In this document: one piece after another, positions 1 to 64,000 of the stretch | Numbering within the stretch: the first letter of the stretch is position 1 | Layout: every line of letters starts with the position of its first letter | From: a virus | Lineage: Duplodnaviria; Heunggongvirae; Uroviricota; Caudoviricetes | Reading direction: 5' to 3' (one strand) | Virus record (IMG/VR): IMGVR_UViG_3300029705_000040 | Coordinates: 38,209-102,208 of that record | Length of the DNA: 64,000 nt | Position numbers and translations under genes: made by a program | The notes under the pieces: generated by a model | Databases searched by the model: none | Seen by the model: the letters and a program-made list of their open reading frames with translations, nothing else | What the model was told of the DNA's origin: nothing

Positions 1-1
1 C

Positions 2-286
2 AGTAATACTGGCTATGTATTAGTTAGTGATATAAAGTCTGATTTAAAATATTCAATTAAGTTTGAGCATGAGCTTATTTGCTCTATAAATCTTAAGATT
101 GAAAATATAGCTAAGTATACTATTCATCATATAGATCATGTTAGATACAACAATACTATAGAAAATCTTATGGTATTTAATTCTAGAAGAGAACATCTAC
201 AATTTCATAGATCTGAATATAGTTGGCTGATATATAATCCAGAAACCCATATTTTTAGTGTTGAAATTAGAAAAATAGAATCATAA
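2..286 (+). CDS. HNH endonuclease, 3' partial (runs off window start)
   Basis: Frame 2 translation ...KYTIHHIDHVRYNNTIENLMVFNSRREHLQFH... carries an HNH signature (HH..N..H); ends TAA 284-286. Confidence 0.55.
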   Translation, partial: SNTGYVLVSDIKSDLKYSIKFEHELICSINLKIENIAKYTIHHIDHVRYNNTIENLMVFNSRREHLQFHRSEYSWLIYNPETHIFSVEIRKIES

Positions 287-462
287 TTCATTATAATATG
301 ATTAATTGATAAAACCAGCTATCAATTCCTGAGATGGCTTTAGGGTACTAGAGAGTTAGTAATTTCTCTGCAGAGGAAATGGTTTGGTGAGCAGTAACCT
401 TTAGAGCTCACAGATATATAATGAAGGGTTGCATGCACTAGTAATTATGTGTTGGGTTTTAT

Positions 463-559
463 GGCGGGATGGCAGAGTCTGGTTGATTGCGGCAGTCTTG
501 AAAACTGCAGAAGGCGTGATGAGCGTCTTCCGGGGGTTCGAATCCCTCTCCCGTCGCCA
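463..559 (+). tRNA. tRNA-Ser (anticodon TGA), type II
   Basis: Acceptor GGCGGGA/TCCCGTC, anticodon stem GCAGT/ACTGC, loop CTTGAAA, long variable arm, T-loop GGTTCGAATCC, CCA encoded. Confidence 0.8.
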
Positions 560-1312
560 ATCAAATGCTAAATTTAATTTTTAGTATTTAATACCATGCT
601 GAGGAAGCGAAAGAATCGACGCGGGCCGCCAACATATGCGGCTGACGACGTTAGCAGTAAGCCAAAAGGTAACTCGAGTAGAATATGACGCTGCTGCTTG
701 GAGTGAATTGCAGTACATAGTTTTGCCTATGCTGACAAGTATATCAAATCGTCAGGTAGAAGGTGATGTATCTCAGTGAGTATGTAGTCCTTCCCTCACA
801 ACCATAGGTTTCCTAGTTACAGGATATAATTGCGCAGACTAAGACAGAACCTAGGCAGCGACGGCAAGATAACCGTGAGTAAACTTCCAAACGTTTTGTT
901 ACTTTTCGATGAATGGTTAAATGTAAAGTAAAAAGTAACTTTTATAGAGAGTGTAGTGTAACAGTAACACATGATGTTAGGGACATCAAGTAGCGGGGCA
1001 GCACCGACATTTTCTACCATTTACTAGATTGACTATCTGACACAGTTGTGATTTTACTGCCGAATTCAGTCTATGAACTGATGTGGAAAAATCTGGGTTG
1101 ATTTTGCTTTCCATTGAAAAAAGCTTGAGGTTGAGTTAGACACCTCTAAACTAACTTGCTCATCACTAGTCATGAGATTGTGCCGTCGGGACGACTAGAT
1201 GCGACTTTATACAACTATTATAAGTCCAGAACAGTGAGGGTGCTAGTCACACAAAATAGTTGTCGGCTTATCATTTAATACATAGCTAGTATTTTGTGGA
1301 TAAGCAAAATAT

Positions 1313-1383
1313 TGACCTATGGTGAAAAGGTATCACGGCGGACTGTTAATCCGTGTTTCTCAGTTCGAATCTGAGTAGGTCAG
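1313..1383 (+). tRNA. tRNA-Asn (GTT)
   Basis: Acceptor TGACCTA/TAGGTCA, D stem GTGA/TCAC, anticodon loop CTGTTAA, T-arm CTCAG-TTCGAAT-CTGAG. Confidence 0.7.
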
Positions 1384-1532
1384 GTCTCACGAACATATAT
1401 ACTTCCACGCAGTGTGAGATGGTAATCATTTATTAAATTAAGTGAGCTAGACTATATGTAAAAATTAAATATGAGTAACTTAGCTTGGTAATGGTCGACC
1501 TACTAAGTTACCAAGCTAAGGGAAAATATTGA

Positions 1533-2306
1533 ATGAAAGAGTATCCAAAAACCTTTTGTGAATTTTGCAGTAAATTTATTTCAAACAATAATATCGAAAA
1601 ACATAAATTAAGTCATTTAAATAATCCAAATTATTAGCGACGTATAGCCGGATTTACATATCAGTTGGATCATAACGATTTATTTTGTAAATTTTGCGGA
1701 AAAGAATGTAAAAATAAAAACTCTCTTATTTAGCATGAGATAAGATGTAAAAATAACCCTGATAGGTAGACAAGTGTTCGTAATAAGTTTAATAATATTG
1801 GTAGGAATGCTTGGAACAAAGGTTTAACAAAAGAAACTGATGAGAGGGTTGTTAAAAATAGCTTAAGTGTTAAAAAATTTTATTAGGAACATCCGGAAAA
1901 GAAACCTGGTGGATACAAAAAGAGTTCAGCACGAAGCTATAAATATGGAACATATAGAGGTTTTTATTGCGACTCAAGCTGGGAATTAGCTTTCATAATT
2001 TATTGTTTAGATAACAACATTGAGGTTGTAAGGAATGAAATCGGTTTCTAGTATATTAATTCTGATGGACAACAAAAAGAATTTTATCCAGATTTTATTG
2101 TAAATAGTACTTACTATGAAATTAAAGGTGGTTATGATACTTAGACAGAATATAAGATAAATCAATTTCCATATAACTTAGTTTTACTTAATTATGAAAG
2201 CATACAACCATACTTGCAATATGCAAAAAACACATATGGAAAAGATTTTATAAGATTATATGATAGAAATTATCCATCCTGGATGGATAAAGAATCTATT
2301 GAGTAA
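1533..2306 (+). CDS. Freestanding PD-(D/E)XK nuclease with two N-terminal C2H2-like zinc fingers (homing-endonuclease-like); contains 6 in-frame TAG codons
   Basis: ATG 1533 after a GGGAAAA RBS-like stretch. Codon-by-codon check gives a 257-codon frame to TAA 2304 whose only internal stops are TAG at 1635, 1731, 1767, 1884, 2049 and 2142. Motifs C-x2-C...H-x4-H (x2) and YPDF...EIK. Paralog of 14717-15643. Confidence 0.6.
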
Positions 2307-2873
2307 TACCAAAGTGATAAGTTGCTTTGTTAGTTTTGTTAATCACTTCTTAATCGGAAATCGCAAACTAAATATTGAATACAGTATAATGTGAATATAG
2401 GCGGAGCAAAAGGTAGATACGAAATTCAACGGTCCAAAGTCTTCGTTAGGGTGAAACACGGTAACTGCTTCTATGGCTGAAGGTGCCTACTGTATCTAAA
2501 ATTATTCGAGGGTAATGGCCTGCTAAAGTTGAAATGATATATACGATAGCCGAGCTGCTTCGTAGCAGACAGTAATTTTAGCGTTATAGTCCTACAGATA
2601 CGTTAAATCTGGGAACATACATAGTGGACTAATTATATTATTTTCGTAGAATTATTAATGATTATTATGTATAATTATTTAGTAAGCTGATATGGAGGTA
2701 TGTCTGTAGTTGTTCTACGCATTAGCAGCTGAAAAGTATTTATGCAGTACAGTTAACAACGAATCTTTATAACACTTGAGGAGCGGAAGAAAATTAGGTG
2801 TGGCAACAGCGACCAACTAACAGTGTCGAAGAGTTATGTAAAGTGTTATTTAGTAGTAAGTGTTAACAGGTAT

Positions 2874-2950
2874 GGCCCCATAGACAAACTGGTAGAGTCA
2901 CCAGCCCTTCAAGCTGGAATTTGCGGGTTCGAGCCCCGCTGGGGTCACCA
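2874..2950 (+). tRNA. tRNA-Glu (TTC) with C at position 33
   Basis: Acceptor GGCCCCA/TGGGGTC, anticodon stem CCAGC/GCTGG, loop CCTTCAA, T-arm GCGGG-TTCGAGC-CCCGC, CCA encoded. Confidence 0.55.
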
Positions 2951-3053
2951 TATGAAACAAATCTTTCCTATTTTCAATAACACATACTAAAGGGTTAGAA
3001 AAATAGGTGGAGGCGCCACAACCTTCGTTAACTATCAAATCTGTGGCATAATA

Positions 3054-3145
3054 TGAGAGATTAAGCAAACGGCAAAGCTCAGACTAGAAATCTGGAAGTT
3101 ATGCGCATAACTAATTAATGTAGGTTCGAATCCTACATCTCTCAA
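3054..3145 (+). tRNA. Type II tRNA with anticodon AGA (A34; Ser UCN reader?) and A73 discriminator
   Basis: Acceptor TGAGAGA/TCTCTCA, anticodon stem TCAGA/TCTGG, loop CTAGAAA, long variable hairpin GTTATGCGCATAAC, T-arm TGTAGG-TTCGAAT-CCTACA. Confidence 0.5.
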
Positions 3146-3148
3146 GTT

Positions 3149-3224
3149 GGGGTAGTAGCTCAATTGTTAGAGTATCTGCCTTCCAAGCAGAATGTTGCGG
3201 GTTAGAGTCCCGTCTGCCCCTCCA
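3149..3224 (+). tRNA. tRNA-Gly (TCC)
   Basis: Acceptor GGGGTAG/CTGCCCC, D stem GCTC/GAGT, anticodon TCTGC-CTTCCAA-GCAGA, CCA encoded. Confidence 0.8.
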
Positions 3225-3256
3225 TTATTTTTTTTTTATTTATATAGTAAAAATAG

Positions 3257-3285
3257 TTGATTTAATAAGCATTTTATTATATAAT
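3257..3285 (+). promoter_or_regulatory. sigma70-like promoter TTGATT-N17-TATAAT (family copy 1)
   Basis: Exact 17-nt spacer between TTGATT 3257-3262 and TATAAT 3280-3285. Confidence 0.6.
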
Positions 3286-3553
3286 ATAATTAGTTAATAA
3301 GTACTATATTAATTACTCGCGATAATTATTTAGTACGTAACCACAGCTAGTGTACCTTACTTTTCTTATTTGGGCAATAGATAGTTACACAATTTAGTGG
3401 TGATATAAATATAGTAACAGCTAGTATTTCTTACTTTATTCCTGGGATCAGGGCCGAACTTTTAATTCGATATATAGGGATACCTTACGTTACAAACAAT
3501 TTAACATCTCAGCTATTAGGACTTACTTTTAATGCATTCAGGAGCCGGGTGTC

Positions 3554-3613
3554 GTTGGTTCGAGTCCAACCTCCCCTACCAATATATAGGGGAGTAGCGC
3601 AGTTGGTAGCGCA
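3554..3613 (+). pseudogene. tRNA fragments in permuted order (3' half followed 6 nt later by a 5' half)
   Basis: 3554-3581 = T-arm GTTGG-TTCGAGT-CCAAC + CTCCCCT-A-CCA. 3588-3613 = AGGGGAG-TA-GCGC-AGTTGGTA-GCGC-A (acceptor 5' strand complementary to the upstream 3' strand). No anticodon arm joins them. Confidence 0.4.
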
Positions 3614-3673
3614 CCGTATAATAGTTCTAAAATTAAAACGAATTTTTATATCTAAATGGAGGTTTTAAGATAT

Positions 3674-5755
3674 ATGATGAAAGATTTGTACAGAGATTAT
3701 TTATTTAGTAAAAACATTTTGGTTTGCGTTGATGCGAATAATACTAAACATGATGATGTTTCAGCATTTTCATCTTTATTTGCTATCGCGAAAAAGTATA
3801 ATATTAAGATTAACGCTGGTAAAAGACTAGCTGATCAAGAAATTCTCAGATATCTTGAGAAGCAAATTCCTGGTAAAGTTACCGAAGCTTTTTATCGTGG
3901 ATTCCCTGAGTCTGTAAAAAGATTGAGTCCTACAGAGTTGCTTTTTGATCAACTTCTTCATTACTTCGATACGTATGTTTGCGGTAATTTTGATGGTGAT
4001 GCAGCTCACTCTGTTTTCGAGGAAACTTTCGAAACTGTAGCTTTCAATGAAAAAACTGAGATTAAGAATTTTGATATTCTTACAGAAGAAGATGCTGAAA
4101 AAGTTTTGCTTGAAATGGCTAACAATTTGCTTGCTTCTTCTAGACCTCTCAGTCAAGCTGCTTATGATTTGATTAAAGAGCTTTCTATCGATAAAAAGTT
4201 AATTATTACTGATGGTATTGCTAGTAGAGATACTGCTATTAAGTTATTGCTTGATTTAGAAGATGCTATTTTTGCTAAATATATCCAATTAAGTGATATT
4301 CTTAAAGTTGTTGAGGAATTGTTGCATAACAAATATCCTGGGATGACTCTTAAAAAGCTTAATCTTAAAAATCAAGATAGAAAGTTTGTTACTAATATTC
4401 TTAACATTAAATTTGCTAGTGGTAAACTTTCTAAATTCCAAAAAGCACTTTGCTTCGAAAGAAGAGCTGATTGGAAAGGTTTGCTTCACCAAATTCATTA
4501 TAAAGCAAAGAATGCTGCTGCATCTGAATTTGTTAATGATATCCGCAATGCAGAGAAAAATCTTTCTGTAATGGCTGATTTTGAAAACCTTATGATTAAA
4601 GGTGAAGTTGTTGGGGCTGCTGCGGTTCTCGCGAATAATAAGGGTAGCGGTGCTATTCTTAGAAATCTCAACTATATTCTTTCCAGATGTGAAAGTGCCG
4701 CAGATGTAGCAGAAGTTGTTAAATTTATCAAATCAGATAACCCTATTCTTCTTTTCCAACTTATTATGCAGTATAAGAATTATGTGGAAGATAAATCCGC
4801 ACGTACATTTACTTTCACTAAATACTATAAGCTTAAGACTCACAGAGAAACTTATGTTGAGCAATCTGCTAGAAAGTCTTTTGTTGGTAAAGAAATAAGA
4901 GATGCTGTTGTTCCTGCACTTTGGGATAATGTAAGATCTATCTACAAAAATAAGTTAGGGAAAGTCTATATTGATGAGTCAATGAAAAATATAGCTGTAC
5001 CTATGCAAGAAACAACTGCAGAAATGGGTTTGGGTGTACTTCCTAAAGGTACCAGAATGCATATCCCTGAAGGCAAAGTTGTTCGCGCTTTCACTTATTG
5101 GGAAAAGGTTAATGATATTGATTTATCTGCTATCGGTGTAACTGCTGATGGAAAGAGCATTGAATTCTCATGGAGAAGTATGTATAACAGACAGTCTGAT
5201 GCAGTTTGCTTCTCTGGAGATCAAACCTGTGGTTATAATGGTGGTAGCGAATATTATGACTTTAATTTGGAAGCTATCAAACAAAAGTATCCTACTATGA
5301 AATATTTAGTAGTATGCAATAATGTTTATAGCAGAGTACCTTTTAGCAAATGCAACTGTAAAGCGGGCTATATGCTCAGAGATAAAGTACGTTCTGGTGA
5401 GGTTTGGGAACCTAAAACTGTAGAATCATCCTTTAAGATTACTGGTGATAGCACTTATAGTTATATGTTCGCTATTGATGTTGAAAAGAATGATTTTGTA
5501 TGGCTTAATATGTGTAAAGATAGTATGGCTAGAGTAGCTGGTGACTCAGACTTTACATTCCTTGCAAAATATATTGGTATGACCGAAATTCTCAACGTAT
5601 ATACTTTGTTTGAAATGATGGCTACCGAAATTGTTGATAATAAAGAAGAAGCTGATATTTTAGTAACTGATGATATTCTTGAACTTGGGGAAAACCAAGA
5701 ACAGGTAAAATCTACAGATACTGAAAAGCTTCTCAAATATTTGAATAATAAGTAA
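3674..5755 (+). CDS. Hypothetical protein, 693 aa
   Basis: Long ORF; GGAGG at 3658-3662 precedes ATG 3674; TAA stop; no motif recognised. Confidence 0.7.
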   Translation: MMKDLYRDYLFSKNILVCVDANNTKHDDVSAFSSLFAIAKKYNIKINAGKRLADQEILRYLEKQIPGKVTEAFYRGFPESVKRLSPTELLFDQLLHYFDTYVCGNFDGDAAHSVFEETFETVAFNEKTEIKNFDILTEEDAEKVLLEMANNLLASSRPLSQAAYDLIKELSIDKKLIITDGIASRDTAIKLLLDLEDAIFAKYIQLSDILKVVEELLHNKYPGMTLKKLNLKNQDRKFVTNILNIKFASGKLSKFQKALCFERRADWKGLLHQIHYKAKNAAASEFVNDIRNAEKNLSVMADFENLMIKGEVVGAAAVLANNKGSGAILRNLNYILSRCESAADVAEVVKFIKSDNPILLFQLIMQYKNYVEDKSARTFTFTKYYKLKTHRETYVEQSARKSFVGKEIRDAVVPALWDNVRSIYKNKLGKVYIDESMKNIAVPMQETTAEMGLGVLPKGTRMHIPEGKVVRAFTYWEKVNDIDLSAIGVTADGKSIEFSWRSMYNRQSDAVCFSGDQTCGYNGGSEYYDFNLEAIKQKYPTMKYLVVCNNVYSRVPFSKCNCKAGYMLRDKVRSGEVWEPKTVESSFKITGDSTYSYMFAIDVEKNDFVWLNMCKDSMARVAGDSDFTFLAKYIGMTEILNVYTLFEMMATEIVDNKEEADILVTDDILELGENQEQVKSTDTEKLLKYLNNK

Positions 5756-5859
5756 GATTATAGAAGCGAAAAGTTTTTTCATTTTCTCCTTTGTAAAAGC
5801 TGTTATTCAATGCGAGTAACAGCTTTTAATTTTACTTATAAGATAGTTAGCTAAATTAG

Positions 5860-5888
5860 TTGATTTATTCTGTATAGTATTATATAAT
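5860..5888 (+). promoter_or_regulatory. sigma70-like promoter TTGATT-N17-TATAAT (copy 2)
   Basis: TTGATT 5860-5865, TATAAT 5883-5888. Confidence 0.55.
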
Positions 5889-5918
5889 AGATATGTAGAT
5901 AAGATAATAAATCTATAT

Positions 5919-5995
5919 AGGGGATTGGTATAGTAGGTGATTATTCGGGTCTCCAAAACCTTGAGAAAAAAGTTCGAGTCTTTTATCCCCTGCCA
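5919..5995 (+). tRNA. tRNA-Trp (CCA)
   Basis: Acceptor AGGGGAT/ATCCCCT-G-CCA, anticodon loop CTCCAAA, T-loop TTCGAGT; resembles E. coli tRNA-Trp. Confidence 0.7.
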
Positions 5996-6132
5996 CAGCT
6001 TGATATGATAACAAATAGCGACACAAGCCCAAGTGTTTGTATAATTATACTTAAGAAATAAATAGATAATTATACAGTGCCTATCAAATAGTCAGATGTG
6101 TGGTTAGCCGACCTTAAGGTGTTTCATTTTAT

Positions 6133-6207
6133 GGCTTGGTAGTTCAGTGGTAGAACGATGGACTGAAAATCCATATGTCGATGGTTCAATCCCATCTCAA
6201 GCCACCA
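6133..6207 (+). tRNA. tRNA-Phe (GAA)
   Basis: Acceptor GGCTTGG/TCAAGCC, D GTTC/GAAC, anticodon ATGGA-CTGAAAA-TCCAT, T GATGG-TTCAATC-CCATC, CCA. Confidence 0.85.
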
Positions 6208-6354
6208 AGCCGAGTGTTGACGTTTTATAATCTTTTTCAAACGGGGCTAACGGTAGCAAAAAGAGGACTTTTTCAAATCCGTAGATAAGTAGGTTTTAAG
6301 TTGAAAAACCAAATACCATACAGTAGTAACTGGTCAAAAAGATTCTACTAATAT

Positions 6355-6463
6355 AATTGAGTGGCTGAATGGCAAGGCACACCTCCGAAAAGGTTTGGTG
6401 GTTTCCGGTTCGACTCCGGTTTAGGTTGTGGTAACTCATACAAGTTCGAGTCTTGTCTCAATT
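6355..6463 (+). other. Aberrant ~109-nt tRNA-like element (tRNA-Ser-like D-loop, two T-arm hairpins)
   Basis: Acceptor AATTGAG...CTCAATT are perfect complements. D-loop GAGTGGCTGAA is identical to E. coli tRNA-Ser. Internal hairpin CCGG-TTCGACT-CCGG plus terminal T-arm ACAAG-TTCGAGT-CTTGT. Anticodon arm ACCT-CCGAAA-AGGT has a 6-nt loop. Confidence 0.35.
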
Positions 6464-6473
6464 ATTTCTACAT

Positions 6474-6562
6474 GCGTCGGTAGCCCGTAAATAGTAGCGG
6501 ACCAGACTGTAAATCTGGTGGCCTGACGGCCTCTGGGGGTGCAAGTCCCTCACGGCGCACCA
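6474..6562 (+). tRNA. tRNA-Tyr (GTA), type II
   Basis: Acceptor GCGTCGG/ACGGCGC-A-CCA, anticodon CCAGA-CTGTAAA-TCTGG, variable arm TGGCCTGACGGCCTCT. Confidence 0.8.
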
Positions 6563-6566
6563 ACTT

Positions 6567-6643
6567 CTTTCTGTACCCGAATTGGCATAGGGGCATGACT
6601 AAGGATCATGTTTTTGGAGGTTCAAGTCCTCTCAGAAAGACCA
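6567..6643 (+). tRNA. tRNA with anticodon AAG (A34; Leu CUN reader?) with short variable arm, G37, A73
   Basis: Acceptor CTTTCTG/CAGAAAG, anticodon CATGA-CTAAGGA-TCATG, T GGAGG-TTCAAGT-CCTCT, CCA. Confidence 0.55.
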
Positions 6644-6784
6644 TTGTTAATAAATCTCAAGTATTCTACTGGGTAGTGTGGTGTAGTTAACAGTACGTTC
6701 GAGTCGTATGTAAAACTTGAGGAAAGTAGTTGAACTACATTGATGACTACTTAACAAAATTATATAATGAGGTAATAACCTGTT

Positions 6785-7531
6785 ATGAACGAACAACTTA
6801 ATTTAACACCGCAAGAATATTTTGATCAAGTAAAAGAAAAGAAACAACATGTTACCGATGAAATGCTTAATCAAGTATATGATAACTGTTTGACGCTTCT
6901 TAATAAATATAAGATTACAGGTCAAAAAACTGGTATTAAAAAATTACTTTTTCATTTAGAATGTATTGAAAAAGAGCGTGAAATCATTAAGCTAGGTGTA
7001 GATACTTTTGTATATAAAGATGATATCGAAGAATATATCGATAATGTAGCAGATGATGCAGTTAAGATTATCGAGCTCGAAAATTATGAAAGAGATATCC
7101 CTAATGAGATTGTTGAGCTTATTGATAAAGTAAAAGATAAATTCGATAGACTTTATGTTGTTTTCACTGATTATACTGGAAAAGAAGAGCGTAAAATAGC
7201 TAAAGAAAAGCATGCTAAAGATCCTATTCTTTTTGGAACATTCTTAAATGATAGTAAGCGAGTTGTTGTAGATAGATTCTATTATTTAGGCGACTGGATC
7301 GATGAGTACTGTGATCTAACTCTTGATAAGATGGTTAATGAGTATAAGCAAGAAACTGGAAAAGAGATTCGCAGAACAATTAAAACACCTGCTGATATAG
7401 AGGAATTAAAAGATCAATTGAAAGGTCTTACACCATCAACAGTAACTAATGGCTTATATTTGATCAGTAATGAGCAACCTAAAAAGTCTTTTTTCAGCAA
7501 AATAAAATCTATTTTTAGTAAAAACAAATGA
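6785..7531 (+). CDS. Hypothetical protein, 248 aa
   Basis: ORF with upstream GAGG; TGA stop overlaps next start (ATGA). Confidence 0.7.
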   Translation: MNEQLNLTPQEYFDQVKEKKQHVTDEMLNQVYDNCLTLLNKYKITGQKTGIKKLLFHLECIEKEREIIKLGVDTFVYKDDIEEYIDNVADDAVKIIELENYERDIPNEIVELIDKVKDKFDRLYVVFTDYTGKEERKIAKEKHAKDPILFGTFLNDSKRVVVDRFYYLGDWIDEYCDLTLDKMVNEYKQETGKEIRRTIKTPADIEELKDQLKGLTPSTVTNGLYLISNEQPKKSFFSKIKSIFSKNK

Positions 7532-7959
7532 AAAGAAACGTTGATTTAACAGTTAATGGAGATTTTTCAGATAGATCTACTGCATCAAATGGAAGTTTTA
7601 TATCTGTTTGGAATTTATTTCTAACTGGTGGTGATAGAATTCCTTGGAAATATTCTAAAGTTAAAGAAGTGCATTCTCAAGAAGATGCATTACACTCTGA
7701 CTTAGTAATAACTGGGAATAAATCAGATAGAGTTAGATATAGAGCTATGCAAATAGCAGAATCAACTAAACATTGCGATAGATGTGGCAAAAAATTAAAT
7801 ATAATGAATTCAGACTTAAACATGAGCTTATGCTCTAAATGCTATAAATCACTTGAAAAAGATTATGGTAAGGTAAAAATACCTTTTATAGACATAAATT
7901 TAGGTCATAAAATCGGAAATAATTACTGGACTCAATATATGAATCATAGAGCAAGATAA
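7528..7959 (+). CDS. Hypothetical protein with C-terminal zinc ribbon (CDRCG...CSKC)
   Basis: ORF; start is translationally coupled to the previous gene. Confidence 0.65.
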   Translation: MKRNVDLTVNGDFSDRSTASNGSFISVWNLFLTGGDRIPWKYSKVKEVHSQEDALHSDLVITGNKSDRVRYRAMQIAESTKHCDRCGKKLNIMNSDLNMSLCSKCYKSLEKDYGKVKIPFIDINLGHKIGNNYWTQYMNHRAR

Positions 7960-7984
7960 GGTAGTTATAATCTACCTTTAATAC

Positions 7985-8066
7985 GCCCTTATAGACGAAC
8001 TGGCCTAGTCAGCGGACTTAGAATCCGTGCGTAAGCGTCTCCGTTCAAATCGGAGTAGGGGCACCA
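7985..8066 (+). tRNA. tRNA-Leu (TAG), type II
   Basis: Acceptor GCCCTTA/TAGGGGC-A-CCA, 3-bp D stem GAC/GTC, anticodon GCGGA-CTTAGAA-TCCGT, long variable arm. Confidence 0.8.
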
Positions 8067-8151
8067 GTAAATCTTAGATGTATCGATACAGACTAAGCAG
8101 AGCGAGTGTCCCTTGCGTCCTCGGTAAAACTCTGAAAATCGCATGGACCAT

Positions 8152-8244
8152 GGTGAGATGGGTGAGTTGGCTGAAACCAGTCCCCTGCTAAGGGACCGAC
8201 CCTGGAAACGGGGTCCGCGAGTTCGAATCTCGCTCTCACCGCCA
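8152..8244 (+). tRNA. tRNA-Ser (GCT), type II
   Basis: Acceptor GGTGAGA/TCTCACC-G-CCA, anticodon GTCCC-CTGCTAA-GGGAC, variable arm ~20 nt. Confidence 0.8.
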
Positions 8245-8286
8245 CTTATAGGTTGATAACTTATCCTATAAAAGAGTTATTGAGGT

Positions 8287-8332
8287 TAGTTGTAAGCCAA
8301 AAGCAGCAATAGGTTCAAGTCCTGTACAACAA
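8287..8332 (+). other. Truncated tRNA-like minihelix (acceptor + T-arm only)
   Basis: TAGTTGT...ATAGG-TTCAAGT-CCTGT-ACAACAA; the 15-nt linker replaces the D and anticodon arms. Confidence 0.3.
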
Positions 8333-8397
8333 CAAAGGTATGTAGAGTGTACCTTAAGCACTCCGCTATGTGCGCTAACAGCGAAAGCGTACTAATT

Positions 8398-8474
8398 GTC
8401 TCTTTGGTGTAATGGATTAGCATAACTCCCTACGAAGGAGCAGATAAGAGTTCAAATCTTTTAGGGGACGCCAG
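8398..8474 (+). tRNA. tRNA-Arg (ACG)
   Basis: Acceptor GTCTCTT/AGGGGAC-G-CCA, anticodon loop CTACGAA (same as E. coli Arg-ICG), T AAGAG-TTCAAAT-CTTTT. Confidence 0.75.
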
Positions 8475-8480
8475 TATATT

Positions 8481-8768
8481 ATGAAAGAAATTACAAAAAC
8501 GATAAAACTAAATAGAGATTTAAAACAGTCTTTCTATAATAAAAGAACGGCTAAAGTTAGGTTATTTGTTTGTCCTAAATATAAGGGTAAGCAAGATGTA
8601 CGAATATTTATAGAAAGTATTGATGATTATGCTTTGTTTCTTAATAGAGAATGTTATTCAGATGAAGAAGTAGAGTTAGCTTATAATGCGTTAAAAGTAA
8701 TTTTTGATAGTATACCAAAAGTTCTAACTAGACAATGGTGTAAAGAAAATAATTTCGAACTATATTAA
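8481..8768 (+). CDS. Hypothetical protein, 95 aa
   Basis: ORF immediately 3' of the tRNA; TAA stop. Confidence 0.55.
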   Translation: MKEITKTIKLNRDLKQSFYNKRTAKVRLFVCPKYKGKQDVRIFIESIDDYALFLNRECYSDEEVELAYNALKVIFDSIPKVLTRQWCKENNFELY

Positions 8769-8775
8769 ATAATAT

Positions 8776-8849
8776 GTCCGAATAGCCAAGCGGTAAGGCA
8801 GGGGACTGCAACTCCCCGATCATCTGTTCGAATCAGATTTCGGACTCCA
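8776..8849 (+). tRNA. tRNA-Cys (GCA)
   Basis: Acceptor GTCCGAA/TTCGGAC-T-CCA, anticodon GGGGA-CTGCAAC-TCCCC. Confidence 0.85.
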
Positions 8850-8911
8850 AATAAAATATAAGGGAGGATTTCATAATGCAGCTATAAAAGATTAATTTTA
8901 GGAGAACCATT

Positions 8912-9274
8912 ATGAAACAACGTCACAAATATTTTAGAAACCAGCGTTACAGAAATAAAGCTGAGCAAAAAGCTCTTATGACAGGTTGGGGTTATGGAAG
9001 ATATTATTATTTCATAACTAAAGAACCAGATCCTGCTAATCTTAGAGAGTGGCCTTTTACGCCTGACATTAAAGCTAGAGGTAAGGATTACTATTGTTAT
9101 TATTGCAATAAACCTACTGTTCCATATACTATTATGCAGGGCCAACGTAGAAGGACTTTTCCCAAATATTATAGAAATTATTGTAATAGACGTCTTAGAA
9201 AAACTTTTAAAGATGAAATTTATAATAATTGCTTATATAAGAAGCTTACTGAATATTGGTGGACTATTGATTAA
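8912..9274 (+). CDS. Hypothetical basic protein, 120 aa
   Basis: ORF with AGGAG RBS. Confidence 0.6.
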   Translation: MKQRHKYFRNQRYRNKAEQKALMTGWGYGRYYYFITKEPDPANLREWPFTPDIKARGKDYYCYYCNKPTVPYTIMQGQRRRTFPKYYRNYCNRRLRKTFKDEIYNNCLYKKLTEYWWTID

Positions 9275-9280
9275 AAATAG

Positions 9281-9309
9281 TTGATTTTTACTTAGATTTA
9301 TATTATAAT
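9281..9309 (+). promoter_or_regulatory. sigma70-like promoter TTGATT-N17-TATAAT (copy 3)
   Basis: TTGATT 9281-9286, TATAAT 9304-9309. Confidence 0.55.
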
Positions 9310-9356
9310 ATATGTATAAAATATAGATATGATTGATATAATCATCTCTATAATAT

Positions 9357-9431
9357 GCAGGATTAGCGTAGCGGATACGCAACCGCCTTCTAAGCGGTTA
9401 CAGATAGGTTCGACTCCTATATCCTGTACCA
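9357..9431 (+). tRNA. tRNA-Arg (TCT)
   Basis: Acceptor GCAGGAT/ATCCTGT-A-CCA, D GCGT/ACGC, anticodon ACCGC-CTTCTAA-GCGGT. Confidence 0.85.
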
Positions 9432-9481
9432 CTTTTTATTCAAAACTTTCTAAATAGAAGGAAAATCTTATAGGAAAATAG

Positions 9482-9510
9482 TTGATTTATTATATAAGAA
9501 AATATATAAT
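9482..9510 (+). promoter_or_regulatory. sigma70-like promoter TTGATT-N17-TATAAT (copy 4)
   Basis: TTGATT 9482-9487, TATAAT 9505-9510. Confidence 0.55.
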
Positions 9511-9542
9511 AATAATATAAAATATCTGATGAGGTTAAAGTT

Positions 9543-9812
9543 ATGAATAAAGAACATAACTGGATGAAATTTACTCTCAAAACTATTTATAATGAAGAAA
9601 TTGTTGTTATGTATGATAGCAACAGATATCCTTCTGATAAAGAAGATGAATTAAGAAAAGCGATAGATTTGGCCGATGTCTATAGAAATTCTTATTATAA
9701 TGATAGTGGAGTTATTGTTATGGATAAGAAAACAGCTGATTTTTGGTTTGGTGTCGTAGAAGAAGTTAAATGTAAAGCATTAGAGAAATATAGAAATGAA
9801 AGTATTTCCTAA
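9543..9812 (+). CDS. Hypothetical protein, 89 aa
   Basis: ORF with GAGG RBS. Confidence 0.55.
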   Translation: MNKEHNWMKFTLKTIYNEEIVVMYDSNRYPSDKEDELRKAIDLADVYRNSYYNDSGVIVMDKKTADFWFGVVEEVKCKALEKYRNESIS

Positions 9813-10056
9813 CTATGATCTATTATATGATGGTTCTATATGGAACTTAAATGATATTATCTATATGAAAATTCTTTCTTGTAGTAAACCAGGATATAAG
9901 TTTGAATTAGAATTTAGAATAAAAGAATTAGATACTTTGCTTTACTTTAATCATGTAGATAATGAATGGGATTACAAAATAGTTCAATATGAATTCATTG
10001 ATTTCTTAGCTAAATTTGTTAATCATTTATGTAAAGATTTAATCAATTTGAAATAA
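9796..10056 (+). CDS. Hypothetical protein, 86 aa
   Basis: ORF overlapping the previous stop. Confidence 0.5.
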   Translation: MKVFPNYDLLYDGSIWNLNDIIYMKILSCSKPGYKFELEFRIKELDTLLYFNHVDNEWDYKIVQYEFIDFLAKFVNHLCKDLINLK

Positions 10057-10161
10057 GTAAGACTATTCACTTAAGTAGAGAGGAAAATCTCACTTAGAAA
10101 TATAGATTTTGATATTATCAGTAAAGGTAATACCAGATAGGTGAAAAGCCTATCAAAACAT

Positions 10162-10237
10162 GCGCCTGTAGCTCAGGTGGTAGAGCACGTGACTTTTAAT
10201 CACGGTGTCCCGAGTTCGAGCCTCGGCAGGCGCACCA
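10162..10237 (+). tRNA. tRNA-Lys (TTT)
   Basis: Acceptor GCGCCTG/CAGGCGC-A-CCA, D GCTC/GAGC, anticodon CGTGA-CTTTTAA-TCACG. Confidence 0.9.
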
Positions 10238-10255
10238 AAATCACAGAGGTGTGTT

Positions 10256-10441
10256 ATGAGTAAAATTATGGAAGAACTTAATAGAATTTCTTTATTAGAA
10301 TCTATGTGTAAAAATCCTGTTACTGTAGATGCTATTAATAACTCTTATAAAGAAGATGCTGATGATAGTTTCGGTATTTTCGATACACCTGAAGAAGCTT
10401 TTGCAGCTATGGAAGAGAGTTGGAAAAATGAAAAAAATTGA
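10256..10441 (+). CDS. Small acidic protein; candidate antitoxin of the downstream RelE/YafQ-like toxin
   Basis: 61-aa ORF starting after the tRNA (track ORF trimmed); overlaps the toxin start by 14 nt. Confidence 0.4.
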   Translation: MSKIMEELNRISLLESMCKNPVTVDAINNSYKEDADDSFGIFDTPEEAFAAMEESWKNEKN

Positions 10442-10727
10442 GCTTAAAAAGTAGTTTACCAAAGATTTTGAAAAGTTATCAAAAACTGGTAAAATCGATA
10501 AGAAAAGTTTTTCTAATATAATTAATGATATAGCTGCTGGAAAACCTCTTGATCAAAAATATAGAGATCACGCTTTAGCTAAGCACTCTCCAAAAGAACT
10601 ATAGGGCTGTAGAGACTTCCATTATAAAAGCAATATATGTGTTGTTTATAAAGTTTTAGATGATTTAATTCAGCTTATAAGGATTGGAAGTCATCAAGAT
10701 CTAGGATTAACTGAGGATTTAAGATGA
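10428..10727 (+). CDS. RelE/YafQ-family type II toxin, 99 codons including 2 in-frame TAG
   Basis: Verified frame ATG 10428 to TGA 10725. Only internal stops are TAG at 10452 and 10602. Motifs ...KDFEKLSK..., DHALAKH, CRDFH, VVYKV..LIRIGSHQDL match YafQ/RelE. The first TAG aligns with Q of E. coli YafQ SGQYSKDV. Confidence 0.6.
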
Positions 10728-11383
10728 CCGATTTAGAAATATTTATACAAAACAATCAAGAATTAATCGATCTAAATACTAAAGAAAGCTGGATAGAAAT
10801 TTATGATTTGTTTGAAAGCTCTTATTATGATGATTATCTAGCTGGAGAATTAAGCAAATTATTAATTGATATTAATGCAGATCCATGTCATATAATCGGT
10901 TTTGTTCCTAGAAGATTTTTAATGGGTCAAAGCGATTTAACTAAATATGAAATACCTAAAAATGCATCTTATATAGGAATGAGTGCTTTCGAAGATACAG
11001 CTTTAGAAGAAGTATATATACCAGAAAGTGTTAGAGAGCTAGATTTCTTATGTTTTTCAGGAACTAAATTAAAAAAAGTATTTATACCGGATACTGTGCA
11101 TAGAATAGCAAATGGGGTATTTCATTCTTGCTTAAATCTAGAAGAAGTATTGATTGGTAAAGTATCGGAATTGGGCGAAGATGTTTTTGCTAATTGTGAG
11201 AATTTAACAAAATTAATTATTTGCGATAGTGTATCTCAACTTGATTCTAGCATTGTTAAAGGTTGTAAATCACTAAAAGAAATCGATTTTTTAGGAACGA
11301 TCGAAACATTTGAAAAGATTCGAGTAGGTTATACAGAATCATCTATAAAAATAAAATGCATAGATGGTGAAATTTCTTGGTAA
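10724..11383 (+). CDS. BspA-type leucine-rich repeat (LRR_5-like) protein
   Basis: Repeats of the form IP.SV..I...F..C..L..V.I across 219 aa; ATGA overlap with the toxin stop. Confidence 0.65.
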   Translation: MTDLEIFIQNNQELIDLNTKESWIEIYDLFESSYYDDYLAGELSKLLIDINADPCHIIGFVPRRFLMGQSDLTKYEIPKNASYIGMSAFEDTALEEVYIPESVRELDFLCFSGTKLKKVFIPDTVHRIANGVFHSCLNLEEVLIGKVSELGEDVFANCENLTKLIICDSVSQLDSSIVKGCKSLKEIDFLGTIETFEKIRVGYTESSIKIKCIDGEISW

Positions 11384-11480
11384 AATAATTAAAAATTAAG
11401 AAATTAGTCCTGTATAAATAATTGTTAAAAGAAAAACATTTAATTTAAGAAATTTTTACGCTAAATTAAATGTTATAAAT

Positions 11481-11565
11481 GCTGGTGTTCCCGTAGTGGC
11501 CAACCGGAACGGATTTGTAATCCGTCGCGAAAGCTTCGTGAGTTCGAATCTCACCACCAGCTCCA
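11481..11565 (+). tRNA. tRNA with anticodon TGT (Thr ACA?) but an 85-nt type II-like architecture
   Basis: Acceptor GCTGGTG/CACCAGC-T-CCA, anticodon ACGGA-TTTGTAA-TCCGT, extra hairpin CGAA-AGC-TTCG in the variable region. Confidence 0.5.
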
Positions 11566-11645
11566 GACGTCGAAATCAAAAGTAGACAAACAGATACGTT
11601 ATCTCAGAAATAATCTGTATAAACTATAAGAGATAACATAAAAAT

Positions 11646-11719
11646 GCCTCGATGGCTCAGCGGTAGAGCAGTCGCCTAGTAAGCGACAGGTCGTCGGTTC
11701 AAATCCGACTCGAGGCTCC
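11646..11719 (+). tRNA. tRNA with anticodon AGT (A34; Thr ACN reader?)
   Basis: Acceptor GCCTCGA/TCGAGGC-T-CCA, D GCTC/GAGC, anticodon GTCGC-CTAGTAA-GCGAC. Confidence 0.6.
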
Positions 11720-11727
11720 ACAATATA

Positions 11728-11804
11728 TTGGGGATTCGCCAAGCGGTAAGGCACGGGATTTTGATTCCCGCATTTCGGGTGTTCGAATCACTCATCCCCA
11801 GCCA
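11728..11804 (+). tRNA. tRNA-Gln (TTG)
   Basis: Acceptor TGGGGAT/ATCCCCA-G-CCA (U1-A72 as in bacterial Gln), anticodon CGGGA-TTTTGAT-TCCCG. Confidence 0.8.
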
Positions 11805-12101
11805 CCAGTGTATATATTTTTCATGAAATAAGTCTTATATATACATATATGGATAGAGACTTTGTCGGAGATATTACAACGGGTATACCCATAAGGGTGA
11901 GAGCATAAGAGTTAAACCGGCTTATTGCGAACCAGTGAACTTACGGACACAGAACGGTAACTGTAGGGAACGTAGGTAGACAACGAGTTCACTCCCTAAA
12001 GAACTAATGACCGATGCTTAGTATAATTAGTAGTACTTTCCCTTTCCTGGGAGAAACATCAGTGCAATTCTGGTAGTATCGACTTAATTAAGGAAAAACA
12101 A

Positions 12102-12290
12102 ATGATTTCACTTATTCTATTATTTCTTGAACTGATATATTTATATGTATATTATATCGTAAAAAGTAAAAGTATAGAGAAGTCACTAATGTATATAGAT
12201 AATTATATTATAAATGGTAGAAAACTTCTCACTAATACTGGTTTAGAAATTATTAGAAGTAGAGTAAATTCTAAAAGAAGTAAATTTTAA
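12102..12290 (+). CDS. Small hydrophobic protein, 62 aa
   Basis: ORF with AGGAAAAA RBS. Confidence 0.4.
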   Translation: MISLILLFLELIYLYVYYIVKSKSIEKSLMYIDNYIINGRKLLTNTGLEIIRSRVNSKRSKF

Positions 12291-12300
12291 TGAGGTGTTT

Positions 12301-12669
12301 ATGTATTCGCATCTAAATGAGCAATTATTGCTAGAGATGGCTGAAATTGGTCGTATTGATGGATATAAGATACTAATTTATGGCAGTGAAGGACCTACAC
12401 AACATTTTCATGTAGAAAATAAAGAAAAGAAAATATCAAGTTGTGTAAAAATTTGTGAAGATGGTTATTTTAGTCATGGAACACATAAAGATACTTTAGA
12501 TAATAAATTAGTTAAAAAATTAAAAGAATTTCTTAATGCTCCTCATAAATTTTTTGGAAAACATGGTTATACTAATTGGCAAATAATTTGTATTTATTGG
12601 AATGATAATAACCCAGATTATTTAATTGATTTAGATACAGTTAAGATGCCTTTGTATAATAATTTATAA
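12301..12669 (+). CDS. Hypothetical protein, 122 aa
   Basis: ORF; GAGG at 12292-12295 precedes ATG 12301. Confidence 0.55.
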   Translation: MYSHLNEQLLLEMAEIGRIDGYKILIYGSEGPTQHFHVENKEKKISSCVKICEDGYFSHGTHKDTLDNKLVKKLKEFLNAPHKFFGKHGYTNWQIICIYWNDNNPDYLIDLDTVKMPLYNNL

Positions 12670-12747
12670 TTTTGAAATATTGCTCTGCTGGCTGTTTTTA
12701 GTATCAATTGATTCAGGACTAAAACTGCAACTGGAGCCTTATATTAT

Positions 12748-12822
12748 GGTGGGTTCGTATATCGGTTAGTACACAGCACTGTCACTGCTGAAGGACGGGT
12801 TCAACTCCCGTACCTACCGCCA
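12748..12822 (+). tRNA. tRNA-Asp (GTC)
   Basis: Acceptor GGTGGGT/ACCTACC-G-CCA, anticodon CAGCA-CTGTCAC-TGCTG. Confidence 0.8.
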
Positions 12823-13187
12823 TAAAACAACAGTAAGTCCAATACTTAGTAGGCTACGTAGTACTTTGATTGGCTAGTTGTTAAGTATTCGTAGTTCGTC
12901 GAAATAAAACAAACGAATTAACCGTAAGTAACGGCGAGCGAAAACGGTTAGCCAGTAGTAAGGACAATCTTGCGAAGGCACAACTGATACATATGACAGC
13001 TTCATATGTCGTAGCATAGAAAAAGTGCTCATGATGTTTTACGTAAAGTTACATCCACTGAATTCGCTCATCTAATGAGCAGCTAGTAACACTTACTTTT
13101 GATAACAGAGAACAAATAGATATTGAAACCCAGTGTTACAAATTACTTTATAAACAGCTATTGAAACTTACTTTTATCAAATTATTC

Positions 13188-13272
13188 TGCAGGGTAGCTC
13201 AGTAATCGTTAAAGAGCGCTAATCTTTGCTAAGATTAGAGGTCGTTGGTATGAAATCCATCCCCCGCCGCCA
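13188..13272 (+). other. Aberrant tRNA-Ala(TGC)-derived element with an 8-nt anticodon loop
   Basis: D-arm TAGCTCAG...GAGCG and variable AGGTC match E. coli tRNA-Ala. Anticodon stem CTAATC/GATTAG has loop TTTGCTAA (8 nt). T-loop TATGAAAT (8 nt). Acceptor TGCAGGG/CCCCGCC has 2 mismatches. G-CCA encoded. Confidence 0.4.
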
Positions 13273-13404
13273 TTTAACAGTTTCAAAATTCTGTATTAAG
13301 AATAGAGCTATTATTACTTACTTTTTGAAATGGTTATTATAGGTTCGATTCCTATACTGAGCCTTAGGCTTAGTTGTTAGTAATATAACTTATCTATTCT
13401 ATAT

Positions 13405-13481
13405 AGCTGGGTAGAGCAGTCAGGTAGCTCGCTAGGCTCATAACCTAGAGGTCCAGGGTTCGAATCCCTGCCAAGCAACCA
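13405..13481 (+). tRNA. tRNA-Met or Ile2 (CAT), with A1:A72 mismatch (initiator-like feature)
   Basis: D GAGC/GCTC, anticodon CTAGG-CTCATAA-CCTAG, T CAGGG-TTCGAAT-CCCTG, CCA. Confidence 0.65.
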
Positions 13482-13531
13482 CTCTGCGTTTTTGGCTAGT
13501 CTTCGCGAAGAAAAATAAACTAGCATAATAT

Positions 13532-13608
13532 TGGGGCGTAGCGCAGTTTGGTAGCGCGCCTGATTTGGGATCAGGAAGTCGTGGGTTCAAGTCCCGTCGC
13601 CCCAACCA
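13532..13608 (+). tRNA. tRNA-Pro (TGG)
   Basis: Acceptor TGGGGCG/CGCCCCA-A-CCA, D GCGC/GCGC, anticodon CCTGA-TTTGGGA-TCAGG (G37). Confidence 0.85.
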
Positions 13609-13856
13609 CACCAATTAACAATTATAAAACATATTTTGTACTTGTTAATTTGAGATGTACCTATAATAGGGTCGCTACTGTTGCAGCAGTAGGAAAACAA
13701 CATAAAGCGTAGTATTAAAAGAACGATTAATTAAAATAGATGCACACGGTAGCGCGCCAAAAGGCTCAGTTATAATGGTATTGAGAGACGTGGGTTTCAC
13801 TTGGAGAATCGGGAGGGTGAACGCTTTATTTTATATATTTTTAGTTGAATAATGAA

Positions 13857-13986
13857 GGTGCCACGAAGGATCTAATACCGTAACCAGTCGGTTCCTCATG
13901 TCCATATAACGCCTTTAAACTAAGGGGGTTGGAAACAGGGTTGGATTGTAAAAATAGCTGTGGTAAATGGAATGTGATGAACAGCC
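13857..13986 (+). repeat. Structured non-coding element, copy 1 (GGTGCCACGAAG...AGCTGTGGTAAATGGA..GATGAACAGCC)
   Basis: Shares its 5' 12-mer and a ~45-nt 3' block with 14296-14381. Confidence 0.5.
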
Positions 13987-14295
13987 TTTAATTATAAATA
14001 AAATAGCTGATGTACTAGTGTACAAACAGTTTCTCAGGTCGATTCGGAATCGGCTTGTGCATAAACAATTCTCTTAGGCTTACTATTGTTCGGAACTTTA
14101 GTAGCACACTTAAGAGCTTAGAGAAGTCATTGTTTGTAAGTGGAAAGATAATACGCACGTATTAAATCAAGACTCATTTTCAATAAAAGAAACTTACCAC
14201 ACCACTAACTTATTTTTAATTACCGCGGGAATCATTATTAAGTTGAGTGGAAATTTGAATTTAAGCATTTCAACAATTCAATAATCCCTATAGAC

Positions 14296-14381
14296 GGTGC
14301 CACGAAGCCGGCTGACAAGCCGAGGGGTCGCGTTGGATCTGTATAACAGCAGCTGTGGTAAATGGAGCGAAATGAACAGCC
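14296..14381 (+). repeat. Structured non-coding element, copy 2
   Basis: GGTGCCACGAAG...GTTGGATCTGTATAACAGCAGCTGTGGTAAATGGAGCGAAATGAACAGCC. Confidence 0.5.
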
Positions 14382-14716
14382 GTTAATATATTTTTTATAA
14401 GGGAGACTATTGAGATGTTTGGAATGGATCAATGGAATTTTCTTGCATATGCTTTATTAATTAATTATATGGAAGAAAATAAAAAGCTATTTGGAAGGAT
14501 TTGAGCAACTATCTTTCCAAAATATGGGCCGTTATATCATGTTAGCAGATTACCTGATTTGCACTCAGGAGGCGACCGGGGCAGCACCGGTACGGTCCAC
14601 CAGAACTAAATATAAGGTAGCAAAAGAAGTCATGAGCTTTTGAGATAACAATACTACTATTATTGAGCTTAAATTTAGTATATCGCAAATATTTTTCATA
14701 GTAGGAGAAATTATAA

Positions 14717-15643
14717 ATGCAAAGTTTTCAATGTATATGTGGAAAAATTTTTTCATCTAAACATGCTTTAAGCGGGCATCACAGTCATTGCGTAGAATAT
14801 TTAACTAATATTGGAAGATTACACATACGGCAATAGGTGGATGCTACAAATGGAGCTAAAAGTGGTGCTACACTAAAAGCAAAAAGCATAGAAAGAAAAG
14901 CGGCTAATATGCTAGCTTGGGTATAGCAGTAGAATACATGTGAAAAATGTGGTAAGATTATGCTTGAGAAATTTGGATCTGGTAGATTTTGCTCCAGAGC
15001 ATGTGCTAATAGTCATGTGAAACATGGAAAATATACAAACGAAAACGTAAAAAATAGAAAAACAAAGTCAAATAAAAAATCACACAATCAACTACTTAAA
15101 GAGTATATTTTAAGTCCACCGAAATGTTTGATTTGTGGTAAAACTCTTGCATATGAGAAACGTGCTAGAAAAACATGTTCAAAAAATTGTTGTAGTAAAT
15201 ACCTCTCGAAGTAGAAAAAAGATCTAGTTGAAAAAGTTGGCGGTAACTTAAATCAATATGGTACGCGAGGTCACGCTAGATATGGTACATATAAGGGGTT
15301 TCACTGCGATTCTTCTTATGAGCTCGCGTTCGTAATATATTGTCTAGATCATAATATTATATTTTAGAGAAACCATAAGGGATTTTCTTATAATTTTCAA
15401 AATAAAAATTATAAATATTATCCAGACTTTATTATAAATGATAAATACATAGAAATAAAAAATTACAAAAGCGATCGCGTTATTGCTAAGACTAATTAGT
15501 TTCCAATAGATAAGATTTTAGTAATTCTTTATTTATCTGATATAAAAATCTGTATAGATTATTGTATAAAGGTTTATGGTAAAAATTTTACTGAACTCTA
15601 TGATAAAGATAAACCATCATGGATGGATAAGAAAAATAGTTGA
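14717..15643 (+). CDS. PD-(D/E)XK/C2H2 freestanding nuclease, paralog 2; contains 6 in-frame TAG codons
   Basis: Verified frame ATG 14717 to TGA 15641. Only internal stops are TAG at 14834, 14924, 14930, 15212, 15365 and 15497. The C-terminus FHCDSSYELAFVIYCLDHNIIF*RN...YYPDFII...EIKNY...PSWMDK aligns with 1533-2306, and the TAG sits at the same column. Confidence 0.6.
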
Positions 15644-15681
15644 TGCAGATGCCGCGTGTTCGACTCACGTCAGCTCCACCA
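15640..15681 (+). other. tRNA 3'-half-like fragment overlapping the nuclease stop
   Basis: GCGTG-TTCGACT-CACGT + CAGCTCC-A-CCA; no matching 5' half found in the window. Confidence 0.3.
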
Positions 15682-15782
15682 TTAAATCGAATACAGGTAC
15701 TTGCGAGATGTTATACTGTTGTAAGCAGTGTTTAATAACAGTGTTAACAACAATATAACATTTTCCTGTATATTTAATAAAT

Positions 15783-15858
15783 GTGGGTGTAACTCAATTG
15801 GTAGAGTGCTAGCTTGCCAAGCTGGATGTTGCGGGTTCGAACCCCGTCACTCACTCCA
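15783..15858 (+). tRNA. tRNA-Gly (GCC)
   Basis: Acceptor GTGGGTG/CACTCAC-T-CCA, D ACTC/GAGT, anticodon CTAGC-TTGCCAA-GCTGG. Confidence 0.8.
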
Positions 15859-15983
15859 GGCCATATGTGCAAATGATTAGAAATAACCAGTGATGGCTCC
15901 AGAGATGTTTTATGGTTGAACTCATATAATAAAAACCATTATCGCCTTTATAAGTAATGCACATTGCGAAAATGAGGCTACTG

Positions 15984-16059
15984 CGAGAGTTATATCAATT
16001 GGGAGATAAGCTGCCTTACAAGCAGAAGGTTACAGGTTCAAGTCCTGTACTCTCGACCA
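15984..16059 (+). tRNA. tRNA-Val (TAC)
   Basis: Acceptor CGAGAGT/ACTCTCG-A-CCA, D TATC/GATA, anticodon loop CTTACAA. Confidence 0.8.
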
Positions 16060-16410
16060 TTAGGAAAACTACAACGGGATAGGAGACCCCCGCTACAGAG
16101 ATAACCAATGCATTCGTTGAAAAATACGTGTCATCTAGAGTTGAGTTGGTGAGTGGGAGGGCACAGAGCTAAACGATAATATGTTAAAGTAAACTGTTGA
16201 TACTTATTATTTTATGCTCCGAGACAGTGTGGTCGCAAGACGTGACATCTTAAGTGCAGAGGTATGTGGATGTTGTAGCAGATTAGGGTTTAGATGCATC
16301 CGAGAATTGGGTTTGCCCTAATCAAGTATGGGGTTGCTGGTGTAACGTTAGCACGACAGATTGTGGCTCTGTAAGACTAAGTTAGATTCTTAGGCTTCCC
16401 ACCATTAAAT

Positions 16411-16497
<87 letters not shown>

Positions 16498-16597
16498 AGA
16501 TTGTTTAGTTTCTGTGTTATACTTTTTATCAAACTTATACATAATATATATGTAGAAGATAATTCTTCTAAAATATTTTAAGTGAGGTATAAGAAAC

Positions 16598-16969
16598 ATG
16601 GACAACAAAAAAGAAACTCAAACTCAAGAAACATCATTTAGAGGAATTCCCATTCCTGAAATTGAAAAGAAGCATGATTATAAAGTAGCTGATTCTCAGA
16701 AAGTTATCGATAAGATAATGGCTATGTCTCCAGAAGAACAGAAAACAGTTACTCTTGAAAGCATCCATTACGAAGATAAAGAAATTAGCGAAGTAAAGCT
16801 CTCTACTGGTGATATTATTCCTGTAGAAGCTGCTATTGCACTTGCTGAAAGTAAATTATTAAATGGATTTAGAGCTGGTAGAAATGCTAGAGGCGACCGC
16901 ACTTTAAGAGCTACCCCTAATTATGCTGGTAAGGAAAAGAATTCTATCCACAAATTACCTGTATTCTGA
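16598..16969 (+). CDS. Hypothetical protein, 123 aa
   Basis: ORF with GAGG RBS; TGA stop. Confidence 0.65.
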   Translation: MDNKKETQTQETSFRGIPIPEIEKKHDYKVADSQKVIDKIMAMSPEEQKTVTLESIHYEDKEISEVKLSTGDIIPVEAAIALAESKLLNGFRAGRNARGDRTLRATPNYAGKEKNSIHKLPVF

Positions 16970-17012
16970 GATGAAAGGCTAGAGGAATATAATTTCTCTA
17001 GTTTACATATAA

Positions 17013-17089
17013 GCCTTCGTGGCTCAACTGGTTAGAGCGACCGGTTCATACCCGGTAGATTGGGAGTTCAAGTCTCTCCGAAGGCACCA
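17013..17089 (+). tRNA. tRNA-Met (CAT), elongator-like
   Basis: Acceptor GCCTTCG/CGAAGGC-A-CCA, anticodon ACCGG-TTCATAC-CCGGT. Confidence 0.8.
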
Positions 17090-17165
17090 GCAGGTATAGT
17101 GTAACGGATTAGCACATCAGACTACGGATCTGATAATATGGGTTCGAATCCTATTACCTGTACCA
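17090..17165 (+). tRNA. Second tRNA-Arg-like (ACG; loop CTACGGA)
   Basis: Acceptor GCAGGTA/TACCTGT-A-CCA, anticodon TCAGA-CTACGGA-TCTGA; directly abuts the previous tRNA. Confidence 0.6.
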
Positions 17166-17191
17166 GAAAAACTTTTCGGAGGAATACATAT

Positions 17192-17425
17192 ATGAGTAAA
17201 AGAGTTGATAATTTAGTAGATATGCTTGATGGGTATGTATCAGATGGTGGTCATCACTTAAATGTTAACTGTTTTGATCGTGAAACGTTACTAGATGCTC
17301 AGGCTCACCCTGAGAAATATCCCCAACTTACAATACGAGTATCGGGTTACGCAGTAAATTTTAATAAACTAACTCGCGAACAACAGGATGATGTAATCAG
17401 CAGAACAATACACACAAATATGTAA
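17192..17425 (+). CDS. grcA: Autonomous glycyl-radical cofactor (GrcA/YfiD-like spare part)
   Basis: [54 protein letters not shown] matches the C-terminal glycyl-radical domain of E. coli GrcA/PflB (RVSGY). GGAGG RBS. Track ORF trimmed out of the tRNA. Confidence 0.85.
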
Positions 17426-17451
17426 CAATTTTATAACGGAGGTACTAAGCA

Positions 17452-17661
17452 ATGTTAGTTGATCTTAGTAATGTATCTAAGGTTAAAGATTTTGTTAAAG
17501 TATCGCAGGACTGTAAAGAAGAAATTCTTATTAAATCTGGAAAATACATAGTTGATGGTAAATCAATTTTGGGGATTTTTTCTTTAGACTTGAGCAAACC
17601 TGTAGAACTTGAACTTGACGAATCTATTAAACCTCGCTTCGCTGAATTCGAAGCTAAATAA
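17452..17661 (+). CDS. Hypothetical protein, 69 aa
   Basis: ORF with GGAGG RBS. Confidence 0.55.
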   Translation: MLVDLSNVSKVKDFVKVSQDCKEEILIKSGKYIVDGKSILGIFSLDLSKPVELELDESIKPRFAEFEAK

Positions 17662-17734
17662 TATTTGCTCACAAAAATACCTCTTTCTTTTTAAGACTAT
17701 CTGGATTTATTTTCAGATGGTCTTTTATTTTTAG

Positions 17735-17763
17735 TTGATTTTTTATGTATTTTATTATATAAT
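17735..17763 (+). promoter_or_regulatory. sigma70-like promoter TTGATT-N17-TATAAT (copy 5)
   Basis: TTGATT 17735-17740, TATAAT 17758-17763. Confidence 0.55.
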
Positions 17764-17797
17764 ATATTTAACAAAAATATATTGGAGGTTAACTAAC

Positions 17798-18064
17798 ATG
17801 CCTGTAAAAGAAAATGAAAAGATTATTATTGAATTTAAATATGATGATAAGGATTACGTTTTAGAAACATGGCGAATCTATGATAGTGAGGGTGGTTATA
17901 TTTGTAACTGCGATTTTACGGGTACTAAATATTATGGCGATAGAGATCTTATGGAATTCGCTGCTAAAATGTGCTTAAGAAGCTATTTTATTGGAAAATT
18001 TGTTGGTGAGCAGGAAGGTAGATCTGATGTGCAAGAAGAATTTAAACGTGCTTTAGGATTATGA
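17798..18064 (+). CDS. Hypothetical protein, 88 aa
   Basis: GGAGG 17784 precedes ATG 17798. Confidence 0.6.
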   Translation: MPVKENEKIIIEFKYDDKDYVLETWRIYDSEGGYICNCDFTGTKYYGDRDLMEFAAKMCLRSYFIGKFVGEQEGRSDVQEEFKRALGL

Positions 18065-18220
18065 CAACTTTCTATATAAATAATAAAAAATATATTGTCG
18101 ATTATTATGATTGCGATGGATATTATCATGTAAATAAATTAGATGCTGGCTCATATAGAAACATAGCACTAGTAAACGACTTAATCGAAGCAGTAAAAAT
18201 AATTGAAAAGGATGCGAATA

Positions 18221-18694
18221 ATGAAAATTGATGTACAAAAAGTTAAGAGGGAAGTTGTAACAGTTGTAGAAGAAGATAAAACAGTTTTTATCGCTGAAAA
18301 CGGTGTAGTTTTTAATAATGAGATTGATTGCTTAGTATATGAGCATATTAGCTTAAAATTACCTATTAATAAAGATGATGAGAAACCTTTATTTAAAAAA
18401 GCTATGATAAAAGGAAAATTACATTGTTTATGCTCAACGGAAGAGGCTTTTAGAAAAGCTTTATTGACAATTTTCGAATACTATGAACCTTTATATTTTA
18501 TAACAAAAGGCTTTTTAAAACAATTTTGGGATTCTTTTCCTGCTCATAAAGATAAGTGGTTTTATGCTGAAATTGATGATTCCGGTGATAATGTTTCATA
18601 TTATCTGCATCACTCGCTTGATCTATTAGGGGAACTGAAAGAATATGTTCAAGAATATAGCGAGTTACAAAGGTTGTTTGTGGAGGAATTTTAA
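18221..18694 (+). CDS. Hypothetical protein
   Basis: AAAGGA precedes ATG 18221. Confidence 0.6.
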   Translation: MKIDVQKVKREVVTVVEEDKTVFIAENGVVFNNEIDCLVYEHISLKLPINKDDEKPLFKKAMIKGKLHCLCSTEEAFRKALLTIFEYYEPLYFITKGFLKQFWDSFPAHKDKWFYAEIDDSGDNVSYYLHHSLDLLGELKEYVQEYSELQRLFVEEF

Positions 18695-18939
18695 TGATTA
18701 AGCCTAAACATCAGCTAAAACTAATAAGAGTATTTGAGCCTAAAGTTAAATTTACATTAAGAATACTTTTTAATGATAATTCTTATTCTGATATAAAAAA
18801 TACTTATTTATTCGAAGTTAACGAAGATACTTTAAAGGTTAAATATTATTACAAAAGCATTGAAAAAGATGATATTGATGCTATAGAAGCTTATTATGAT
18901 TTGAAAGATATAAAAAAGGTAGAATGTGAGGTTAGTTAA
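18694..18939 (+). CDS. Hypothetical protein, 81 aa
   Basis: Coupled ORF. Confidence 0.5.
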   Translation: MIKPKHQLKLIRVFEPKVKFTLRILFNDNSYSDIKNTYLFEVNEDTLKVKYYYKSIEKDDIDAIEAYYDLKDIKKVECEVS

Positions 18940-18940
18940 T

Positions 18941-19213
18941 ATGCTATATGCAAAAGTAGTTAATTTAAATAACGGTCGCAAGTATGATAAAGAAAGAGCT
19001 AACGAGTATCTTAAAATTGGTGAGATTTACGAAGTATATAAAGTAGACATGGGTCGCTTCCATACAGATATATGGTTAAATGATCTAAGACTAAAAGGTA
19101 TACACTTTAATTCGGTGCATTTTAATTTTTATAAGGATAAAAGCTGTATAGAAGAGTGGGATATCTATTCTGATCCTGATCTAAATCCTTATATGGAGAT
19201 GGAGGAAGATTAA
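18941..19213 (+). CDS. Hypothetical protein
   Basis: GAGG precedes ATG 18941. Confidence 0.5.
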   Translation: MLYAKVVNLNNGRKYDKERANEYLKIGEIYEVYKVDMGRFHTDIWLNDLRLKGIHFNSVHFNFYKDKSCIEEWDIYSDPDLNPYMEMEED

Positions 19214-19569
19214 TGCTATTTCTTATGCTATTTTTACATATAGTAGATGATTATTATATGCAAGGAATCTTAGCAAACATGAAACAGAAAAGCTGGTGGA
19301 AAGAACATGCACCAGATGAGTTATATAAAAACGATTATATTTTAGCGCTCTTATGTCACGCATTTAGCTGGACTTTTATGATTATGCTACCTATTTGGGT
19401 TAGCCTTAATTTCACAGTTACACCTATGTTTGCTATAGCTTTTGTAATTAATCTAACCATACACGCTTTTGTAGATGATTTAAAAGCAAACAAAAAGAAA
19501 ATTAACTTGATAGTTGATCAAAGCATACATATCTCGCAAATTATAGTTACTTGTCTGCTTTTTAGTTGA
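19213..19569 (+). CDS. Membrane protein, 118 aa
   Basis: Multiple hydrophobic segments. Confidence 0.55.
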   Translation: MLFLMLFLHIVDDYYMQGILANMKQKSWWKEHAPDELYKNDYILALLCHAFSWTFMIMLPIWVSLNFTVTPMFAIAFVINLTIHAFVDDLKANKKKINLIVDQSIHISQIIVTCLLFS

Positions 19570-19615
19570 TCTTTTTTACGGTTTATAGTATAATAAACAT
19601 AGAGGTGATAATATT

Positions 19616-19867
19616 ATGATTATGCAGATTGAGTATGAAACTTCTTATACTGGTAGTAGTTATTATTTTTATGATGATGAAAAAGAATCTGAAGAGGAAG
19701 CTAGATATAATATCCAGGCTGATAAGTGGTCACCAAATAGCTTTTCAGTAGATGCTTTTGGCTATCAAGTGTTAGCAAAATTAATCGAGCAAGTAAAAGC
19801 TGATGCTTACGAAAAAGGTAAAACAGAAGGCTTTATTGCTGGTATGAATTTCAGTGGAGGTGATTAA
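19616..19867 (+). CDS. Hypothetical acidic protein
   Basis: ORF with GAGGTG RBS. Confidence 0.5.
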   Translation: MIMQIEYETSYTGSSYYFYDDEKESEEEARYNIQADKWSPNSFSVDAFGYQVLAKLIEQVKADAYEKGKTEGFIAGMNFSGGD

Positions 19868-19868
19868 A

Positions 19869-20123
19869 ATGCCCTGGTATGCTATTTTAGGTTTAATTTA
19901 TATATTTACACATCTTATTAGTTTAGCGGCTGGTGGGATTATAGCATGTGAAAATCCATATGATGACAATAATTTTCCATTTTTATCACCTAGAATAATT
20001 TATGAAGCGACTGAAATGAACTGGGTTGGCTGCGTTATCATGTATTTGATATATTTTGCAATCATTCCTGGTTTTGCGATTTTGAAATTTATATGGTGGT
20101 TATTCCACGCAGGAAGGGATTAA
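19869..20123 (+). CDS. Small membrane protein
   Basis: GGAGGTG precedes ATG 19869. Confidence 0.5.
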   Translation: MPWYAILGLIYIFTHLISLAAGGIIACENPYDDNNFPFLSPRIIYEATEMNWVGCVIMYLIYFAIIPGFAILKFIWWLFHAGRD

Positions 20124-20126
20124 TTT

Positions 20127-20462
20127 ATGACACAATATCTGGAAGTAGCAGGCTTTAAAATTGGATTCGCCTTTAACGAAAGTAATCCAGGCTATACTGT
20201 TTATGACTCATATAAGGCGAATGATAAGGTTACTATCCAGAAAGTCTTAAATGAGTTATGGCTAACAAAAGATTATTATGAGCTATGCAGATGCTTTAAA
20301 TACTCGAGAACAGAGAATGAGCAGCTAGAGGAATGGTTAGCCCACAACATACTTTATAATTTACATATATTAAGAAGCAGAACAAAAGATTCTGATATAC
20401 ATCAAAATGAACCTTTATTTAGAAAAGTTGGCTATAAATTGCTTTGTTTATTTCATAAGTGA
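20127..20462 (+). CDS. Hypothetical protein, 111 aa
   Basis: ORF. Confidence 0.5.
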   Translation: MTQYLEVAGFKIGFAFNESNPGYTVYDSYKANDKVTIQKVLNELWLTKDYYELCRCFKYSRTENEQLEEWLAHNILYNLHILRSRTKDSDIHQNEPLFRKVGYKLLCLFHK

Positions 20463-20468
20463 GGAAAA

Positions 20469-20849
20469 ATGAGATAGTTAGTTAGATTATCAGAAGATGG
20501 TACATATAAACCTATCTGTAAAAATTGTATAAAAAATTATCAATGTTCCGGTCAAGCAGAATGCTTATCCATAATGCTCGAACATATTTATAAACTTGAA
20601 AATGATGATAATATGTTTTTTGTAGGTCAAAAGATTCGAGTAAAAACATGGAATGACTTGCGAGATATTTGCTATTTCGATGGGGATGATTGGTTAGAAT
20701 TTTTCGATGGTAAAATATTTTATGAAGAAGGATCGAGCATTTGTGGCGAAGTGTTTGAAATTACAGACATCGAAGAAGATCAATTATACATAACAGATAA
20801 ACATGGTTATGTTCGAGCTTTATCAAAGGATTGGGTTTGGAAAGTATGA
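20469..20849 (+). CDS. Hypothetical Cys-rich protein; start probably at ATG 20469 with an in-frame TAG at codon 3 (alternative: ATG 20574)
   Basis: GTGAGGAAAAATG gives a strong RBS for ATG 20469, whereas ATG 20574 has none. Frame 20469-20849 is open apart from TAG 20475. Confidence 0.45.
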
Positions 20850-21727
20850 TTTTAGATGGAAAAAAGTTAGCAGAAGAAATTCTTGAAAATATAAAAACAG
20901 AAATTTTAGAAGAGAAAGAAAGGAATAATTTTGAGCAAATCCCTTGTAAATTAGTAGTTGTTACAGTTGGAGATGATGCTGCATCAAAAGTTTATGTGAG
21001 AAATAAACAGAAAGCGTGTGAGAAAGTTGGGATTCAATTCAAACAGGTACACTTTTCCGAGAATGAATGCTTTTCAAACATACTGAATGAATTAAAATAT
21101 CTTAACAGTTGCAAAGATGTTGCTGGCATCATTATTCAATTACCCATAGTATCAAATGTTTTAACCAAAGAAGAAAAAGATTGTTTAACAAAAAGTATCT
21201 ACGGAAGTAAGGATGTAGATGGTTTTACACCATATAGTGAGTTTGATCCTTGCACACCAAAAGGTATTATGCGACTTTTAGATTCTATCCCTGATTATGA
21301 TTTATCTGGAAAAAGCGTGTTAGTTATTGGTAGAAGTGATATTGTTGGAAAACCTGTAGCTAAGATGCTTCTTGATAGAAATTGCACAGTAACAATTGCT
21401 CATAGTAAAACTAAATACGCAGATTTGCTCGATCTATTTAATAGAAGCGAAATTGTTATCAGCGCTGTAGGTAAAAATGATGTTATAGGTTGGCAGTCAG
21501 AGGCTGACTATGGCAAATTTTCAGATGGTAAAGTCATTATCGATGTTGGTATAAACAGAAATGAACTAGGAACATTAAGAGGCGATTTTGGGGAGCTTTT
21601 CAAAGCTAATTTTTCAAATTATTACACGCCTGTACCTGGTGGTGTTGGTCCCATGACTGTTGCTATGCTTATTGAAAATACCTGGGAAAGTTATAAAAAG
21701 TTACATAACATTTATTTTCCTTTTTGA
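20846..21727 (+). CDS. folD: Bifunctional methylene-THF dehydrogenase/cyclohydrolase FolD
   Basis: MILDGKKLAEE..., VVTVGDDAASKVYVRNK, GRSDIVGKPVA, PVPGGVGPMTVAML. Confidence 0.85.
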   Translation: MILDGKKLAEEILENIKTEILEEKERNNFEQIPCKLVVVTVGDDAASKVYVRNKQKACEKVGIQFKQVHFSENECFSNILNELKYLNSCKDVAGIIIQLPIVSNVLTKEEKDCLTKSIYGSKDVDGFTPYSEFDPCTPKGIMRLLDSIPDYDLSGKSVLVIGRSDIVGKPVAKMLLDRNCTVTIAHSKTKYADLLDLFNRSEIVISAVGKNDVIGWQSEADYGKFSDGKVIIDVGINRNELGTLRGDFGELFKANFSNYYTPVPGGVGPMTVAMLIENTWESYKKLHNIYFPF

Positions 21728-21822
21728 TCTATAATAAGACTTATAAGATTTATAAACAAAATAATTTTATTTAAGAAATACGTTATATAAGAAATATATT
21801 TGGAGAATATAAAGAGAACATT

Positions 21823-22305
21823 ATGAGAATTGTTGGTAAAACATTTGCTACTGAATCCGTTCTAATTAGATGTGATTGCACAGAGCATATTATTGAGATA
21901 GGTTATCAAAATTGTCATCACAGCGAAGAAACTCTATACTATATAGATTATATTGGCTGGTATAATCATAAGAATAAGCACCCTGATTTTTACTTTAAAG
22001 ATAAGAAAGATTTTGTGGAATTTTTAGATTGGTTAATCTATTGCTGCAATTCTGAGTCTTATACTGATTCTAAATATTTCATTAGATGTGACGAAACCTC
22101 TAAAGGTACAAAACTTAGAGGTACAATAGATGTTTATGTTGATGATTTAGGTTATATGTGCTTTGAACGCTGGAAAAACTTACCTGAAAAAAGAAAAAAG
22201 AAAGAGTATTCTATGTGGCAAATTCTTATAGAAAGGGATTGGTTTGTTGAGTTAGAAGTGCAAATCAGACGCTTAAGAAATAAGGTTGTAGAGGAAGGCT
22301 TATGA
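21823..22305 (+). CDS. Hypothetical protein, 160 aa
   Basis: ORF with GGAG RBS. Confidence 0.55.
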   Translation: MRIVGKTFATESVLIRCDCTEHIIEIGYQNCHHSEETLYYIDYIGWYNHKNKHPDFYFKDKKDFVEFLDWLIYCCNSESYTDSKYFIRCDETSKGTKLRGTIDVYVDDLGYMCFERWKNLPEKRKKKEYSMWQILIERDWFVELEVQIRRLRNKVVEEGL

Positions 22306-22799
22306 TTTCAAGAGAAAAATTTATTCGAATAGTAAATTCTGCTAGAGATTTTTATAGAAGATTAGCTCTTATTGAGGAAGGTCTAGGTGTTGTTTCTGAT
22401 AAAATGTCTGATTTTCCAGGTTTAATCCTTGATGAGTTAGAAGAAGAATCAAACAGAAGATGGACGGATAAACTTTGGGATGATATTTATAACACTTCTC
22501 GAGATGCAGGCGATATCTATGATGATATTCTTGACCTCGAACCAACTCAACCTATAAAATCAGATGATATTGTTGAGGTTATTGCTTTATCTGATCTTAA
22601 GAAACTTTTCAAAGAAAAAGATGATGGAACGCTTTATTTTCAAACTGATAAAAATACATTTTATTGGATGGATGAGTTCGAACCACTTTGTGGAAAAATG
22701 TATCAGGTAGAAAATGTTTATTGGGATGATAGCTTTAGTTTAAGGGGAGTTAGAAGATTAGTACATCTACCTGCTGCTTTTGTTAAACTTATTAAATAA
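22302..22799 (+). CDS. Hypothetical protein, 165 aa
   Basis: Coupled ORF. Confidence 0.55.
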   Translation: MISREKFIRIVNSARDFYRRLALIEEGLGVVSDKMSDFPGLILDELEEESNRRWTDKLWDDIYNTSRDAGDIYDDILDLEPTQPIKSDDIVEVIALSDLKKLFKEKDDGTLYFQTDKNTFYWMDEFEPLCGKMYQVENVYWDDSFSLRGVRRLVHLPAAFVKLIK

Positions 22800-22827
22800 A
22801 TACATAAAGTCAACTATATAAAAATAG

Positions 22828-22856
22828 TTGACTTTCATTTTAATTTATATTATAAT
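22828..22856 (+). promoter_or_regulatory. sigma70-like promoter TTGACT-N17-TATAAT (copy 6)
   Basis: TTGACT 22828-22833, TATAAT 22851-22856. Confidence 0.55.
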
Positions 22857-22883
22857 AAATGTATAAATCTATAGAGGTATATT

Positions 22884-23222
22884 ATGATTGAAAGAGAATT
22901 ATTCGAAGATATAGATGATGGTGAGTTAAAATCTACAGAAGAAATCTCTATGATACTTTTGGGGGAAGAGCTTTTTAACGAAGATAGTTCTGATGATGGT
23001 ATTTTATCAGATAGTAATGATCTTTATGTGGCTTCTCAAATAGTCATACAGGCAGGTTTAGCTATCTCTACCTATGATTTCAATACATATAAAGATTCTA
23101 TTTTACAATTATTAAATGGAATTTCAGAAGCTCATAATTCTGGTCAAGAAGCAGCTGTAGATATGCTGTTAAAAATAACAAAGCAATTTGTAGCTGGAGG
23201 TATCCAATGTCAAAACTTATAA
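22884..23222 (+). CDS. Hypothetical acidic protein
   Basis: AGAGGT RBS. Confidence 0.5.
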   Translation: MIERELFEDIDDGELKSTEEISMILLGEELFNEDSSDDGILSDSNDLYVASQIVIQAGLAISTYDFNTYKDSILQLLNGISEAHNSGQEAAVDMLLKITKQFVAGGIQCQNL

Positions 23223-24214
23223 TTATGGTAGGTTTACCTGGTAGTGGTAAATCGTATGCAGCACATGTATTAAATAAAGAAAATGATTATGAGATTCTAT
23301 CCAGTGATACTTTTAGAAAAAGAATGTTTGGGGATGAAAATGATCAAGCACATAATGAGCAAGTATTTGCAGAAATGCATAAATGGTTAAGAGCTTATCT
23401 TACATATGGTAGAGATGTTATCTATGACGCTACAAATACGACAGTAAAAGCTAGAAAACATATTTTCAGTCAAATACAGGGAATCCCAGAATTAGAAGTA
23501 GAAGCTATTGTAATGAACACACCTATAGAAGAATGTATATTAAGGGATTCTTTTAGAGAAAGACATGCTGGTAGCAGCGCTATTTATAAGTTTTATTTAA
23601 GTTTTCAATTTCCACAAAAATTCGAAGGCTTTGATAGAATAAAAATTTGGGGTTATAACTGTATTCCTGAGTTTAATTTAGATTTTTACAGATCTGTTAA
23701 AAATTTAATGCTAGAAACTGATCAGAAAAATCCTCATCATATATATTCTTTAGGTCAACATTGTCAATTAGTAGCTGATAATTATGAAACACGCACTATA
23801 GAAAATATGGCTGCTACTTTCCATGATGTTGGTAAGCTTTTCACTCAGAAAATTGATGATCAAGGGATTGCTCATTATTATAGTCATGATAGTATTGGTA
23901 CATATTATCTCATAAGTCATTTACCTCTTATAGCTTACTCAGGAACTACCTGGGATGATATTTTCGAAATTCTTTTTTATGTAAACTGGCACATGAAAGC
24001 ACACAAAGAATTGCGTACAGAAAAAGCTGAAAGGAAATACAGGAAACTTTTTGGCGATGAAAGGTATGAAAAGCTTCTTAAATTTGCTGATAATGATATT
24101 ATTGCAAGTGGTACAGAATCTATCCATGATGAGCTTACTAAATGGATTAAAGAAGATAAACTCACTTTAGATGAGATCCGCAACAAAAGAAAGTTTAAAA
24201 AATTATTAAAATAA
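23207..24214 (+). CDS. P-loop (poly)nucleotide kinase fused to an HD-domain phosphohydrolase; candidate RNA-repair end-healing enzyme
   Basis: Walker A GLPGSGKS near the N-terminus; HD motifs HHIYSLGQH ... FHDVGK. Confidence 0.7.
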   Translation: MSKLIIMVGLPGSGKSYAAHVLNKENDYEILSSDTFRKRMFGDENDQAHNEQVFAEMHKWLRAYLTYGRDVIYDATNTTVKARKHIFSQIQGIPELEVEAIVMNTPIEECILRDSFRERHAGSSAIYKFYLSFQFPQKFEGFDRIKIWGYNCIPEFNLDFYRSVKNLMLETDQKNPHHIYSLGQHCQLVADNYETRTIENMAATFHDVGKLFTQKIDDQGIAHYYSHDSIGTYYLISHLPLIAYSGTTWDDIFEILFYVNWHMKAHKELRTEKAERKYRKLFGDERYEKLLKFADNDIIASGTESIHDELTKWIKEDKLTLDEIRNKRKFKKLLK

Positions 24215-24220
24215 ATTATA

Positions 24221-24267
24221 AAATCCAGGTTAAATCAGTTGATTTTTACCTGGATTTATTATATAAT
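24221..24267 (+). promoter_or_regulatory. Promoter copy 7 (TTGATT 24239-24244, TATAAT 24262-24267) embedded in hairpin AAATCCAGGT/ACCTGGATTT
   Basis: 10-bp inverted repeat whose loop contains the -35. Confidence 0.55.
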
Positions 24268-24301
24268 ATATTTGTAAATAAAAGATAGAGAGGTACATAT
24301 T

Positions 24302-24562
24302 ATGGCTAAAAAATCTGATAACAAAATGGTATGCTGCGGAACCGCACTCATGAAAGTTTTCAAAGATCTCGGTAATTATACGCAAGAATCTCAAAAGAAA
24401 GATTTACTTAATTTTGTACATAATGTATTTACTACTGAAAACGTTCCTCAAGATTATGCTAATGAAATTCTTGAGAATCTTGAAAATAAGAATGTTAAAT
24501 ATGGTGTTATATACCTTGGCGATATCGTTATGAAAGGTATGAAATTGGGAGTTATTAAATAA
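24302..24562 (+). CDS. Hypothetical protein, 86 aa
   Basis: AGAGG RBS. Confidence 0.5.
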   Translation: MAKKSDNKMVCCGTALMKVFKDLGNYTQESQKKDLLNFVHNVFTTENVPQDYANEILENLENKNVKYGVIYLGDIVMKGMKLGVIK

Positions 24563-25503
24563 TGGCTAACTTTAAGTCTATAGTTATTCCAGAAAAAATC
24601 ATTATAGTAGAAAATAGCAGCGGTCAAGGTTATGTTGTTTTACCAGATAAGCCTGATATGCTCGAATCTGCTAAAAGTTGGGCTGATGGTTGGGTTTATG
24701 GCGAGGGGGCTAATTGGACTGAAAGACATGAAAATGGATATAAGTGGGAACCTATTGTTCACGAATTCGAAAATGGAAAATTTTCTTTAACACTTTGTGA
24801 TAGTGCTGATAATTCTTATAACGGTGGTAAACTTTCTTTTTGGAATTGCATGATTAAAGCGCCTAATGGAAAAGAATTTAAGATTGGCATTAATCAAGAA
24901 CTTCTTTGTAATTTGCTTAAAGATTGCACTCTTATAAAAGGTGTTTGTCAAGAAAATATTTGGTTGGGTAAACAGCTATCTAATACAGGTGTCTATATTG
25001 ATACTATGCAAGATTTCTTGCAAGCTAAAGAAGAGCTTGAAATCAGAAAGCAGTCTAAAAGCAAAACTGTTAAATATCAAGTTGGTGATATTGTTGGTAC
25101 ACTAACTAGAAAATATGTCTATTTAGGTCAAGTTTATCGAAACTATGATGTATGCGATAATTATGACTATTCTTCTAGAGATTTTAACGCTCGAGTGTTA
25201 ATTATACGGACGCTTGCTGATCCAAAACAATATCACATGTATGTTGAAATTTTGGAAAATGGTGAGTTTTATGACTGGACAAATTGGGATAATGTGGCTG
25301 AAAATAAGCGTAAGTATACTTTGTACGGTCATATGGACATTATTCCAGAAGATGTGCTTAGTCAATTAACAGAGAAAAGAGCATATTTTTTCGGTCAGTT
25401 CTCATTTAAAGAAGAGCCGCAATTAAGTAAAGAAGCTATATTAAAAATGACGCAAGACAAATCAAATAATTATAAATATCGTCTAGCGGACATGGATTGT
25501 TAA
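24562..25503 (+). CDS. Hypothetical protein, 313 aa
   Basis: Coupled ORF. Confidence 0.6.
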   Translation: MANFKSIVIPEKIIIVENSSGQGYVVLPDKPDMLESAKSWADGWVYGEGANWTERHENGYKWEPIVHEFENGKFSLTLCDSADNSYNGGKLSFWNCMIKAPNGKEFKIGINQELLCNLLKDCTLIKGVCQENIWLGKQLSNTGVYIDTMQDFLQAKEELEIRKQSKSKTVKYQVGDIVGTLTRKYVYLGQVYRNYDVCDNYDYSSRDFNARVLIIRTLADPKQYHMYVEILENGEFYDWTNWDNVAENKRKYTLYGHMDIIPEDVLSQLTEKRAYFFGQFSFKEEPQLSKEAILKMTQDKSNNYKYRLADMDC

Positions 25504-25558
25504 ATATATTCCTGTATATACTTTATGAAAGAGTATATTTATTAACAGGATTATATAT

Positions 25559-26206
25559 ATGAAAAGTTTAACTGAATTATTTTATAATGTAGACAGGAAT
25601 GTTCCTTATATTATGGTTGGAGAAGGTGTAGACTACTGCTTTATTGAAGAAGGGTCTACACTTTATATTTATTTCGAACCTAGCGATGGTAAAATAGATT
25701 GGAAACATAATTTTATGTTTGCTAAAAGACCATATAAAGACATGAAAGAGCCTTATCGAGTACATAGAGGCTTCTTAAAATGCTGGAAATATGTCGAAGA
25801 TATTGTTATAGAAAAAATAAAAGACGCAAAATTTACTGAGATCATTATTGTTGGCTATTCTCATGGTGGTGCTTTAGCCATGTTGTGTCACGAATGCTGT
25901 TGGTATCATAGACCCGATATTAGAGAGAACATTTGGGGAATCGGTTTTGATACGCCTAGAGTATATGCAGGACTTAAGGTTAGAAAACAGCTCAAGAAAA
26001 GATGGAAAAATTTCTTAGTTATAAGAAACCACACAGATTTGGTAACACATTTACCGCCAGTTATATTTGGTTATAGCCATGTTGGTCAAATGCTAAAAAT
26101 TGGTAAAAAAGCTAAATATGGTTGCATTAAGTCTCATTATCCAGATAAAATATTAAAATCACTAGAAGAATGTCCATATAATGAAAATTGGAAATCATTC
26201 TTTTAA
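25559..26206 (+). CDS. Alpha/beta hydrolase (lipase class 3-like)
   Basis: GxSxG nucleophile elbow VGYSHGGALA. Confidence 0.55.
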   Translation: MKSLTELFYNVDRNVPYIMVGEGVDYCFIEEGSTLYIYFEPSDGKIDWKHNFMFAKRPYKDMKEPYRVHRGFLKCWKYVEDIVIEKIKDAKFTEIIIVGYSHGGALAMLCHECCWYHRPDIRENIWGIGFDTPRVYAGLKVRKQLKKRWKNFLVIRNHTDLVTHLPPVIFGYSHVGQMLKIGKKAKYGCIKSHYPDKILKSLEECPYNENWKSFF

Positions 26207-26224
26207 TAATTTGAGGAATTAATT

Positions 26225-26317
26225 ATGAAAAAATATTTTGCTATATCTGATATGCATAGCTTTTATGAGCCTATGATTAAAGCTTTATCTGATAAAGGTT
26301 TTGATAATTATTTTTAA
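26225..26317 (+). pseudogene. 30-codon fragment resembling the N-terminus of the Ser/Thr phosphatase at 27399
   Basis: MKKYFAISDMHSFYEPMIKALSDKGFDNYF versus KKWFAVSDVHSYYTELIKALDEKGFDISD. Confidence 0.4.
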
Positions 26318-26401
26318 GTAACTTATATAAGAATTATATAAAAGTTATATAATTATCCTCGCTAAATTATATAGATAATAAATATATAAGGAAATCAAAT
26401 T

Positions 26402-26536
26402 ATGGGAAATAAATTATTTAGTTTTCAGTTACCAGAAGAACTTTTAAAAAAGTTATCGGAAAAAGCAGAATAGTAGAGCTTATCTGTAGCGGCTCTCATT
26501 AGACTAATTGTATATGATTATTTGAAAAATAATTAA
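26402..26536 (+). CDS. Ribbon-helix-helix DNA-binding protein with two consecutive in-frame TAG codons
   Basis: MGNKLFSFQLPEELLKKLSEKAE-TAG-TAG-SLSVAALIRLIVYDYLKNN; TAG at 26471 and 26474 replaces the two residues before the conserved SxS of RHH proteins. Confidence 0.5.
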
Positions 26537-26572
26537 AATACATAATTACATTAAAGCGAGGATTATTTAATT

Positions 26573-27424
26573 ATGATTTTTATTTATAAACTAATGTTTC
26601 CGAATAATAAAGTTTATATAGGGTAGACAAATAATTTAGATATACGTTGGATAAATGGTGGTAAGGGGTATAAAAGGTGTCCATACGTTTGGAATGCTAT
26701 ACAAAAATACAGCTGGACTGCTATAGAAAAAAGTATTCTAGAAGTCTGCAATGACAGGGATGAAGCTAATACTAAAGAAGTTTACTGGATAGCAGCATAC
26801 AATTCAGCTGATTATAGATTCGGTTATAATATCTAGTCAGGTGGAAAGTATAGAGAACGTAGTCCAGAAGCGAATGCACGAATTAAAGAGAAGAATTCTA
26901 ACAAAATTGTAAGCGAGGAAACTCGTAAAAAGATATCAAAAGCTAATAAAGGTAAAATAAGATCAGCTGAGTATAGAGAAGCTCAATCAAACAGATTGAA
27001 AGCTTACTATCGAATGCATGAGTCAAAATCTAAAGGTAAACCTGGTCATAAGACAAAGGGTTGCTTAGGCTAGCATTGGTATAATAATGGAAAGATATCA
27101 ATTCTATGTTTTGAAGACCAAATTCCAGATGGATATGTAAAAGGAAGAATTAATGTTAAATCAGGCTATAAAATGTCTGAAGACATTAAGCAAAAATATT
27201 CTTAGAGCCATAAAGGTAAGCACATAGGAAAAAACAATAGCAATGCGAAAGCTGTTGTTAAATTAGATTTAAGTTATAATTTTATAGAAAAATATGATAC
27301 TATAAAAGAAGCTTCTGAAGCAAATAATAATATTAGCGGGATTGGGGCCTGTGCACATTACAGACAGAAATCAAGCGGAGGGTTTATTTGGAGATTTTAT
27401 GATGAATGGAAAGATACAAAATAA
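26573..27424 (+). CDS. GIY-YIG homing endonuclease with NUMOD3-like repeats; 4 in-frame TAG codons
   Basis: Verified frame. IYKLMFPNNKVYIG*TNNLDIRW, GYNI*SGG, SEETRKKISKANKGK, GCLG*HWYNNG, KYS*SHKGK; TAG at 26624, 26834, 27071, 27203; TAA 27422. Confidence 0.7.
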
Positions 27425-28304
27425 AGATTATAGTCATATAAAAAAATGGTTTGCTGTTAGTGATGTCCACTCATATTACACCGAATTGATTAAAGCCTTA
27501 GATGAAAAAGGTTTTGATATATCAGATAAATCAATGGGATTAATCTTATGTGGCGATGCCTTCGATCGCGGTGATGACACAGTTAAAGTATTCGAGTTCT
27601 TAAAAGACTTAAAAGCAAAAGATAGATTAGTATACATAATTGGAAATCACGAAGATCTTTTGTTTGATTGCATAACAGAAATGTCATATGGACACACACC
27701 TGGTTCGCATCATTTTCATAATGGTACAGTAAAAACTATATGCATGCTTTGTGGGGAGAATGAGTGGATTGTATATCGTCCAACTAATGATATTATGGAT
27801 ATGGTATATAATAAAACAGATGAGGTAAGGTCTTTTATCAGAGAGAATTGTGTAAATTATTTCACATTAGGAAATAAGATTTTTGTACATAGTTGGATAC
27901 CCTGTGTTTCTGATGACCCTAATATGTATCACAGCAGAAAAACTTATTCTAAAATCAATGATATTTGGGATAAAAATACTGATAATATGACTATTAAAGA
28001 GCTTACTGATTATAGGGATGCTTGGGAAGCTGCTCGCTGGGGTAATCCTTTTACTCAGTGGAAGCAAGGTTTTTATCCAGAAGGAAAATGCATAGTTTGT
28101 GGTCATTGGCACTGCTCATGGGGTCATAGCCATATAGATATGAAAACACCAGAATGGCCACAGAAAAATCAAGTTAAAAAATTTGAAGAAGCATTTAAGC
28201 CATACATAAAAGATAATATTATCGGTATTGATGCATGTGTTGCTTATTCTGGAAAAATAAATTGTGTTGTTTTTGATGAAAGTGGAAATGTAATAGAGGC
28301 TTAA
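27399..28304 (+). CDS. Ser/Thr protein phosphatase (calcineurin-like metallophosphoesterase)
   Basis: SDVHSYY, GDAFDRGDD, GNHE motifs. Confidence 0.75.
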   Translation: MMNGKIQNKDYSHIKKWFAVSDVHSYYTELIKALDEKGFDISDKSMGLILCGDAFDRGDDTVKVFEFLKDLKAKDRLVYIIGNHEDLLFDCITEMSYGHTPGSHHFHNGTVKTICMLCGENEWIVYRPTNDIMDMVYNKTDEVRSFIRENCVNYFTLGNKIFVHSWIPCVSDDPNMYHSRKTYSKINDIWDKNTDNMTIKELTDYRDAWEAARWGNPFTQWKQGFYPEGKCIVCGHWHCSWGHSHIDMKTPEWPQKNQVKKFEEAFKPYIKDNIIGIDACVAYSGKINCVVFDESGNVIEA

Positions 28305-28370
28305 TATGATAATTGCTATAGTATTATTATGTGTACTTTGTTTATTCGGAATAGTTGTTGGAGGTGAGTA

Positions 28371-28526
28371 ATGACTAAATATGTAGCATGCGAAGATTGC
28401 GTGTACCAAAACATATGTGAAAATTTTGACCCATTTATGCAATGCCCAGATGGTGAGTCTATTGAAATGATTAGAAAAATACCTATAACATTATTAGAGG
28501 CTGAGGATAATAAAAATGAGCTATAA
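28371..28526 (+). CDS. Small Cys-rich protein, 51 aa
   Basis: GGAGGTG RBS. Confidence 0.4.
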   Translation: MTKYVACEDCVYQNICENFDPFMQCPDGESIEMIRKIPITLLEAEDNKNEL

Positions 28527-28872
28527 TAGAATTACTGAACCAAATCAACCATTAAGCTTAGTAAGAAAAATTCCTCATGAAAATTATTATTACAGGCTTA
28601 TGCTTTTAGAAAATGAGATTGATAGTAACACTATACAGTATAGATAGAAAGCTGTTACACCTGCTTATTTAGAATACTCCAGTGATGGAAAATATTATTG
28701 CGTTTGTAAAGAATGCCGTTTCAAGCTTCCAATGAAATACAAAAGATTTTGTCCTAATTGTGGTGTACGGTTACGTGAGCCGGAAAAAGATATTGATGAG
28801 CAACTTTATGAGTCAAAAAGCATAGAAGAAACTACAGAAATAACTAGAAGAAGCGCTTTGTTTATACCTTAA
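28516..28872 (+). CDS. Zinc-ribbon protein with one in-frame TAG
   Basis: Frame open from ATG 28516 to TAA 28870 except TAG 28645; CVCKECRF...CPNCG. Confidence 0.5.
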
Positions 28873-28887
28873 TATGGAGAATTATTT

Positions 28888-29082
28888 ATGATAAAAGTAA
28901 AAATAATAGCTGCTCCACACAACACGCCTGAGCAACTGGAAGAAAATATAAATACAAAATTGAAAATCTTGCAAGAAGATCTTAAAGCTAAAATCATAGA
29001 CGTGCAATTTTCAAATTTTGAGGCTATGATAGTTTATGATGATAACACTAAAAAGAAGAAAGTTTTAAATGAGAAGGTTTAA
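28888..29082 (+). CDS. Hypothetical protein, 64 aa
   Basis: GGAG RBS. Confidence 0.5.
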   Translation: MIKVKIIAAPHNTPEQLEENINTKLKILQEDLKAKIIDVQFSNFEAMIVYDDNTKKKKVLNEKV

Positions 29083-29153
29083 TTCCTTCTCATTTTCCCT
29101 GTATAAAATAATGAAAACAGAAGTTTTCAAATAAAATTATAGCACGAGGTTTT

Positions 29154-29438
29154 ATGAAAATTATTGCTGGTGAAAATTGTACAGGTAAAACAAAACAACT
29201 AATTGAGTATTCTCTTGAGAATGACATTCCTATTTTAGCGTTCACACCATCTAAAGTGGATTCTTTAATTGAGAAATCTAAAGCTTATTTTGGAAGAATT
29301 GTGGATGTAATGTACTATAAAGATGCTTTCGATTATAGTGGAAAAGTACTTATTGATGATTTAGATGAAGTATTACCTGATATACTGCGCTTTATTTTAC
29401 CGAACGCTGATGTGGAGGGGTTTGTAGTAAATGTCTAA
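29154..29438 (+). CDS. Hypothetical protein, 94 aa
   Basis: GAGG RBS. Confidence 0.5.
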   Translation: MKIIAGENCTGKTKQLIEYSLENDIPILAFTPSKVDSLIEKSKAYFGRIVDVMYYKDAFDYSGKVLIDDLDEVLPDILRFILPNADVEGFVVNV

Positions 29439-29859
29439 CCCTATTTTTAAAATTAATGATTATGTATTTGTAAAAGGTGTAGAAAATCAAGGTTAGATAA
29501 CTGATGTCGTAGAAAATGCTGATAAAAGTTACGCTTATCGAGTACACTTCTTTTATGAAAATGGTCAATCATGTGGTTATTATTTGGAGGATAAGCTTAT
29601 GGGAGTAGAGCAACCACCTGTTTCAGAAAATAAAAAAGAAATGGTAAATCACCCTAACCATTACGCAAGTAATAAATTAGAATGTATAGAAGCTATGCGA
29701 GATATTTACGGTGACGAAGCGGTAAATACTTTCTGTATTCTAAATGCTTTTAAATATGTTTGGAGAGCTAATAAGAAAAATGGTCTAGAAGATCTTAAAA
29801 AAGCTAAATGGTATCTAGATTATTCTATAAATTTAAATGAAAATAAAGCAGAAGAATAA
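29431..29859 (+). CDS. DUF3310-like phage protein with N-terminal extension read through one TAG
   Basis: ATG 29431 is in frame with track ORF 29584-29859. Only internal stop is TAG 29494. The C-terminal HPNHYASNKLECIEAMRDIYGDE...NAFKYVWRANKKNG...KAKWYLD pattern is typical of DUF3310. Confidence 0.55.
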
Positions 29860-29875
29860 AAACTTCTGCTTTTTT
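29848..29875 (+). terminator. Rho-independent terminator
   Basis: GCAGAAG-aataaaaa-CTTCTGC followed by TTTTTT. Confidence 0.65.
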
Positions 29876-29889
29876 CTTTATATTTTTAG

Positions 29890-29918
29890 TTGATATTTTT
29901 AAAAATTTATTATATAAT
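29890..29918 (+). promoter_or_regulatory. sigma70-like promoter TTGATA-N17-TATAAT (copy 8)
   Basis: TTGATA 29890-29895, TATAAT 29913-29918. Confidence 0.5.
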
Positions 29919-29989
29919 ATATTTGCAATTATGAGATTATGCATTCTATAAATGGTATATATCTATATAAAATATTTTGGAGTACATAG

Positions 29990-30268
29990 ATGAAAGAATT
30001 TGATAATACAAATAGTATTGAAAGCATTTTAGCTAGCGCAAATGAAGGTGTTGGTGTAGAAAATATTCTAAAGGAAGCTCAAACTAACTTATACGCAGAT
30101 CTCAATTTCGGGACAAACAGATGGAAAAGTTGGTCTGGAAGCTGCCCTAAATGTGGTAGTTTAGATACAGAATATGACTCAGTTAACGTATTAACGTCTC
30201 TTCCACCTAAATATAACTGCAGATGTAAATCGTGTGAAAAATACCTGGTATGGATCAAAAAACTATGA
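29990..30268 (+). CDS. Zinc-ribbon protein, 92 aa
   Basis: CPKCG...CRCKSC. Confidence 0.5.
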   Translation: MKEFDNTNSIESILASANEGVGVENILKEAQTNLYADLNFGTNRWKSWSGSCPKCGSLDTEYDSVNVLTSLPPKYNCRCKSCEKYLVWIKKL

Positions 30269-30485
30269 TTTTCCTTCTTATGATGGAAATCTTCCATATC
30301 CATCTGGGAGAACTGGTTGGATTTGCCCTAAGTGTGGTAGAGGTATTTCACCAGATCTTAATGTTTGTCCATATTGTGATAGAAACAGCAATATTGTATA
30401 TTGCAATACTACTAATACATTAGATCAAGGATCTACTTATGCGAATATTAGCTTAAATAAGGTGAATCAAAATGAATTGTGCTAA
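30234..30485 (+). CDS. Zinc-ribbon protein, 83 aa (overlaps previous ORF by 35 nt)
   Basis: CPKCG...CPYC. Confidence 0.4.
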   Translation: MKNTWYGSKNYDFPSYDGNLPYPSGRTGWICPKCGRGISPDLNVCPYCDRNSNIVYCNTTNTLDQGSTYANISLNKVNQNELC

Positions 30486-30614
30486 TTGCTAGATTGCAGA
30501 AGATATGAAAAATAAGTTACTAGAGGAATCAGAATCAGTTTTTGATGCTGTTTATGATTATGAGAAGTTTATAGAAGAATGTAAGAAAAATTGTAAAAAG
30601 GAAAATAAATAATT

Positions 30615-31184
30615 ATGTATGTATATGGTTATGATGCTACGTTTGATGGATATTCTTCAGAAACACTTTCCGTCGATGTAGATTTGAAAATTAGAATGAG
30701 TTGCGCTGAGTTTAATGCTTTTACGAAAGTTAATCAATCAGGTGTTATTGATGAAAATGGACTTAAGAAAAGTTTGACTAATAACATGGATAATGCTTGC
30801 TCGAAACCTGTTAATCCTAGATTTGGTGGTGCATTCTTTATTGATGGAAAATATGTTTACATAAAAAATATTATTGTAAACAAGCCTGCAGTTGTTGTAT
30901 TCTGGAGCGATGGTACTAAAACTAAAGCTGTTTGTGATGAAAAAGATACTTTTGATCCTAATTTTGGTTTAACTTTAGCTACTTTAAAGAAATTTGCTGG
31001 ATCAGAAGCAACATCTAAATTATTCGAAGATTGGGGTTTAAATTCTAAAGAAGAAAAAGCTAATATAAGTCTTAAAGATCTTCGCAAAAAAGAAAAAGAA
31101 GCTAAGCAAGCAGAAAGCTTTATGGAAGGTCTCGCTAGATTTTCAGCTTTAGCAGCAGAAGTTTGCCCCGTACTTGAGGACTGA
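30615..31184 (+). CDS. Hypothetical protein, 189 aa
   Basis: ORF. Confidence 0.6.
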   Translation: MYVYGYDATFDGYSSETLSVDVDLKIRMSCAEFNAFTKVNQSGVIDENGLKKSLTNNMDNACSKPVNPRFGGAFFIDGKYVYIKNIIVNKPAVVVFWSDGTKTKAVCDEKDTFDPNFGLTLATLKKFAGSEATSKLFEDWGLNSKEEKANISLKDLRKKEKEAKQAESFMEGLARFSALAAEVCPVLED

Positions 31185-31186
31185 TC

Positions 31187-31360
31187 ATGATATTTCAATT
31201 AGGTGATGTTATCACAAATAAATTAAAACCTGGGCCTCATTTTATGATTACCGAAATCACAGATAAGGGTATTGCTGTAGGATTACAACTAGATGGCGAA
31301 GATGAGAATCAAAAAGTATATTTTTCTCTCGAAGACATGTGGGTATTTAAAAAAGTATAA
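31187..31360 (+). CDS. Hypothetical protein, 57 aa
   Basis: ORF. Confidence 0.4.
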   Translation: MIFQLGDVITNKLKPGPHFMITEITDKGIAVGLQLDGEDENQKVYFSLEDMWVFKKV

Positions 31361-31433
31361 AAATAATCAGGTTTATTCCTGTTAACATATATATAACATA
31401 TAAAAACAAAAAAGATTGGAGGTATTTTATTTT

Positions 31434-31556
31434 ATGTTGTATGGTATTTTAATTGCTGTAGTAACAATTGGGTTGCTAGTAGGTGGTATTGTTCTCGCTG
31501 TTCGAGGTTATGGTGATGGCAGTAATGGTAAACTTGCGAGTGGTGTGTGTGTGTGA
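31434..31556 (+). CDS. N-terminal transmembrane segment ORF ending in a (GT)6 repeat; probably the true 5' part of the SPFH gene
   Basis: GGAGG 31418 precedes ATG 31434; MLYGILIAVVTIGLLVGGIVLAV...; (GT)6 at 31543-31554; TGA 31554. Confidence 0.45.
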   Translation: MLYGILIAVVTIGLLVGGIVLAVRGYGDGSNGKLASGVCV

Positions 31557-32473
31557 GCATCGTCAGCTTTTTGCTGTTTTTAGCGTTACCGTTCAGTTTT
31601 CATACTATCGATTCTGGTGAAATCGCTGTTGTTAAGGAAATGGGTAAAATTATTGATACCCGAGAAGCTGGTACCCATTTCGATTTCTGGATGGTGCGTA
31701 CATATGATAAGTATGACACTAAAGTCAGACAAATTGACATAACGACAGCAGCATACACAGCTGGTGATAAAGCAACGAATGTCAATGAAGATAATAAAGT
31801 ATCAGCTACCAGTGAGACTAAAGCTCAACTTCAACCTATTGACTTACAACTGACAGTACATTATCAAATTAATAAAGAAGAAGTAAAAACTATTTCTTTA
31901 GATTACGGTAATTTATCAGCTTTAGAAGGTAGAATTTCAAGCGTTGTTACCGCAACAGTTAAAGAAGTAGTTAAGAAGTATGAAGCAGCTCAGCTTATTT
32001 CTGAGAGAGATATCTTAGCAACAGAAGTTCGAGAAGCTATTAACTCAGCTTTAGGTGAAAATTATCATGTAACGGTTAAAAACGTAGCTCTTACTAACAT
32101 TGATTTCTCTGATGCATTCGAACAATCTGTAGAACAATCGATGATTGCTCAGCAAGAATTAGTTAAGGCTGAAGCTGAAGCTAAAAAGCTCTTAATTGAT
32201 GCTGAAAATAAAGTTAAAATTGCTGAACAGGAAGCTGCTGCTAAAAAAGCTGCTGCTCAAGGTGAAGCAGAAGCTGTGAAGATTGCAGCAGAAGCAGAAG
32301 CTAATGCTTTGGCAACTATCCAATCAGCTTGGGATGCTATCGATCCAGCGGTCAAGGAAATCATGCTTAGAGAAATGGCTATTGAAAAATGGGATGGTAA
32401 ACTTCCTGACACTATGGTAGGTTCTGAATTCATTGAGTATCTTTTAGGTGCTCTTCAGAGTAGCGGTAATTAA
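31547..32473 (+). CDS. SPFH/band-7 (HflK/C-stomatin-like) membrane protein
   Basis: IDSGEIAVVKEMGKI..., Ala/Glu-rich coiled coil. No ATG start; the ORF begins with GTG inside the GT repeat, frame +2 relative to 31434. Confidence 0.7.
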   Translation: MCVSIVSFLLFLALPFSFHTIDSGEIAVVKEMGKIIDTREAGTHFDFWMVRTYDKYDTKVRQIDITTAAYTAGDKATNVNEDNKVSATSETKAQLQPIDLQLTVHYQINKEEVKTISLDYGNLSALEGRISSVVTATVKEVVKKYEAAQLISERDILATEVREAINSALGENYHVTVKNVALTNIDFSDAFEQSVEQSMIAQQELVKAEAEAKKLLIDAENKVKIAEQEAAAKKAAAQGEAEAVKIAAEAEANALATIQSAWDAIDPAVKEIMLREMAIEKWDGKLPDTMVGSEFIEYLLGALQSSGN

Positions 32474-32517
32474 AAAAAAAATATTTAAGAAAAATAAGTC
32501 TTCTAGGTTAAATCTAG

Positions 32518-32546
32518 TTGACTTATTTTTTATTTTATATTATAAT
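32518..32546 (+). promoter_or_regulatory. sigma70-like promoter TTGACT-N17-TATAAT (copy 9)
   Basis: TTGACT 32518-32523, TATAAT 32541-32546. Confidence 0.55.
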
Positions 32547-32646
32547 ATTAATGTAAAAATAATTTTTAACATAAGTCTTTTACTTTTAATTTAATGTAAG
32601 GGAAATATAATAAAATATAAAGGAAAAATACATAGAATTAACGATT

Positions 32647-33105
32647 ATGATTGTTTCAGATGTTATTGATAAAGTAATTCCAGAATTGCATGTAAAGTAT
32701 GATAAAGAAATACTTTTAACGTGCTTTAATATAGTTGAAACCGATATGGCTCTAAATTATTTTTTGCTCTTTGCGCAAGAAACTTTTGATGATGTATCAG
32801 AAGTGAAGTTCTCAGAGTTAAAACATAATATAACGTCCATAATTAAAGTAAACTGTAAGTATGTAGAAACCGAATATGGTATAAGAGCTAAAGGATCTGA
32901 TAAAATAAGCTATATAGAATATAGTTACTTACCTAAACCTAAAGGTTTTTACGATACATGTGAGTATAAAGAAGATTTATTAAATTGTTACATAAGTTGT
33001 ATTATATCTGAGTTTTTTGTTATGCAAGGCTTTTACGATGAAGCAGATTTATGGCAACGTAGATATAAAAAATATATTAAGGAATTTTGTGATGATCATG
33101 CTTGA
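32647..33105 (+). CDS. Hypothetical protein, 152 aa
   Basis: ORF. Confidence 0.55.
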   Translation: MIVSDVIDKVIPELHVKYDKEILLTCFNIVETDMALNYFLLFAQETFDDVSEVKFSELKHNITSIIKVNCKYVETEYGIRAKGSDKISYIEYSYLPKPKGFYDTCEYKEDLLNCYISCIISEFFVMQGFYDEADLWQRRYKKYIKEFCDDHA

Positions 33106-33349
33106 TTCTATGCTTTTTACTGATGTTTTTGAAAATTTAACTACTTTAATTAACACAAACGTAAAAGAAGTAAACCTTGATAAAGCTCAATATGCTTTAT
33201 CTAAAGAATATGATGAAATGGGTATTATGCACATTATTGTTTATCATGATGGTGAAAGGTTATATGGGGTAATTAATGGTTTTGAAACCTTGAAAGACCT
33301 TGCTTTATGTTTGGTGCAAATGAACACTTTATATTGTTGCTTGAGGTAA
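33092..33349 (+). CDS. Hypothetical protein
   Basis: AAGGA precedes ATG 33092. Confidence 0.45.
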   Translation: MIMLDSMLFTDVFENLTTLINTNVKEVNLDKAQYALSKEYDEMGIMHIIVYHDGERLYGVINGFETLKDLALCLVQMNTLYCCLR

Positions 33350-33355
33350 TTGAAA

Positions 33356-33697
33356 ATGAACGAAGATAAAATTAATTTAAAATTTGGTGTTGGAAAAGTT
33401 TTAATCGGTGTGCTTTGCAACAGTTTGCTTCTTGAAATATCAAAAAATTCAGTAGATGTTGGATCTAGAATGCCCTTAGATGCTGAAGTTATTGAGAAAT
33501 ACACATTACCTTTTTATAGTTTATCTGAAGTAAGTATGTTACAAAGCATGATAAGTGATGTATATAATGGTGTTGAGGTTGTTCGCTATAAAAACTTTAT
33601 TTTTGATTTTACTAATTATAATTTAGAATCAGTCAATATTTTTTATGAACAACTTACTCATGTAAAAGAAAATTTAATGCATTTAATTGCAGTATAA
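33356..33697 (+). CDS. Hypothetical protein
   Basis: GAGG precedes ATG 33356. Confidence 0.5.
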   Translation: MNEDKINLKFGVGKVLIGVLCNSLLLEISKNSVDVGSRMPLDAEVIEKYTLPFYSLSEVSMLQSMISDVYNGVEVVRYKNFIFDFTNYNLESVNIFYEQLTHVKENLMHLIAV

Positions 33698-33708
33698 TAG
33701 GTGAAATT

Positions 33709-34227
33709 ATGCAGGATTATAAAGATTACAATGAAAATTACTTTAGTGACTTAATTAAAAAAGCTAAAGCAGCTTTAGATAAAACAGTATCAAGCTTAGA
33801 TCATGAGTTACATCAAAATATTTGGGATATATATGCTGGTCTTTGCGGTTATCGACAAGCATATGTAGAATATTTCAAGAGTACGCAAGAGCTGAAAGAA
33901 AAGATTGAAAAATTAGAAGAAGAGCTTGCATTCTACAGGAAGCAAGAAATCTTCGATTCTGAGAAACATGATAAAGCGTTTAATGAGGGTGTAGAAAAAG
34001 GAAAAAATGTAGTTCTAGAAGCTCTAGCTGAGTATATTAAAACATACACACCTATTAAACCTGGAATGACTGTTCTAATAAAAGATTGTCCAGAATATAC
34101 TGGTTGCTTTGGAGAAGTTGTTATATATAACACTCAAGATGACAGTATTTTCGTAAAATTAAACCATACAGGTAAGCAGTTGCATTTATGGAAAAATCAG
34201 TACAGTATTTTAGATATGAAAATATGA
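33709..34227 (+). CDS. Hypothetical protein, 172 aa
   Basis: ORF. Confidence 0.55.
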   Translation: MQDYKDYNENYFSDLIKKAKAALDKTVSSLDHELHQNIWDIYAGLCGYRQAYVEYFKSTQELKEKIEKLEEELAFYRKQEIFDSEKHDKAFNEGVEKGKNVVLEALAEYIKTYTPIKPGMTVLIKDCPEYTGCFGEVVIYNTQDDSIFVKLNHTGKQLHLWKNQYSILDMKI

Positions 34228-34241
34228 GAGAGGAATAATCT

Positions 34242-34802
34242 ATGGATTGTATATATGAAACTTATGATGCAGAAGGTAAACACTGCTCTAAAAGCGGATT
34301 CGGACGCGGTGTAGGAAACAGATGTCACATGGATTACGCTAATTATTGCACCTGGTATACCCCAGAAAAACCTACTGTAATTGATAGCTTTCAAGGTAAT
34401 TATGCTTTCTTAAGCAACTTTTATGAAAATAGAGATCAATATGTAAAATGCGATCTAGGACTTAAATATAAATCAGTAGAAGCAGCATTTCAAGCGAGCA
34501 AAACACTTGATAAGAAAATGAGAAAAGTATTTACCGAATTAAGTCCTAGTGCAGCAAAATATCTTGGCCGACACATACAATTAAGAGAAGACTGGGAACA
34601 AATTAAAGATACGGTTATGTATCAACTTGTTATGTACAAGTTTACCCATTGTGAAGAAATAAGAGAATTATTATTAGAAACCGATGACATAGAGCTTGTG
34701 GAAGGTAATTGGTGGAATGATAAATACTGGGGAGTTTGTAATGGTGAGGGTCAAAATAAACTCGGTAAAATTCTAATGAAAGTGCGGGAGGAACTCAAGT
34801 AA
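34242..34802 (+). CDS. NADAR-domain (YbiA-like) protein
   Basis: FLSNFYEN...VEAAFQASK...VMYQLVMYKF...ELLLETDDIELVEGNWWNDKYWGVCNGEGQNKLGKILMKVR fits the YbiA/DUF1768 pattern. Confidence 0.7.
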   Translation: MDCIYETYDAEGKHCSKSGFGRGVGNRCHMDYANYCTWYTPEKPTVIDSFQGNYAFLSNFYENRDQYVKCDLGLKYKSVEAAFQASKTLDKKMRKVFTELSPSAAKYLGRHIQLREDWEQIKDTVMYQLVMYKFTHCEEIRELLLETDDIELVEGNWWNDKYWGVCNGEGQNKLGKILMKVREELK

Positions 34803-34978
34803 TGGAAGATCCTAGAATTGAAGAAATTAAAGATATTTTATACAAAAAATATATAACTAGTAGACAATACTGTGCTGATGTAGAAGTTAGCGCATGCAAC
34901 GCTTACGCTATGCTTTGCATGGCTCAAAACGGTGTATCTGATCCAATTATTAAAGTAATAGAAGAAGGTAATAAATAA
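34802..34978 (+). CDS. Hypothetical protein, 58 aa
   Basis: ORF. Confidence 0.4.
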   Translation: MEDPRIEEIKDILYKKYITSRQYCADVEVSACNAYAMLCMAQNGVSDPIIKVIEEGNK

Positions 34979-35565
34979 TGAAATATACATTTACTGTAAG
35001 TCCATTAAGCGAAGACTCCATGATAAAGGAAGCGCGTACTTTTGATTTTCAAAATGAACTTCAAGCACAAGCTGTTAAAGAAGCTTTTGATATTTGCAGA
35101 TATAAACTAGAAGCAGAAGTGTCTGATATACAGCAAGTTCTAGATGAAAAAGATAAAGTAAAATTTTTAGAAAGAATCAGTGTTAGCTTTGATGCAGAAA
35201 CAGATGGCGATTATGGCTTTAGAAATGATGATTTTTCTAAATATATGGAACGCATGTCAGGTAAAGATAAAGAATATTCTTATACTAAGCCACATTGCTT
35301 TAGTTTTTGTATTCGATATGTTTGCGATGGAAAAGCTAATGATTATGACGCCAAAATGCAGGCTAGAGACTTTATCGAAAATATCGTTAGACACATTGAC
35401 TTTGGTCACTTATACTTGATGAAACATTTCTATGATATGTATGACAAAGCTAGCAAATGGATTTTTAATAACACTTCTGAAAACGAATTTCACTGGAATT
35501 TAAGTGGTAATTACGAAGGTACAGAATTAAGAGTATATAGGGAATATATAGAATGTGCGAATTAA
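34978..35565 (+). CDS. Hypothetical protein, 195 aa
   Basis: ORF. Confidence 0.55.
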   Translation: MKYTFTVSPLSEDSMIKEARTFDFQNELQAQAVKEAFDICRYKLEAEVSDIQQVLDEKDKVKFLERISVSFDAETDGDYGFRNDDFSKYMERMSGKDKEYSYTKPHCFSFCIRYVCDGKANDYDAKMQARDFIENIVRHIDFGHLYLMKHFYDMYDKASKWIFNNTSENEFHWNLSGNYEGTELRVYREYIECAN

Positions 35566-35729
35566 ATCAAGATTGTTTTCTTTACTATAAAAAATGTGAC
35601 TTCTGTAATAGAGAATTTATTTATGATAATACAGTCATAAATAATGATAAAATAAACTGCCCATTCTGTAAAAAAGAATTGAAAGCAGAAAAATTATCTT
35701 TAAGTGAACTTTTTATTGAAATAGAATAA
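35553..35729 (+). CDS. Small zinc-ribbon protein
   Basis: CDFCN...CPFC. Confidence 0.4.
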   Translation: MCELNQDCFLYYKKCDFCNREFIYDNTVINNDKINCPFCKKELKAEKLSLSELFIEIE

Positions 35730-35754
35730 TTTTAATTATCAGGTTAAGATTTAG

Positions 35755-35783
35755 TTGATTTTAACCTGTTTTTATTATATAAT
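35755..35783 (+). promoter_or_regulatory. Promoter copy 10 (TTGATT-N17-TATAAT) within inverted repeat AGGTTAA/TTAACCT
   Basis: TTGATT 35755-35760, TATAAT 35778-35783. Confidence 0.55.
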
Positions 35784-35816
35784 AAATATATAGAAGTATA
35801 AAAGGTATTTTAATAT

Positions 35817-35975
35817 ATGCTAGATGACGAAGAATTATTAGGAAAAGAAGGAACATGCTCTTGCGGAGCACCTGGTCATTGGTGCTATAATCCTTATTGC
35901 GAAGAAATTTATGGACAATTGGTTCTTGATTGTTTGTGCGATATATGCTACAATCAGCTTTGTGATGATATTTAA
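35817..35975 (+). CDS. Small Cys-rich protein, 52 aa
   Basis: ORF. Confidence 0.4.
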   Translation: MLDDEELLGKEGTCSCGAPGHWCYNPYCEEIYGQLVLDCLCDICYNQLCDDI

Positions 35976-35992
35976 TATAGAGGTATTTAATT

Positions 35993-37072
35993 ATGCGAGT
36001 TTATAGACTTATGAAAAAGAATGCAAATAGTCCTAGCACAGAAGTATTTAAAACTTATGATTGCAGTGAGTTTGATCTTTATATAACAAAACAAATTTAT
36101 GCAGGAAATATTTCTTATGATCCTGCATGTTACTATCCGAGCAAAGAAAAGCAAGTAGATATGTTTTGCAAAGATTTATGGAAGGGCTACGAACATTTCG
36201 ATGGAATTGACCATGAGCATTGGATCGATATCCGAGACCTTGATCCAACTAAAAATAGAGATGATTACATAATGAGCGTCTTGCATGAGCATCATAAAGA
36301 AGCTAAAGAATTAGGCTATGAGGTTATGGTAACAATTTTGCAAGGCTCTCAAAATTATGGATTGGACATCTATAATGATTCTTATAAGTCTGATATTGAT
36401 TCTAAGGCTATTGTTATCCCTACTTTCGAAGATTTTGTTGTTGGTAGAAGTCCAGTAAGTCATACTCATGAGCGAGAAAATAAAGAGCATATTGATTTGA
36501 AAGATATTAGAATTATGTTTGATACTTTCAAAAAGCAGAATGTAAACTTTGTTGAAATTCTTTTTTCTGATTATTTTGTTGTTGAGCCTAAATATAAAGA
36601 CCTTTGGGAAGATTTGAGATCTTTAGCTGAAGAATTGGTGCATGCACATCCTTCTCAGACGGTAAAAACAATGAGTGGTATGAGCAAAGAAAAATATAAA
36701 GCTCTTAAACATCCATATCCCACAATTAAGTGGAAAATTGACAAATGGGGCTATGATGGAAAGCAATTACATCATATTATCCGTATAAATGATTTTATAA
36801 AAAGATATATTTATGGTTTAAGCTTTAAAGAAGCTATGCAGCCAACCGATCATATACGAGATATGCTTATCAAAGCAAAATTAAACGAGTATACGTTAGA
36901 AGAAGCCGAAGATTTGGCTAAGAAATTTGATGAGGAAACAAATCAAATTAAAGATGATTATATTAAATATCATGGCGAAAACATCACTAACGAAGCTGCT
37001 TATGATGCATTAAACAGTATTAAGGTTAAAATTTTGAAAAAATATTTTACGGAGCAACTATTAAATGATTGA
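35993..37072 (+). CDS. Hypothetical protein, 359 aa
   Basis: AGAGGT RBS. Confidence 0.65.
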   Translation: MRVYRLMKKNANSPSTEVFKTYDCSEFDLYITKQIYAGNISYDPACYYPSKEKQVDMFCKDLWKGYEHFDGIDHEHWIDIRDLDPTKNRDDYIMSVLHEHHKEAKELGYEVMVTILQGSQNYGLDIYNDSYKSDIDSKAIVIPTFEDFVVGRSPVSHTHERENKEHIDLKDIRIMFDTFKKQNVNFVEILFSDYFVVEPKYKDLWEDLRSLAEELVHAHPSQTVKTMSGMSKEKYKALKHPYPTIKWKIDKWGYDGKQLHHIIRINDFIKRYIYGLSFKEAMQPTDHIRDMLIKAKLNEYTLEEAEDLAKKFDEETNQIKDDYIKYHGENITNEAAYDALNSIKVKILKKYFTEQLLND

Positions 37073-37550
37073 TGAAAAATTTATTAAAGGCACTCAAAAG
37101 TTAATAAAAATACTCAAAAAATTAGAATATGCAGAAGATTTGGATGAGTCTACAATCGAAGCTTTGAATTTAGATATTGATTTCTGGGAAATTATTTCAT
37201 GGTCTAGATATTGCCTTGAAGAAACTCTAAAAGAAATTCTTTGGAAAAATACATCTAAAAGCACTATAAACGAAATAAAAGATAAAGTTTCTGAATTAAA
37301 AGCTTCTCAACCTGAAAATAGCGAATTATTTAATGATGTTGTTAGAGCTATAGAAGTTATGCAATGGACTGCTAAAAACTCACTTAAAGTTCACAAAAAA
37401 GAAAAACAAGAATTATGGAAAAAAGCTGTTACTACTGTATATAAAGATGCAAGAGCTTCTCACGATCTAGTGATGGGTGAAACTAAATATATATCTCTAA
37501 AAACATTAGGGGATATTCGAGATAAGCATTTAGGGGAAACTGTAAAATGA
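37065..37550 (+). CDS. Hypothetical protein, 161 aa
   Basis: Coupled ORF. Confidence 0.55.
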   Translation: MIDEKFIKGTQKLIKILKKLEYAEDLDESTIEALNLDIDFWEIISWSRYCLEETLKEILWKNTSKSTINEIKDKVSELKASQPENSELFNDVVRAIEVMQWTAKNSLKVHKKEKQELWKKAVTTVYKDARASHDLVMGETKYISLKTLGDIRDKHLGETVK

Positions 37551-37963
37551 AAAAGCGCAAGGTAGGGCCTAGTCAGTATTTTGTTTGTCACGATTCAAAA
37601 ATGTTCGAAGTATATAAAGATGAAAAACCAGGTTATTGGTGTTATTGGGCTCTTTATAGGGGTGTAGATAGAAAAGAATTCCTAATAAAGAAGAAAACCC
37701 TAAAAGAATGTTTAGAGTTTATTGAGTATGGCTACACACCTAAAAACATGGTTAAAATAGAGCAGATACCTAGACAACAGATAGATAAGAAATATCGCAG
37801 CAAAAGGACTGGAAACATTTGGTCTATAGATGATATTATCTATTCTACTGCTGATGGTAAGTGGAAAATAGAAGCTTCCTGGTATAATGATTCGATAGAC
37901 TCTGGTAATAATACTTTTACTAGCGATGAGTTTGAAATTGTTTTTGAGGAAATAGAGGAATAA
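37547..37963 (+). CDS. Hypothetical protein, 138 aa
   Basis: Coupled ORF. Confidence 0.55.
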   Translation: MKKRKVGPSQYFVCHDSKMFEVYKDEKPGYWCYWALYRGVDRKEFLIKKKTLKECLEFIEYGYTPKNMVKIEQIPRQQIDKKYRSKRTGNIWSIDDIIYSTADGKWKIEASWYNDSIDSGNNTFTSDEFEIVFEEIEE

Positions 37964-38688
37964 TGTCTTATAAGTTATATCTAGGCGACTGCTTAGAAAT
38001 TATGAAAGAAATTCCAGATAAATCTGTTGATCTTATTTGCTGTGACTTACCTTATGGTCAAACTAAAATGGAATGGGATAAAGTTATTCCTTTCGATAAG
38101 CTATGGGAACAATATAATAGAGTTTTGAAAGATAATTCTGTTGTATGTTTATTTTGTTCAGGCCTTTTTACATTAGATGTTATAAATAGCAACAGAAAAG
38201 ATTATAAATATAAACTTATTTGGAAGAAAAATGTTCCAACAGGAATGAGCTCAGCTAAATATAGACCTATGAAATATTATGAAGAAATTTGCATATTTCA
38301 AAAAGGTAAAGGTACATATAATCCACAGATGAAACCTAGAGTAGGTGTTGGAAAAGAATGTTATAATTACGATCATTATTGTGGTAAAAATAATCACATA
38401 CAGGTAGATAAAATTAAACGAAGATATGATCCAGATTTTGTACAGCCGAGTGATATTCTAGAATTTAATGTTGTTCCAAATAGAAAAGGTAAATTGCATC
38501 CTACAGAAAAGCCAGTGGCTCTTTTAGAATGGTTAATAAAGACATATAGCAATCCAGAAGGTGTTGTTTTAGATAATGCTATGGGGTCAGGATCTTGCGG
38601 AGTTGCTTGCAAAAACTTAAATAGAAAATTTATTGGTATAGAGTTTTGCGAAGATAGCTTTAAAATAGCGGAGGAAAGATTAAGATGA
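37963..38688 (+). CDS. DNA methyltransferase (N6-adenine/N4-cytosine, DPPY class)
   Basis: DLPYGQ motif and C-terminal AdoMet-binding region LDNAMGSGSCGVAC. Confidence 0.8.
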   Translation: MSYKLYLGDCLEIMKEIPDKSVDLICCDLPYGQTKMEWDKVIPFDKLWEQYNRVLKDNSVVCLFCSGLFTLDVINSNRKDYKYKLIWKKNVPTGMSSAKYRPMKYYEEICIFQKGKGTYNPQMKPRVGVGKECYNYDHYCGKNNHIQVDKIKRRYDPDFVQPSDILEFNVVPNRKGKLHPTEKPVALLEWLIKTYSNPEGVVLDNAMGSGSCGVACKNLNRKFIGIEFCEDSFKIAEERLR

Positions 38689-39197
38689 TTTATTATACTA
38701 GTGACTTACATATAGGTCATGAAAATATTATAAGATTATGCAACAGACCTTATGCAACTGTTGATGAAATGAACAATGATATTATTTCTAAATGGAATAA
38801 AAGAGTAAAACCTGATGATCATGTTTATATTTTAGGTGACATGTTTTTTAAGTTTCAAGATATACAATATGTTAAAGATGTTCTTAAAAAGCTTAATGGT
38901 CATAAACACTTAATTAAAGGTAATCATGATAAATTCTTAAAACAGATTAGTTGGAAAGATTATTTCGATTCGCTAGACCTTTACGCAGAAATAGCTGATA
39001 ATAATCGAATGGTTTGTTTATTCCATTATCCAATCGAAGAATGGAATGGTTACTATCGTAACTCATATATGGTTTATGGACATGTACATGAAAATATGAC
39101 TAACATAAAAAAGCATGAAAGAAAATTTAATGCTGGCGTAGATGTTAATGATTTTGAGCCTAAAACTTTAGATGAGTTAATCGAAAGGAATATTTAA
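38685..39197 (+). CDS. Metallophosphoesterase (calcineurin-like)
   Basis: SDLHIGHEN, GDMF, GNHD motifs. Confidence 0.75.
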   Translation: MIYYTSDLHIGHENIIRLCNRPYATVDEMNNDIISKWNKRVKPDDHVYILGDMFFKFQDIQYVKDVLKKLNGHKHLIKGNHDKFLKQISWKDYFDSLDLYAEIADNNRMVCLFHYPIEEWNGYYRNSYMVYGHVHENMTNIKKHERKFNAGVDVNDFEPKTLDELIERNI

Positions 39198-39200
39198 TTT

Positions 39201-39770
39201 ATGGAAAAATATCGAACAGTAGATGATTTAACTGATGATGAATTTCTTGATAAATATGATAAGTTAGTTTTTTTAGAATATTTAAAAGATGATTGCGCTG
39301 TTTTAATGGAGATGGCTAATGTAGTTGGAAATAAAGTAACTTTAGAAAAGCAACTACCATTTTCATTTCATTTTTGTGATAAAGAAGCTGTGCATCAACA
39401 ACATGGGATTAGATTAAAAGTCTTATGGAATCCATCTAAGGCTCCCTCTCAAGCAGATGGTTACATGAAAATGCATGGCGATTACGAATATGTGATTGGC
39501 TCTAAGAAATATAAACCTACAGAAAAAGAAATTTCAATTTTAAGAGATTTTTGTAAGAAGTATAAGGTTTTATTTGCTGCGGTTTGGGAAGATAAATTAA
39601 TTGCAGATGACGTTGCAGATTATCTTAAAGGTAGAATTTTATGGAAAGATCTAATGTATTGCTTTTATAATATATCAGCTAGTATGAAGGATTTGTTGAT
39701 ACACTGTCAAAACTTGAAAGATTTAGAATATGCAGTTAGACGGAATAAAATTTTTAATATGCATGATTGA
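39201..39770 (+). CDS. Hypothetical protein, 189 aa
   Basis: ORF. Confidence 0.55.
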   Translation: MEKYRTVDDLTDDEFLDKYDKLVFLEYLKDDCAVLMEMANVVGNKVTLEKQLPFSFHFCDKEAVHQQHGIRLKVLWNPSKAPSQADGYMKMHGDYEYVIGSKKYKPTEKEISILRDFCKKYKVLFAAVWEDKLIADDVADYLKGRILWKDLMYCFYNISASMKDLLIHCQNLKDLEYAVRRNKIFNMHD

Positions 39771-39778
39771 GGTAGCAT

Positions 39779-40243
39779 ATGAGATTCGATTTTAGTGATG
39801 ATATACAATGGTTGTATAGAGAATATGGTGAAAAAGCAGAGTTCTCTGGAACAATAGAATTATTAAAAAGAAAGCAAGATGAGTATAATAATGTTCTTAT
39901 GCAATTAACTAAAGTAATAGAAGATAGAGATAAAAAGATCGAAGAGTTAATTAATGAAAAAGTTAATTATAGGGACTTATACGAACAAACTAAAAAAGAA
40001 TTAGATCAGTTAAAAGATACAAATATTTGTTATAATGTAATAAATAGATTGATACAGCAAGTAAAAGATACTCAAGCGGCTTTAAGTAAAGTAGAAGGCG
40101 ATAACAATAAACTAAAAGCTAGGCTATGGGATATGTCCGAAACTCGATCTAGCAATATAGAAGATTTGCAAAAAGAAATTAAAGACTTGAAAAATAGATT
40201 AGGTTTTACGCTTGATTTATTAAATAAATTGCTTAAAATATAA
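39779..40243 (+). CDS. Coiled-coil protein
   Basis: ORF. Confidence 0.5.
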   Translation: MRFDFSDDIQWLYREYGEKAEFSGTIELLKRKQDEYNNVLMQLTKVIEDRDKKIEELINEKVNYRDLYEQTKKELDQLKDTNICYNVINRLIQQVKDTQAALSKVEGDNNKLKARLWDMSETRSSNIEDLQKEIKDLKNRLGFTLDLLNKLLKI

Positions 40244-40262
40244 TTATTAAGGTAATCTATAG

Positions 40263-40760
40263 ATGAAATATAAACATAAATTTGAAAAATATTATTTTAA
40301 CCCGGAGTTAAATGATCTAGAAGTTGATTTTAATTATATTATTGAAACTAAAATATCACTAAAGCGAGATAAAGATTACAGAGATTATTTCTTAGCAACT
40401 CTAGCTCAAACAATGTTATATGTAATTATTGTATTATTAGTTGGCTGGGGTATTTCATCACAATCAGTTGTTGGAGCTATTATAATTGATATCATTTTAG
40501 GATCTATAACGATTGTTGTTGGTGTATGTTTTGCTTTATTTAACTATTACTGTGATGATAAATCAATTTTAATAGATTTATATAAAGATGTTGAGGAATA
40601 TCAAAAATTGCAAGCGCATAATCTAGCAGAACTTGATGCTATGGAAAATTGGCGAGCAAGACACCCATTCGAGGAAACGGTTAGAAAAGCTATGAAATCT
40701 AAAAACTCTAATGATGTAGCTGATGTAATTAAAATGATTTTAGAGAGGGATACTATCTAA
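40263..40760 (+). CDS. Membrane protein
   Basis: Hydrophobic core. Confidence 0.5.
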   Translation: MKYKHKFEKYYFNPELNDLEVDFNYIIETKISLKRDKDYRDYFLATLAQTMLYVIIVLLVGWGISSQSVVGAIIIDIILGSITIVVGVCFALFNYYCDDKSILIDLYKDVEEYQKLQAHNLAELDAMENWRARHPFEETVRKAMKSKNSNDVADVIKMILERDTI

Positions 40761-41350
40761 TGTATTACTTGAGAAAACAATCTACTGAAAAATTAGCTGT
40801 TACAGATGGAAAATATACAGTTAAAGATGCAGAATACGAATTAGATAGAGCTTTATATAAGCATAAAAGATATAATAGATTCTATAGAAGTACTTATCCT
40901 GATTACAGTGATGACTTAAAACTGTGGACAGCAAAAGGCTTAAAAACAGCTTTGCAACAGAGGGTTCGTTTATGGTATTATTGCAACGAATGGTTTGATA
41001 TTTATGATGATAATGGAAAGGTATCAGAAGAAGTTTATCTAGAATATAAACCTAAAGCTCTCTATAAAGCTAAAACTACTCGAACACTTTATTACAGCGA
41101 AGAAGAAGGTGAAATAGTAGATGATAAACCTACTTATGGTTATTATGACCTTTATCGATCTGGAACAGTCTTAAAAATTTATAAATGGTTAGATTGGTAT
41201 GAAGAATGGGATTTCTATAAAGATATAAACGAGAGATTAGAAAAAGAAAGCCAATTAGTAGCTGTAACAAATTCTGGTAAACACCTCTTTACGTTTACAG
41301 ATGAGCAAGATTTTTTAGAGGAAAACTGCTGGTTTAAAATCTTATATTAA
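40760..41350 (+). CDS. Hypothetical protein, 196 aa
   Basis: ORF. Confidence 0.55.
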   Translation: MYYLRKQSTEKLAVTDGKYTVKDAEYELDRALYKHKRYNRFYRSTYPDYSDDLKLWTAKGLKTALQQRVRLWYYCNEWFDIYDDNGKVSEEVYLEYKPKALYKAKTTRTLYYSEEEGEIVDDKPTYGYYDLYRSGTVLKIYKWLDWYEEWDFYKDINERLEKESQLVAVTNSGKHLFTFTDEQDFLEENCWFKILY

Positions 41351-41361
41351 GTGAGGATTAT

Positions 41362-41631
41362 ATGATAAATACTTATCCTGAAACCTGGGCTATAAATGGT
41401 TATTTAATAAATGAGTGGCAGCGCAATGGTCATGATCTAGCTGTATATGAAATAAAAGAAATAAGTTTTTTAGATAAAGTTAAAAAAGTAGATAAAGAAT
41501 TTTTTGCAGTTATAGATGGATTTAAGATTCGAGGAAATGATTCTATATTTGTAAAGACTTTAGATGCAGCTATTGAGTTAGCAAATAATTTTGCTGATAA
41601 GAAAAATGGAGGGTATAAGCTTGAACAATAA
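41362..41631 (+). CDS. Hypothetical protein, 89 aa
   Basis: ORF. Confidence 0.5.
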   Translation: MINTYPETWAINGYLINEWQRNGHDLAVYEIKEISFLDKVKKVDKEFFAVIDGFKIRGNDSIFVKTLDAAIELANNFADKKNGGYKLEQ

Positions 41632-42025
41632 TGATATTAAACTGGATTTATCAGACTTTCAAACTGATTTAGAAACTTTCATGAAAGATTATGCTGTGCA
41701 ATACACTCAACCTGTAGCTGTACCTCAAGCTGCTGATGTTGTTGTTAACGTTATTGATGATTATGAAACAAACATTGCTTCTAAAGAAAAGCAGAATGAA
41801 GACTTATTAAAGCAGCAATTTCCTAATTTAAGTATTTTAGGAACAAATTTAGGCTCAATAATGCCTGCAGAAGAAATATCATCAGTTAAAATTTGCCACT
41901 TATGCTCGGAAGAATTTGCTGTTGGATTGCATGATTGGCGAACTATCTGCCCTAAATGTCAAAAGGCTTGGAAGATTTTACGTGATCAAGTTTTACACGA
42001 TCCTCTAGAACCTATTTTAGATTAA
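41606..42025 (+). CDS. Hypothetical protein with C-terminal zinc ribbon (start uncertain)
   Basis: CHLCS...CPKC. Confidence 0.4.
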   Translation: MEGISLNNNDIKLDLSDFQTDLETFMKDYAVQYTQPVAVPQAADVVVNVIDDYETNIASKEKQNEDLLKQQFPNLSILGTNLGSIMPAEEISSVKICHLCSEEFAVGLHDWRTICPKCQKAWKILRDQVLHDPLEPILD

Positions 42026-42031
42026 AATTTC

Positions 42032-42066
42032 AAGAATCAGCTGGAAACAGTTGATTCTTTTTTTAT
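42032..42066 (+). terminator. Hairpin terminator whose 3' arm is the -35 element of promoter copy 11
   Basis: AAGAATCAGCTG-gaaa-CAGTTGATTCTT followed by TTTTTT. Confidence 0.55.
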
Positions 42067-42079
42067 TTTATATTATAAT
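42051..42079 (+). promoter_or_regulatory. sigma70-like promoter TTGATT-N17-TATAAT (copy 11)
   Basis: TTGATT 42051-42056, TATAAT 42074-42079. Confidence 0.55.
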
Positions 42080-42111
42080 AATATTGTAAATAAATAGAAG
42101 AGGTATATTTT

Positions 42112-42543
42112 ATGGATAAATTAATTCATGTAAACGTAGAAGAAATGCAGAAAGATTGCCCTTATCTGGCCAGCAAGTTTCACTACAATGAAATGCCAAA
42201 GCCTTTCAGAGAAATCACTCAAGAGCAGTTTTATAATTATCTGGATACGTGGTGCTGTATGTATCAAGGCTCTGGTCAGATTTGCAGACCAAACGATCTT
42301 GAGGCTTTAACTGGTGATAGAAATCATGCTATGATCCCTGCTAGATATTATTTCTACGCAGAAAAAGGTCTTGCTAGACTTAAGTTTACTACCTGGTCTA
42401 AAGAAACTGGTCACGTAACTGTTACTAGATATTATGAGTTAGGGTGTAAGCATGAGTGGGAAACTATTGAAGCTGATAAATTCGAAACTGTATGCAAGTG
42501 TAAAAAATGCGGTTTGGTTCACAGCTTTCAAACGGGGTATTAA
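42112..42543 (+). CDS. Hypothetical protein, 143 aa
   Basis: AGAGGT RBS. Confidence 0.55.
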   Translation: MDKLIHVNVEEMQKDCPYLASKFHYNEMPKPFREITQEQFYNYLDTWCCMYQGSGQICRPNDLEALTGDRNHAMIPARYYFYAEKGLARLKFTTWSKETGHVTVTRYYELGCKHEWETIEADKFETVCKCKKCGLVHSFQTGY

Positions 42544-42545
42544 TT

Positions 42546-42728
42546 ATGGCTTGGAATATGACTAAAAAATGTTGTAACTGCAACACCCCTATAGCTAAGC
42601 TCGTTAAAGATAGAATCGATGAAAGACTTAAAAGTTTTGGAATAGATGATGGCTGGGTTTATAAGCCGCAATACAATGAAAATGCTTCTAAAACTGATTG
42701 TAATTATTGTAAGAGGTGCAGACCATGA
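42546..42728 (+). CDS. Small zinc-ribbon protein
   Basis: CCNCN...CNYCKRC. Confidence 0.4.
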   Translation: MAWNMTKKCCNCNTPIAKLVKDRIDERLKSFGIDDGWVYKPQYNENASKTDCNYCKRCRP

Positions 42729-43363
42729 AATATACTGTTCAAGAAATTTTTAATCTTATTGGTGAAGATAATATGAGTTTCGATGTGCTTGAAAAGCATT
42801 CTAAAAAGAGCAAGCAAATCGAATTAGAAGGTTTCCCTGTTTATGCAAAATCTCTCAGATACGCTACATTTTTTCAGAAAGGTTGCAAATGCGTAAAATG
42901 TGGGAAGGAAGGTACTTATTTTCAGCTTGATGCGTCTAAAGAAGGAAATAAAAATAGAAGACATCTCAATCTTTATTGCGAAGATGGTACGCTTATGACG
43001 AAAGATCACATTAAGCCGAAGAGTAAAGGTGGTCTAGATTGCGTTTCTAATATGCAGCCTATGTGTGAAATCTGCAATAAAGAAAAAGGAAATGCATATG
43101 ATGGAGAATGGACTGCTGAGCAGAAAGCACCTAGAGAGTATATTGTTTGTACAAATCAGCAAAATGGTAAAGAAGAGCTTTTCGATAGTATAGATGCTGC
43201 TATTTATAGTTTGTTACAAAGACAACATAATGGTATAGATATTAAAAAATTAGGTAGCAAAGTTGCCATTAAAATGATCATAAGATCAACACTTAAAGCA
43301 GCAGAAACTTTAGCAAATAATCAAACATATATGGGTTATAGATGGAGCACAGAAATTAGATGA
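42725..43363 (+). CDS. HNH endonuclease
   Basis: KDHIKPKSKGGLDCVSNMQPMCEICNKEKGN; GAGG precedes ATG 42725. Confidence 0.75.
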   Translation: MKYTVQEIFNLIGEDNMSFDVLEKHSKKSKQIELEGFPVYAKSLRYATFFQKGCKCVKCGKEGTYFQLDASKEGNKNRRHLNLYCEDGTLMTKDHIKPKSKGGLDCVSNMQPMCEICNKEKGNAYDGEWTAEQKAPREYIVCTNQQNGKEELFDSIDAAIYSLLQRQHNGIDIKKLGSKVAIKMIIRSTLKAAETLANNQTYMGYRWSTEIR

Positions 43364-43512
43364 GGCGTGTACAAATTAAAGTAATACAATATGGGTATGT
43401 ATCAGTCGATGATGATGCTGATGACTCAGAAATTGTTAGAGATCTTGAAACAATGGATTTAGATCAGCTAAGAAATTATTTAAATAATGATTTTGATGTA
43501 GAGGTTGTTTAA
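43360..43512 (+). CDS. Small acidic protein, 50 aa
   Basis: ATGA-coupled ORF. Confidence 0.35.
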   Translation: MRRVQIKVIQYGYVSVDDDADDSEIVRDLETMDLDQLRNYLNNDFDVEVV

Positions 43513-45656
43513 TGGAAAAATCTTTGGTAGAAAAAGTTATACTCGGTTACGAAGAGGCTACAGGAAATAAAATTGATAGTAAGAAAGTTAATCTTGCTAG
43601 CGAAGCTTCCTGGTCTGCTAAAAAAGCTTTAGATTCGCTTGAGTATGAGCCTACTGGGAATCTTGCAATTTTACTTATCCGAAAAGCTTGGGAAGAGTTT
43701 CTCAACGAAAGCCATCTCAAGATTCGCGAATTATTAAATCCTGATTTTGAAAAAGATCTTGAAACTATCAGAAATTTTAATAAAGAAATGCGAGAAGGTG
43801 AGGCTGGAAAAATTTTAGACTCTACTATCTCTACTATAAAGAAAATTTCTCAAAAATTTGGCATCAGCGATTTTGATTCTATAGATGTTACACGCTTCAT
43901 TGATATTTTCGAAGAATGCTTTTCAAATATTTATCGGAAATACGAGGTTGATAAAATTCTCTGCTCAGATAATAAAGAGGGTGAGCCTTTTATCGCTGTG
44001 CATGAGTATCATTTCAAGTCCCTAAAGGATTTTGTAGATTGCTTAAAGCGCTCTAATAATTGTATAGCTTACGCAAAAATAGATGCTTTATATGATTACG
44101 AAGAGACTGATGAGTATGATATTTTCTTCGCTTTTGGCTGTAGGTGTGGTAACTATGTTTATATAAATAGTCCTAGAGATAATCATGCTACGCCTGTTTC
44201 TAGAGATATTAAAAAGACTAGAAATCCTGGTAAGAAATTAAGAAATATGGCTGATAGCACTTACATGCCTTATTATGATCTTATTGGTAAGAAAGAAGTT
44301 AGTACTGATACTGCTTTAGTAGCTATCGATCCTAATTTAACACCTATCAATAAAATTTGTGAACTTTATGACCTTTATGCTAAGTTAGCTATTTGTACAT
44401 CTATAGCTGCTGTTTATCAAAAATATTTTATTGATAAGACTGTAGATATCAGGTATAATAGTATAGAGAGAGCTTGGGTGCCTGTTACAGATAGTTATTT
44501 TGGCGAAGAAATTAAACTTCTTCCAAATAAAAATACTACAGCCTTAGCCTTACCGGGTGAATTGCAACTTCCAGTAGTTAGCAGACATGATCTTGAAATG
44601 ATGAGCCCCGATATTTATGCTAAAAATATAGGTTTCTGGGATTGGTATGTTAAAGAATATATTAAAGATGATGAGCTTAACGAACCTGTTGCTATAAAAG
44701 AATTTATAGGAAATAAGCGAGAAGCTGAAAGGCGTGTTTGGTGGACTTATCGAAATATGGCTAAAACATTAGTCAATGAGAGACGCACTAAAGATATTGC
44801 AAAAGATTTTTATTGTATTGATACTTTCAAAAAGACTGGTAAACTAGAGGATCTTAGTGCAGAGCTCAGAGAATATGATAGTTGGGGTAAACCTATTAAC
44901 GCTTCCTGGGAAGAAATAAGTGGCTATAAGACATATTTTTTGCGTAGCTTACCTACTATCCATTTTCTTAAAAATTTCTCAGCAGCTGAAAAACTCAGCA
45001 ATAATTTAGAAGTAATTATACGTGATATTCTCACTGGTGGGACAAATTATGCTAAAAATACTGGTTGGGGACACAGCTCTACGTATTATCTCAATGATAA
45101 AATTATGGAAAGGGATGAGACTGGCTTAGAATATATTATAGCAGAAAATCTTGAGAATCCAAATTTTAGAGCTGATACTTTAGATAGAGATATTTGTAGC
45201 GCAAGTGATGCTAGAAGTGATTATAATCATCTAATAAAATATAAAAATCACAGAGAATATCAGAGAGAACTTTATAATAAAGACTTTAATGCAAGAATAT
45301 GTTATCAGTTAGATGATGATACTATTGATGTGATTATTGGCGATGCAAAAAATAAAGATTATGAATTTAAACTTAAAGCTACTACTGTTTATGATTTATG
45401 TTATCTTTTAGGTGTAAAACGTAATGAGCTTCCTAAAGCACTTCGCAGATGGTTATCTAAAAGAAGATGTTTCCATCCAGATACTGGTAATCATATACTT
45501 AATGTAACTGATCCTATGGATAGAATGTTTGATTGGGTTGACGAATGCCTTAGCTTTGAGATCTGTGTATATACATCTAAATCAGAGTTAAATAAATTAG
45601 CTAAAAAACTTAATGTTGATCTTAATATTAGAGATAGAGAATGGAGGAATGATTAA
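43512..45656 (+). CDS. Hypothetical protein, 714 aa
   Basis: Long ORF; no motif recognised. Confidence 0.7.
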   Translation: MEKSLVEKVILGYEEATGNKIDSKKVNLASEASWSAKKALDSLEYEPTGNLAILLIRKAWEEFLNESHLKIRELLNPDFEKDLETIRNFNKEMREGEAGKILDSTISTIKKISQKFGISDFDSIDVTRFIDIFEECFSNIYRKYEVDKILCSDNKEGEPFIAVHEYHFKSLKDFVDCLKRSNNCIAYAKIDALYDYEETDEYDIFFAFGCRCGNYVYINSPRDNHATPVSRDIKKTRNPGKKLRNMADSTYMPYYDLIGKKEVSTDTALVAIDPNLTPINKICELYDLYAKLAICTSIAAVYQKYFIDKTVDIRYNSIERAWVPVTDSYFGEEIKLLPNKNTTALALPGELQLPVVSRHDLEMMSPDIYAKNIGFWDWYVKEYIKDDELNEPVAIKEFIGNKREAERRVWWTYRNMAKTLVNERRTKDIAKDFYCIDTFKKTGKLEDLSAELREYDSWGKPINASWEEISGYKTYFLRSLPTIHFLKNFSAAEKLSNNLEVIIRDILTGGTNYAKNTGWGHSSTYYLNDKIMERDETGLEYIIAENLENPNFRADTLDRDICSASDARSDYNHLIKYKNHREYQRELYNKDFNARICYQLDDDTIDVIIGDAKNKDYEFKLKATTVYDLCYLLGVKRNELPKALRRWLSKRRCFHPDTGNHILNVTDPMDRMFDWVDECLSFEICVYTSKSELNKLAKKLNVDLNIRDREWRND

Positions 45657-45658
45657 TT

Positions 45659-46210
45659 ATGTTGATTTGTATCTTAGCTATAACTATACCACTTCTTTTA
45701 GGTTTATTATGGCTTATTTTCAAGATTGGTGATGTTTGTTACGATAAAGCTTATGATAATTATCATAAATTGAGATGGGAATTAAATTATAAAGAAGATA
45801 ATCCAGAATTAAAAATTGCTAGGAAAAAGCTAGATAAGCTTAATTGGACTACTAGAAATAATTGTACAGAACCTTTTGGTATCAGTTTCTTTATCAGCTT
45901 AATGCTTCCATTTTTCGCTTTTTTAATTCTTTTATGTATGAGAAGTCCATATACAGACAATAAGGAATATTTAAAAATTAAGCATGAGAAAGATGTTTTA
46001 GAATATAGACTGGAATCAGATGTAGAAATTGGAAACGAACTTCTGTATAATGATATAGTAGACTTTAATAATAAGTTAACTGATTATAAATTAGGTAGAG
46101 AAAATATTTGGGTAAGCTGGTATTTTAATCCAAAAATTTCTGATATTTCATATATAGACTACAAAAGTGGAAAGGAATCGCCAGAAGTTATTCCCGAAAT
46201 TAATTCATAA
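45659..46210 (+). CDS. Membrane protein, 183 aa
   Basis: Two hydrophobic helices. Confidence 0.5.
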   Translation: MLICILAITIPLLLGLLWLIFKIGDVCYDKAYDNYHKLRWELNYKEDNPELKIARKKLDKLNWTTRNNCTEPFGISFFISLMLPFFAFLILLCMRSPYTDNKEYLKIKHEKDVLEYRLESDVEIGNELLYNDIVDFNNKLTDYKLGRENIWVSWYFNPKISDISYIDYKSGKESPEVIPEINS

Positions 46211-46230
46211 AATTTGGAGGTACATAATAT

Positions 46231-47460
46231 ATGTTAAATGCAAGAGGTGTGCGTGAGCTCGCATATGTTGTGCAAGTAGATTCTGTAGAATCTATGGTTG
46301 GCTATGATAGTCTTGAAATAGCTACAGTAAACGGTTGGAAATGTGTAGTCGGAAAGGGATCTATGAAAGCTGGTGACCTAGCTATATATTTCGAAATTGA
46401 TTCTAAGCTTCCTGATGTTGAACCCTTTAATCTTAATTCTGCTTTAGTAAAATATAAGTTCAAGATTAAGACTCAACGTTTTGGTAGAGGTGGTATTCCT
46501 TATATCTCTCAAGGTTTGCTTATGTCTCTAACCGAATTTGGTGATAAGTTAAAGAATATTAAACTAGGCGATTTCCTAACTGAAAAACTTAATATTACAT
46601 ATTACGAAGTAGAAGATAATACTAGAAAAGCTAATAAAGATAAGTATACTTCCATGAGGGACCGTCATAAGAAGTTTTTCAAGACGAAGTTTGGTAGATG
46701 GCTCATGCGCCATGAGTTTACTAGAAAGATTTGTTTCCTATTCTTAGGTAAGAAGAAGGATAAGAAGACGGATTGGCCTAACTGGGTAGTTAAAACTGAT
46801 GAGGAAAGATGTCAGAACTGCTTTAATCAGATGAAGGCACTCAATAAGAAGTGGTTAACTACTGAAAAGATCGATGGTTCTTCTGCTACATATACGATGA
46901 AAAATACTAGAAATAAGAAAAATCGTGAGATGCTTGTCTGCTCTAGAAATGTTGTTTTCAACGCACCAGAAAAAGAAGCTAGAAATTTCTATAAAGATAC
47001 TGATGGTAACATTTGGCTAGAAATGGCTGCGAAGTATGATATGAAAACTGTTTTAGAAACTATTTTAGATAACGATCCTAATCTAGAATTTGTAACAATA
47101 CAGGGCGAAGTTTATGGCGGAAAGATTCAGAAGAGAAATTATGGTCCTGAGCATAGACTTGCTATTTTCAATGTCATACTTAAGCAAAATGGAAAAGCTC
47201 CAGTTCGTATGAATCCTGTTGAAATGGAAAATTACATTTTTGATCTCAATAGTAAGTATGAATTTAATCTAACAACAGTTCCTGTGTTAGAATCTGGGTT
47301 TGAACTTCCTGAAACTGTTGAGGAACTTTTGGAAATAGCTACTGGAAATTCTGTTATAGATGGTGGTCCTAGAGAGGGTATTGTTTTACGTACAGAAGAT
47401 GGTGTAAACAGTTTCAAAGCTGTTTCGAACCAATTCTTGTTAGATTTCCATAACAACTAA
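46231..47460 (+). CDS. ATP-dependent RNA ligase-like nucleotidyltransferase with an N-terminal OB/tRNA-binding-like domain
   Basis: Nucleotidyltransferase motif I, KIDGSS; N-terminal AYVVQVDSVESMVGYDSLEIATVNGWKCVVGKG resembles tRNA-binding OB folds. Confidence 0.65.
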   Translation: MLNARGVRELAYVVQVDSVESMVGYDSLEIATVNGWKCVVGKGSMKAGDLAIYFEIDSKLPDVEPFNLNSALVKYKFKIKTQRFGRGGIPYISQGLLMSLTEFGDKLKNIKLGDFLTEKLNITYYEVEDNTRKANKDKYTSMRDRHKKFFKTKFGRWLMRHEFTRKICFLFLGKKKDKKTDWPNWVVKTDEERCQNCFNQMKALNKKWLTTEKIDGSSATYTMKNTRNKKNREMLVCSRNVVFNAPEKEARNFYKDTDGNIWLEMAAKYDMKTVLETILDNDPNLEFVTIQGEVYGGKIQKRNYGPEHRLAIFNVILKQNGKAPVRMNPVEMENYIFDLNSKYEFNLTTVPVLESGFELPETVEELLEIATGNSVIDGGPREGIVLRTEDGVNSFKAVSNQFLLDFHNN

Positions 47461-47473
47461 AAAAAATTATTAG

Positions 47474-47505
47474 AGAATCAGCTAGAAATAGTTGATTCTT
47501 TTCTT
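47474..47505 (+). terminator. Hairpin (AGAATCA/TGATTCT) + T-run overlapping the -35 of promoter copy 12
   Basis: Inverted repeat 47474-47480 / 47493-47499. Confidence 0.4.
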
Positions 47506-47520
47506 TATTTATCATATAAT
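47492..47520 (+). promoter_or_regulatory. sigma70-like promoter TTGATT-N17-TATAAT (copy 12)
   Basis: TTGATT 47492-47497, TATAAT 47515-47520. Confidence 0.55.
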
Positions 47521-47539
47521 AATATAGAGGAATAAGATT

Positions 47540-47959
47540 ATGTTTAAATTGCTTACGGATTCAGAAAAAATAGATGTTCAAAATACTATTTTAAATGTTC
47601 AAGAGCTTATTACTAAAACAAAAGAGACTAAACTTTATGATAATTTAATAGATGCAGTAGAATGCATGCAATTATTATTAAGTTTGGTGATTAAAAGCGA
47701 AAAAATGCTGACAGAAGCTATTGATCCAGATACTAAAACAAACTATTCTGTAAAACTTTCAGAAGAAGATATTTGGGACCTTCTAGAAAGTGATGAGTTG
47801 TGTAATAATGAAATTGGTCTAAATTACATAGATGAGCTTCCAACTAGCATCGATACTATAAGTAGATTGAGAGAAATTAAAATGAAAAATGTATATCTAC
47901 AAAAAGACTTAGAAGATCTTATGTATGATATGATTGCGAGGTTATTATATGTCGAATAA
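47540..47959 (+). CDS. Hypothetical protein, 139 aa
   Basis: AGAGGA RBS. Confidence 0.55.
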   Translation: MFKLLTDSEKIDVQNTILNVQELITKTKETKLYDNLIDAVECMQLLLSLVIKSEKMLTEAIDPDTKTNYSVKLSEEDIWDLLESDELCNNEIGLNYIDELPTSIDTISRLREIKMKNVYLQKDLEDLMYDMIARLLYVE

Positions 47960-48407
47960 ATATATGGAATTAGCTAGGAAAAAAGCTTTAGAAACTAGCC
48001 AGAATAATATTGGTGGCCCCTTCGGTTGCTGCATAGTTAAAGATGGTAATGTTATTTGCGTGGCTTCTAACTCAGTTATAAGAGATAATGACCCAACTGC
48101 TCATGGTGAAATAAATGCTATCAGAGAAGCTGGTAAAATTTTAGGTACATATGATTTAAGTGGTTGCGAATTGTTCACTTCGTCTTACCCATGTCCTATG
48201 TGCTTATCCGCTATTATTTGGGCAAACATTAAAAAAGTATATTATGGTTGCACTGTTAAAGATGCTGAACAAATCGGTTTTAGAGATGATTTTATCTACA
48301 ACTATCTGCAAAATGGTGGTGACATAATTGATCTAGAAGAGGTAGATCGAGCTGAATGCTTAAAAGTCTTTGAAAAGTATCTTTTTGAAAACAAAACTAT
48401 TTATTGA
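47949..48407 (+). CDS. CDA-fold zinc deaminase, closest to guanine deaminase GuaD
   Basis: NIGGPFGCCIVKDG...NDPTAHGEINAIREAG...CELFTSSYPCPMCLSAIIWANIKKVYYG...GFRDDFIY is nearly collinear with B. subtilis GuaD. Confidence 0.8.
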   Translation: MSNKYMELARKKALETSQNNIGGPFGCCIVKDGNVICVASNSVIRDNDPTAHGEINAIREAGKILGTYDLSGCELFTSSYPCPMCLSAIIWANIKKVYYGCTVKDAEQIGFRDDFIYNYLQNGGDIIDLEEVDRAECLKVFEKYLFENKTIY

Positions 48408-48415
48408 GGTGATTT

Positions 48416-49174
48416 ATGGATTACGATTATTATTACGAAGATAGCAAAAGCGAAGCTGATGAAATAATTGAGGATGCTGTAGATAAACTTAGTAAGCTTA
48501 TCTATGATAAAGCTAAAGAAGAAATTACATATATACAGGACGCTTATGAAATTTCAAAAAAGAATTATAAAGAAGCTATGGATAAAATTGGCGAGCTAAC
48601 TAAAACGAATATTGCTAAAGATAAAGAGATCGAAAAACTTAAAGCGCAAATTAATTCTGGTGATAAAAAATCTTTAACTGAGCTTCCTATAGCTATCGGC
48701 GATAAAGTTTGGATTGTTGTTTATGATCATGATGATGAAATTACTTGCCCCGTTTGTGGCGGTACTAGATCTATTGAACGGCTCATTGAAGGTGTAAAAT
48801 ATAAAGCTGACTGCCCTAAATGTTCTTATTCTGTACCTAAAGATTCTAGAATGTCAGATAAATGTTGTTATAACTTTTATAAAGTTAAAGAATGTAAAGT
48901 AACAGAATTAGTTATAAACCTTACAAAAAATTCGAGAATAATCAGTTACTGGGCTGTTGATGCGGGTTGGAATGGTTCGACACATAAATATGATGAGGAT
49001 AAAGTCTTTAAGTTTAAAGAAGACGCGGAAGATTGTGCTGAAAAATTACATAGAATAAGCAGAGCTAAAGCTTATGAGGCTGTTGGAAGAGAACTTCCAG
49101 ATATTTTAAAACCTTATTTAGAAATAAAAGAGCATGGTAGCTCAGAAACTTGCTTACCTTATGCGGGAGATTAA
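48416..49174 (+). CDS. Hypothetical zinc-binding protein, 252 aa
   Basis: CPVCGG...CPKC. Confidence 0.55.
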   Translation: MDYDYYYEDSKSEADEIIEDAVDKLSKLIYDKAKEEITYIQDAYEISKKNYKEAMDKIGELTKTNIAKDKEIEKLKAQINSGDKKSLTELPIAIGDKVWIVVYDHDDEITCPVCGGTRSIERLIEGVKYKADCPKCSYSVPKDSRMSDKCCYNFYKVKECKVTELVINLTKNSRIISYWAVDAGWNGSTHKYDEDKVFKFKEDAEDCAEKLHRISRAKAYEAVGRELPDILKPYLEIKEHGSSETCLPYAGD

Positions 49175-49177
49175 ATA

Positions 49178-49375
49178 ATGATCGAATATAGAGAATTAGA
49201 ACGTGATGGTCATTGCAGTTTATGTGGTGATGCTATTAAGAAGAATGAAACAAAAACTACTATTGTGCATTTTTATCACAGAAGTAAAAATCCAAAAGTA
49301 AATATTTGTAGAGAGTGTGCATATAAAATTTTTTATGCACCTAGTTTAGTAGATGAGGAAGGTATTGTAGAATGA
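49178..49375 (+). CDS. Small zinc-ribbon protein
   Basis: CSLCG...CREC. Confidence 0.45.
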   Translation: MIEYRELERDGHCSLCGDAIKKNETKTTIVHFYHRSKNPKVNICRECAYKIFYAPSLVDEEGIVE

Positions 49376-49893
49376 AAAGTATAAGACGAGGCACATTTGA
49401 AACAAACAGTAGTTCGAGTCATTCCATTTCAATTGTTGACTCAGAGTTAGTAGAATCAGAATTAAATTTAGTTGACCCTTGGGAAATTGATTACTGTGAT
49501 GACCTTGATTACAACAAACAATATGTAATGATTGATTTTCATGAGTATTGTGGCTGGGATGATCACGAAAGTCAAGAAGATAGACTAGCCCTTTGTATAC
49601 AACAATTAGTAGCTGAATTAGATCTTGATTTCTGGTGTGTTAGCAATGAAAAGTGGTATGAAAATATCAAAAAGTTGTATGAGAGTGAGAAGTTTCAAGA
49701 AATTAGTGACGAAATTGCTGATTATGTTGGTAGTCATTGCGGTGGTGTAAGAATTCGAGAACTTTCTGAAGGATATATTGACCATGATAGTGATTACGGT
49801 AGTTATGATAATTTTATGAGCTGTAATGGTCTTGATTTAGTTTGCTTTGTGTTTGCTAAAGAAGCTTATGCTCATTTTGAGTTCAATGGTTAA
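49372..49893 (+). CDS. Paralog family member A (conserved N-terminus MKSIRRGTFETNSSSSHS)
   Basis: Shares its first 18 residues with 50376, 50623, 51187 and 51574; acidic, divergent C-terminus. Confidence 0.6.
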   Translation: MKSIRRGTFETNSSSSHSISIVDSELVESELNLVDPWEIDYCDDLDYNKQYVMIDFHEYCGWDDHESQEDRLALCIQQLVAELDLDFWCVSNEKWYENIKKLYESEKFQEISDEIADYVGSHCGGVRIRELSEGYIDHDSDYGSYDNFMSCNGLDLVCFVFAKEAYAHFEFNG

Positions 49894-49907
49894 TCAGAGG
49901 TAATGAA

Positions 49908-50111
49908 ATGGATTTATTTGTTGAAATAATTGAAAATGCAACTGAGCCATGGGAAGAAATTAAATGCGAAGAATGCGGAACGGTCATTCGATTTCATCCT
50001 CTCAAAGCGATGAAAAAATGTGAGTACATAGAAAATGGTTACTATCATATAAATGAATGCATTGATTGTCCGAAATGTTACCACACTGTTTTGAGATATC
50101 CGAAGAACTGA
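49908..50111 (+). CDS. Small zinc-ribbon protein
   Basis: CEECG...CPKC. Confidence 0.4.
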   Translation: MDLFVEIIENATEPWEEIKCEECGTVIRFHPLKAMKKCEYIENGYYHINECIDCPKCYHTVLRYPKN

Positions 50112-50128
50112 TGGAGTAAAAATAGATT

Positions 50129-50395
50129 ATGACGAAAATTAACAAAAAGAAACTAGCTTTTGAAATACTTTATATTATATTTAATAGCCTCACATTCTTT
50201 TTTATTGGCGGCGGTATCGGTAGTTTGATCATAACAGCTTGTACAGGTGATCCAATGACTACATATGCATATATATGCTGTTATGGAGCGTTTCCTGCTA
50301 CATGTTTTAGAGCCATTTTTCAACGGTTAGATAAGAATCAAGAACGGTACATAGAAGATAGGGAGGAAAATTTAAATGAAAACAGTAAGGAATAA
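50129..50395 (+). CDS. Small membrane protein
   Basis: Hydrophobic. Confidence 0.4.
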   Translation: MTKINKKKLAFEILYIIFNSLTFFFIGGGIGSLIITACTGDPMTTYAYICCYGAFPATCFRAIFQRLDKNQERYIEDREENLNENSKE

Positions 50396-50621
50396 TACAT
50401 TTGAAACTAACTCATCATCCACACATTCTTTCGCTATCAGAAGGGGAAGTGATAACTGGGAGGAACTACATAAAATATTTGATACTATCTTATATGGCGA
50501 CTCATTACATAATATTGATGGTGTTGATGATATTTATGACGAAGAAGGCTTGCTTAAATTACTTAAATTATTAAACGAAGCACAAACAATTCTTATAGAA
50601 GGAACGGAGGATTGGGATTAA
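50376..50621 (+). CDS. Paralog family member B (MKTVRNNTFETNSSSTHS)
   Basis: Conserved N-terminal motif. Confidence 0.55.
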   Translation: MKTVRNNTFETNSSSTHSFAIRRGSDNWEELHKIFDTILYGDSLHNIDGVDDIYDEEGLLKLLKLLNEAQTILIEGTEDWD

Positions 50622-50622
50622 A

Positions 50623-51141
50623 ATGATTACCATTAGAAAAAATACTTTTGAAACAAATAGCAGCAGCACTCATAGCATTGTGATTCCTAAGAATGTTGAT
50701 AATAAAAAAGATTTTACTAAATCTATACACTTTGGATTAGGTGAATTTGGTTGGAGTAGAGATGTTGCTGATCCAGCTGATTACTTATATACGGCTATTT
50801 GTGATGCTTATTTAGATAGTTATTATACTGCTGAACATCAAGAAAAAGGAAAAGTATACTTACAAAAAATAAAAGATATTCTCGAGAAAAATGGTATCAC
50901 ATATGAATTCGAAGAGGTAAAAAATGGGCCTTATAATTATTTTTATGTAGATCACTGCAGTGAGTTAGATACTTTTATAGAAAGGGTCTGTAATGATGAG
51001 GACCTTCTCTTGAGATATCTTAAGTATGGTACAGTTTATACTGGTAACGATAATGATGATTATGATGAAAGCTATCACTACTTCGATGCTTACCATGAAC
51101 TAGATCCAGAAAATTATGATTACTTCTATAAATCTAATTAA
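50623..51141 (+). CDS. Paralog family member C (MITIRKNTFETNSSSTHS)
   Basis: Conserved N-terminal motif; acidic Tyr-rich C-terminus. Confidence 0.6.
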   Translation: MITIRKNTFETNSSSTHSIVIPKNVDNKKDFTKSIHFGLGEFGWSRDVADPADYLYTAICDAYLDSYYTAEHQEKGKVYLQKIKDILEKNGITYEFEEVKNGPYNYFYVDHCSELDTFIERVCNDEDLLLRYLKYGTVYTGNDNDDYDESYHYFDAYHELDPENYDYFYKSN

Positions 51142-51186
51142 ATATTTCAAAAACCTCTGTATATAATTATATATGGAGGTTATTTT

Positions 51187-51558
51187 ATGTTTACTATTAG
51201 AAATAGTACATTTGAAACAAACTCAAGTTCAACGCACAGTATAGTAATTGGTACAGAAAAGCAGTTCGAAGATTGGCGAGCAGGTACGCTTTTATATAAA
51301 CATTACGCATGGTCATCTGATAAACTCGAAAAGGGTTTTTATACATTAGAAGAATTGAAGCAATATCTAATAGATGATGGCGAGTATACAAAAGTAGATA
51401 TCGAAGCTATGGATCAAGATGAGCTTTTAGATATTCTGAGAGAAGATGATATTGTTGACTATGATAACTGGTATGAGAATCTTGAGCATGATACTCATAC
51501 ATACACAACAGCTAGCGGTGAAAAGATTGTCATCGAATGTGCTTATGGTTACGATTGA
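51187..51558 (+). CDS. Paralog family member D (MFTIRNSTFETNSSSTHS)
   Basis: Conserved N-terminal motif. Confidence 0.55.
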   Translation: MFTIRNSTFETNSSSTHSIVIGTEKQFEDWRAGTLLYKHYAWSSDKLEKGFYTLEELKQYLIDDGEYTKVDIEAMDQDELLDILREDDIVDYDNWYENLEHDTHTYTTASGEKIVIECAYGYD

Positions 51559-51573
51559 TATGGAGGAATAACT

Positions 51574-51936
51574 ATGATAAGTATCAGAAGAAATACTTTT
51601 GAAACTAACTCTTCTTCTACTCATTCTTTATCTGTTGTTAACAAAGAAGATTGGGAAAAATTTAAAGCTGGCGAGCTTTATTTCGCATCAGATAATTATG
51701 ATTTAATCAGTAAGGAAGATGTCATTGAACTAGATGCTTTCGAAGATAGCTATCCAGAATTTAAAGATCAGCCAGAAGATGTTAAAAAATATTTAATTGA
51801 AAAATTTATAAAAGATAATTGCGACGGAGAATACGCACCTATATACTCTTACAGATATCTTGATCCACCTTTCAAAATTGTTTATGATAAAAATGGAAAT
51901 GAGATGGTAGCTTTTTCATTCTATTTTTATGGCTAA
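51574..51936 (+). CDS. Paralog family member E (MISIRRNTFETNSSSTHS)
   Basis: Conserved N-terminal motif. Confidence 0.55.
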   Translation: MISIRRNTFETNSSSTHSLSVVNKEDWEKFKAGELYFASDNYDLISKEDVIELDAFEDSYPEFKDQPEDVKKYLIEKFIKDNCDGEYAPIYSYRYLDPPFKIVYDKNGNEMVAFSFYFYG

Positions 51937-52046
51937 ATTAAAAGAACATAGACGCTTTAATATAGTATAATCAGCTCTAAATGCGCGCAAGAGTTTATTA
52001 TTCTGTATAATAAAGCAAATACAAAAATTTAAGGAGAATAAAAATC

Positions 52047-53344
52047 ATGGCAGGTAATAATTCTATACAACTTCTGCGTGGTAGTTCAACTGCTAGAAAA
52101 GCTAGCACTGAAAAATTGCTCTCCGGTCAACCTTTCTACGAAACAGATACAAATTTGTTTTATGTAGGGGGGGGGGCAACTTAAGCTCTGCTACACCTAT
52201 TAAGGTTAGCACTCTCACAATCTAGAGAAATGGTACAACTGTTGGTACCTTTAATGGTTAGACAGCTCAAACTATTAATATCTAGGATACTGATACTAAC
52301 ACAGACTTAAAAACAGCATCAGGAAATACTTCAAGCAAAATCTACTTAATTGGTGCTACTAGCCAATCTAGTTCTGGTCAAACAACATACTCTCATGATA
52401 CAGCATATGTTGGAACAGATGGTTGTTTATACAGTAATAGTAGTAAGGTTGCTGTAAGAACAGAAGTACCATATATTTTAAAAGATAACTCTTATTTAGT
52501 TATTTATAAAAACGATTCTTCTACATTAGAGTCAAATTGTATATATACAAATTATCCATCATACACAATAACTTTTAATGCGAATGGTGGCAGCTGTTCA
52601 ACAACATCGAGTAAGACATTTAGAGGAAAATTATCTAGCTTACCTACACCCACTATGAGTGGTGGTACATTCTTAGGTTGGGGCACGTCATCTTCTGCAA
52701 CTAGCTATGTAAGCTCTAGCAAAGTTTATAGCTCTAACACAACACTTTATGCTATTTGGAAAATTGATAGTACATCAAGTGGATCAGGTAACGATTATGA
52801 AGGTACTTATCAGTTAATAGATGATGAAAGTCCACAAAACGTGTTAGCTACTGATGATTATGTTATCATAGCCGGCACCACATCATCTGACAGTATGTTA
52901 TATTTTATGGGTAATGATTTTTCTGGTAATTATCCATATAACTATTCTTTAGATCCTTCTGACCAACTAACTTTAGATGGCTCTAGCAGTATAGCTATAT
53001 TTAAAGTTACTTATAACGATGGTTAGATAGCTTTACAACTTGCAAATGGTGAGTATTCAGGACAATATTTAGCAAATACTTCGAATAAATATTTAAAACT
53101 TCAATCAGATGAATGTTTTTGGGATATCTCAGAACATGGGTCTCCAGCGTACGGCGGTTTGCAAGTTGGTTCTAATAGAACCAAGCTCATATGTCAGGAC
53201 ACAGGCAACCTTATAGTAGTTCCTACTAGTATGCAAGCTAATAGCAACAACAGCTATAGTACAACATTCTCGTGTTATACTAATCCAAGTAGTAGTTATC
53301 TTGATACGACTCAAATATTCAGGCTGATCACAGATTCTAACTAA
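52047..53344 (+). CDS. Tail-fibre-like receptor-binding protein with Listeria-Bacteroides repeat domain. Reading frame interrupted twice near the 5' end and carrying 4 in-frame TAG codons
   Basis: N-terminus MAGNNSIQLLRGSSTARKASTEKLLSGQPFYETDTNLFYVGGG (typical tail-fibre N-terminal motif) in frame 0 up to the G9 tract 52167-52175. Body from 52184 to TAA 53342 lies in frame +2 (…KVSTLTI*RNGTTVGTFNG*TAQTINI*DTDTNT…ITFNANGGSCSTTSSKTFRGKLSSLPTPTMSGGTFLGWGTSSSATSYVSSSKVYSSNTTLYAIW…) with no ATG before 52655. TAG at 52223, 52259, 52283 and 53024. Removing one G from the G9 tract and one T from 52198-52201 would restore a single frame. Confidence 0.55.
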
Positions 53345-53360
53345 CCATAAGAAAATAAAA

Positions 53361-53397
53361 AAGATCTCAAGATTTATTTCTTGAGATCTTTTCTTTT
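53361..53397 (+). terminator. Rho-independent terminator
   Basis: AAGATCTCAAGA-tttattt-CTTGAGATCTT followed by TTCTTTT. Confidence 0.7.
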
Positions 53398-53399
53398 AG

Positions 53400-53428
53400 T
53401 TGATTTTATCCTCAAAATATTATATAAT
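53400..53428 (+). promoter_or_regulatory. sigma70-like promoter TTGATT-N17-TATAAT (copy 13)
   Basis: TTGATT 53400-53405, TATAAT 53423-53428. Confidence 0.55.
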
Positions 53429-53460
53429 ATAAATATAAAAGAAGAGGTAAAAAAAAAATT

Positions 53461-53718
53461 ATGTTGAAAATTGAACAAATCGAAAAAGACTTACTTTGGG
53501 TAATTAAACTTACAGATGGTACTAGAAAAGTTGGAACCTATGATACGGTTAAAGCTTTTTTAGATAGAAATGCTAATATGTTCGATGATATCGATCTGTG
53601 TTGTAAGCAACCTGAACATCTTCAAGAATTTGTTGATAACTGGCTTAAGCATGATTCTGATAATAAATGTTTTACTATTTTAGAAGAATACTATAAAATC
53701 TATCTTAAAAATAGTTGA
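53461..53718 (+). CDS. Hypothetical protein, 85 aa
   Basis: AGAGGT RBS. Confidence 0.5.
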   Translation: MLKIEQIEKDLLWVIKLTDGTRKVGTYDTVKAFLDRNANMFDDIDLCCKQPEHLQEFVDNWLKHDSDNKCFTILEEYYKIYLKNS

Positions 53719-53743
53719 CTTTTAACCCAAAATATACTATAAT
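53715..53743 (+). promoter_or_regulatory. sigma70-like promoter TTGACT-N17-TATAAT (copy 14)
   Basis: TTGACT 53715-53720, TATAAT 53738-53743. Confidence 0.55.
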
Positions 53744-53773
53744 TATAATATAAATAAGAGAGGTAATTTTATT

Positions 53774-54538
53774 ATGACTATGCAAGAACTTGAACTTAAA
53801 TATGAGCAAGCAAAAATAACTGAAAAAGAATTAGCTGAAAAAGCTTGCGAAGCTAGAATTGCTTTAAGTGATAAATTCCAGAAAACGTTAGAGCAATTCT
53901 TTGTAGAAGATGATTGCATTATCAGTTATTCTGACGTAAGAATAAGTTATCATGATGCAACTAAAGCAGAATTTGGTTGTGATATTGGCTTTAAAGACCC
54001 TGAAAATACTGATAGATTGGATTTTGGATCTAGCTTTTATTTTGAGTTCGAAGATAGTAAGATCAAAATAAATACTGGAAGTATTGGTGCTTATAAACTT
54101 TCTGATATATATCAACTTAAAAGAAACAATACTATATACCATCTTACTTGCGTTAATGGCGAAAAACTTGAAAAAGCTTTGTGTGATATTGATTGTAGCG
54201 AATATGTTGAAGCTACACATAAATTTTGGGAAGCTTCTACACAAACTAGAGATGCATATAAAGCTATTGAAAACGCTAGAGTAAAAAATATTTCTGAAAG
54301 TCTTAATGTGGGTAAGATTTATAAGCATTCTAACGATAGAAGTATGTCTTTCTACAAACCTTGCCTTTTTACCTTTCAAACAGACCTTATTAAGATTACA
54401 AAAATCACAAACAAATCTGTTGAGGTTGAAATTACTAATACTGACACTCAAAGATATCCTGGAATCAAGTATGAAAAAGTCAGAAAAAGTAGCTTAATTG
54501 ATGATATTTTAGCAGGAAAGTTGTTAGAGGTAGAATAA
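53774..54538 (+). CDS. Hypothetical protein, 254 aa
   Basis: AGAGGT RBS. Confidence 0.6.
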   Translation: MTMQELELKYEQAKITEKELAEKACEARIALSDKFQKTLEQFFVEDDCIISYSDVRISYHDATKAEFGCDIGFKDPENTDRLDFGSSFYFEFEDSKIKINTGSIGAYKLSDIYQLKRNNTIYHLTCVNGEKLEKALCDIDCSEYVEATHKFWEASTQTRDAYKAIENARVKNISESLNVGKIYKHSNDRSMSFYKPCLFTFQTDLIKITKITNKSVEVEITNTDTQRYPGIKYEKVRKSSLIDDILAGKLLEVE

Positions 54539-54720
54539 TGGAAAATACTAAATCATCTCTTATTGCAGCATTCTTTGAAAAGCAACCTATTGGTGATTGC
54601 ACTGATAATAAATTTGAGTTTGGAAATTTACATAGAAAAACTATCGAATGTTCATTTTGTATAAATAATAAATGTCATTATCGAGGTGACTGCGATCGGA
54701 GGAAATCATATGAAAAATAA
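54538..54720 (+). CDS. Small Cys-rich protein
   Basis: Coupled ORF. Confidence 0.4.
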   Translation: MENTKSSLIAAFFEKQPIGDCTDNKFEFGNLHRKTIECSFCINNKCHYRGDCDRRKSYEK

Positions 54721-55084
54721 AGAAGACTTTAATCAAGAAACCGCTGAGCGTGATCTTCTTGAAAAAGATATTTCAGAAAGTATCGAATATGATGACTGGC
54801 GAGCTAGAGAGTATGGTGAACTCGATGTTGATACGCACTGGACTGCTAAGCATCTCTATGATAAAGGTTGGCGAAATAAATGTTTAGAAACACCTAACAC
54901 GCCGAATACTTTTATTATTAAGGATACTGCTTATATTACATGCAAATGCTGCAATCACGCCATCAGAACTTATGATTTGAGCATATACATGCCTGATGCA
55001 GAAGTTATTAAACAATCTATCGAGGTAAATAAAGATAACATTTATCCTTATTATTGCGAAAATTGTGGTGTAAAATTAAAGTAA
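54710..55084 (+). CDS. Hypothetical zinc-ribbon protein
   Basis: GGAGG precedes ATG 54710; CKCCN...CENCG. Confidence 0.5.
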   Translation: MKNKEDFNQETAERDLLEKDISESIEYDDWRAREYGELDVDTHWTAKHLYDKGWRNKCLETPNTPNTFIIKDTAYITCKCCNHAIRTYDLSIYMPDAEVIKQSIEVNKDNIYPYYCENCGVKLK

Positions 55085-55099
55085 ATCTAGAGAAAAATT

Positions 55100-55417
55100 A
55101 TGGAAGCAAACTTAAAAAATAATTACTTCCCAAACTATGAGTGTGGTGAGTGTGTTCCACATCTTGCTTATTTGTATGATCACATAAGCAGAGATGACTT
55201 GATTAAAGATAACTGTATAAAATGTTTTTTATATAAAAAAGATATAAAAGTTTTAGATGAAAATCTGTATACATATAAGAATATATTTATAGAAAAAGTA
55301 GATTTAACTTCGCAAATAGTATCAGGTTATGGTTTCAAGGTAAAAAATAGAGAAACTATACACTTTAATATAACGAGCGCTTGCGATGAAATAGATGAGG
55401 AAATACAAAATGTTTAA
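55100..55417 (+). CDS. Hypothetical protein, 105 aa
   Basis: ORF. Confidence 0.5.
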   Translation: MEANLKNNYFPNYECGECVPHLAYLYDHISRDDLIKDNCIKCFLYKKDIKVLDENLYTYKNIFIEKVDLTSQIVSGYGFKVKNRETIHFNITSACDEIDEEIQNV

Positions 55418-55667
55418 TTTTTGGAGTCAATTAGAAGAAGCTTTAACCGACGCACTCAGAAATGGTATGGTTAATGAGGATAGTAATGCACTAATTACTT
55501 TCGCGAGCATTTCTATTCCTATCTGGGCAGCAAAATCGATTTTAGATGATCACAAAGATGAGGAAGAACATTTATCAGCACTTTTACAGCATATAGATAT
55601 GCTAGAAGATTACAACAGACTTCTCAGAAAAGAAAATGAGGAATTGAAAGCTGATGCGTTGGAATAA
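55410..55667 (+). CDS. Hypothetical protein, 85 aa
   Basis: GAGG precedes ATG 55410. Confidence 0.5.
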   Translation: MFNFWSQLEEALTDALRNGMVNEDSNALITFASISIPIWAAKSILDDHKDEEEHLSALLQHIDMLEDYNRLLRKENEELKADALE

Positions 55668-55818
55668 TGATCACCATGAAAAGATTTTAATGGCTAAACG
55701 CGAAAAGAAGCGTATAGAAAAGCTGTATAAAGAAAAATATCCGCAATATGATACATCAGTGCAGGATCTTGCGCAAGTAGATAAAAACTCTACAGTAACA
55801 AAATTTAAACAAATATGA
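55654..55818 (+). CDS. Small basic protein, 54 aa
   Basis: ORF. Confidence 0.4.
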   Translation: MRWNNDHHEKILMAKREKKRIEKLYKEKYPQYDTSVQDLAQVDKNSTVTKFKQI

Positions 55819-56051
55819 CAAATAGAGAATACTTAAACACAATAGATGTATGCGATGCTACTATAATTATCATACTTAAAAATACTGAGATTGAGAGTAA
55901 AATAAAACAAAGTATTATAGGAAGCAACGTAAGAAACAAATTGTGTGAAAAATATGGGGTAGATCCACATGATGGGGATCAATACTCAAAATTACAAAAA
56001 GCTATGTTAAAAGTGTGGTTAGCAGAGGAATGTATAAATGTTATTAAGTAA
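55815..56051 (+). CDS. Hypothetical protein, 78 aa
   Basis: ORF. Confidence 0.5.
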   Translation: MTNREYLNTIDVCDATIIIILKNTEIESKIKQSIIGSNVRNKLCEKYGVDPHDGDQYSKLQKAMLKVWLAEECINVIK

Positions 56052-56178
56052 AGAAAGTTTTGTTAAAACAATTAATTTCATGAAAGAAAGAAATGCTAAA
56101 ATGGAATAGTTAAATAAGCTTTTCACCGAAGAATTTGAAGATTCTATTTTCTTTCCTTATTTTAAGTACGAAGCTGAA

Positions 56179-56382
56179 ATGGGTAGAGTGTTGAAAGAAA
56201 TTTTCAATGATACAGAAGAATGGATAGATTATTTTTGCTATGAGCGCAATTTTGGTGCTGACTTGAAACTGGGTGATGTTAAATATGCAGATGGTACGCC
56301 TATACCAATGAGCACGCCTGAAGAGCTTTATGATTTTCTTATTATAAATATGAAAGAAAAATCAGAAGAAATTGCTGATTAA
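56179..56382 (+). CDS. Hypothetical protein, 67 aa
   Basis: ORF. Confidence 0.45.
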   Translation: MGRVLKEIFNDTEEWIDYFCYERNFGADLKLGDVKYADGTPIPMSTPEELYDFLIINMKEKSEEIAD

Positions 56383-56491
56383 CATATTTATCTAAATATT
56401 TATGTTTTACCTATAGAGGGTAATAAAATTATTACAAACAAACACTTAAACATTATATTTCATGTGTTTTGTCTTTCATACTTCTCTTCCG

Positions 56492-56523
56492 CCTCGAAAT
56501 CTTTTTGGTTTCGAGGTATTTTT
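56492..56523 (+). terminator. Rho-independent terminator
   Basis: CCTCGAAA-tctttttgg-TTTCGAGG followed by TATTTTT. Confidence 0.6.
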
Positions 56524-56525
56524 AG

Positions 56526-56554
56526 TTGATTTATTCCATAAAATATATTATAAT
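56526..56554 (+). promoter_or_regulatory. sigma70-like promoter TTGATT-N17-TATAAT (copy 15)
   Basis: TTGATT 56526-56531, TATAAT 56549-56554. Confidence 0.55.
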
Positions 56555-56585
56555 ATATATGTAAATAAAAGATAGAGGTGCTGTT

Positions 56586-57389
56586 ATGGCGAAAGTAGAA
56601 TTTATTGAAAAGCGAATCGAAGGTTGCAAGAAAAATCTTGAAAAAGCTGAAAAGAAACTTGCACGAATTCTTAAAGCAGAAGAAAGTAATTATGAGGAAA
56701 ACAATCCTTATTACTACTCAGACTATGATAAGCGGGTTACTTTGAGAGATATCGAAGATCTTAAAAAGAATCTTGAAAAATATGAGCAAGATTTAGCTAT
56801 TGCAACCGAAAAAGAAAATAGCAGAAATGTTCAGATTATTATTGACTTCTTGCAGAATTGGAAAGAAAAAGTATTTGCTGAGTATAAAAGAGATTTAACA
56901 GCAGCATATAATATGAGAGCAGAAGTAAGAAAACTTTATCCAGCTTATTATGTAAGCAAAGATAGCGCTGAGTATCATGAGTGGGAAGAGTTAAGTAAAG
57001 AATATAATGAAAGAATTAAGGGTAAATATTCTTACGAATTGCTCATGAATCCCTGGACTAAAAAAGAAGAAAAGCATAAAGTTAAAGTAGAAGATGGGAT
57101 TTGGGAATATCTTATAAACTATCTCAGTTATAATACCTTAGAAGATGCGCTTGAAAGATTGGATAAAGATTTAACTGATGAGAAGAACAGAAAATATGAT
57201 TTCATTATCGAGCGCACAAATAAGTTTGTAGGTGAAATAGAAGATGTTTCTGATTTGAGAGTTTCTTCTAATGGCGAACTTAATGGTTTCATTATTGGGA
57301 CTAGAGGAAAAGCAAAAGTTACTACTATCATTGCAAATGGTCCTATCAGAATTGCTCATTTCAGAGTTTTGGTTAAAGAGGTAAAATAA
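56586..57389 (+). CDS. Hypothetical protein, 267 aa
   Basis: AGAGGTG RBS. Confidence 0.6.
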   Translation: MAKVEFIEKRIEGCKKNLEKAEKKLARILKAEESNYEENNPYYYSDYDKRVTLRDIEDLKKNLEKYEQDLAIATEKENSRNVQIIIDFLQNWKEKVFAEYKRDLTAAYNMRAEVRKLYPAYYVSKDSAEYHEWEELSKEYNERIKGKYSYELLMNPWTKKEEKHKVKVEDGIWEYLINYLSYNTLEDALERLDKDLTDEKNRKYDFIIERTNKFVGEIEDVSDLRVSSNGELNGFIIGTRGKAKVTTIIANGPIRIAHFRVLVKEVK

Positions 57390-57390
57390 C

Positions 57391-57780
57391 ATGTTGAAAA
57401 CTAGAAATTATGTCAGAGGTAAACAAATTCTCACAGTATCAGATCTCAAAAATGCAACTAATGGATTGTTTGTTAAAGATAAAACGATGACGGAATTTGG
57501 CTGTATCGATAATCCAGTAAATAGAGAATTTTCATATTTAGGCGATGATAAGGCTATTGAAAAATGGTTAAATAGCGCTTTAAAGACTCATGACTTATAT
57601 GAGAGAATAATTGAAAATAGAGAAGTCGTATTTTCTGATAAGATTGATAATATGCTCGATGATATGTTAGCATCATTTGCGTATGAATACTCTGATACGG
57701 AATATCATAATGAAGAAATTATGGAAAAATTTCTTCGTGAACTTAAAGAAAAATTTAAAATTGAGGTGAGAGATGAGTAA
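57391..57780 (+). CDS. Hypothetical protein, 129 aa
   Basis: Coupled ORF. Confidence 0.55.
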   Translation: MLKTRNYVRGKQILTVSDLKNATNGLFVKDKTMTEFGCIDNPVNREFSYLGDDKAIEKWLNSALKTHDLYERIIENREVVFSDKIDNMLDDMLASFAYEYSDTEYHNEEIMEKFLRELKEKFKIEVRDE

Positions 57781-57976
57781 TGAAAATTTTTTCCTTATGC
57801 TGGTAGAAAAAGAAATGATTGAGTTATGCAATAACAAGCCTAAAATTGAAAATTCACTTAGAATTTATACTTTCTCATATCACAATGCATATGATGTGGC
57901 TATATATGGTACAGTTAAATTTAACCAAATCGGTGGTTTTATAGAATTTATTGAGGAGGGACGATCTGATGATTAA
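57773..57976 (+). CDS. Hypothetical protein, 67 aa
   Basis: ORF. Confidence 0.45.
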   Translation: MSNENFFLMLVEKEMIELCNNKPKIENSLRIYTFSYHNAYDVAIYGTVKFNQIGGFIEFIEEGRSDD

Positions 57977-58058
57977 ATACATACTATTAGGACTTATATG
58001 CTCTAGCTTCGGCTTTTTTATGGGTAGATGGTCTAAAAATTAAAAGAGGTGATAAAAT

Positions 58059-58406
58059 ATGACTGAGTTATCTATGAGAGAAATTAGCGAAATATTTAAA
58101 GAATACGCTGAAGAAGTTAATATTCCTGTTCGAGATATTATGTTTAGTACTGATGGTAAAAATACTATCACCATCTATACTGATATTCCAGGGCTCTTAA
58201 TTGGTAAAGCCGGCTCTACTATTGAAAAGTATAAGAAAAAATTAAATGCGTTAGTTACTGAGCACAATAATATTATTAAGCAAATAAACAGCAAGCCAGA
58301 TAGAGAGTATACTATTCCTGAGATGCCAGAAGTTAAGTTTAATATAATCGAAGTAACTAGAGCTAATTTTTGGTTAAATTATAATTCAATGGGGGAATGT
58401 TTCTGA
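58059..58406 (+). CDS. Hypothetical protein, 115 aa
   Basis: AGAGGTG RBS. Confidence 0.55.
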   Translation: MTELSMREISEIFKEYAEEVNIPVRDIMFSTDGKNTITIYTDIPGLLIGKAGSTIEKYKKKLNALVTEHNNIIKQINSKPDREYTIPEMPEVKFNIIEVTRANFWLNYNSMGECF

Positions 58407-58801
58407 TGAAAGATATCTTTAGATTTTGCATTAGTGTTGCTATAACTATTTTAAATGTTATCTGGATAGTTCATGGAGCTGTAGTTATACATAATTCTTT
58501 TGTAGAAGGTAAACAGGTAGCTTTATGGGAAGTTATTGTTATGAGCTTAGCTTTTGGTTGGTTAGGTTATTTAGCTATAAGCGAGTTTATTTGGGCTATT
58601 AAAAATATTTCTTTTCAGAGAGATAGATATGAAAACAGAGTAGCAAAATATTTAGTTAAAGCTAGACATTATACTAGATTTAAAGCTTACCGACTCATCG
58701 ATGCTAATAAAGGAATAATCAGTATGTGTATTGAAGATAACTTATCTCATAAAATTTGTGGTAGAATTTTAGATGGAGTATTTAACGTTGAAAAAGAATA
58801 A
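58397..58801 (+). CDS. Membrane protein
   Basis: Hydrophobic. Confidence 0.5.
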   Translation: MFLMKDIFRFCISVAITILNVIWIVHGAVVIHNSFVEGKQVALWEVIVMSLAFGWLGYLAISEFIWAIKNISFQRDRYENRVAKYLVKARHYTRFKAYRLIDANKGIISMCIEDNLSHKICGRILDGVFNVEKE

Positions 58802-59162
58802 ATTAATAATAGGTATCATTCTCATGATTGTTGGTTTCGCGGTTATTGCGTTAAACATCGCTTTAATGGTAAAAAATTCTGGTGTAAATATTAAATTAGA
58901 TGATGCTTTTTTCTATGTTATTATAACAATAGCTGGTTGGTGTTTTATCAAAACAGGCTTCTTTATGATTTTAGAAGCGTTTGTTACCAGTGAGCGAGTG
59001 TATAAGATTGCTTTAAAGGAAACGTTCAATAAATATAATACTAATATGTATGATTACATGACCGATGAGATGATCAAATATTGCGCAGAGCATTGCTGCA
59101 ACACAGAACATGTTTTTTATTTAGTAACTAATTCTAAATACGAACCTGAGTTTAATTTGTGA
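58773..59162 (+). CDS. Membrane protein
   Basis: Hydrophobic. Confidence 0.45.
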   Translation: MEYLTLKKNKLIIGIILMIVGFAVIALNIALMVKNSGVNIKLDDAFFYVIITIAGWCFIKTGFFMILEAFVTSERVYKIALKETFNKYNTNMYDYMTDEMIKYCAEHCCNTEHVFYLVTNSKYEPEFNL

Positions 59163-59171
59163 GGCGCTAGC

Positions 59172-59414
59172 ATGTTAACAGAAAAAGATTTAGAAGAGAT
59201 AGCTAGAGTAAAGAAAAATGTAGAAGCATGTATGGATAATGAAAATTGTAAAAATTGCTCATACAAACAATCTACAAGCAGCAGTGAGAGTTGCAAATCT
59301 AAACTACTAGCTGATTGCTTTAACGTTATGAGAAAGTATCAAATAAGCTATGATAAATTATTATCACAGAATAAAAGATTACATAAAAGGGTGATGGAGG
59401 ATTTAGGTATATGA
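59172..59414 (+). CDS. Hypothetical protein, 80 aa
   Basis: ORF. Confidence 0.5.
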   Translation: MLTEKDLEEIARVKKNVEACMDNENCKNCSYKQSTSSSESCKSKLLADCFNVMRKYQISYDKLLSQNKRLHKRVMEDLGI

Positions 59415-59596
59415 TTTGCGTAGAAGGCTATAAAGCATTTAGAGGTATTATGAAAATTACCCCAACTAACCCAAAATTTCCTGCAGAAGAAATAGAAGCT
59501 GACTGGCTTTATAAACCGGAATATGATTGTTGGTATGGGAAGGGTTGGTCTTATCCAGCAGCTATTTGTATAGTAATTTTAGATAAAACAGCTTAA
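59411..59596 (+). CDS. Hypothetical protein, 61 aa
   Basis: ORF. Confidence 0.45.
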   Translation: MICVEGYKAFRGIMKITPTNPKFPAEEIEADWLYKPEYDCWYGKGWSYPAAICIVILDKTA

Positions 59597-59602
59597 AAAC
59601 AG

Positions 59603-59631
59603 TTGATCTTTCTATAAATTTATTATATAAT
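59603..59631 (+). promoter_or_regulatory. sigma70-like promoter TTGATC-N17-TATAAT (copy 16)
   Basis: TTGATC 59603-59608, TATAAT 59626-59631. Confidence 0.5.
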
Positions 59632-59663
59632 ATTATTGTAATAAATAGTAAGAAGGTTAAATT

Positions 59664-60083
59664 ATGGCTGATTATTTTAAGGATGATTTTGGAAATTACG
59701 AAGTTACTTTCACTTATAAGGAGCCAGATAATGGGAAAACTTATGAGTTTAGAAAATATGTAAATAGTAAGAAAATTAAAGCTTTAGGTGGTATGTATGC
59801 TATCTACTGCGAAGAAGATAATAAAATTATTTTTAGAAAATCAGAATATTTGCGGGATAGAAGTTACAAAAAGTTTTCAGAAGATCAATGCGAGGATTTC
59901 ATTTATGTAAATAAAGCTACGGATGATGAAAATCCTTCTGCTTATGAGTTGTTAGAACAATTAAATAAAAGAATAAAGTCAGAATATTATTCACTTCCTT
60001 CTAAAATTGATAAAACAAAATTAACAGAAGAAGAATTTCAAACTTTGAGAGGACTGATAAAGAAAAGCTTACCATCGAGGTGA
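59664..60083 (+). CDS. Hypothetical protein, 139 aa
   Basis: AAGAAGGT RBS. Confidence 0.55.
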   Translation: MADYFKDDFGNYEVTFTYKEPDNGKTYEFRKYVNSKKIKALGGMYAIYCEEDNKIIFRKSEYLRDRSYKKFSEDQCEDFIYVNKATDDENPSAYELLEQLNKRIKSEYYSLPSKIDKTKLTEEEFQTLRGLIKKSLPSR

Positions 60084-60087
60084 AACT

Positions 60088-60267
60088 ATGAGATACGATA
60101 AATATAGAATTCTTAAGCAAGGTAAAGACTTATGGGTGATTATTGAGCCTAGCAGACAGCTTACGTTGTATGATGAAAATAATAAGTTATTGCATTTTAC
60201 TACAAAAGAATCTGCTTTAAAATATTGTGCAGATAATAATCTAGAAGTAGGTGAGGAATATGTTTGA
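60088..60267 (+). CDS. Hypothetical protein, 59 aa
   Basis: ORF. Confidence 0.4.
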   Translation: MRYDKYRILKQGKDLWVIIEPSRQLTLYDENNKLLHFTTKESALKYCADNNLEVGEEYV

Positions 60268-61558
60268 GGAATTAATTAAAGAATATACTTGCTTAAAAAC
60301 AGAAGCAGAATTTTCTGTTAGATTTGCTAACATGTTACAAAGTTTGACCTGCGCATTAAATGAAAATAATAAGAATGATGTAAGTTATTATACTAGAAGA
60401 AGCAAAGAGCTTTTGGAAGGTACTAGAGTTCCTATCCAGGTTCCTATGTTTGAAATCAGTAATACGCATCCTGATTTTGCATGGCTTACAAATGCTCTCG
60501 AATCTGTTATTAGTTCTGAAATGTGGCACCCTATGGTTAGTGCTAACGTAGGTTATGAGTATAGAAAGATTGTAAATCATTGGTATGATTTAACCTGTGA
60601 TGATTCTGCACCCAGAAGAAAAGCATTAGGTGATTTCTCTATGAGAGGTCAAGAATGTAGACACAGTGCTTATAAATCAAGCGCTGGTTGGTTGTTATCT
60701 CACGTAAACACTGCTACTGTTCCTGCAATCCCTTATCTCGAACAATATTATAATGCAGATTGTACTAAAGAAGAAGTTGGTTTTGGATCACCTAGTACTG
60801 AGCATTCTGTTATGTGCTCAAACTTCGCAGTAGATGGTGATGAAATCACAATGGTTAAACGCCTTCTTACTGAAAAATATCCTAACACTTCTTTCTCAAT
60901 GGTTTCAGATAGTTATGATTATTGGAATTTAGTTTGCAATATTCTTCCTAAATGCAGAAAAGAAATAGAAGAACATAATGGATGCTTACTAGTTAGAGGT
61001 GATAGCGGTGATCCAGTAGATGTTGTAACTAAAACAGTATTTCAATTAGGTGAGCTTTTTGGTTATAGCGTAAATAGTAAAGGCTATAAAGTTCTCAATC
61101 CTAAAGTGAAAGCTATTTATGGCGATTCTATTACAGTGACTAGAGCTGCTCAAATCTATGAAATTTTATATAAAAATGGTTGGGCTGCTAGCAATGTAGT
61201 ATTAGGTGTTGGTAGTTTCTCAATGCAATGTCTTGAGGGTGAAAATGGTAAATTAAATCCTTTTACTAGAGACACTTTTGGTATTGCTATTAAAGCAACG
61301 CATGTGCTTATGAAAGATGGAACTGAACATTTTGTATTTAAGAATCCTAAAGAAGGTGGATTTAAAAAGTCACATAAAGGTTGCTGTTTAGTTATTAATG
61401 ATGGTGGCGAACTTATTTGCAATGATGAACATAAATTTGTAGAAACATACTCAGTGTTAAACGAAATGAAAGTAGTGTTTAAAGATGGTAAGATGGTTAA
61501 AGATCAGAGCTTGAAAGAAATTAGAGACAGATTGTGGGACAATAAATTCTATGAGTAA
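60260..61558 (+). CDS. nadV: Nicotinamide phosphoribosyltransferase (NAMPT/NadV-like)
   Basis: SPSTEHSVM, SMVSDSYDYWN, LLVRGDSGDPVDVV, KAIYGDSIT, VLGVGSF are collinear with NAMPT blocks; GAGG precedes ATG 60260. Confidence 0.8.
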   Translation: MFEELIKEYTCLKTEAEFSVRFANMLQSLTCALNENNKNDVSYYTRRSKELLEGTRVPIQVPMFEISNTHPDFAWLTNALESVISSEMWHPMVSANVGYEYRKIVNHWYDLTCDDSAPRRKALGDFSMRGQECRHSAYKSSAGWLLSHVNTATVPAIPYLEQYYNADCTKEEVGFGSPSTEHSVMCSNFAVDGDEITMVKRLLTEKYPNTSFSMVSDSYDYWNLVCNILPKCRKEIEEHNGCLLVRGDSGDPVDVVTKTVFQLGELFGYSVNSKGYKVLNPKVKAIYGDSITVTRAAQIYEILYKNGWAASNVVLGVGSFSMQCLEGENGKLNPFTRDTFGIAIKATHVLMKDGTEHFVFKNPKEGGFKKSHKGCCLVINDGGELICNDEHKFVETYSVLNEMKVVFKDGKMVKDQSLKEIRDRLWDNKFYE

Positions 61559-61946
61559 TTACAGAATAACATATAAAAACTGTTTCGATGTACCAAATAA
61601 AAACAAACATATTTACTCTAAAGCTATTCTTGAAAAAGCTTTCGCACAATTAACAGAAAAACTTCCTGTTATGTATGTAGCTGATGAAAAGCAATTTCTA
61701 GAGAATAGTTTTGAAATAATTGGCGCAGTAACAGATACAACTTTCACTGATAATGATCTTATTATGGAAGTTAGCATTTGTAATGCAGATTTATATCCTG
61801 AAAGTTATCCATTATGCTTATGTGGTTGGGATGAGGTTGAGTATGAGCCATCAGAAGGTGCCTTTTGCGCAACTGAAAATTATAGATTAAATTGTTTATA
61901 TCCATGGCCAGATTGCGCTTTTGATTATGAGTTGGAGAAAATCTAA
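61551..61946 (+). CDS. Hypothetical protein, 131 aa
   Basis: ORF coupled to nadV. Confidence 0.5.
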   Translation: MSNYRITYKNCFDVPNKNKHIYSKAILEKAFAQLTEKLPVMYVADEKQFLENSFEIIGAVTDTTFTDNDLIMEVSICNADLYPESYPLCLCGWDEVEYEPSEGAFCATENYRLNCLYPWPDCAFDYELEKI

Positions 61947-62162
61947 ATGTATAAGGTAGAATTATCTATAGAAGAAATTTGCTTAATTAAATCAGCTTTA
62001 ACTGACTTAAATCAAAAATTGGAAGATAAGAAAATAACAGCAGTGCATTTTTATACTGGCAAAAAAGATTTAAAGAAAAGCTTACAACATATAGATGAGA
62101 CTAGGTTAGATATTTTTACTGTTTTAGGTAAATTAAATAATGTAACTATAAAAACAGAATAA
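61947..62162 (+). CDS. Hypothetical protein, 71 aa
   Basis: ORF. Confidence 0.45.
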   Translation: MYKVELSIEEICLIKSALTDLNQKLEDKKITAVHFYTGKKDLKKSLQHIDETRLDIFTVLGKLNNVTIKTE

Positions 62163-62230
62163 AATTTGCTAAAAGTTTAAATATTATTGATATTAAAATA
62201 TAAATAAAAATAATTGGAAGAGGAATAAAA

Positions 62231-62455
62231 ATGGATACATTATCAATAAATTATATGGAACTAGATCCAAATAAAGTTTATCATATCGCTGTTGAAGTTA
62301 GAGATATGAGTGTAAAGGATACAGAAGACCATTTAACTAGAGTTAGAGATTTATTTAGTAACTATGGAATTAAAGCAATTTATTCTGCGATGACCTACGG
62401 TGTACATTCAGTAACTATTACTGATTTACCTATGTCTATAAAGAATAACAATTAA
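62231..62455 (+). CDS. Hypothetical protein, 74 aa
   Basis: ORF. Confidence 0.45.
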   Translation: MDTLSINYMELDPNKVYHIAVEVRDMSVKDTEDHLTRVRDLFSNYGIKAIYSAMTYGVHSVTITDLPMSIKNNN

Positions 62456-62462
62456 ACAAATT

Positions 62463-62753
62463 ATGGCATTTCTTTTAATATATTTACTAGTTGCATTATT
62501 TACTATGGTTATTTCATTAGGTAAAGTGGTTTGGCAAGAAGATGAGGATTTTATATTGAATTGTACTCCATCGATGCTCTACGATAACTACCGCAGTTTA
62601 AATATGTTTGCTTGTGTTACATTATGGGTAATTATTTTACTGATAAATCCATTATGGCAAATTTTATTCAATGGTGGTACTTTTCTAATTTATAATATTG
62701 GTAAATTTTTTAAATTTATTTTTACAATTGGGAGAAAAAATGATTACTTATAA
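62463..62753 (+). CDS. Membrane protein
   Basis: Hydrophobic. Confidence 0.45.
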   Translation: MAFLLIYLLVALFTMVISLGKVVWQEDEDFILNCTPSMLYDNYRSLNMFACVTLWVIILLINPLWQILFNGGTFLIYNIGKFFKFIFTIGRKNDYL

Positions 62754-63219
62754 AACTGGAAATTTATTAGAAGCAGATGTTGACTATATTGTACATCAGG
62801 TAAATTGTCAAGGCGCGATGGGTTCAGGTATAGCTAAGCAAATTAGAAATAAATGGCCTCATGTTTACGATGAGTATAAGTGGTTTTTAAATTGCAGTAA
62901 AAATAGCTGGAAAATACCTGCTTTAGGAAGAATCCAAATTATTCTAGAAGATCCAGATAAAGAAGTTGGTAAATGTAGAAATATAGTAAATTTCTTCTCT
63001 CAGTATCACTATTTACCTAGAAATGTAGTTAACACAGATTATGATGCTTTCAGAAGTTGCTGCGAAGAGCTGAGAACAGTTGCACTCAAACATCAAACAA
63101 TCGGTTTTCCTTATAAAATTGGGTGTGGTTTAGCAGGTGGTGATTGGACAATTGTAGAGAATATTATCGCCACTGTTTTCGAAGATTATAATGTGGAGAT
63201 TTATAAATATGAAGCTTGA
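62740..63219 (+). CDS. Macro-domain protein (ADP-ribose binding / O-acetyl-ADP-ribose deacetylase-like)
   Basis: DYIVHQVNCQGAMGSGIAKQI... and GCGLAGGDW macro signatures; GGAG precedes ATG 62740. Confidence 0.8.
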   Translation: MITYKTGNLLEADVDYIVHQVNCQGAMGSGIAKQIRNKWPHVYDEYKWFLNCSKNSWKIPALGRIQIILEDPDKEVGKCRNIVNFFSQYHYLPRNVVNTDYDAFRSCCEELRTVALKHQTIGFPYKIGCGLAGGDWTIVENIIATVFEDYNVEIYKYEA

Positions 63220-63391
63220 TCTTTGTAAGAAAATATTTCTAACTATACTTTTCATTTTCTTTGGTGTACTAGGTATTTGGTATACCATTAAAACAGCGAA
63301 CCCTGCAGCTTTAATCTTAGACGCTATAATGAGCTTTATAATTGGTGTAGCGTGTGGTGTAGGAATACATAGCATATGGTTTCTTAAATAA
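63209..63391 (+). CDS. Small membrane protein
   Basis: Hydrophobic. Confidence 0.4.
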   Translation: MKLDLCKKIFLTILFIFFGVLGIWYTIKTANPAALILDAIMSFIIGVACGVGIHSIWFLK

Positions 63392-63408
63392 ATAATAGAG
63401 GTATATAA

Positions 63409-64000
63409 ATGGACGCTAAAAGAGTAGCAAATAATATAAATAACTGGTTAGAAGATTATAGAGTTATAACTGATTGTAAGGGTGTTGTATTAGGCTTAAG
63501 CGGAGGTAAAGATAGTACCGTAGTTGCTATGCTTGCTAAAAAGCAATGGGGTGATGATGTTTTCGCTATTATTATGCCTAATGGTAATCAAGCTGATATC
63601 GATGATGCTATCGAAATTGCAGAAACATTAAATATTGATTATAGAATTGTAAATATTGAAACTGTTTTCAATAATTTATTATTTAATATCGAGACTGTGG
63701 TTCGCAAATCAGACATTACTGGCGAAAAAGATTGGTTTGAAAATTGCCCTAAAATTTCAGATAAAGCTAAAACAAACATTCCACCTAGACTTCGCATGAC
63801 TATTCTTTATGCTGTAGCTCAAACATTGGGTTATAGAGTTATTGGAACAGGAAATGCTAGCGAAAGATGCATTGGTTGGTTTACAAAATATGGTGATGGG
63901 GGTTGTGATTTAAATCCTATTGCGCATCTCACTTGTTCAGAAGTAATTGAGTTAGGTACATATCTCGCTCAAGAGTTTAATTTATCTGATGTATTTATTA
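63409..64000 (+). CDS. nadE: NH3-dependent NAD+ synthetase NadE (5' part; continues past the window end)
   Basis: PP-loop GLSGGKDSTVVAML and ...GTGNASERCIGWFTKYGDGGCDLNPI... Confidence 0.8.
   Translation, partial: MDAKRVANNINNWLEDYRVITDCKGVVLGLSGGKDSTVVAMLAKKQWGDDVFAIIMPNGNQADIDDAIEIAETLNIDYRIVNIETVFNNLLFNIETVVRKSDITGEKDWFENCPKISDKAKTNIPPRLRMTILYAVAQTLGYRVIGTGNASERCIGWFTKYGDGGCDLNPIAHLTCSEVIELGTYLAQEFNLSDVFI

Follow-up and report, generated by a model that had tools for sequence, protein, structure and literature searches.

Five genes in an array on the plus strand of a phage genome open with nearly the same peptide, which raises the question of what this peptide is for and what kind of proteins carry it. 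We analyzed these genes (p1 to p5, Table 1) within a 64,000-nucleotide stretch of DNA, referred to here as the window. All five translations begin with M-x-[ST]-[IV]-R-x-x-T-F-E-T-N-S-S-S-[ST]-H-S, so the common N-terminus described in an earlier sequence-only reading is real, and a degenerate DNA pattern for F-E-T-N-S-S-S-x-H has five matches in the window and none in 100 dinucleotide-preserving shuffles. A GGAGG-type ribosome-binding site is found ahead of each gene. The first 20 nt of p2 also belong to the ORF before it, the end of p2 lies 1 nt before p3, and a hairpin at 51152-51181 overlaps the ribosome-binding site of p4; a promoter and terminator scan gave promoter-like sites at chance-level counts. 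Two unrelated small ORFs break the array, the Cys-rich one matching phrog_2834 (unknown function, E 3e-5) and the hydrophobic one having no match to the family. Similar small Cys-rich ORFs occur elsewhere between family genes and the radical-SAM genes described below, for example at 10973-11149 of locus L081. The same reading had called most C-termini acidic and Tyr-rich; of the whole proteins, all five are acidic (pI 4.2-4.6, with 4.21 for p1; net charge -10 to -26), and all but p2 are Tyr-rich (2.5% in p2, compared to 6-12% in the other four).

Table 1. Genes of the motif array and the ORFs interspersed among them (window coordinates).
Feature	Position	Strand	Length	Type	N-terminal motif
p1	49372..49893	+	173 aa	long-type, subfamily SF2 ('p1-like')	MKSIRRGTFETNSSSSHS
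p2	50376..50621	+	81 aa	acidic orphan tail after the motif	MKTVRNNTFETNSSSTHS
p3	50623..51141	+	172 aa	long-type core member, SF1	MITIRKNTFETNSSSTHS
p4	51187..51558	+	123 aa	short-type, SF0	MFTIRNSTFETNSSSTHS
p5	51574..51936	+	120 aa	divergent short-type	MISIRRNTFETNSSSTHS
interspersed ORF	49908..50111	+	67 aa	Cys-rich (zinc-ribbon-like), outside the family	
interspersed ORF	50129..50395	+	88 aa	hydrophobic, outside the family	

When the 18 motif codons are compared copy against copy, 13-16 of the 18 amino acids are identical and just 6-12 of the 18 third positions, and both AGY and TCN codons are in use for the motif Ser residues. Since third positions and Ser codons differ between copies, the motif is conserved at the protein level, in agreement with the earlier proposal of selection on the protein instead of recent DNA duplication. 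The genes neighbour one another in a single orientation, and it could be argued that recent tandem duplication or gene conversion keeps their 5′ ends alike while the motif has no special function. This is refuted by the codon divergence, by the separate orthologues that each paralog has in distant phages, and by the invariance of the motif across the 5,136 clusters (at 50% identity) that make up the family, and we give it next to no chance. Rather than recent duplicates, the five genes represent an old superfamily specific to phages.

Across this superfamily the motif reads M-x-x-[IV]-R-x-x-x-[FY]-E-T-N-S-S-(S)-x-H with a fixed spacing from the start Met, always at the extreme N-terminus, and it is the sole element that is invariant in all subfamilies. 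Residues R5, E10, T11, N12, S13, S14 and H17 do not vary in real paralogs, and the changes tolerated are F9 to Y and S15 to A, T or M. Among the best 150 representatives the motif lies within residues 1-36 in 148, and the start Met stands exactly 8 residues ahead of the motif Phe in 132 of these 148. Neither fusions to other domains nor recognisable extra domains were seen in the family members examined. P0203 consists of two adjoining family genes read as one, and an apparent fusion of a family member to a radical-SAM protein in locus L094 was traced to an overlapping frame with a GTG start and rejected.

The C-termini had been described as unrelated and completely diverged, which did not hold up. 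Using tails without the motif and homologues from about 80 phage loci, BLASTP joined two large groups, with p1 and p3 in one, p4 and p5 in the other, and p2 as a singleton and the sole orphan of the array. Orthologues of each type are present in many phages, and the premise of variable, otherwise unrelated proteins is wrong, as members fall into old, conserved subfamilies. Proteins p1 and p3 have the G-W, Y and [IV]-D-H motifs of a 'long' type in common, and this type conserves G-E-F-G-W, Y54, G-Y-I-D-H and T-G-N-D-N, its most conserved polar residues being D110 (90%), Y54 (88%), D143 (84%) and H111 (79%); it looks like a globular ligand-binding or enzyme-like domain. Within p1 these appear as E-Y-C-G-W and G-Y-I-D-H, and its tail groups with 52 proteins, which come from 51 loci; orthologues with 30-41% identity are found in IMG/VR loci L002-L007, and P0121, on a 75-kb JGI contig, is 99% identical to p1. 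In p3, a homologue of gp130 of the Microcystis phage Ma-LMM01, the motifs are GEFGW, YLYTAI, Y-V-D-H, TGNDN and a C-terminal YFYKSN.

The short type is represented by p4, whose subfamily SF0 holds 92 proteins from 85 loci, and by p5, which is 33% identical to p4 over 90 residues (E 3e-11). Following the motif, p4 has D-W-R-A-G and a C-terminal G-E-K-I-V-I-E-C-A-Y-G-Y-D, and p5 ends in N-G-N-E-M-V-A-F-S-F-Y-F-Y-G; G118, conserved in 96% of the short type, is missing from p5. The length of p2 does not change across four independent contigs (L140-L143), and the protein is probably a degenerate short member. Subfamilies SF9 and SF10 carry a Cys cluster. We do not claim homology between long and short tails, since their comparison by hhalign was not significant (probability 0.2%). 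The short C-terminus V-A-F-G-Y-Y-G-Y does align suggestively with h-x-F-x-x-G-E-F-G-W of the long type.

The earlier view that this is not a described family was upheld. Scans of the five proteins and representatives of seven other subfamilies gave no above-threshold match in Pfam, NCBIfam or PADLOC, and the sole match in PHROGs was to the unannotated phrog_28997. Searches of PDB by sequence, with single proteins and with profile A2, returned only noise, and megablast of the locus DNA against phage records gave no match. Neither the motif strings nor phrases on radical-SAM enzymes of phages gave a match in literature searches, and a broader search found just the radical-SAM work on thymidine hypermodification, which concerns a different enzyme clade. 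The phrog_28997 profile aligns with p3 over residues 2-172 (positions 4-165 of 165, E 2.2e-14) and with p1, p2, p4 and p5 over residues ~2-25 only (E 9e-4 to 0.04); judged by these profile matches, p3 alone is a strict member. Proteins of the p3 type are found in 24 of 50,697 phage records, 15 of them Lak phages and 9 Microcystis phages.

The neighbourhood of the family offers the best lead to its role. Family genes are accompanied by a divergent radical-SAM protein of ~300 aa, which belongs to phrog_16999 ('Fe-S oxidoreductase'; E 4e-38 to 6e-122). Of 136 family loci, 119 contain its gene, in most cases as the next gene downstream in the same orientation (median gap 33 bp in the first set of loci), and an SF0 gene is immediately upstream of it in 77 loci, within 400 bp in 61 of them; conversely, the family is found in 76 of 78 loci picked by the radical-SAM gene alone, 68 of them with a family gene less than 400 bp upstream, though none of these counts represents independent events because many of the loci come from related phages. 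Each radical-SAM gene is accompanied by 1-10 paralogs. Among the 50,697 phage records, the radical-SAM clade occurs in the same 24 that hold the p3 type, plus one weak, unrelated match. By gene position and by its distribution among phages, the family is linked to a single radical-SAM enzyme that is dedicated and divergent. The link between phrog_28997 and phrog_16999 is new, and PHROGs records neither the link nor a function. Certain p1-like genes lack a radical-SAM neighbour at distances up to 10 kb.

In this phage no radical-SAM gene was found inside the 64-kb window. A 308-aa radical-SAM protein, 54% identical to that of L002, is encoded on contigs that have genes identical to those of the window (at 13503-14429 of L145), and extrapolating from these contigs puts the gene at window positions ~65,053-65,979, ~1 kb beyond the 3′ end and ~13 kb downstream of the array. 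The enzymes have the cluster motif C-x3-C-x2-C, with C48, C52 and C55 invariant in alignment A4, and are borderline for Pfam PF04055 Radical_SAM (29.4 bits for L017 and 26.1 bits for the copy of this phage, against a cut-off of 29.5). All conserved Cys of the alignment fall within the N-terminal cluster region, so that SPASM/twitch cysteines are absent; no RRE was detectable in the radical-SAM protein, there were no PqqD or SPASM matches in Pfam or NCBIfam, and PDB profile matches to SuiB, SkfB and PqqE are limited to the cluster-binding segment. The arrays sit in replication and nucleotide-metabolism modules, near DNA methylases, a PurA/PurZ-like gene, dCMP deaminase, RNA ligase and NAD salvage genes. 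In Ma-LMM01 the family gene gp130, gp129 and the radical-SAM gene gp128 are all class B5 middle genes, with a middle promoter annotated before gp130 only (PMC5780444).

Because the family almost always adjoins one radical-SAM enzyme, the likeliest role of the shared peptide is that of a putative docking or modification site for this enzyme, a tentative reading to which we give a little under an even chance of being right. A flexible N-terminal peptide would be the common element by which the single enzyme recognises all paralogs; the enzyme would most likely modify a residue within T-N-S-S-S-x-H post-translationally, and the modification would mature several different acidic proteins of the middle infection phase. 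The idea raised earlier of one common partner reading a shared N-terminal module fits these data. In AlphaFold models of p3 and p5 (AF2 mean pLDDT 82.6 and 83.3) confidence is lowest over the invariant N-terminal stretch (residues 1-12 in p3; 1-5 and 10-13 in p5) and the remainder is well predicted, with defined sheets and helices. A low-confidence terminus fits a peptide that may become ordered only on a partner, and low pLDDT gives this possibility weak support. Counting against the docking or modification reading are the absence of SPASM/twitch and RRE features from the enzyme, the ~13 kb between array and enzyme gene here, and the p1-like genes with no radical-SAM neighbour, and genomic linkage is silent on the direction of action between the family proteins and the enzyme.

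It is also possible, although unlikely, that the proteins are themselves enzymes or ligand binders of a new fold. On this view the N-terminal loop would itself bind a phosphate, metal or cofactor or take part in catalysis, the radical-SAM enzyme would serve a shared pathway of small-molecule or nucleic-acid modification without acting on the proteins, and the short forms would be non-catalytic subunits or regulators. The conserved polar residues of the long type agree with an enzyme that has its own site, to which the motif could then belong. Surroundings rich in nucleotide- and DNA-modification genes and the Cys cluster of SF9 and SF10 would also suit such proteins, as would the R, S, T, N and H of the loop, which are typical anion-binding residues. 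However, short forms have no conserved polar residue beyond the motif and yet keep the motif perfectly, and a paralog number that varies from 1 to 10 per radical-SAM gene is unusual for a fixed pathway. The strict N-terminal place, fixed distance from the Met and lack of N-terminal fusions are unexpected for an internal catalytic loop, and the motif is predicted to be unstructured in both models.

The closest known systems are radical-SAM maturases whose cognate proteins have their genes close by, where a dedicated enzyme is likewise coupled to folded proteins with a short invariant motif. Examples are anSME/AtsB with sulfatases, PflA/NrdG with glycyl-radical enzymes, and QhpD, which acts on the gamma subunit of quinohemoprotein amine dehydrogenase. 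Compared to these, the motif here is neither (C/S)-x-(P/A)-x-R nor R-V-x-G-[FWY] and is extreme N-terminal, the partner has no SPASM cysteines and no significant similarity beyond the cluster-binding segment, and the system is phage-encoded with many putative substrates per enzyme. A formylglycine analogy was rejected, as E-T-N-S-S-S-x-H-S has no P or R in register and SPASM is absent, and a glycyl-radical analogy was rejected as there is no R-V-x-G and no invariant Gly outside the N-terminal motif.

Two further explanations take the peptide as something to be removed or released. The internal proteins IPI, IPII and IPIII of phage T4, small acidic products of neighbouring genes, have a similar ~10-residue N-terminal peptide with Glu as its last residue, and this targeting sequence is cleaved by the prohead protease gp21; such sites read L/I-x-E in T4 and S/A/G-x-E in phiKZ-like phages. 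If the M-x-x-I-R-x-x-T-F-E decapeptide were a prohead-protease signal, the acidic proteins of the array would be packaged and co-injected with the DNA, as the sequence-only reading had suggested. The [TV]-F-E at residues 8-10 is loosely compatible with such a site, and the peptide is predicted to be flexible, but the most invariant residues, T-N-S-S-x-x-H, come after the cleavage point, and conservation goes on for 8 residues after the presumed cleavage Glu and leads into a core beta-strand. Moreover, the conserved neighbour is a radical-SAM enzyme instead of head or protease genes, the arrays lie among replication and nucleotide-metabolism genes, and gp130 and gp128 of Ma-LMM01 are middle genes, unlike its late head and sheath genes (PMC5780444). 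Overall, we consider capsid targeting quite improbable. The other suggestion of that reading, a common module on anti-defence or DNA-mimic effectors, gained no support from the data, which do not speak against it either. We find it very improbable that the genes are strict RiPP-like precursors, with the N-terminal peptide as leader or core of a small modified peptide released after radical-SAM tailoring. Tandem genes with a conserved N-terminus and variable rest upstream of one radical-SAM gene are also the layout of sactipeptide, ranthipeptide, PQQ/mycofactocin-type and one-leader precursor arrays, and in the 119 loci above one putative maturase gene likewise accompanies the putative precursor genes (1-10 per radical-SAM gene), if ~13 kb apart here. 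The products, however, are not short precursors lacking a globular fold, but proteins of 81-173 aa in this array and 80-320 aa across the family, with globular folds predicted confidently and subfamily motifs along the whole length. The conserved segment takes in the first core beta-strand, no peptidase or exporter is conserved alongside, and the radical-SAM protein has none of the RRE, SPASM or twitch features of a RiPP maturase.

Returning to the peptide as a docking or modification site, we suggest with more reserve that Lak megaphages, Microcystis phages and large phages infecting anaerobic bacteria of gut and rumen may share a hitherto unrecognised radical-SAM protein-maturation system, a possibility that falls clearly short of an even chance. 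Such a system would place a new modification or protein-derived cofactor on the N-terminal T-N-S-S-S-x-H of a superfamily that has a new fold and over 5,000 clusters, activating variable acidic effector or enzyme paralogs mid-infection. The coupling is directly testable by co-expression of the two genes, or with the enzyme and a synthetic peptide (MISIRRNTFETNSSSTHSLSVV). Even if the proteins turn out to be enzymes with a site of their own, their fold would be new among enzymes, and an active-site loop placed so strictly at the N-terminus would be unusual. A functional coupling would mean widespread viral radical-SAM chemistry on uncharacterised proteins, with an 18-residue recognition motif and many natural substrates at hand, and thousands of phage proteins now listed as hypothetical would gain a function, among them gene products of Lak megaphages and of Microcystis phages that control blooms.

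Each of the five paralogs in the window, p1 to p5, begins with M-x-[ST]-[IV]-R-x-x-T-F-E-T-N-S-S-S-[ST]-H-S (5/5), encodes an acidic protein (pI 4.2–4.6) and is preceded by a GGAGG-type ribosome-binding site. No further copies of the motif were found when all six frames of the window (31.8% G+C) were searched, and a degenerate DNA pattern for F-E-T-N-S-S-S-x-H gave five matches there versus none in 100 shuffles. Compared copy against copy, the 18 motif codons show 13–16/18 identity in protein and 6–12/18 at third positions, with serine codons of both the AGY and TCN types in use. Since third positions and serine codons differ between copies, the motif is held by selection on the protein, as the sequence-only reading had proposed. 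The array is stable: p5 recurs unchanged on at least 24 contigs, which come from several samples. Two other ORFs inside the array are unrelated to the family, and zinc-ribbon-like Cys-rich small ORFs (58–67 aa) recur beside or inside arrays of unrelated phages (also L081:10973-11149). A hairpin between p3 and p4, which includes the p4 ribosome-binding site GGAGG, could be a terminator or a translational control element.

Features of the array and its surroundings (window positions unless a contig is named)
Feature	Coordinates	Strand	Description
tRNA genes	463-17165		28 genes in first 17 kb
TAG-interrupted frame	1533-2306
TAG-interrupted frame	14717-15643
TAG-interrupted frame	26555-27424
RNA ligase, dCMP/cytidine deaminase	46231-48407		PF09414 + PHA02142 OB domain (ligase)
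Small ORF	49178-49375		Cys-rich, zinc-ribbon-like
p1	49372-49893	+	ORF, 173 aa
Small ORF	49908-50111		Cys-rich, zinc-ribbon-like, 67 aa
Small ORF	50129-50395		hydrophobic, 88 aa
p2	50376-50621	+	ORF, 81 aa
p3	50623-51141	+	ORF, 172 aa
Hairpin	51152-51181		13-bp stem
p4	51187-51558	+	ORF, 123 aa
p5	51574-51936	+	ORF, 120 aa
TAG-interrupted frame	52047-53344
Tail-fibre-like gene, N-terminal part	52047-52184		other frame
G10 run	52167-52176
Tail-fibre-like frame	52112-53344		410 codons, four TAGs
NAPRTase-family phosphoribosyltransferase	60251-61558
NAD synthase	L145:11859-12659		just past window end
Radical-SAM gene	L145:13503-14429		308 aa; extrapolated to ~65,053-65,979
Adenylosuccinate synthetase gene	L145:17565-18737		PurA/PurZ-like; ~7 kb past window end

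A 36-residue profile of the five N-termini matched 5,136 clusters (50% identity; E ≤ 0.001) among 1.84 billion representatives. The motif sits at residues 1–36 in 148 of the 150 best matches; of the other two, one has a miscalled start and one runs two neighbouring family genes together. In 132 of the 148, the start Met precedes the Phe by exactly eight residues. Among paralogs not picked by the search pattern, R5, E10, T11, N12, S13, S14 and H17 never vary, while F9 is replaced by Y in some and S15 by A, T or M. Sequence searches of the PDB linked the family to no known fold. None of the subfamilies is hit by a Pfam, NCBIfam or PADLOC model and p3 matches, over its full length, the unannotated PHROGs cluster phrog_28997, which bears out the initial impression that this is not a described family. 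A search of one genome per species across 185,579 prokaryotic species gave only 57 loci, nearly all on contigs as long as a phage genome in MAGs from gut or rumen. The family is essentially viral. AlphaFold models of p3 (43-sequence alignment; pLDDT 82.6, pTM 0.82) and p5 (15 sequences; pLDDT 83.3, pTM 0.72) are confident save for the invariant N-terminus (residues 1–12 in p3; 1–5 and 10–13 in p5), with the first core strand beginning at S15/T16.

The C-termini had been described as unrelated, a view that does not hold. The p4 and p5 proteins share 33% identity across 90 residues (E 3e-11), and when the motif was cut off 210 motif-bearing proteins from 80 IMG/VR loci, BLASTP joined the tails into two large groups, long (134 proteins, taking in p1 and p3) and short (50 proteins, taking in p4 and p5). 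Homologues of p3 (n = 298; 160–200 aa) are invariant, or nearly so, at positions spread over the full chain, including G-E-F-G-W, Y-L-Y-T-A-I, G-Y-I-D-H, T-G-N-D-N and a C-terminal Y-F-Y-K-G-N, and the G-W and Y-I-D-H landmarks are also present in p1. The short type conserves W30, G33, E97 and a C-terminal V-A-F-G-Y-Y-G-Y-D-G. Comparison of the long-tail and short-tail profiles was not significant, and we do not claim a common fold for both. When 360 proteins from 139 loci were clustered more finely, they fell into subfamilies with usually one member per locus, namely SF0 (short, including p4; 92 proteins in 85 loci), SF1 (p3-like; 62 in 61), SF2 (p1-like; 52 in 51) and several others, leaving p5 and p2 as singletons. 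Because the subfamilies recur in other loci about once per locus, the array consists of old paralogs, every one of which has orthologues of its own in other phages, and is not a local duplication burst. Recent duplication or gene conversion was excluded as the source of the shared motif.

Clustering of all ORFs neighbouring family loci revealed a linked protein of ~300 aa with C-x3-C-x2-C in 71 of the first 82 loci, where its gene is mostly directly downstream on the same strand, at a median of 33 bp from the nearest family gene. It scores 29.4 bits against Pfam PF04055 (cut-off 29.5), matches phrog_16999 ('Fe-S oxidoreductase') and, judged by sequence, is a divergent radical-SAM protein. It has a conserved N-terminal segment of ~40 residues (Y-x-N-G-N...D-G-T-K-I-R-E); SPASM-type cysteines were not found in it, nor solved relatives beyond the cluster-binding stretch. 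The gene is present in 48 of 58 loci of an independent set (GTDB loci plus Microcystis phage Ma-LMM01) and in 119 of 136 family loci over all sets, with SF0 just upstream of it in 77 loci. Reciprocally, 76 of 78 loci picked by the radical-SAM gene alone contain the family, 68 of these 76 with a family gene ≤400 bp upstream, though these loci are close relatives of each other and the counts are not independent. Of 50,697 deposited phage genomes, 24 contain the p3 type (15 Lak megaphages and 9 Microcystis phages), and the radical-SAM clade is found in exactly those 24, apart from one weak unrelated match. Members of subfamilies SF9 and SF10 (167–320 aa) have a cluster of conserved cysteines, C..(Y)F..GCL.(E/D)C.CG, which may provide a metal or Fe-S site in trans; at L116:7995-8498, L120:79-1023, L121:8001-9687 and L125:7071-8963 no family gene other than these lies directly upstream of the radical-SAM gene.

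No radical-SAM gene lies within the 64-kb window. Contigs co-linear with it and carrying identical window genes encode a clade member, 54% identical to that of locus L002, ~13.1 kb downstream of p5 and ~1 kb beyond the window end. Since it is found downstream of the array across intervening DNA (a tail-fibre-like gene broken only by TAG, small ORFs, NAPRTase and NAD synthase), the usual order of long, short and radical SAM is kept in this phage but split by an insertion. The NAPRTase and NAD synthase pair could provide NAD salvage or reconstitution countering NAD-depleting host defences. The adenylosuccinate synthetase gene 3 kb downstream of the radical-SAM gene belongs to a cluster that recurs in 12 other family loci and may indicate a pathway to 2-aminoadenine or another purine. 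Directly upstream of the array, the RNA ligase and deaminase place it in a nucleic-acid metabolism module.

Long ORFs in the window end in TAA (46), TGA (22) or TAG (1), and several long frames are interrupted by TAG only, which suggests that TAG is recoded in some, possibly late, genes of this phage. TAG recoding has been reported for Lak and crAss-like phages. The N-terminal part of the tail-fibre-like gene is in another frame, across a G10 homopolymer that may mark a site of frameshifting or reflect an error in sequencing. The window tRNAs cover most amino acids and none of the 28 carries the amber-suppressor anticodon CTA; any suppressor tRNA that the phage may possess is therefore encoded elsewhere. 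The array is 4.5–7 kb from the start of L142 (JGI contig Ga0187907_10000175, 150,940 bp) versus 49 kb of sequence upstream of it in the window, and identical window genes are also indexed on contigs of 0.2–1 Mb; the genome is thus probably ~195 kb or larger, of jumbo-phage size.

Infection RNA-seq of Ma-LMM01 places gp130 (family), gp129 and gp128 (radical SAM) in subclass B5, a middle class holding replication and nucleotide-metabolism genes, with a middle promoter annotated before gp130 alone of the three, while head and sheath genes are late (PMC5780444). The family is therefore expressed, and apart from virion genes, and with the radical-SAM gene it probably forms one operon. Lack of expression had been named as counting against the sequence-only reading; the homologue gp130 is transcribed (PMC5780444).

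We tentatively propose that the N-terminal peptide would be the element through which a single radical-SAM enzyme engages all paralogs, with the enzyme most likely modifying a residue in T-N-S-S-S-x-H. Gene linkage, co-occurrence and motif pattern make it quite possible, if somewhat short of an even chance, that the peptide is a substrate or docking site. The motif could instead be an intrinsic ligand-binding or catalytic loop, with family and enzyme in a shared pathway, and the conserved D-H, D and Y residues of the long type do look like a site of its own. Also speaking against a substrate or docking site, the enzyme is without the usual peptide-recognition and auxiliary-cluster domains and the linkage counts are drawn from related phages. 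We nevertheless favour the substrate or docking site and consider the intrinsic loop rather unlikely, because the motif alone is common to long and short forms, paralogs per enzyme vary from 1 to 10, the motif lies at a constant distance from the free N-terminus with no N-terminal fusions, the peptide is unstructured in both models and the gene order resembles precursor-then-maturase clusters.

The capsid-targeting signal first suggested for the motif is now very improbable given that conservation goes on after the Glu, expression is middle-class and the linked partner is a radical-SAM gene. A strict RiPP system is very improbable because the products are globular, conserved proteins. Closest in logic are radical-SAM maturases with cognate protein substrates (anSME and sulfatases, glycyl-radical activases, QhpD) and multi-precursor RiPP clusters, but the defining motifs of the former are absent from the family, as are the short unfolded precursors and the RRE- or SPASM-bearing maturase that define the latter, and we therefore file the system under neither.

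The searchable literature yielded no account of the motif, of the family or of its radical-SAM link, the only prior trace being two PHROG clusters, unannotated or generically annotated. The array is a single local representative of a large superfamily of uncharacterised phage proteins, and there is a substantial chance that the chemistry of this pairing of a radical-SAM enzyme with tagged protein partners is new. What the analysis adds is the division into subfamilies, the strictly N-terminal position of the motif and, most importantly, the link to a dedicated radical-SAM enzyme, through which a set of 'unknown paralogs' becomes a two-component hypothesis open to direct test.

Follow-up and report, generated by a model that had tools for sequence, protein, structure and literature searches.

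A conserved intragenic poly-G tract sets the reading frame of a tail-fibre-like gene in a TAG-recoded phage

Campylobacter Fletchervirus phages carry hypermutable tracts of seven to eleven G (G7–11) in their receptor-binding protein genes (Sorensen et al, 2021, Cell Rep 35:109214, as summarized in bioRxiv 10.1101/2025.10.21.683753). Homopolymeric simple sequence repeats (SSRs) in T2/T4 and other phages act as contingency loci at which polymerase slippage causes reversible frameshifts and, through them, population heterogeneity; in coliphage tail-fibre genes, SSRs of at least 6 nt are under-represented (bioRxiv 10.1101/2025.10.21.683753). G tracts also split genes of Bifidobacterium breve, where the sortase-dependent pilus genes are interrupted by G10/G11 tracts, the reference allele is OFF with a second ORF that lacks an independent start, and in-frame minority variants give the full-length surface-adhesion protein (PMC9187656). 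In Bordetella phage BPP-1, a diversity-generating retroelement acts on the C-terminal domain of the fibre protein Mtd. A further group of relevance is formed by the gut phages with code 15, in which TAG is read as Gln (Lak, crAss-like, Garnet, Amethyst and others), which have low GC, do not use TAG as a terminator and carry a large tRNA array (bioRxiv 10.1101/2021.08.26.457843; PMC9523058). TAG recoding in gut phages is concentrated in structural and lysis genes, and suppressor tRNAs were detected in only ~40% of TAG-recoded phage genomes (bioRxiv 10.1101/2021.08.26.457843).

We analysed a 64,000-nt stretch of DNA (the window) from a virus of the class Caudoviricetes, IMG/VR record IMGVR_UViG_3300029705_000040. 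Positions 52047–53344 of the window are one gene for a tail-fibre-like protein of 431–432 aa (Table 1). A conserved Mtd_N-like domain of ~40 aa forms the N-terminus of this protein; it is followed by a fibre module that is widely shared, by a Flg_new repeat and by a C-terminal domain of unassigned fold. The locus is a single unit, opened by one Shine-Dalgarno (SD) sequence with its ATG and closed by one terminator. The AAGGAG motif is found with the same spacing in the two sister-lineage loci, L027 and L028, and three terminator-like sites were found where 0.3 were expected.

Table 1. Features of the fibre locus. Coordinates refer to the window; aa numbers refer to the reconstructed protein.
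Feature	Coordinates	Strand	Description
Shine-Dalgarno-like AAGGAG	52031..52036	+	10 nt 5′ of the fibre ATG; read directly from the sequence
N-terminal ORF	52047..52184	+	Frame 0, ATG start, 45 aa, ending ...GQPFYETDTNLFYVGGGAT and stop (TAA 52182-52184); encodes the conserved Mtd_N-like fibre N-terminal domain
G10 homopolymer	52167..52176	+	Junction of N-terminal domain and fibre body; in-frame lengths are G8, G11 and G14
Fibre body	52178..53344	+	Frame position mod 3 = 2; 388 sense codons and TAA 53342-53344; readable only if TAG is sense
In-frame TAG	52223..52225	+	aa 60, in LTI-q-RNGTTVGTF; still TAG in L027 and L028
In-frame TAG	52259..52261	+	aa 72; CAG (Gln) in sister-lineage L027 and L028
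In-frame TAG	52283..52285	+	aa 80; TAG kept in L027 and L028
Conserved fibre module	52298..52459	+	aa 85-138, TNTDLKTASGNTSSKIYLIGATSQSSSGQTTYSHDTAYVGTDGCLYSNSSKV
Flg_new (Listeria-Bacteroides repeat)	52562..52753	+	aa 173-236; Pfam PF09479, E 1.1e-13, 51.5 bits
In-frame TAG	53024..53026	+	aa 327, within the C-terminal domain (fold unassigned)
Intrinsic-terminator-like hairpin	53359..53400	+	14-bp stem then T-run, directly 3′ of the fibre stop codon
Predicted fusion-junction peptides			...LFYVGGG(G)NLSSATPIK; ...LFYVGGGGNLSSATPIK, or the GGG version
Predicted fibre peptides with TAG read as Gln			VSTLTIQR, NGTTVGTFNGQTAQTINIQDTDTNTDLK

The N-terminal ORF stops where it does because the tract is G10. 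The body frame continues directly from the tract, and one indel (+1 G or −2 G) suffices to join the two. When products were computed over a series of tract lengths, G8 gave 431 aa and G11 gave 432 aa, with G8, G11 and G14 spanning 431–433 aa; G9, G10, G12 and G13 gave products of 45–52 aa. The length of the intragenic G tract, here G10, sets the reading frame. Over 389 codons the body frame contains no TAA, no TGA and four TAG, whereas the two other frames have 12–36 TAA/TGA; in none of 20,000 shuffles did such a frame stay open by chance (32% GC genome). The initial annotation had correctly placed the N-terminal domain in frame 0 and a long body with a Listeria-Bacteroides repeat in another frame; its observation that this body has no ATG of its own before 52655 extends to GTG and TTG, which are likewise absent between 52112 and 52654. 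It had, however, read the tract as G9 (52167–52175) and held that the frames could be reconciled only by two deletions, the second in an ATTT at 52198–52201. The tract is G10, the sequence at the second position reads TATT, and the T-run is not involved: G11 or G8 alone is enough.

A profile of the N-domain (window protein and orthologues) matched 725 representative proteins at their residues 1–47, among them the fragments P0206, P0167 and P0182. Contiguous members of this set match Pfam Mtd_N (PF18454, residues 7–45) and PHROG tail-fibre families. One of them, P0166, scored 31.5 bits against Mtd_N at a cut-off of 26.3, and another, P0128, scored 59.9 bits, with its best stretch in an internal second copy at residues 143–174. 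The window protein itself fell below the Mtd_N threshold and had no direct Pfam match to it, and relaxing the threshold yielded no further match for either the N-terminal or the C-terminal part of the fibre. The putative kinship to BPP-1 Mtd runs through the PF18454-matching members, and in both phages the distal part of the fibre is diversified; unlike in Mtd, it is a homopolymer that varies here, and no DGR-like gene was noticed near the fibre. The fibre module was matched by most of 546 homologues, at identities up to 88%, and many of these homologues also have Phage_fiber_2, Peptidase_S74, PTR or BppU_N domains. Judging from this domain content (the Mtd_N-like N-terminus by family profile, the module and Flg_new), we infer that the fibre binds a receptor.

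At least 18 contigs, assembled by JGI, ENA and Logan, encode the exact 45-aa product, and the longest of them has 262 kb. The locus or its counterpart in relatives is carried by the runs SRR7031497, SRR7031455, ERR10663695, ERR10663696, SRR28204462, SRR27728192, DRR855141 and SRR33036528, by the JGI samples 3300018475, 3300018493, 3300018878, 3300024269, 3300024270 and 3300024303, and by ENA ERZ27248446. Searches of PHROGs and PDB sequences with the fibre gave no match, nor did GenBank phages at the DNA level or by tblastn, and the other window genes were at most 31% identical to GenBank phages. By these comparisons the phage is one without a described relative. In IMG/VR, a search for relatives, a degenerate junction pattern, an N-domain alignment and the back-translated MAGNNSIQ returned nothing or chance matches. 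Two DNA-pattern scans around the tract in JGI metagenome_contigs gave no match, in a collection that lacks the JGI contigs bearing the locus.

We then considered the four in-frame TAG codons, which had been missed in the initial annotation together with the recoding that lies behind these apparent stops. Among plus-strand ATG ORFs of at least 70 aa in the window, 59 end in TAA, 27 in TGA and two in TAG, and both TAG cases are read through. In-frame TAG also occurs in three homing-endonuclease genes, two HNH-like (six each) and one GIY-YIG (four). TAG ends no credible gene of the window, is present in three homing-endonuclease genes and in one fibre position corresponds to CAG in the sister lineage; the phage is therefore TAG-recoded (code-15-like), and TAG acts in it as a sense codon. 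Without this recoding the fibre gene is unreadable at every tract length. The amino acid inserted is most likely glutamine, to go by the residues aligned with TAG. The GIY-YIG gene has homologues in GenBank phages, and its TAGs align with Q in the closest homologue; at its YIG-x-T site, Q stands opposite TAG in two of five homologues. The first TAG of the fibre lies inside a conserved motif, and the residue that homologues have opposite it is K, S, T or Q. Overall, over few sites, some of the residues facing TAG are Gln and at other positions they are K, S, T or N.

The window phage resembles the code 15 gut phages in its low GC, the absence of TAG as a terminator and a large tRNA array, and also in having in-frame TAG in a structural gene while most other genes lack it. 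It differs from them in that homing-endonuclease genes are a second place where its in-frame TAGs cluster, and in that no suppressor tRNA(CUA) was found among the 28 tRNAs of the window and the 10 of a stretch reaching 6.3 kb upstream, a search that covered ~70 kb, with the whole genome being at least 262 kb long. The window has neither a terminase nor a capsid gene.

Despite its out-of-frame alleles, the gene is retained under purifying selection. Compared with the sister lineage, the body in its shifted frame has a pN/pS of 0.13–0.15 at a pS of 0.62–0.70, and the frame is open except for TAG. The gene is thus not decaying.

Comparison with orthologous fibres, which the initial annotation had proposed, showed that the tract is conserved at the same junction and differs in length between assemblies. 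G10 is the only run of G or C longer than 5 nt in the 64 kb of the window, where 0.004 would be expected. GGG is the rarest glycine codon (6.5% of Gly codons), and the family consensus at the site of the tract is G-D-G. Four diverged lineages keep poly-G at this codon junction, and over ~150 kb of related loci, runs of at least 8 G or C were seen at fibre genes only. The window clone has G10 and, on one contig, G9. The sister lineage has G11, in frame, in L027 and G10 in L028. Lineage B has G13 in L023 and L024 and G12 in L029–L031; between L023 and L030/L029, G13 versus G12 is the sole difference over 5,287 nt. In the fourth lineage, the two tandem paralogues of L043 have G9 and G10. All of these tract-length alleles are assembly-derived, and sequencing error could contribute to them. 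Several assemblies have contigs that break at the tract, an indirect hint of length heterogeneity within a population. Contigs of the window lineage are at least 99.93% identical and therefore represent one clone. In this clone, G10 is found in seven of eight loci and a nearby A10/A11 run varies more than the G tract, so that at the consensus level the G tract does not appear unusually unstable. Six of the seven distinct alleles are out of frame (P ~0.26 under an expectation of 2/3), a proportion compatible with random drift that would also be expected if RNA-level slippage made the frame of the DNA irrelevant.

In relatives, a second fibre paralogue is preceded by a short leader ORF that also has the same tract with its flanks. 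A candidate arrangement of leader ORF and anti-SD hairpin in relatives was kept as a lead only, as the hairpin folded no better than shuffled sequence.

As the Fletchervirus genes have been described, their likeness to the present locus is close: in both cases an AT-rich phage has an intragenic G tract (7–11 there, 9–13 here) within a gene for a tail fibre or receptor-binding protein, tract length sets the frame, and the proposed outcome is phenotypically mixed progeny. In contrast to Fletchervirus, the window phage is unrelated, is TAG-recoded, has contigs of up to 262 kb and a fibre without a GenBank phage match, and its tract marks the point where a conserved N-terminal domain gives way to distal bodies that can be swapped. 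For the present case, known from assemblies, switching within a population and an effect on host range are proposals. The B. breve pilus switch shares the split into two ORFs in the reference and a second ORF without an independent start, but it is a bacterial chromosomal locus at which switching was demonstrated experimentally (PMC9187656). Reversible frameshifting by slippage, as at the phage contingency loci, would fit here too; unlike the trend in the coliphage SSR survey, the sole long G tract of 64 kb lies in the fibre gene and is conserved across lineages.

We lean towards an explanation in which a slippage-prone contingency poly-G tract switches an accessory fibre gene on and off in a TAG-recoded phage. 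The G10 allele of the window would be the OFF state, with translation ending after 45 codons, and gain of one G or loss of two would join the frames and give the ON state. Slipped-strand mispairing during replication of the phage DNA would keep generating ON and OFF subpopulations, to which RNA-polymerase slippage on the tract might add. Only some of the progeny would then carry the accessory fibre, a form of bet-hedging on host recognition. A second condition would come from the four TAG codons, since the body can be completed only when the infected cell suppresses TAG. This explanation implies that tract length would change at high frequency within a population and that the ON and OFF states would alter host range. 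The initial annotation had already suggested a poly-G contingency locus for a receptor-binding protein; that idea gains from the junction tract in four lineages, its varying length and the one allele in frame, but its second frameshift at a T-run falls away.

Two of the alternatives would make the frameshift a defect, of the gene or of its sequence. Read with the standard code, the locus has one frameshift and four stop codons, as would a fibre pseudogene that had been inactivated by frameshift and nonsense mutations and was being lost. Such decay, raised in the initial annotation, is strongly disfavoured and highly improbable: each of the four stops is a TAG, and TAA and TGA are absent from a frame of 389 codons that none of the 20,000 shuffles left open; TAG is never a terminator within the window; two of the TAGs are conserved and a third is CAG in a lineage at a pS of ~0.65; the SD and the terminator are both kept; and the pN/pS of 0.13–0.15 is that of a body under selection. 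The other alternative is a homopolymer miscall, with a true tract of in-frame G11 and a frameshift due to sequencing or assembly error. Illumina chemistry struggles with long G runs, several assemblies have contigs that end at the tract or close to it, otherwise identical 5.3-kb contigs differ at the tract alone, and one sister-lineage contig is in frame; annotated G-tract lengths can, moreover, be wrong (PMC9187656). Nevertheless, the 45-aa product, which needs G10, was called on those 18 or more contigs by different pipelines in JGI, ENA and Logan. A correction of +1 would fix the window, L028 and G13 alleles but would break L027, while the G12 alleles and the two L043 genes would still be out of frame, and no single systematic miscount puts all alleles in frame. 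Nor does a miscall explain a run of G in rare codons conserved at the junction in four lineages. Simple sequencing error, also offered as an alternative in the initial annotation, is weakened by these results, and we regard it as improbable.

The remaining alternatives place the shift in the RNA. The genome could be stably out of frame and a low, roughly constant amount of full-length fibre be made by RNA polymerase stuttering on G10–13 or by a −1 ribosomal slip on G GGG GGG, in which case the DNA length would be free to drift. This would account for six of seven alleles in four lineages being out of frame while the body is under strong purifying selection, and for the stability of G10 in the window clone; G GGG GGG formally fits the slippery pattern X XXY YYZ, and ribosomes could pause at three consecutive rare GGG codons. 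Against it, the L027 allele is in frame, downstream sequence is not conserved between lineages, and a fixed ribosomal frameshift cannot supply the differing shifts that the relatives need (−1, +1 or 0). No significant stimulatory structure was found 3′ of the tract (z −0.37), and the locus does not fit a programmed −1 ribosomal frameshift, the heptamer being present without structure or a conserved frame relation. The best-documented cases of transcriptional slippage involve A/T runs. In a comparable G-tract system, expression has been ascribed to replication slippage (PMC9187656). On balance we consider RNA-level slippage unlikely. Its stricter form, an obligatory recoding in which the DNA is deliberately out of frame and frameshift and TAG suppression are stacked to set dosage and timing of the full-length fibre, seems distinctly unlikely. 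A related reading of similarly low probability is that the tract marks a recombination junction at which distal fibre modules are swapped behind a constant N-terminal anchor.

The locus is a testable case for distinguishing DNA- from RNA-level slippage, by means of read sets and junction peptides. With the standard code the gene appears as a 45-aa stub and a 123-aa fragment and is called so in every public assembly examined, and annotation pipelines that allow for neither recoding nor frameshifts at homopolymers will overlook fibres of this kind. Within the fibre family, at least four lineages have the tract, as do tandem paralogues. If a slippage switch is confirmed, homopolymer phase variation of host-recognition proteins would reach beyond one cultured group, the Campylobacter Fletchervirus, and the mechanism would extend to uncultivated, stop-codon-recoded large phages from metagenomes.

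The fibre gene is divided between two frames at a single homopolymer. Read directly, the tract is G10 rather than the G9 of the initial annotation, and the "ATTT" at 52198-52201, proposed there as the site of a second indel, is actually TATT, so that no second indel is needed. The body frame (position mod 3 = 2) leaves the tract directly (GGG GGG GGC AAC TTA AGC ...). As the initial annotation had stated, the body has no ATG of its own before 52655: ATG, GTG and TTG are all absent from its frame between 52112 and 52654. Because of this, and because a terminator-like hairpin follows the stop, the fibre region is a single transcription and translation unit with its two halves in different frames. 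When the gene was rebuilt in silico, G8, G11 and G14 gave proteins of 431, 432 and 433 aa, and G9, G10, G12 or G13 gave products of 45-52 aa. No other run of more than five G or C occurs in the 64-kb window (about 32% GC), where 0.004 would be expected by chance.

Coordinates of the fibre gene, genes with in-frame TAG, tRNA-repair-type genes and the tandem fibres of the fourth lineage (L043)
Feature	Position	Strand	Detail	Basis
Shine-Dalgarno-like AAGGAG	52031-52036	+	upstream of fibre ATG 52047	
N-terminal ORF	ATG 52047 to TAA 52182-52184	+	45 codons, MAGNNSIQLLRGSSTARKASTEKLLSGQPFYETDTNLFYVGGGAT	sequence
Homopolymer G10	52167-52176	+		sequence
Terminator-like hairpin	53359-53392	+	strong, after fibre stop	terminator scan
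HNH-like gene, paralogue 1	1533-2306		6 in-frame TAG	
HNH-like gene, paralogue 2	14717-15643		6 in-frame TAG	
GIY-YIG homing-endonuclease gene	26573-27424		4 in-frame TAG; clear homologues in GenBank phages	
RelE/YafQ-like toxin gene	10329-10727		2 in-frame TAG	
RNA ligase	46228-47460		tRNA-repair-type	
PNK-like kinase	23138-24214		tRNA-repair-type	
Metallophosphatase	27306-28304		tRNA-repair-type	
L043 fibre gene 1	635-2420		G9 at 758, same junction, out of frame	
L043 fibre gene 2	2501-4439		G10 at 2620, same junction, out of frame	

The body also contains four in-frame TAG codons (52223, 52259, 52283 and 53024) that the initial annotation missed. Its 389 codons include no TAA or TGA, the other two frames of the stretch hold 12 and 36 of them, and none of 20,000 shuffles was left open. 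Of the + strand ORFs in the window that begin with ATG and are 70 aa or longer, 59 end in TAA, 27 in TGA and two in TAG; both of the last, the fibre and a homing-endonuclease-like gene, are clearly read through. We are highly confident that this phage uses TAG as a sense codon. It is probably read as Gln, which is supported but not proven. The sister lineage has CAG (Gln) in place of TAG 52259 and keeps the other two N-proximal TAGs as TAG. One TAG of the GIY-YIG gene corresponds to a Q of the closest homologue, and another lies within YIG-x-T, a site at which two of five homologues carry Q. The first fibre TAG sits within an LTI-[KQ]-x-x-GTT-x-GTF motif conserved in fibre homologues. The search for a tRNA with a CUA anticodon found none, either in the window (28 tRNAs) or in a stretch reaching 6.3 kb upstream (10 tRNAs); it covered only some 70 kb of the genome, whose size is at least 262 kb. 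Suppressor tRNAs were detected in only about 40% of TAG-recoded gut-phage genomes, and recoded stops in gut phages fall mainly in structural and lysis genes (bioRxiv 10.1101/2021.08.26.457843). In the window, in-frame TAGs cluster in genes of the selfish-element type (the HNH-like, GIY-YIG and RelE/YafQ-like genes of the table), and most other genes have none. Another recoded phage, crAssphage cr4_1, has recoded stops in an annotated homing-endonuclease gene (NC_055893.1 93112-93963), with seven in-frame stops under code 11.

Comparison with orthologous fibres, which the initial annotation had proposed, revealed poly-G of differing length at the same junction in four lineages. In the sister lineage (body 85% identical to that of the window at the aa level, pS 0.62-0.70), one locus (L028) has G10 and is out of frame as in the window, and the other (L027) has G11 and is in frame (MAGNNAIQIL...LFYVGGGGKLNATSPIKVKTLTIqRNG...). 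Lineage B has an N-terminal domain 80% identical to that of the window and a wholly different distal body of 141 aa; two of its contigs have G13 and several have G12, neither length being in frame, as G11 or G14 would be. Between L023 (G13) and L030/L029 (G12), the tract is the sole difference over 5,287 nt. The tandem fibres of the fourth lineage (Logan SRR33036528, AT-rich) share the N-terminal domain, and both bodies contain in-frame TAG. Runs of at least eight G or C in about 150 kb of related loci are confined to these fibre genes. Tract-less relatives have GTT GGT GAT GGA (V-G-D-G) at the site (L025). GGG accounts for 6.5% of glycine codons in window ORFs, and the retention of three to four consecutive copies of this rarest codon, with synonymous sites close to saturation, implies selection on the tract itself.

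Two other arrangements were seen in the relatives. In L025 (3001-4361, no G tract), an 83-aa N-terminal-domain ORF is followed, 15 nt after its stop, by a 364-aa ORF in a different frame; no homopolymer causes this arrangement, and a separate gene pair and another recoding event are both possible. Another fibre paralogue has a second poly-G tract (G10-G12; L023 2930, L029 3601, L031 1571, L032 1066) some 65 nt ahead of its ATG, within a short leader ORF (MKLFKFYGGGG...). In one frame out of three (tract length G10 or G13), the leader ORF reaches a TAA overlapping or abutting the fibre ATG, passing an AACCTCC/GGAGGTT pairing that could mask the SD. The leader tract could confer phase-variable translational coupling; the AACCTCC/GGAGGTT fold is no better than that of shuffled sequence.

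Exact-sequence look-ups located the window locus in many JGI, ENA and Logan assemblies, with the 45-aa product, which needs G10, on at least 18 contigs; the window-clone contigs match the window at 99.93% identity or more and count as one clone, not independent observations. G10 is present in 7 of 8 window-clone loci, and G9 in one short contig whose start is 22 nt before the tract. In several assemblies, contigs end at the tract or right beside it. Just past the fibre terminator, an A10 run (53449-53458) separates the SD (GAGG) and ATG (53461) of the next gene. The window, L001, L003 and L007 have A10 there, and L002, L004, L006, L008, L009 and L019 have A11; these assemblies are otherwise at least 99.93% identical, and the product is called in them as 85 aa or 112 aa.

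At the protein level, a search with the N-terminal domain profile returned 725 representatives, nearly all 200-850 aa long and nearly all matched at residues 1-47. Contiguous members match Pfam Mtd_N and PHROG tail-fibre, tail-spike and minor-tail families, so the tail-fibre identity appears supported at family level. At the junction, the family consensus reads L-Y-[VI]-G-D-G, and poly-Gly has replaced G-D-G in the window lineage. In the reconstruction, aa 173-236 form a Flg_new domain (Listeria-Bacteroides repeat; E 1.1e-13). Most of its 546 database homologues have nothing but the aa 85-138 module in common with it, and many of these proteins also have Phage_fiber_2, Peptidase_S74, PTR or BppU_N domains. 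The C-terminal 190 aa had no match in a PDB sequence search or in Pfam at relaxed thresholds. Three family fragments (P0206, P0167 and P0182) end a few residues past a GGG(G) stretch, which suggests more poly-G frameshifts in the family, some away from the G-D-G junction.

What keeps the two halves apart? We give a somewhat better than even chance to DNA-level phase variation at a contingency locus. The pattern fits such a locus in that the homopolymer is selected and stays at one site, its length differs between genomes that are nearly identical, alleles both in and out of frame occur, and the frame downstream is under purifying selection. The initial annotation had proposed a phase-variable receptor-binding protein; the conserved site, the assembly-level length differences and the selected body favor the phase-variable part, and the receptor-binding role is putative. 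There are precedents: Fletchervirus receptor-binding protein genes have G7-11 tracts (Sorensen et al, 2021, as cited in bioRxiv 10.1101/2025.10.21.683753), T-even phages have homopolymer contingency loci (bioRxiv 10.1101/2025.10.21.683753), and Bifidobacterium breve pilus genes are split at G10/G11 with, as in the window fibre, the reference allele OFF (PMC9187656).

Slippage of the polymerase or ribosome on the tract would make the DNA frame irrelevant, and six of seven distinct alleles being out of frame is what would then be expected, but this count is also compatible with chance (P about 0.26), and we consider RNA-level slippage unlikely as the main route. A classical programmed -1 frameshift is unlikely since relatives need -1, +1 or no shift; no stimulatory structure was found downstream of the tract (z -0.37). 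More doubtful still is a pure homopolymer miscall, the error alternative of the initial annotation: assembled lengths can be wrong (PMC9187656), but no single systematic miscount puts all alleles in frame and G10 is reproduced across different assemblers and sequencing projects. The decaying gene also suggested there is very improbable. Between the window and the sister lineage, pN/pS is 0.13-0.15 for the shifted body and 0.20-0.23 for the N-terminal domain; the body value rules against a pseudogene and shows that the body has been translated in the shifted frame over evolutionary time.

All window genes are on the + strand and include a 28-tRNA array, FolD, NAPRTase, an SPFH protein and several homing endonucleases. 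DNA- and protein-level searches with the fibre and other window genes found no close relative among GenBank phages; the longest contig bearing the locus is 262 kb. The fibre stands alone as a structural-type gene within an accessory region, as would suit an auxiliary fibre more than an essential one. Directly upstream, at 50376-51936 (+), four tandem paralogous ORFs (81, 172, 123 and 120 aa) all start M..(I)R.NTFETNSSSTHS and have no Pfam family on record. In lineage B, a Thg1-like gene adjoins the fibre. The tRNA array is very large (463-17165, 28 genes with homing-endonuclease genes interspersed), the tRNA-repair-type genes of the table are nearby, and five further tRNA genes lie just upstream of the window (L033 1-10000 shows 10, five of them inside the window). 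Just upstream of tRNA-Tyr is a 110-nt tRNA-like element (6355-6464, +; 35.1 bits against Rfam tRNA, no ARAGORN call) with an acceptor stem, a T arm and a second internal T-arm-like hairpin (CCGG-TTCGACT-CCGG), without a canonical anticodon arm.

Both TAG recoding and poly-G tracts in phage receptor-binding protein genes are already known. The fibre case carries a practical lesson for annotation and is open to clear read-level and proteomic tests. Here the two occur in the same gene, in an undescribed group of large phages, and the tract recurs at the domain junction of one fibre family, tandem paralogues included.
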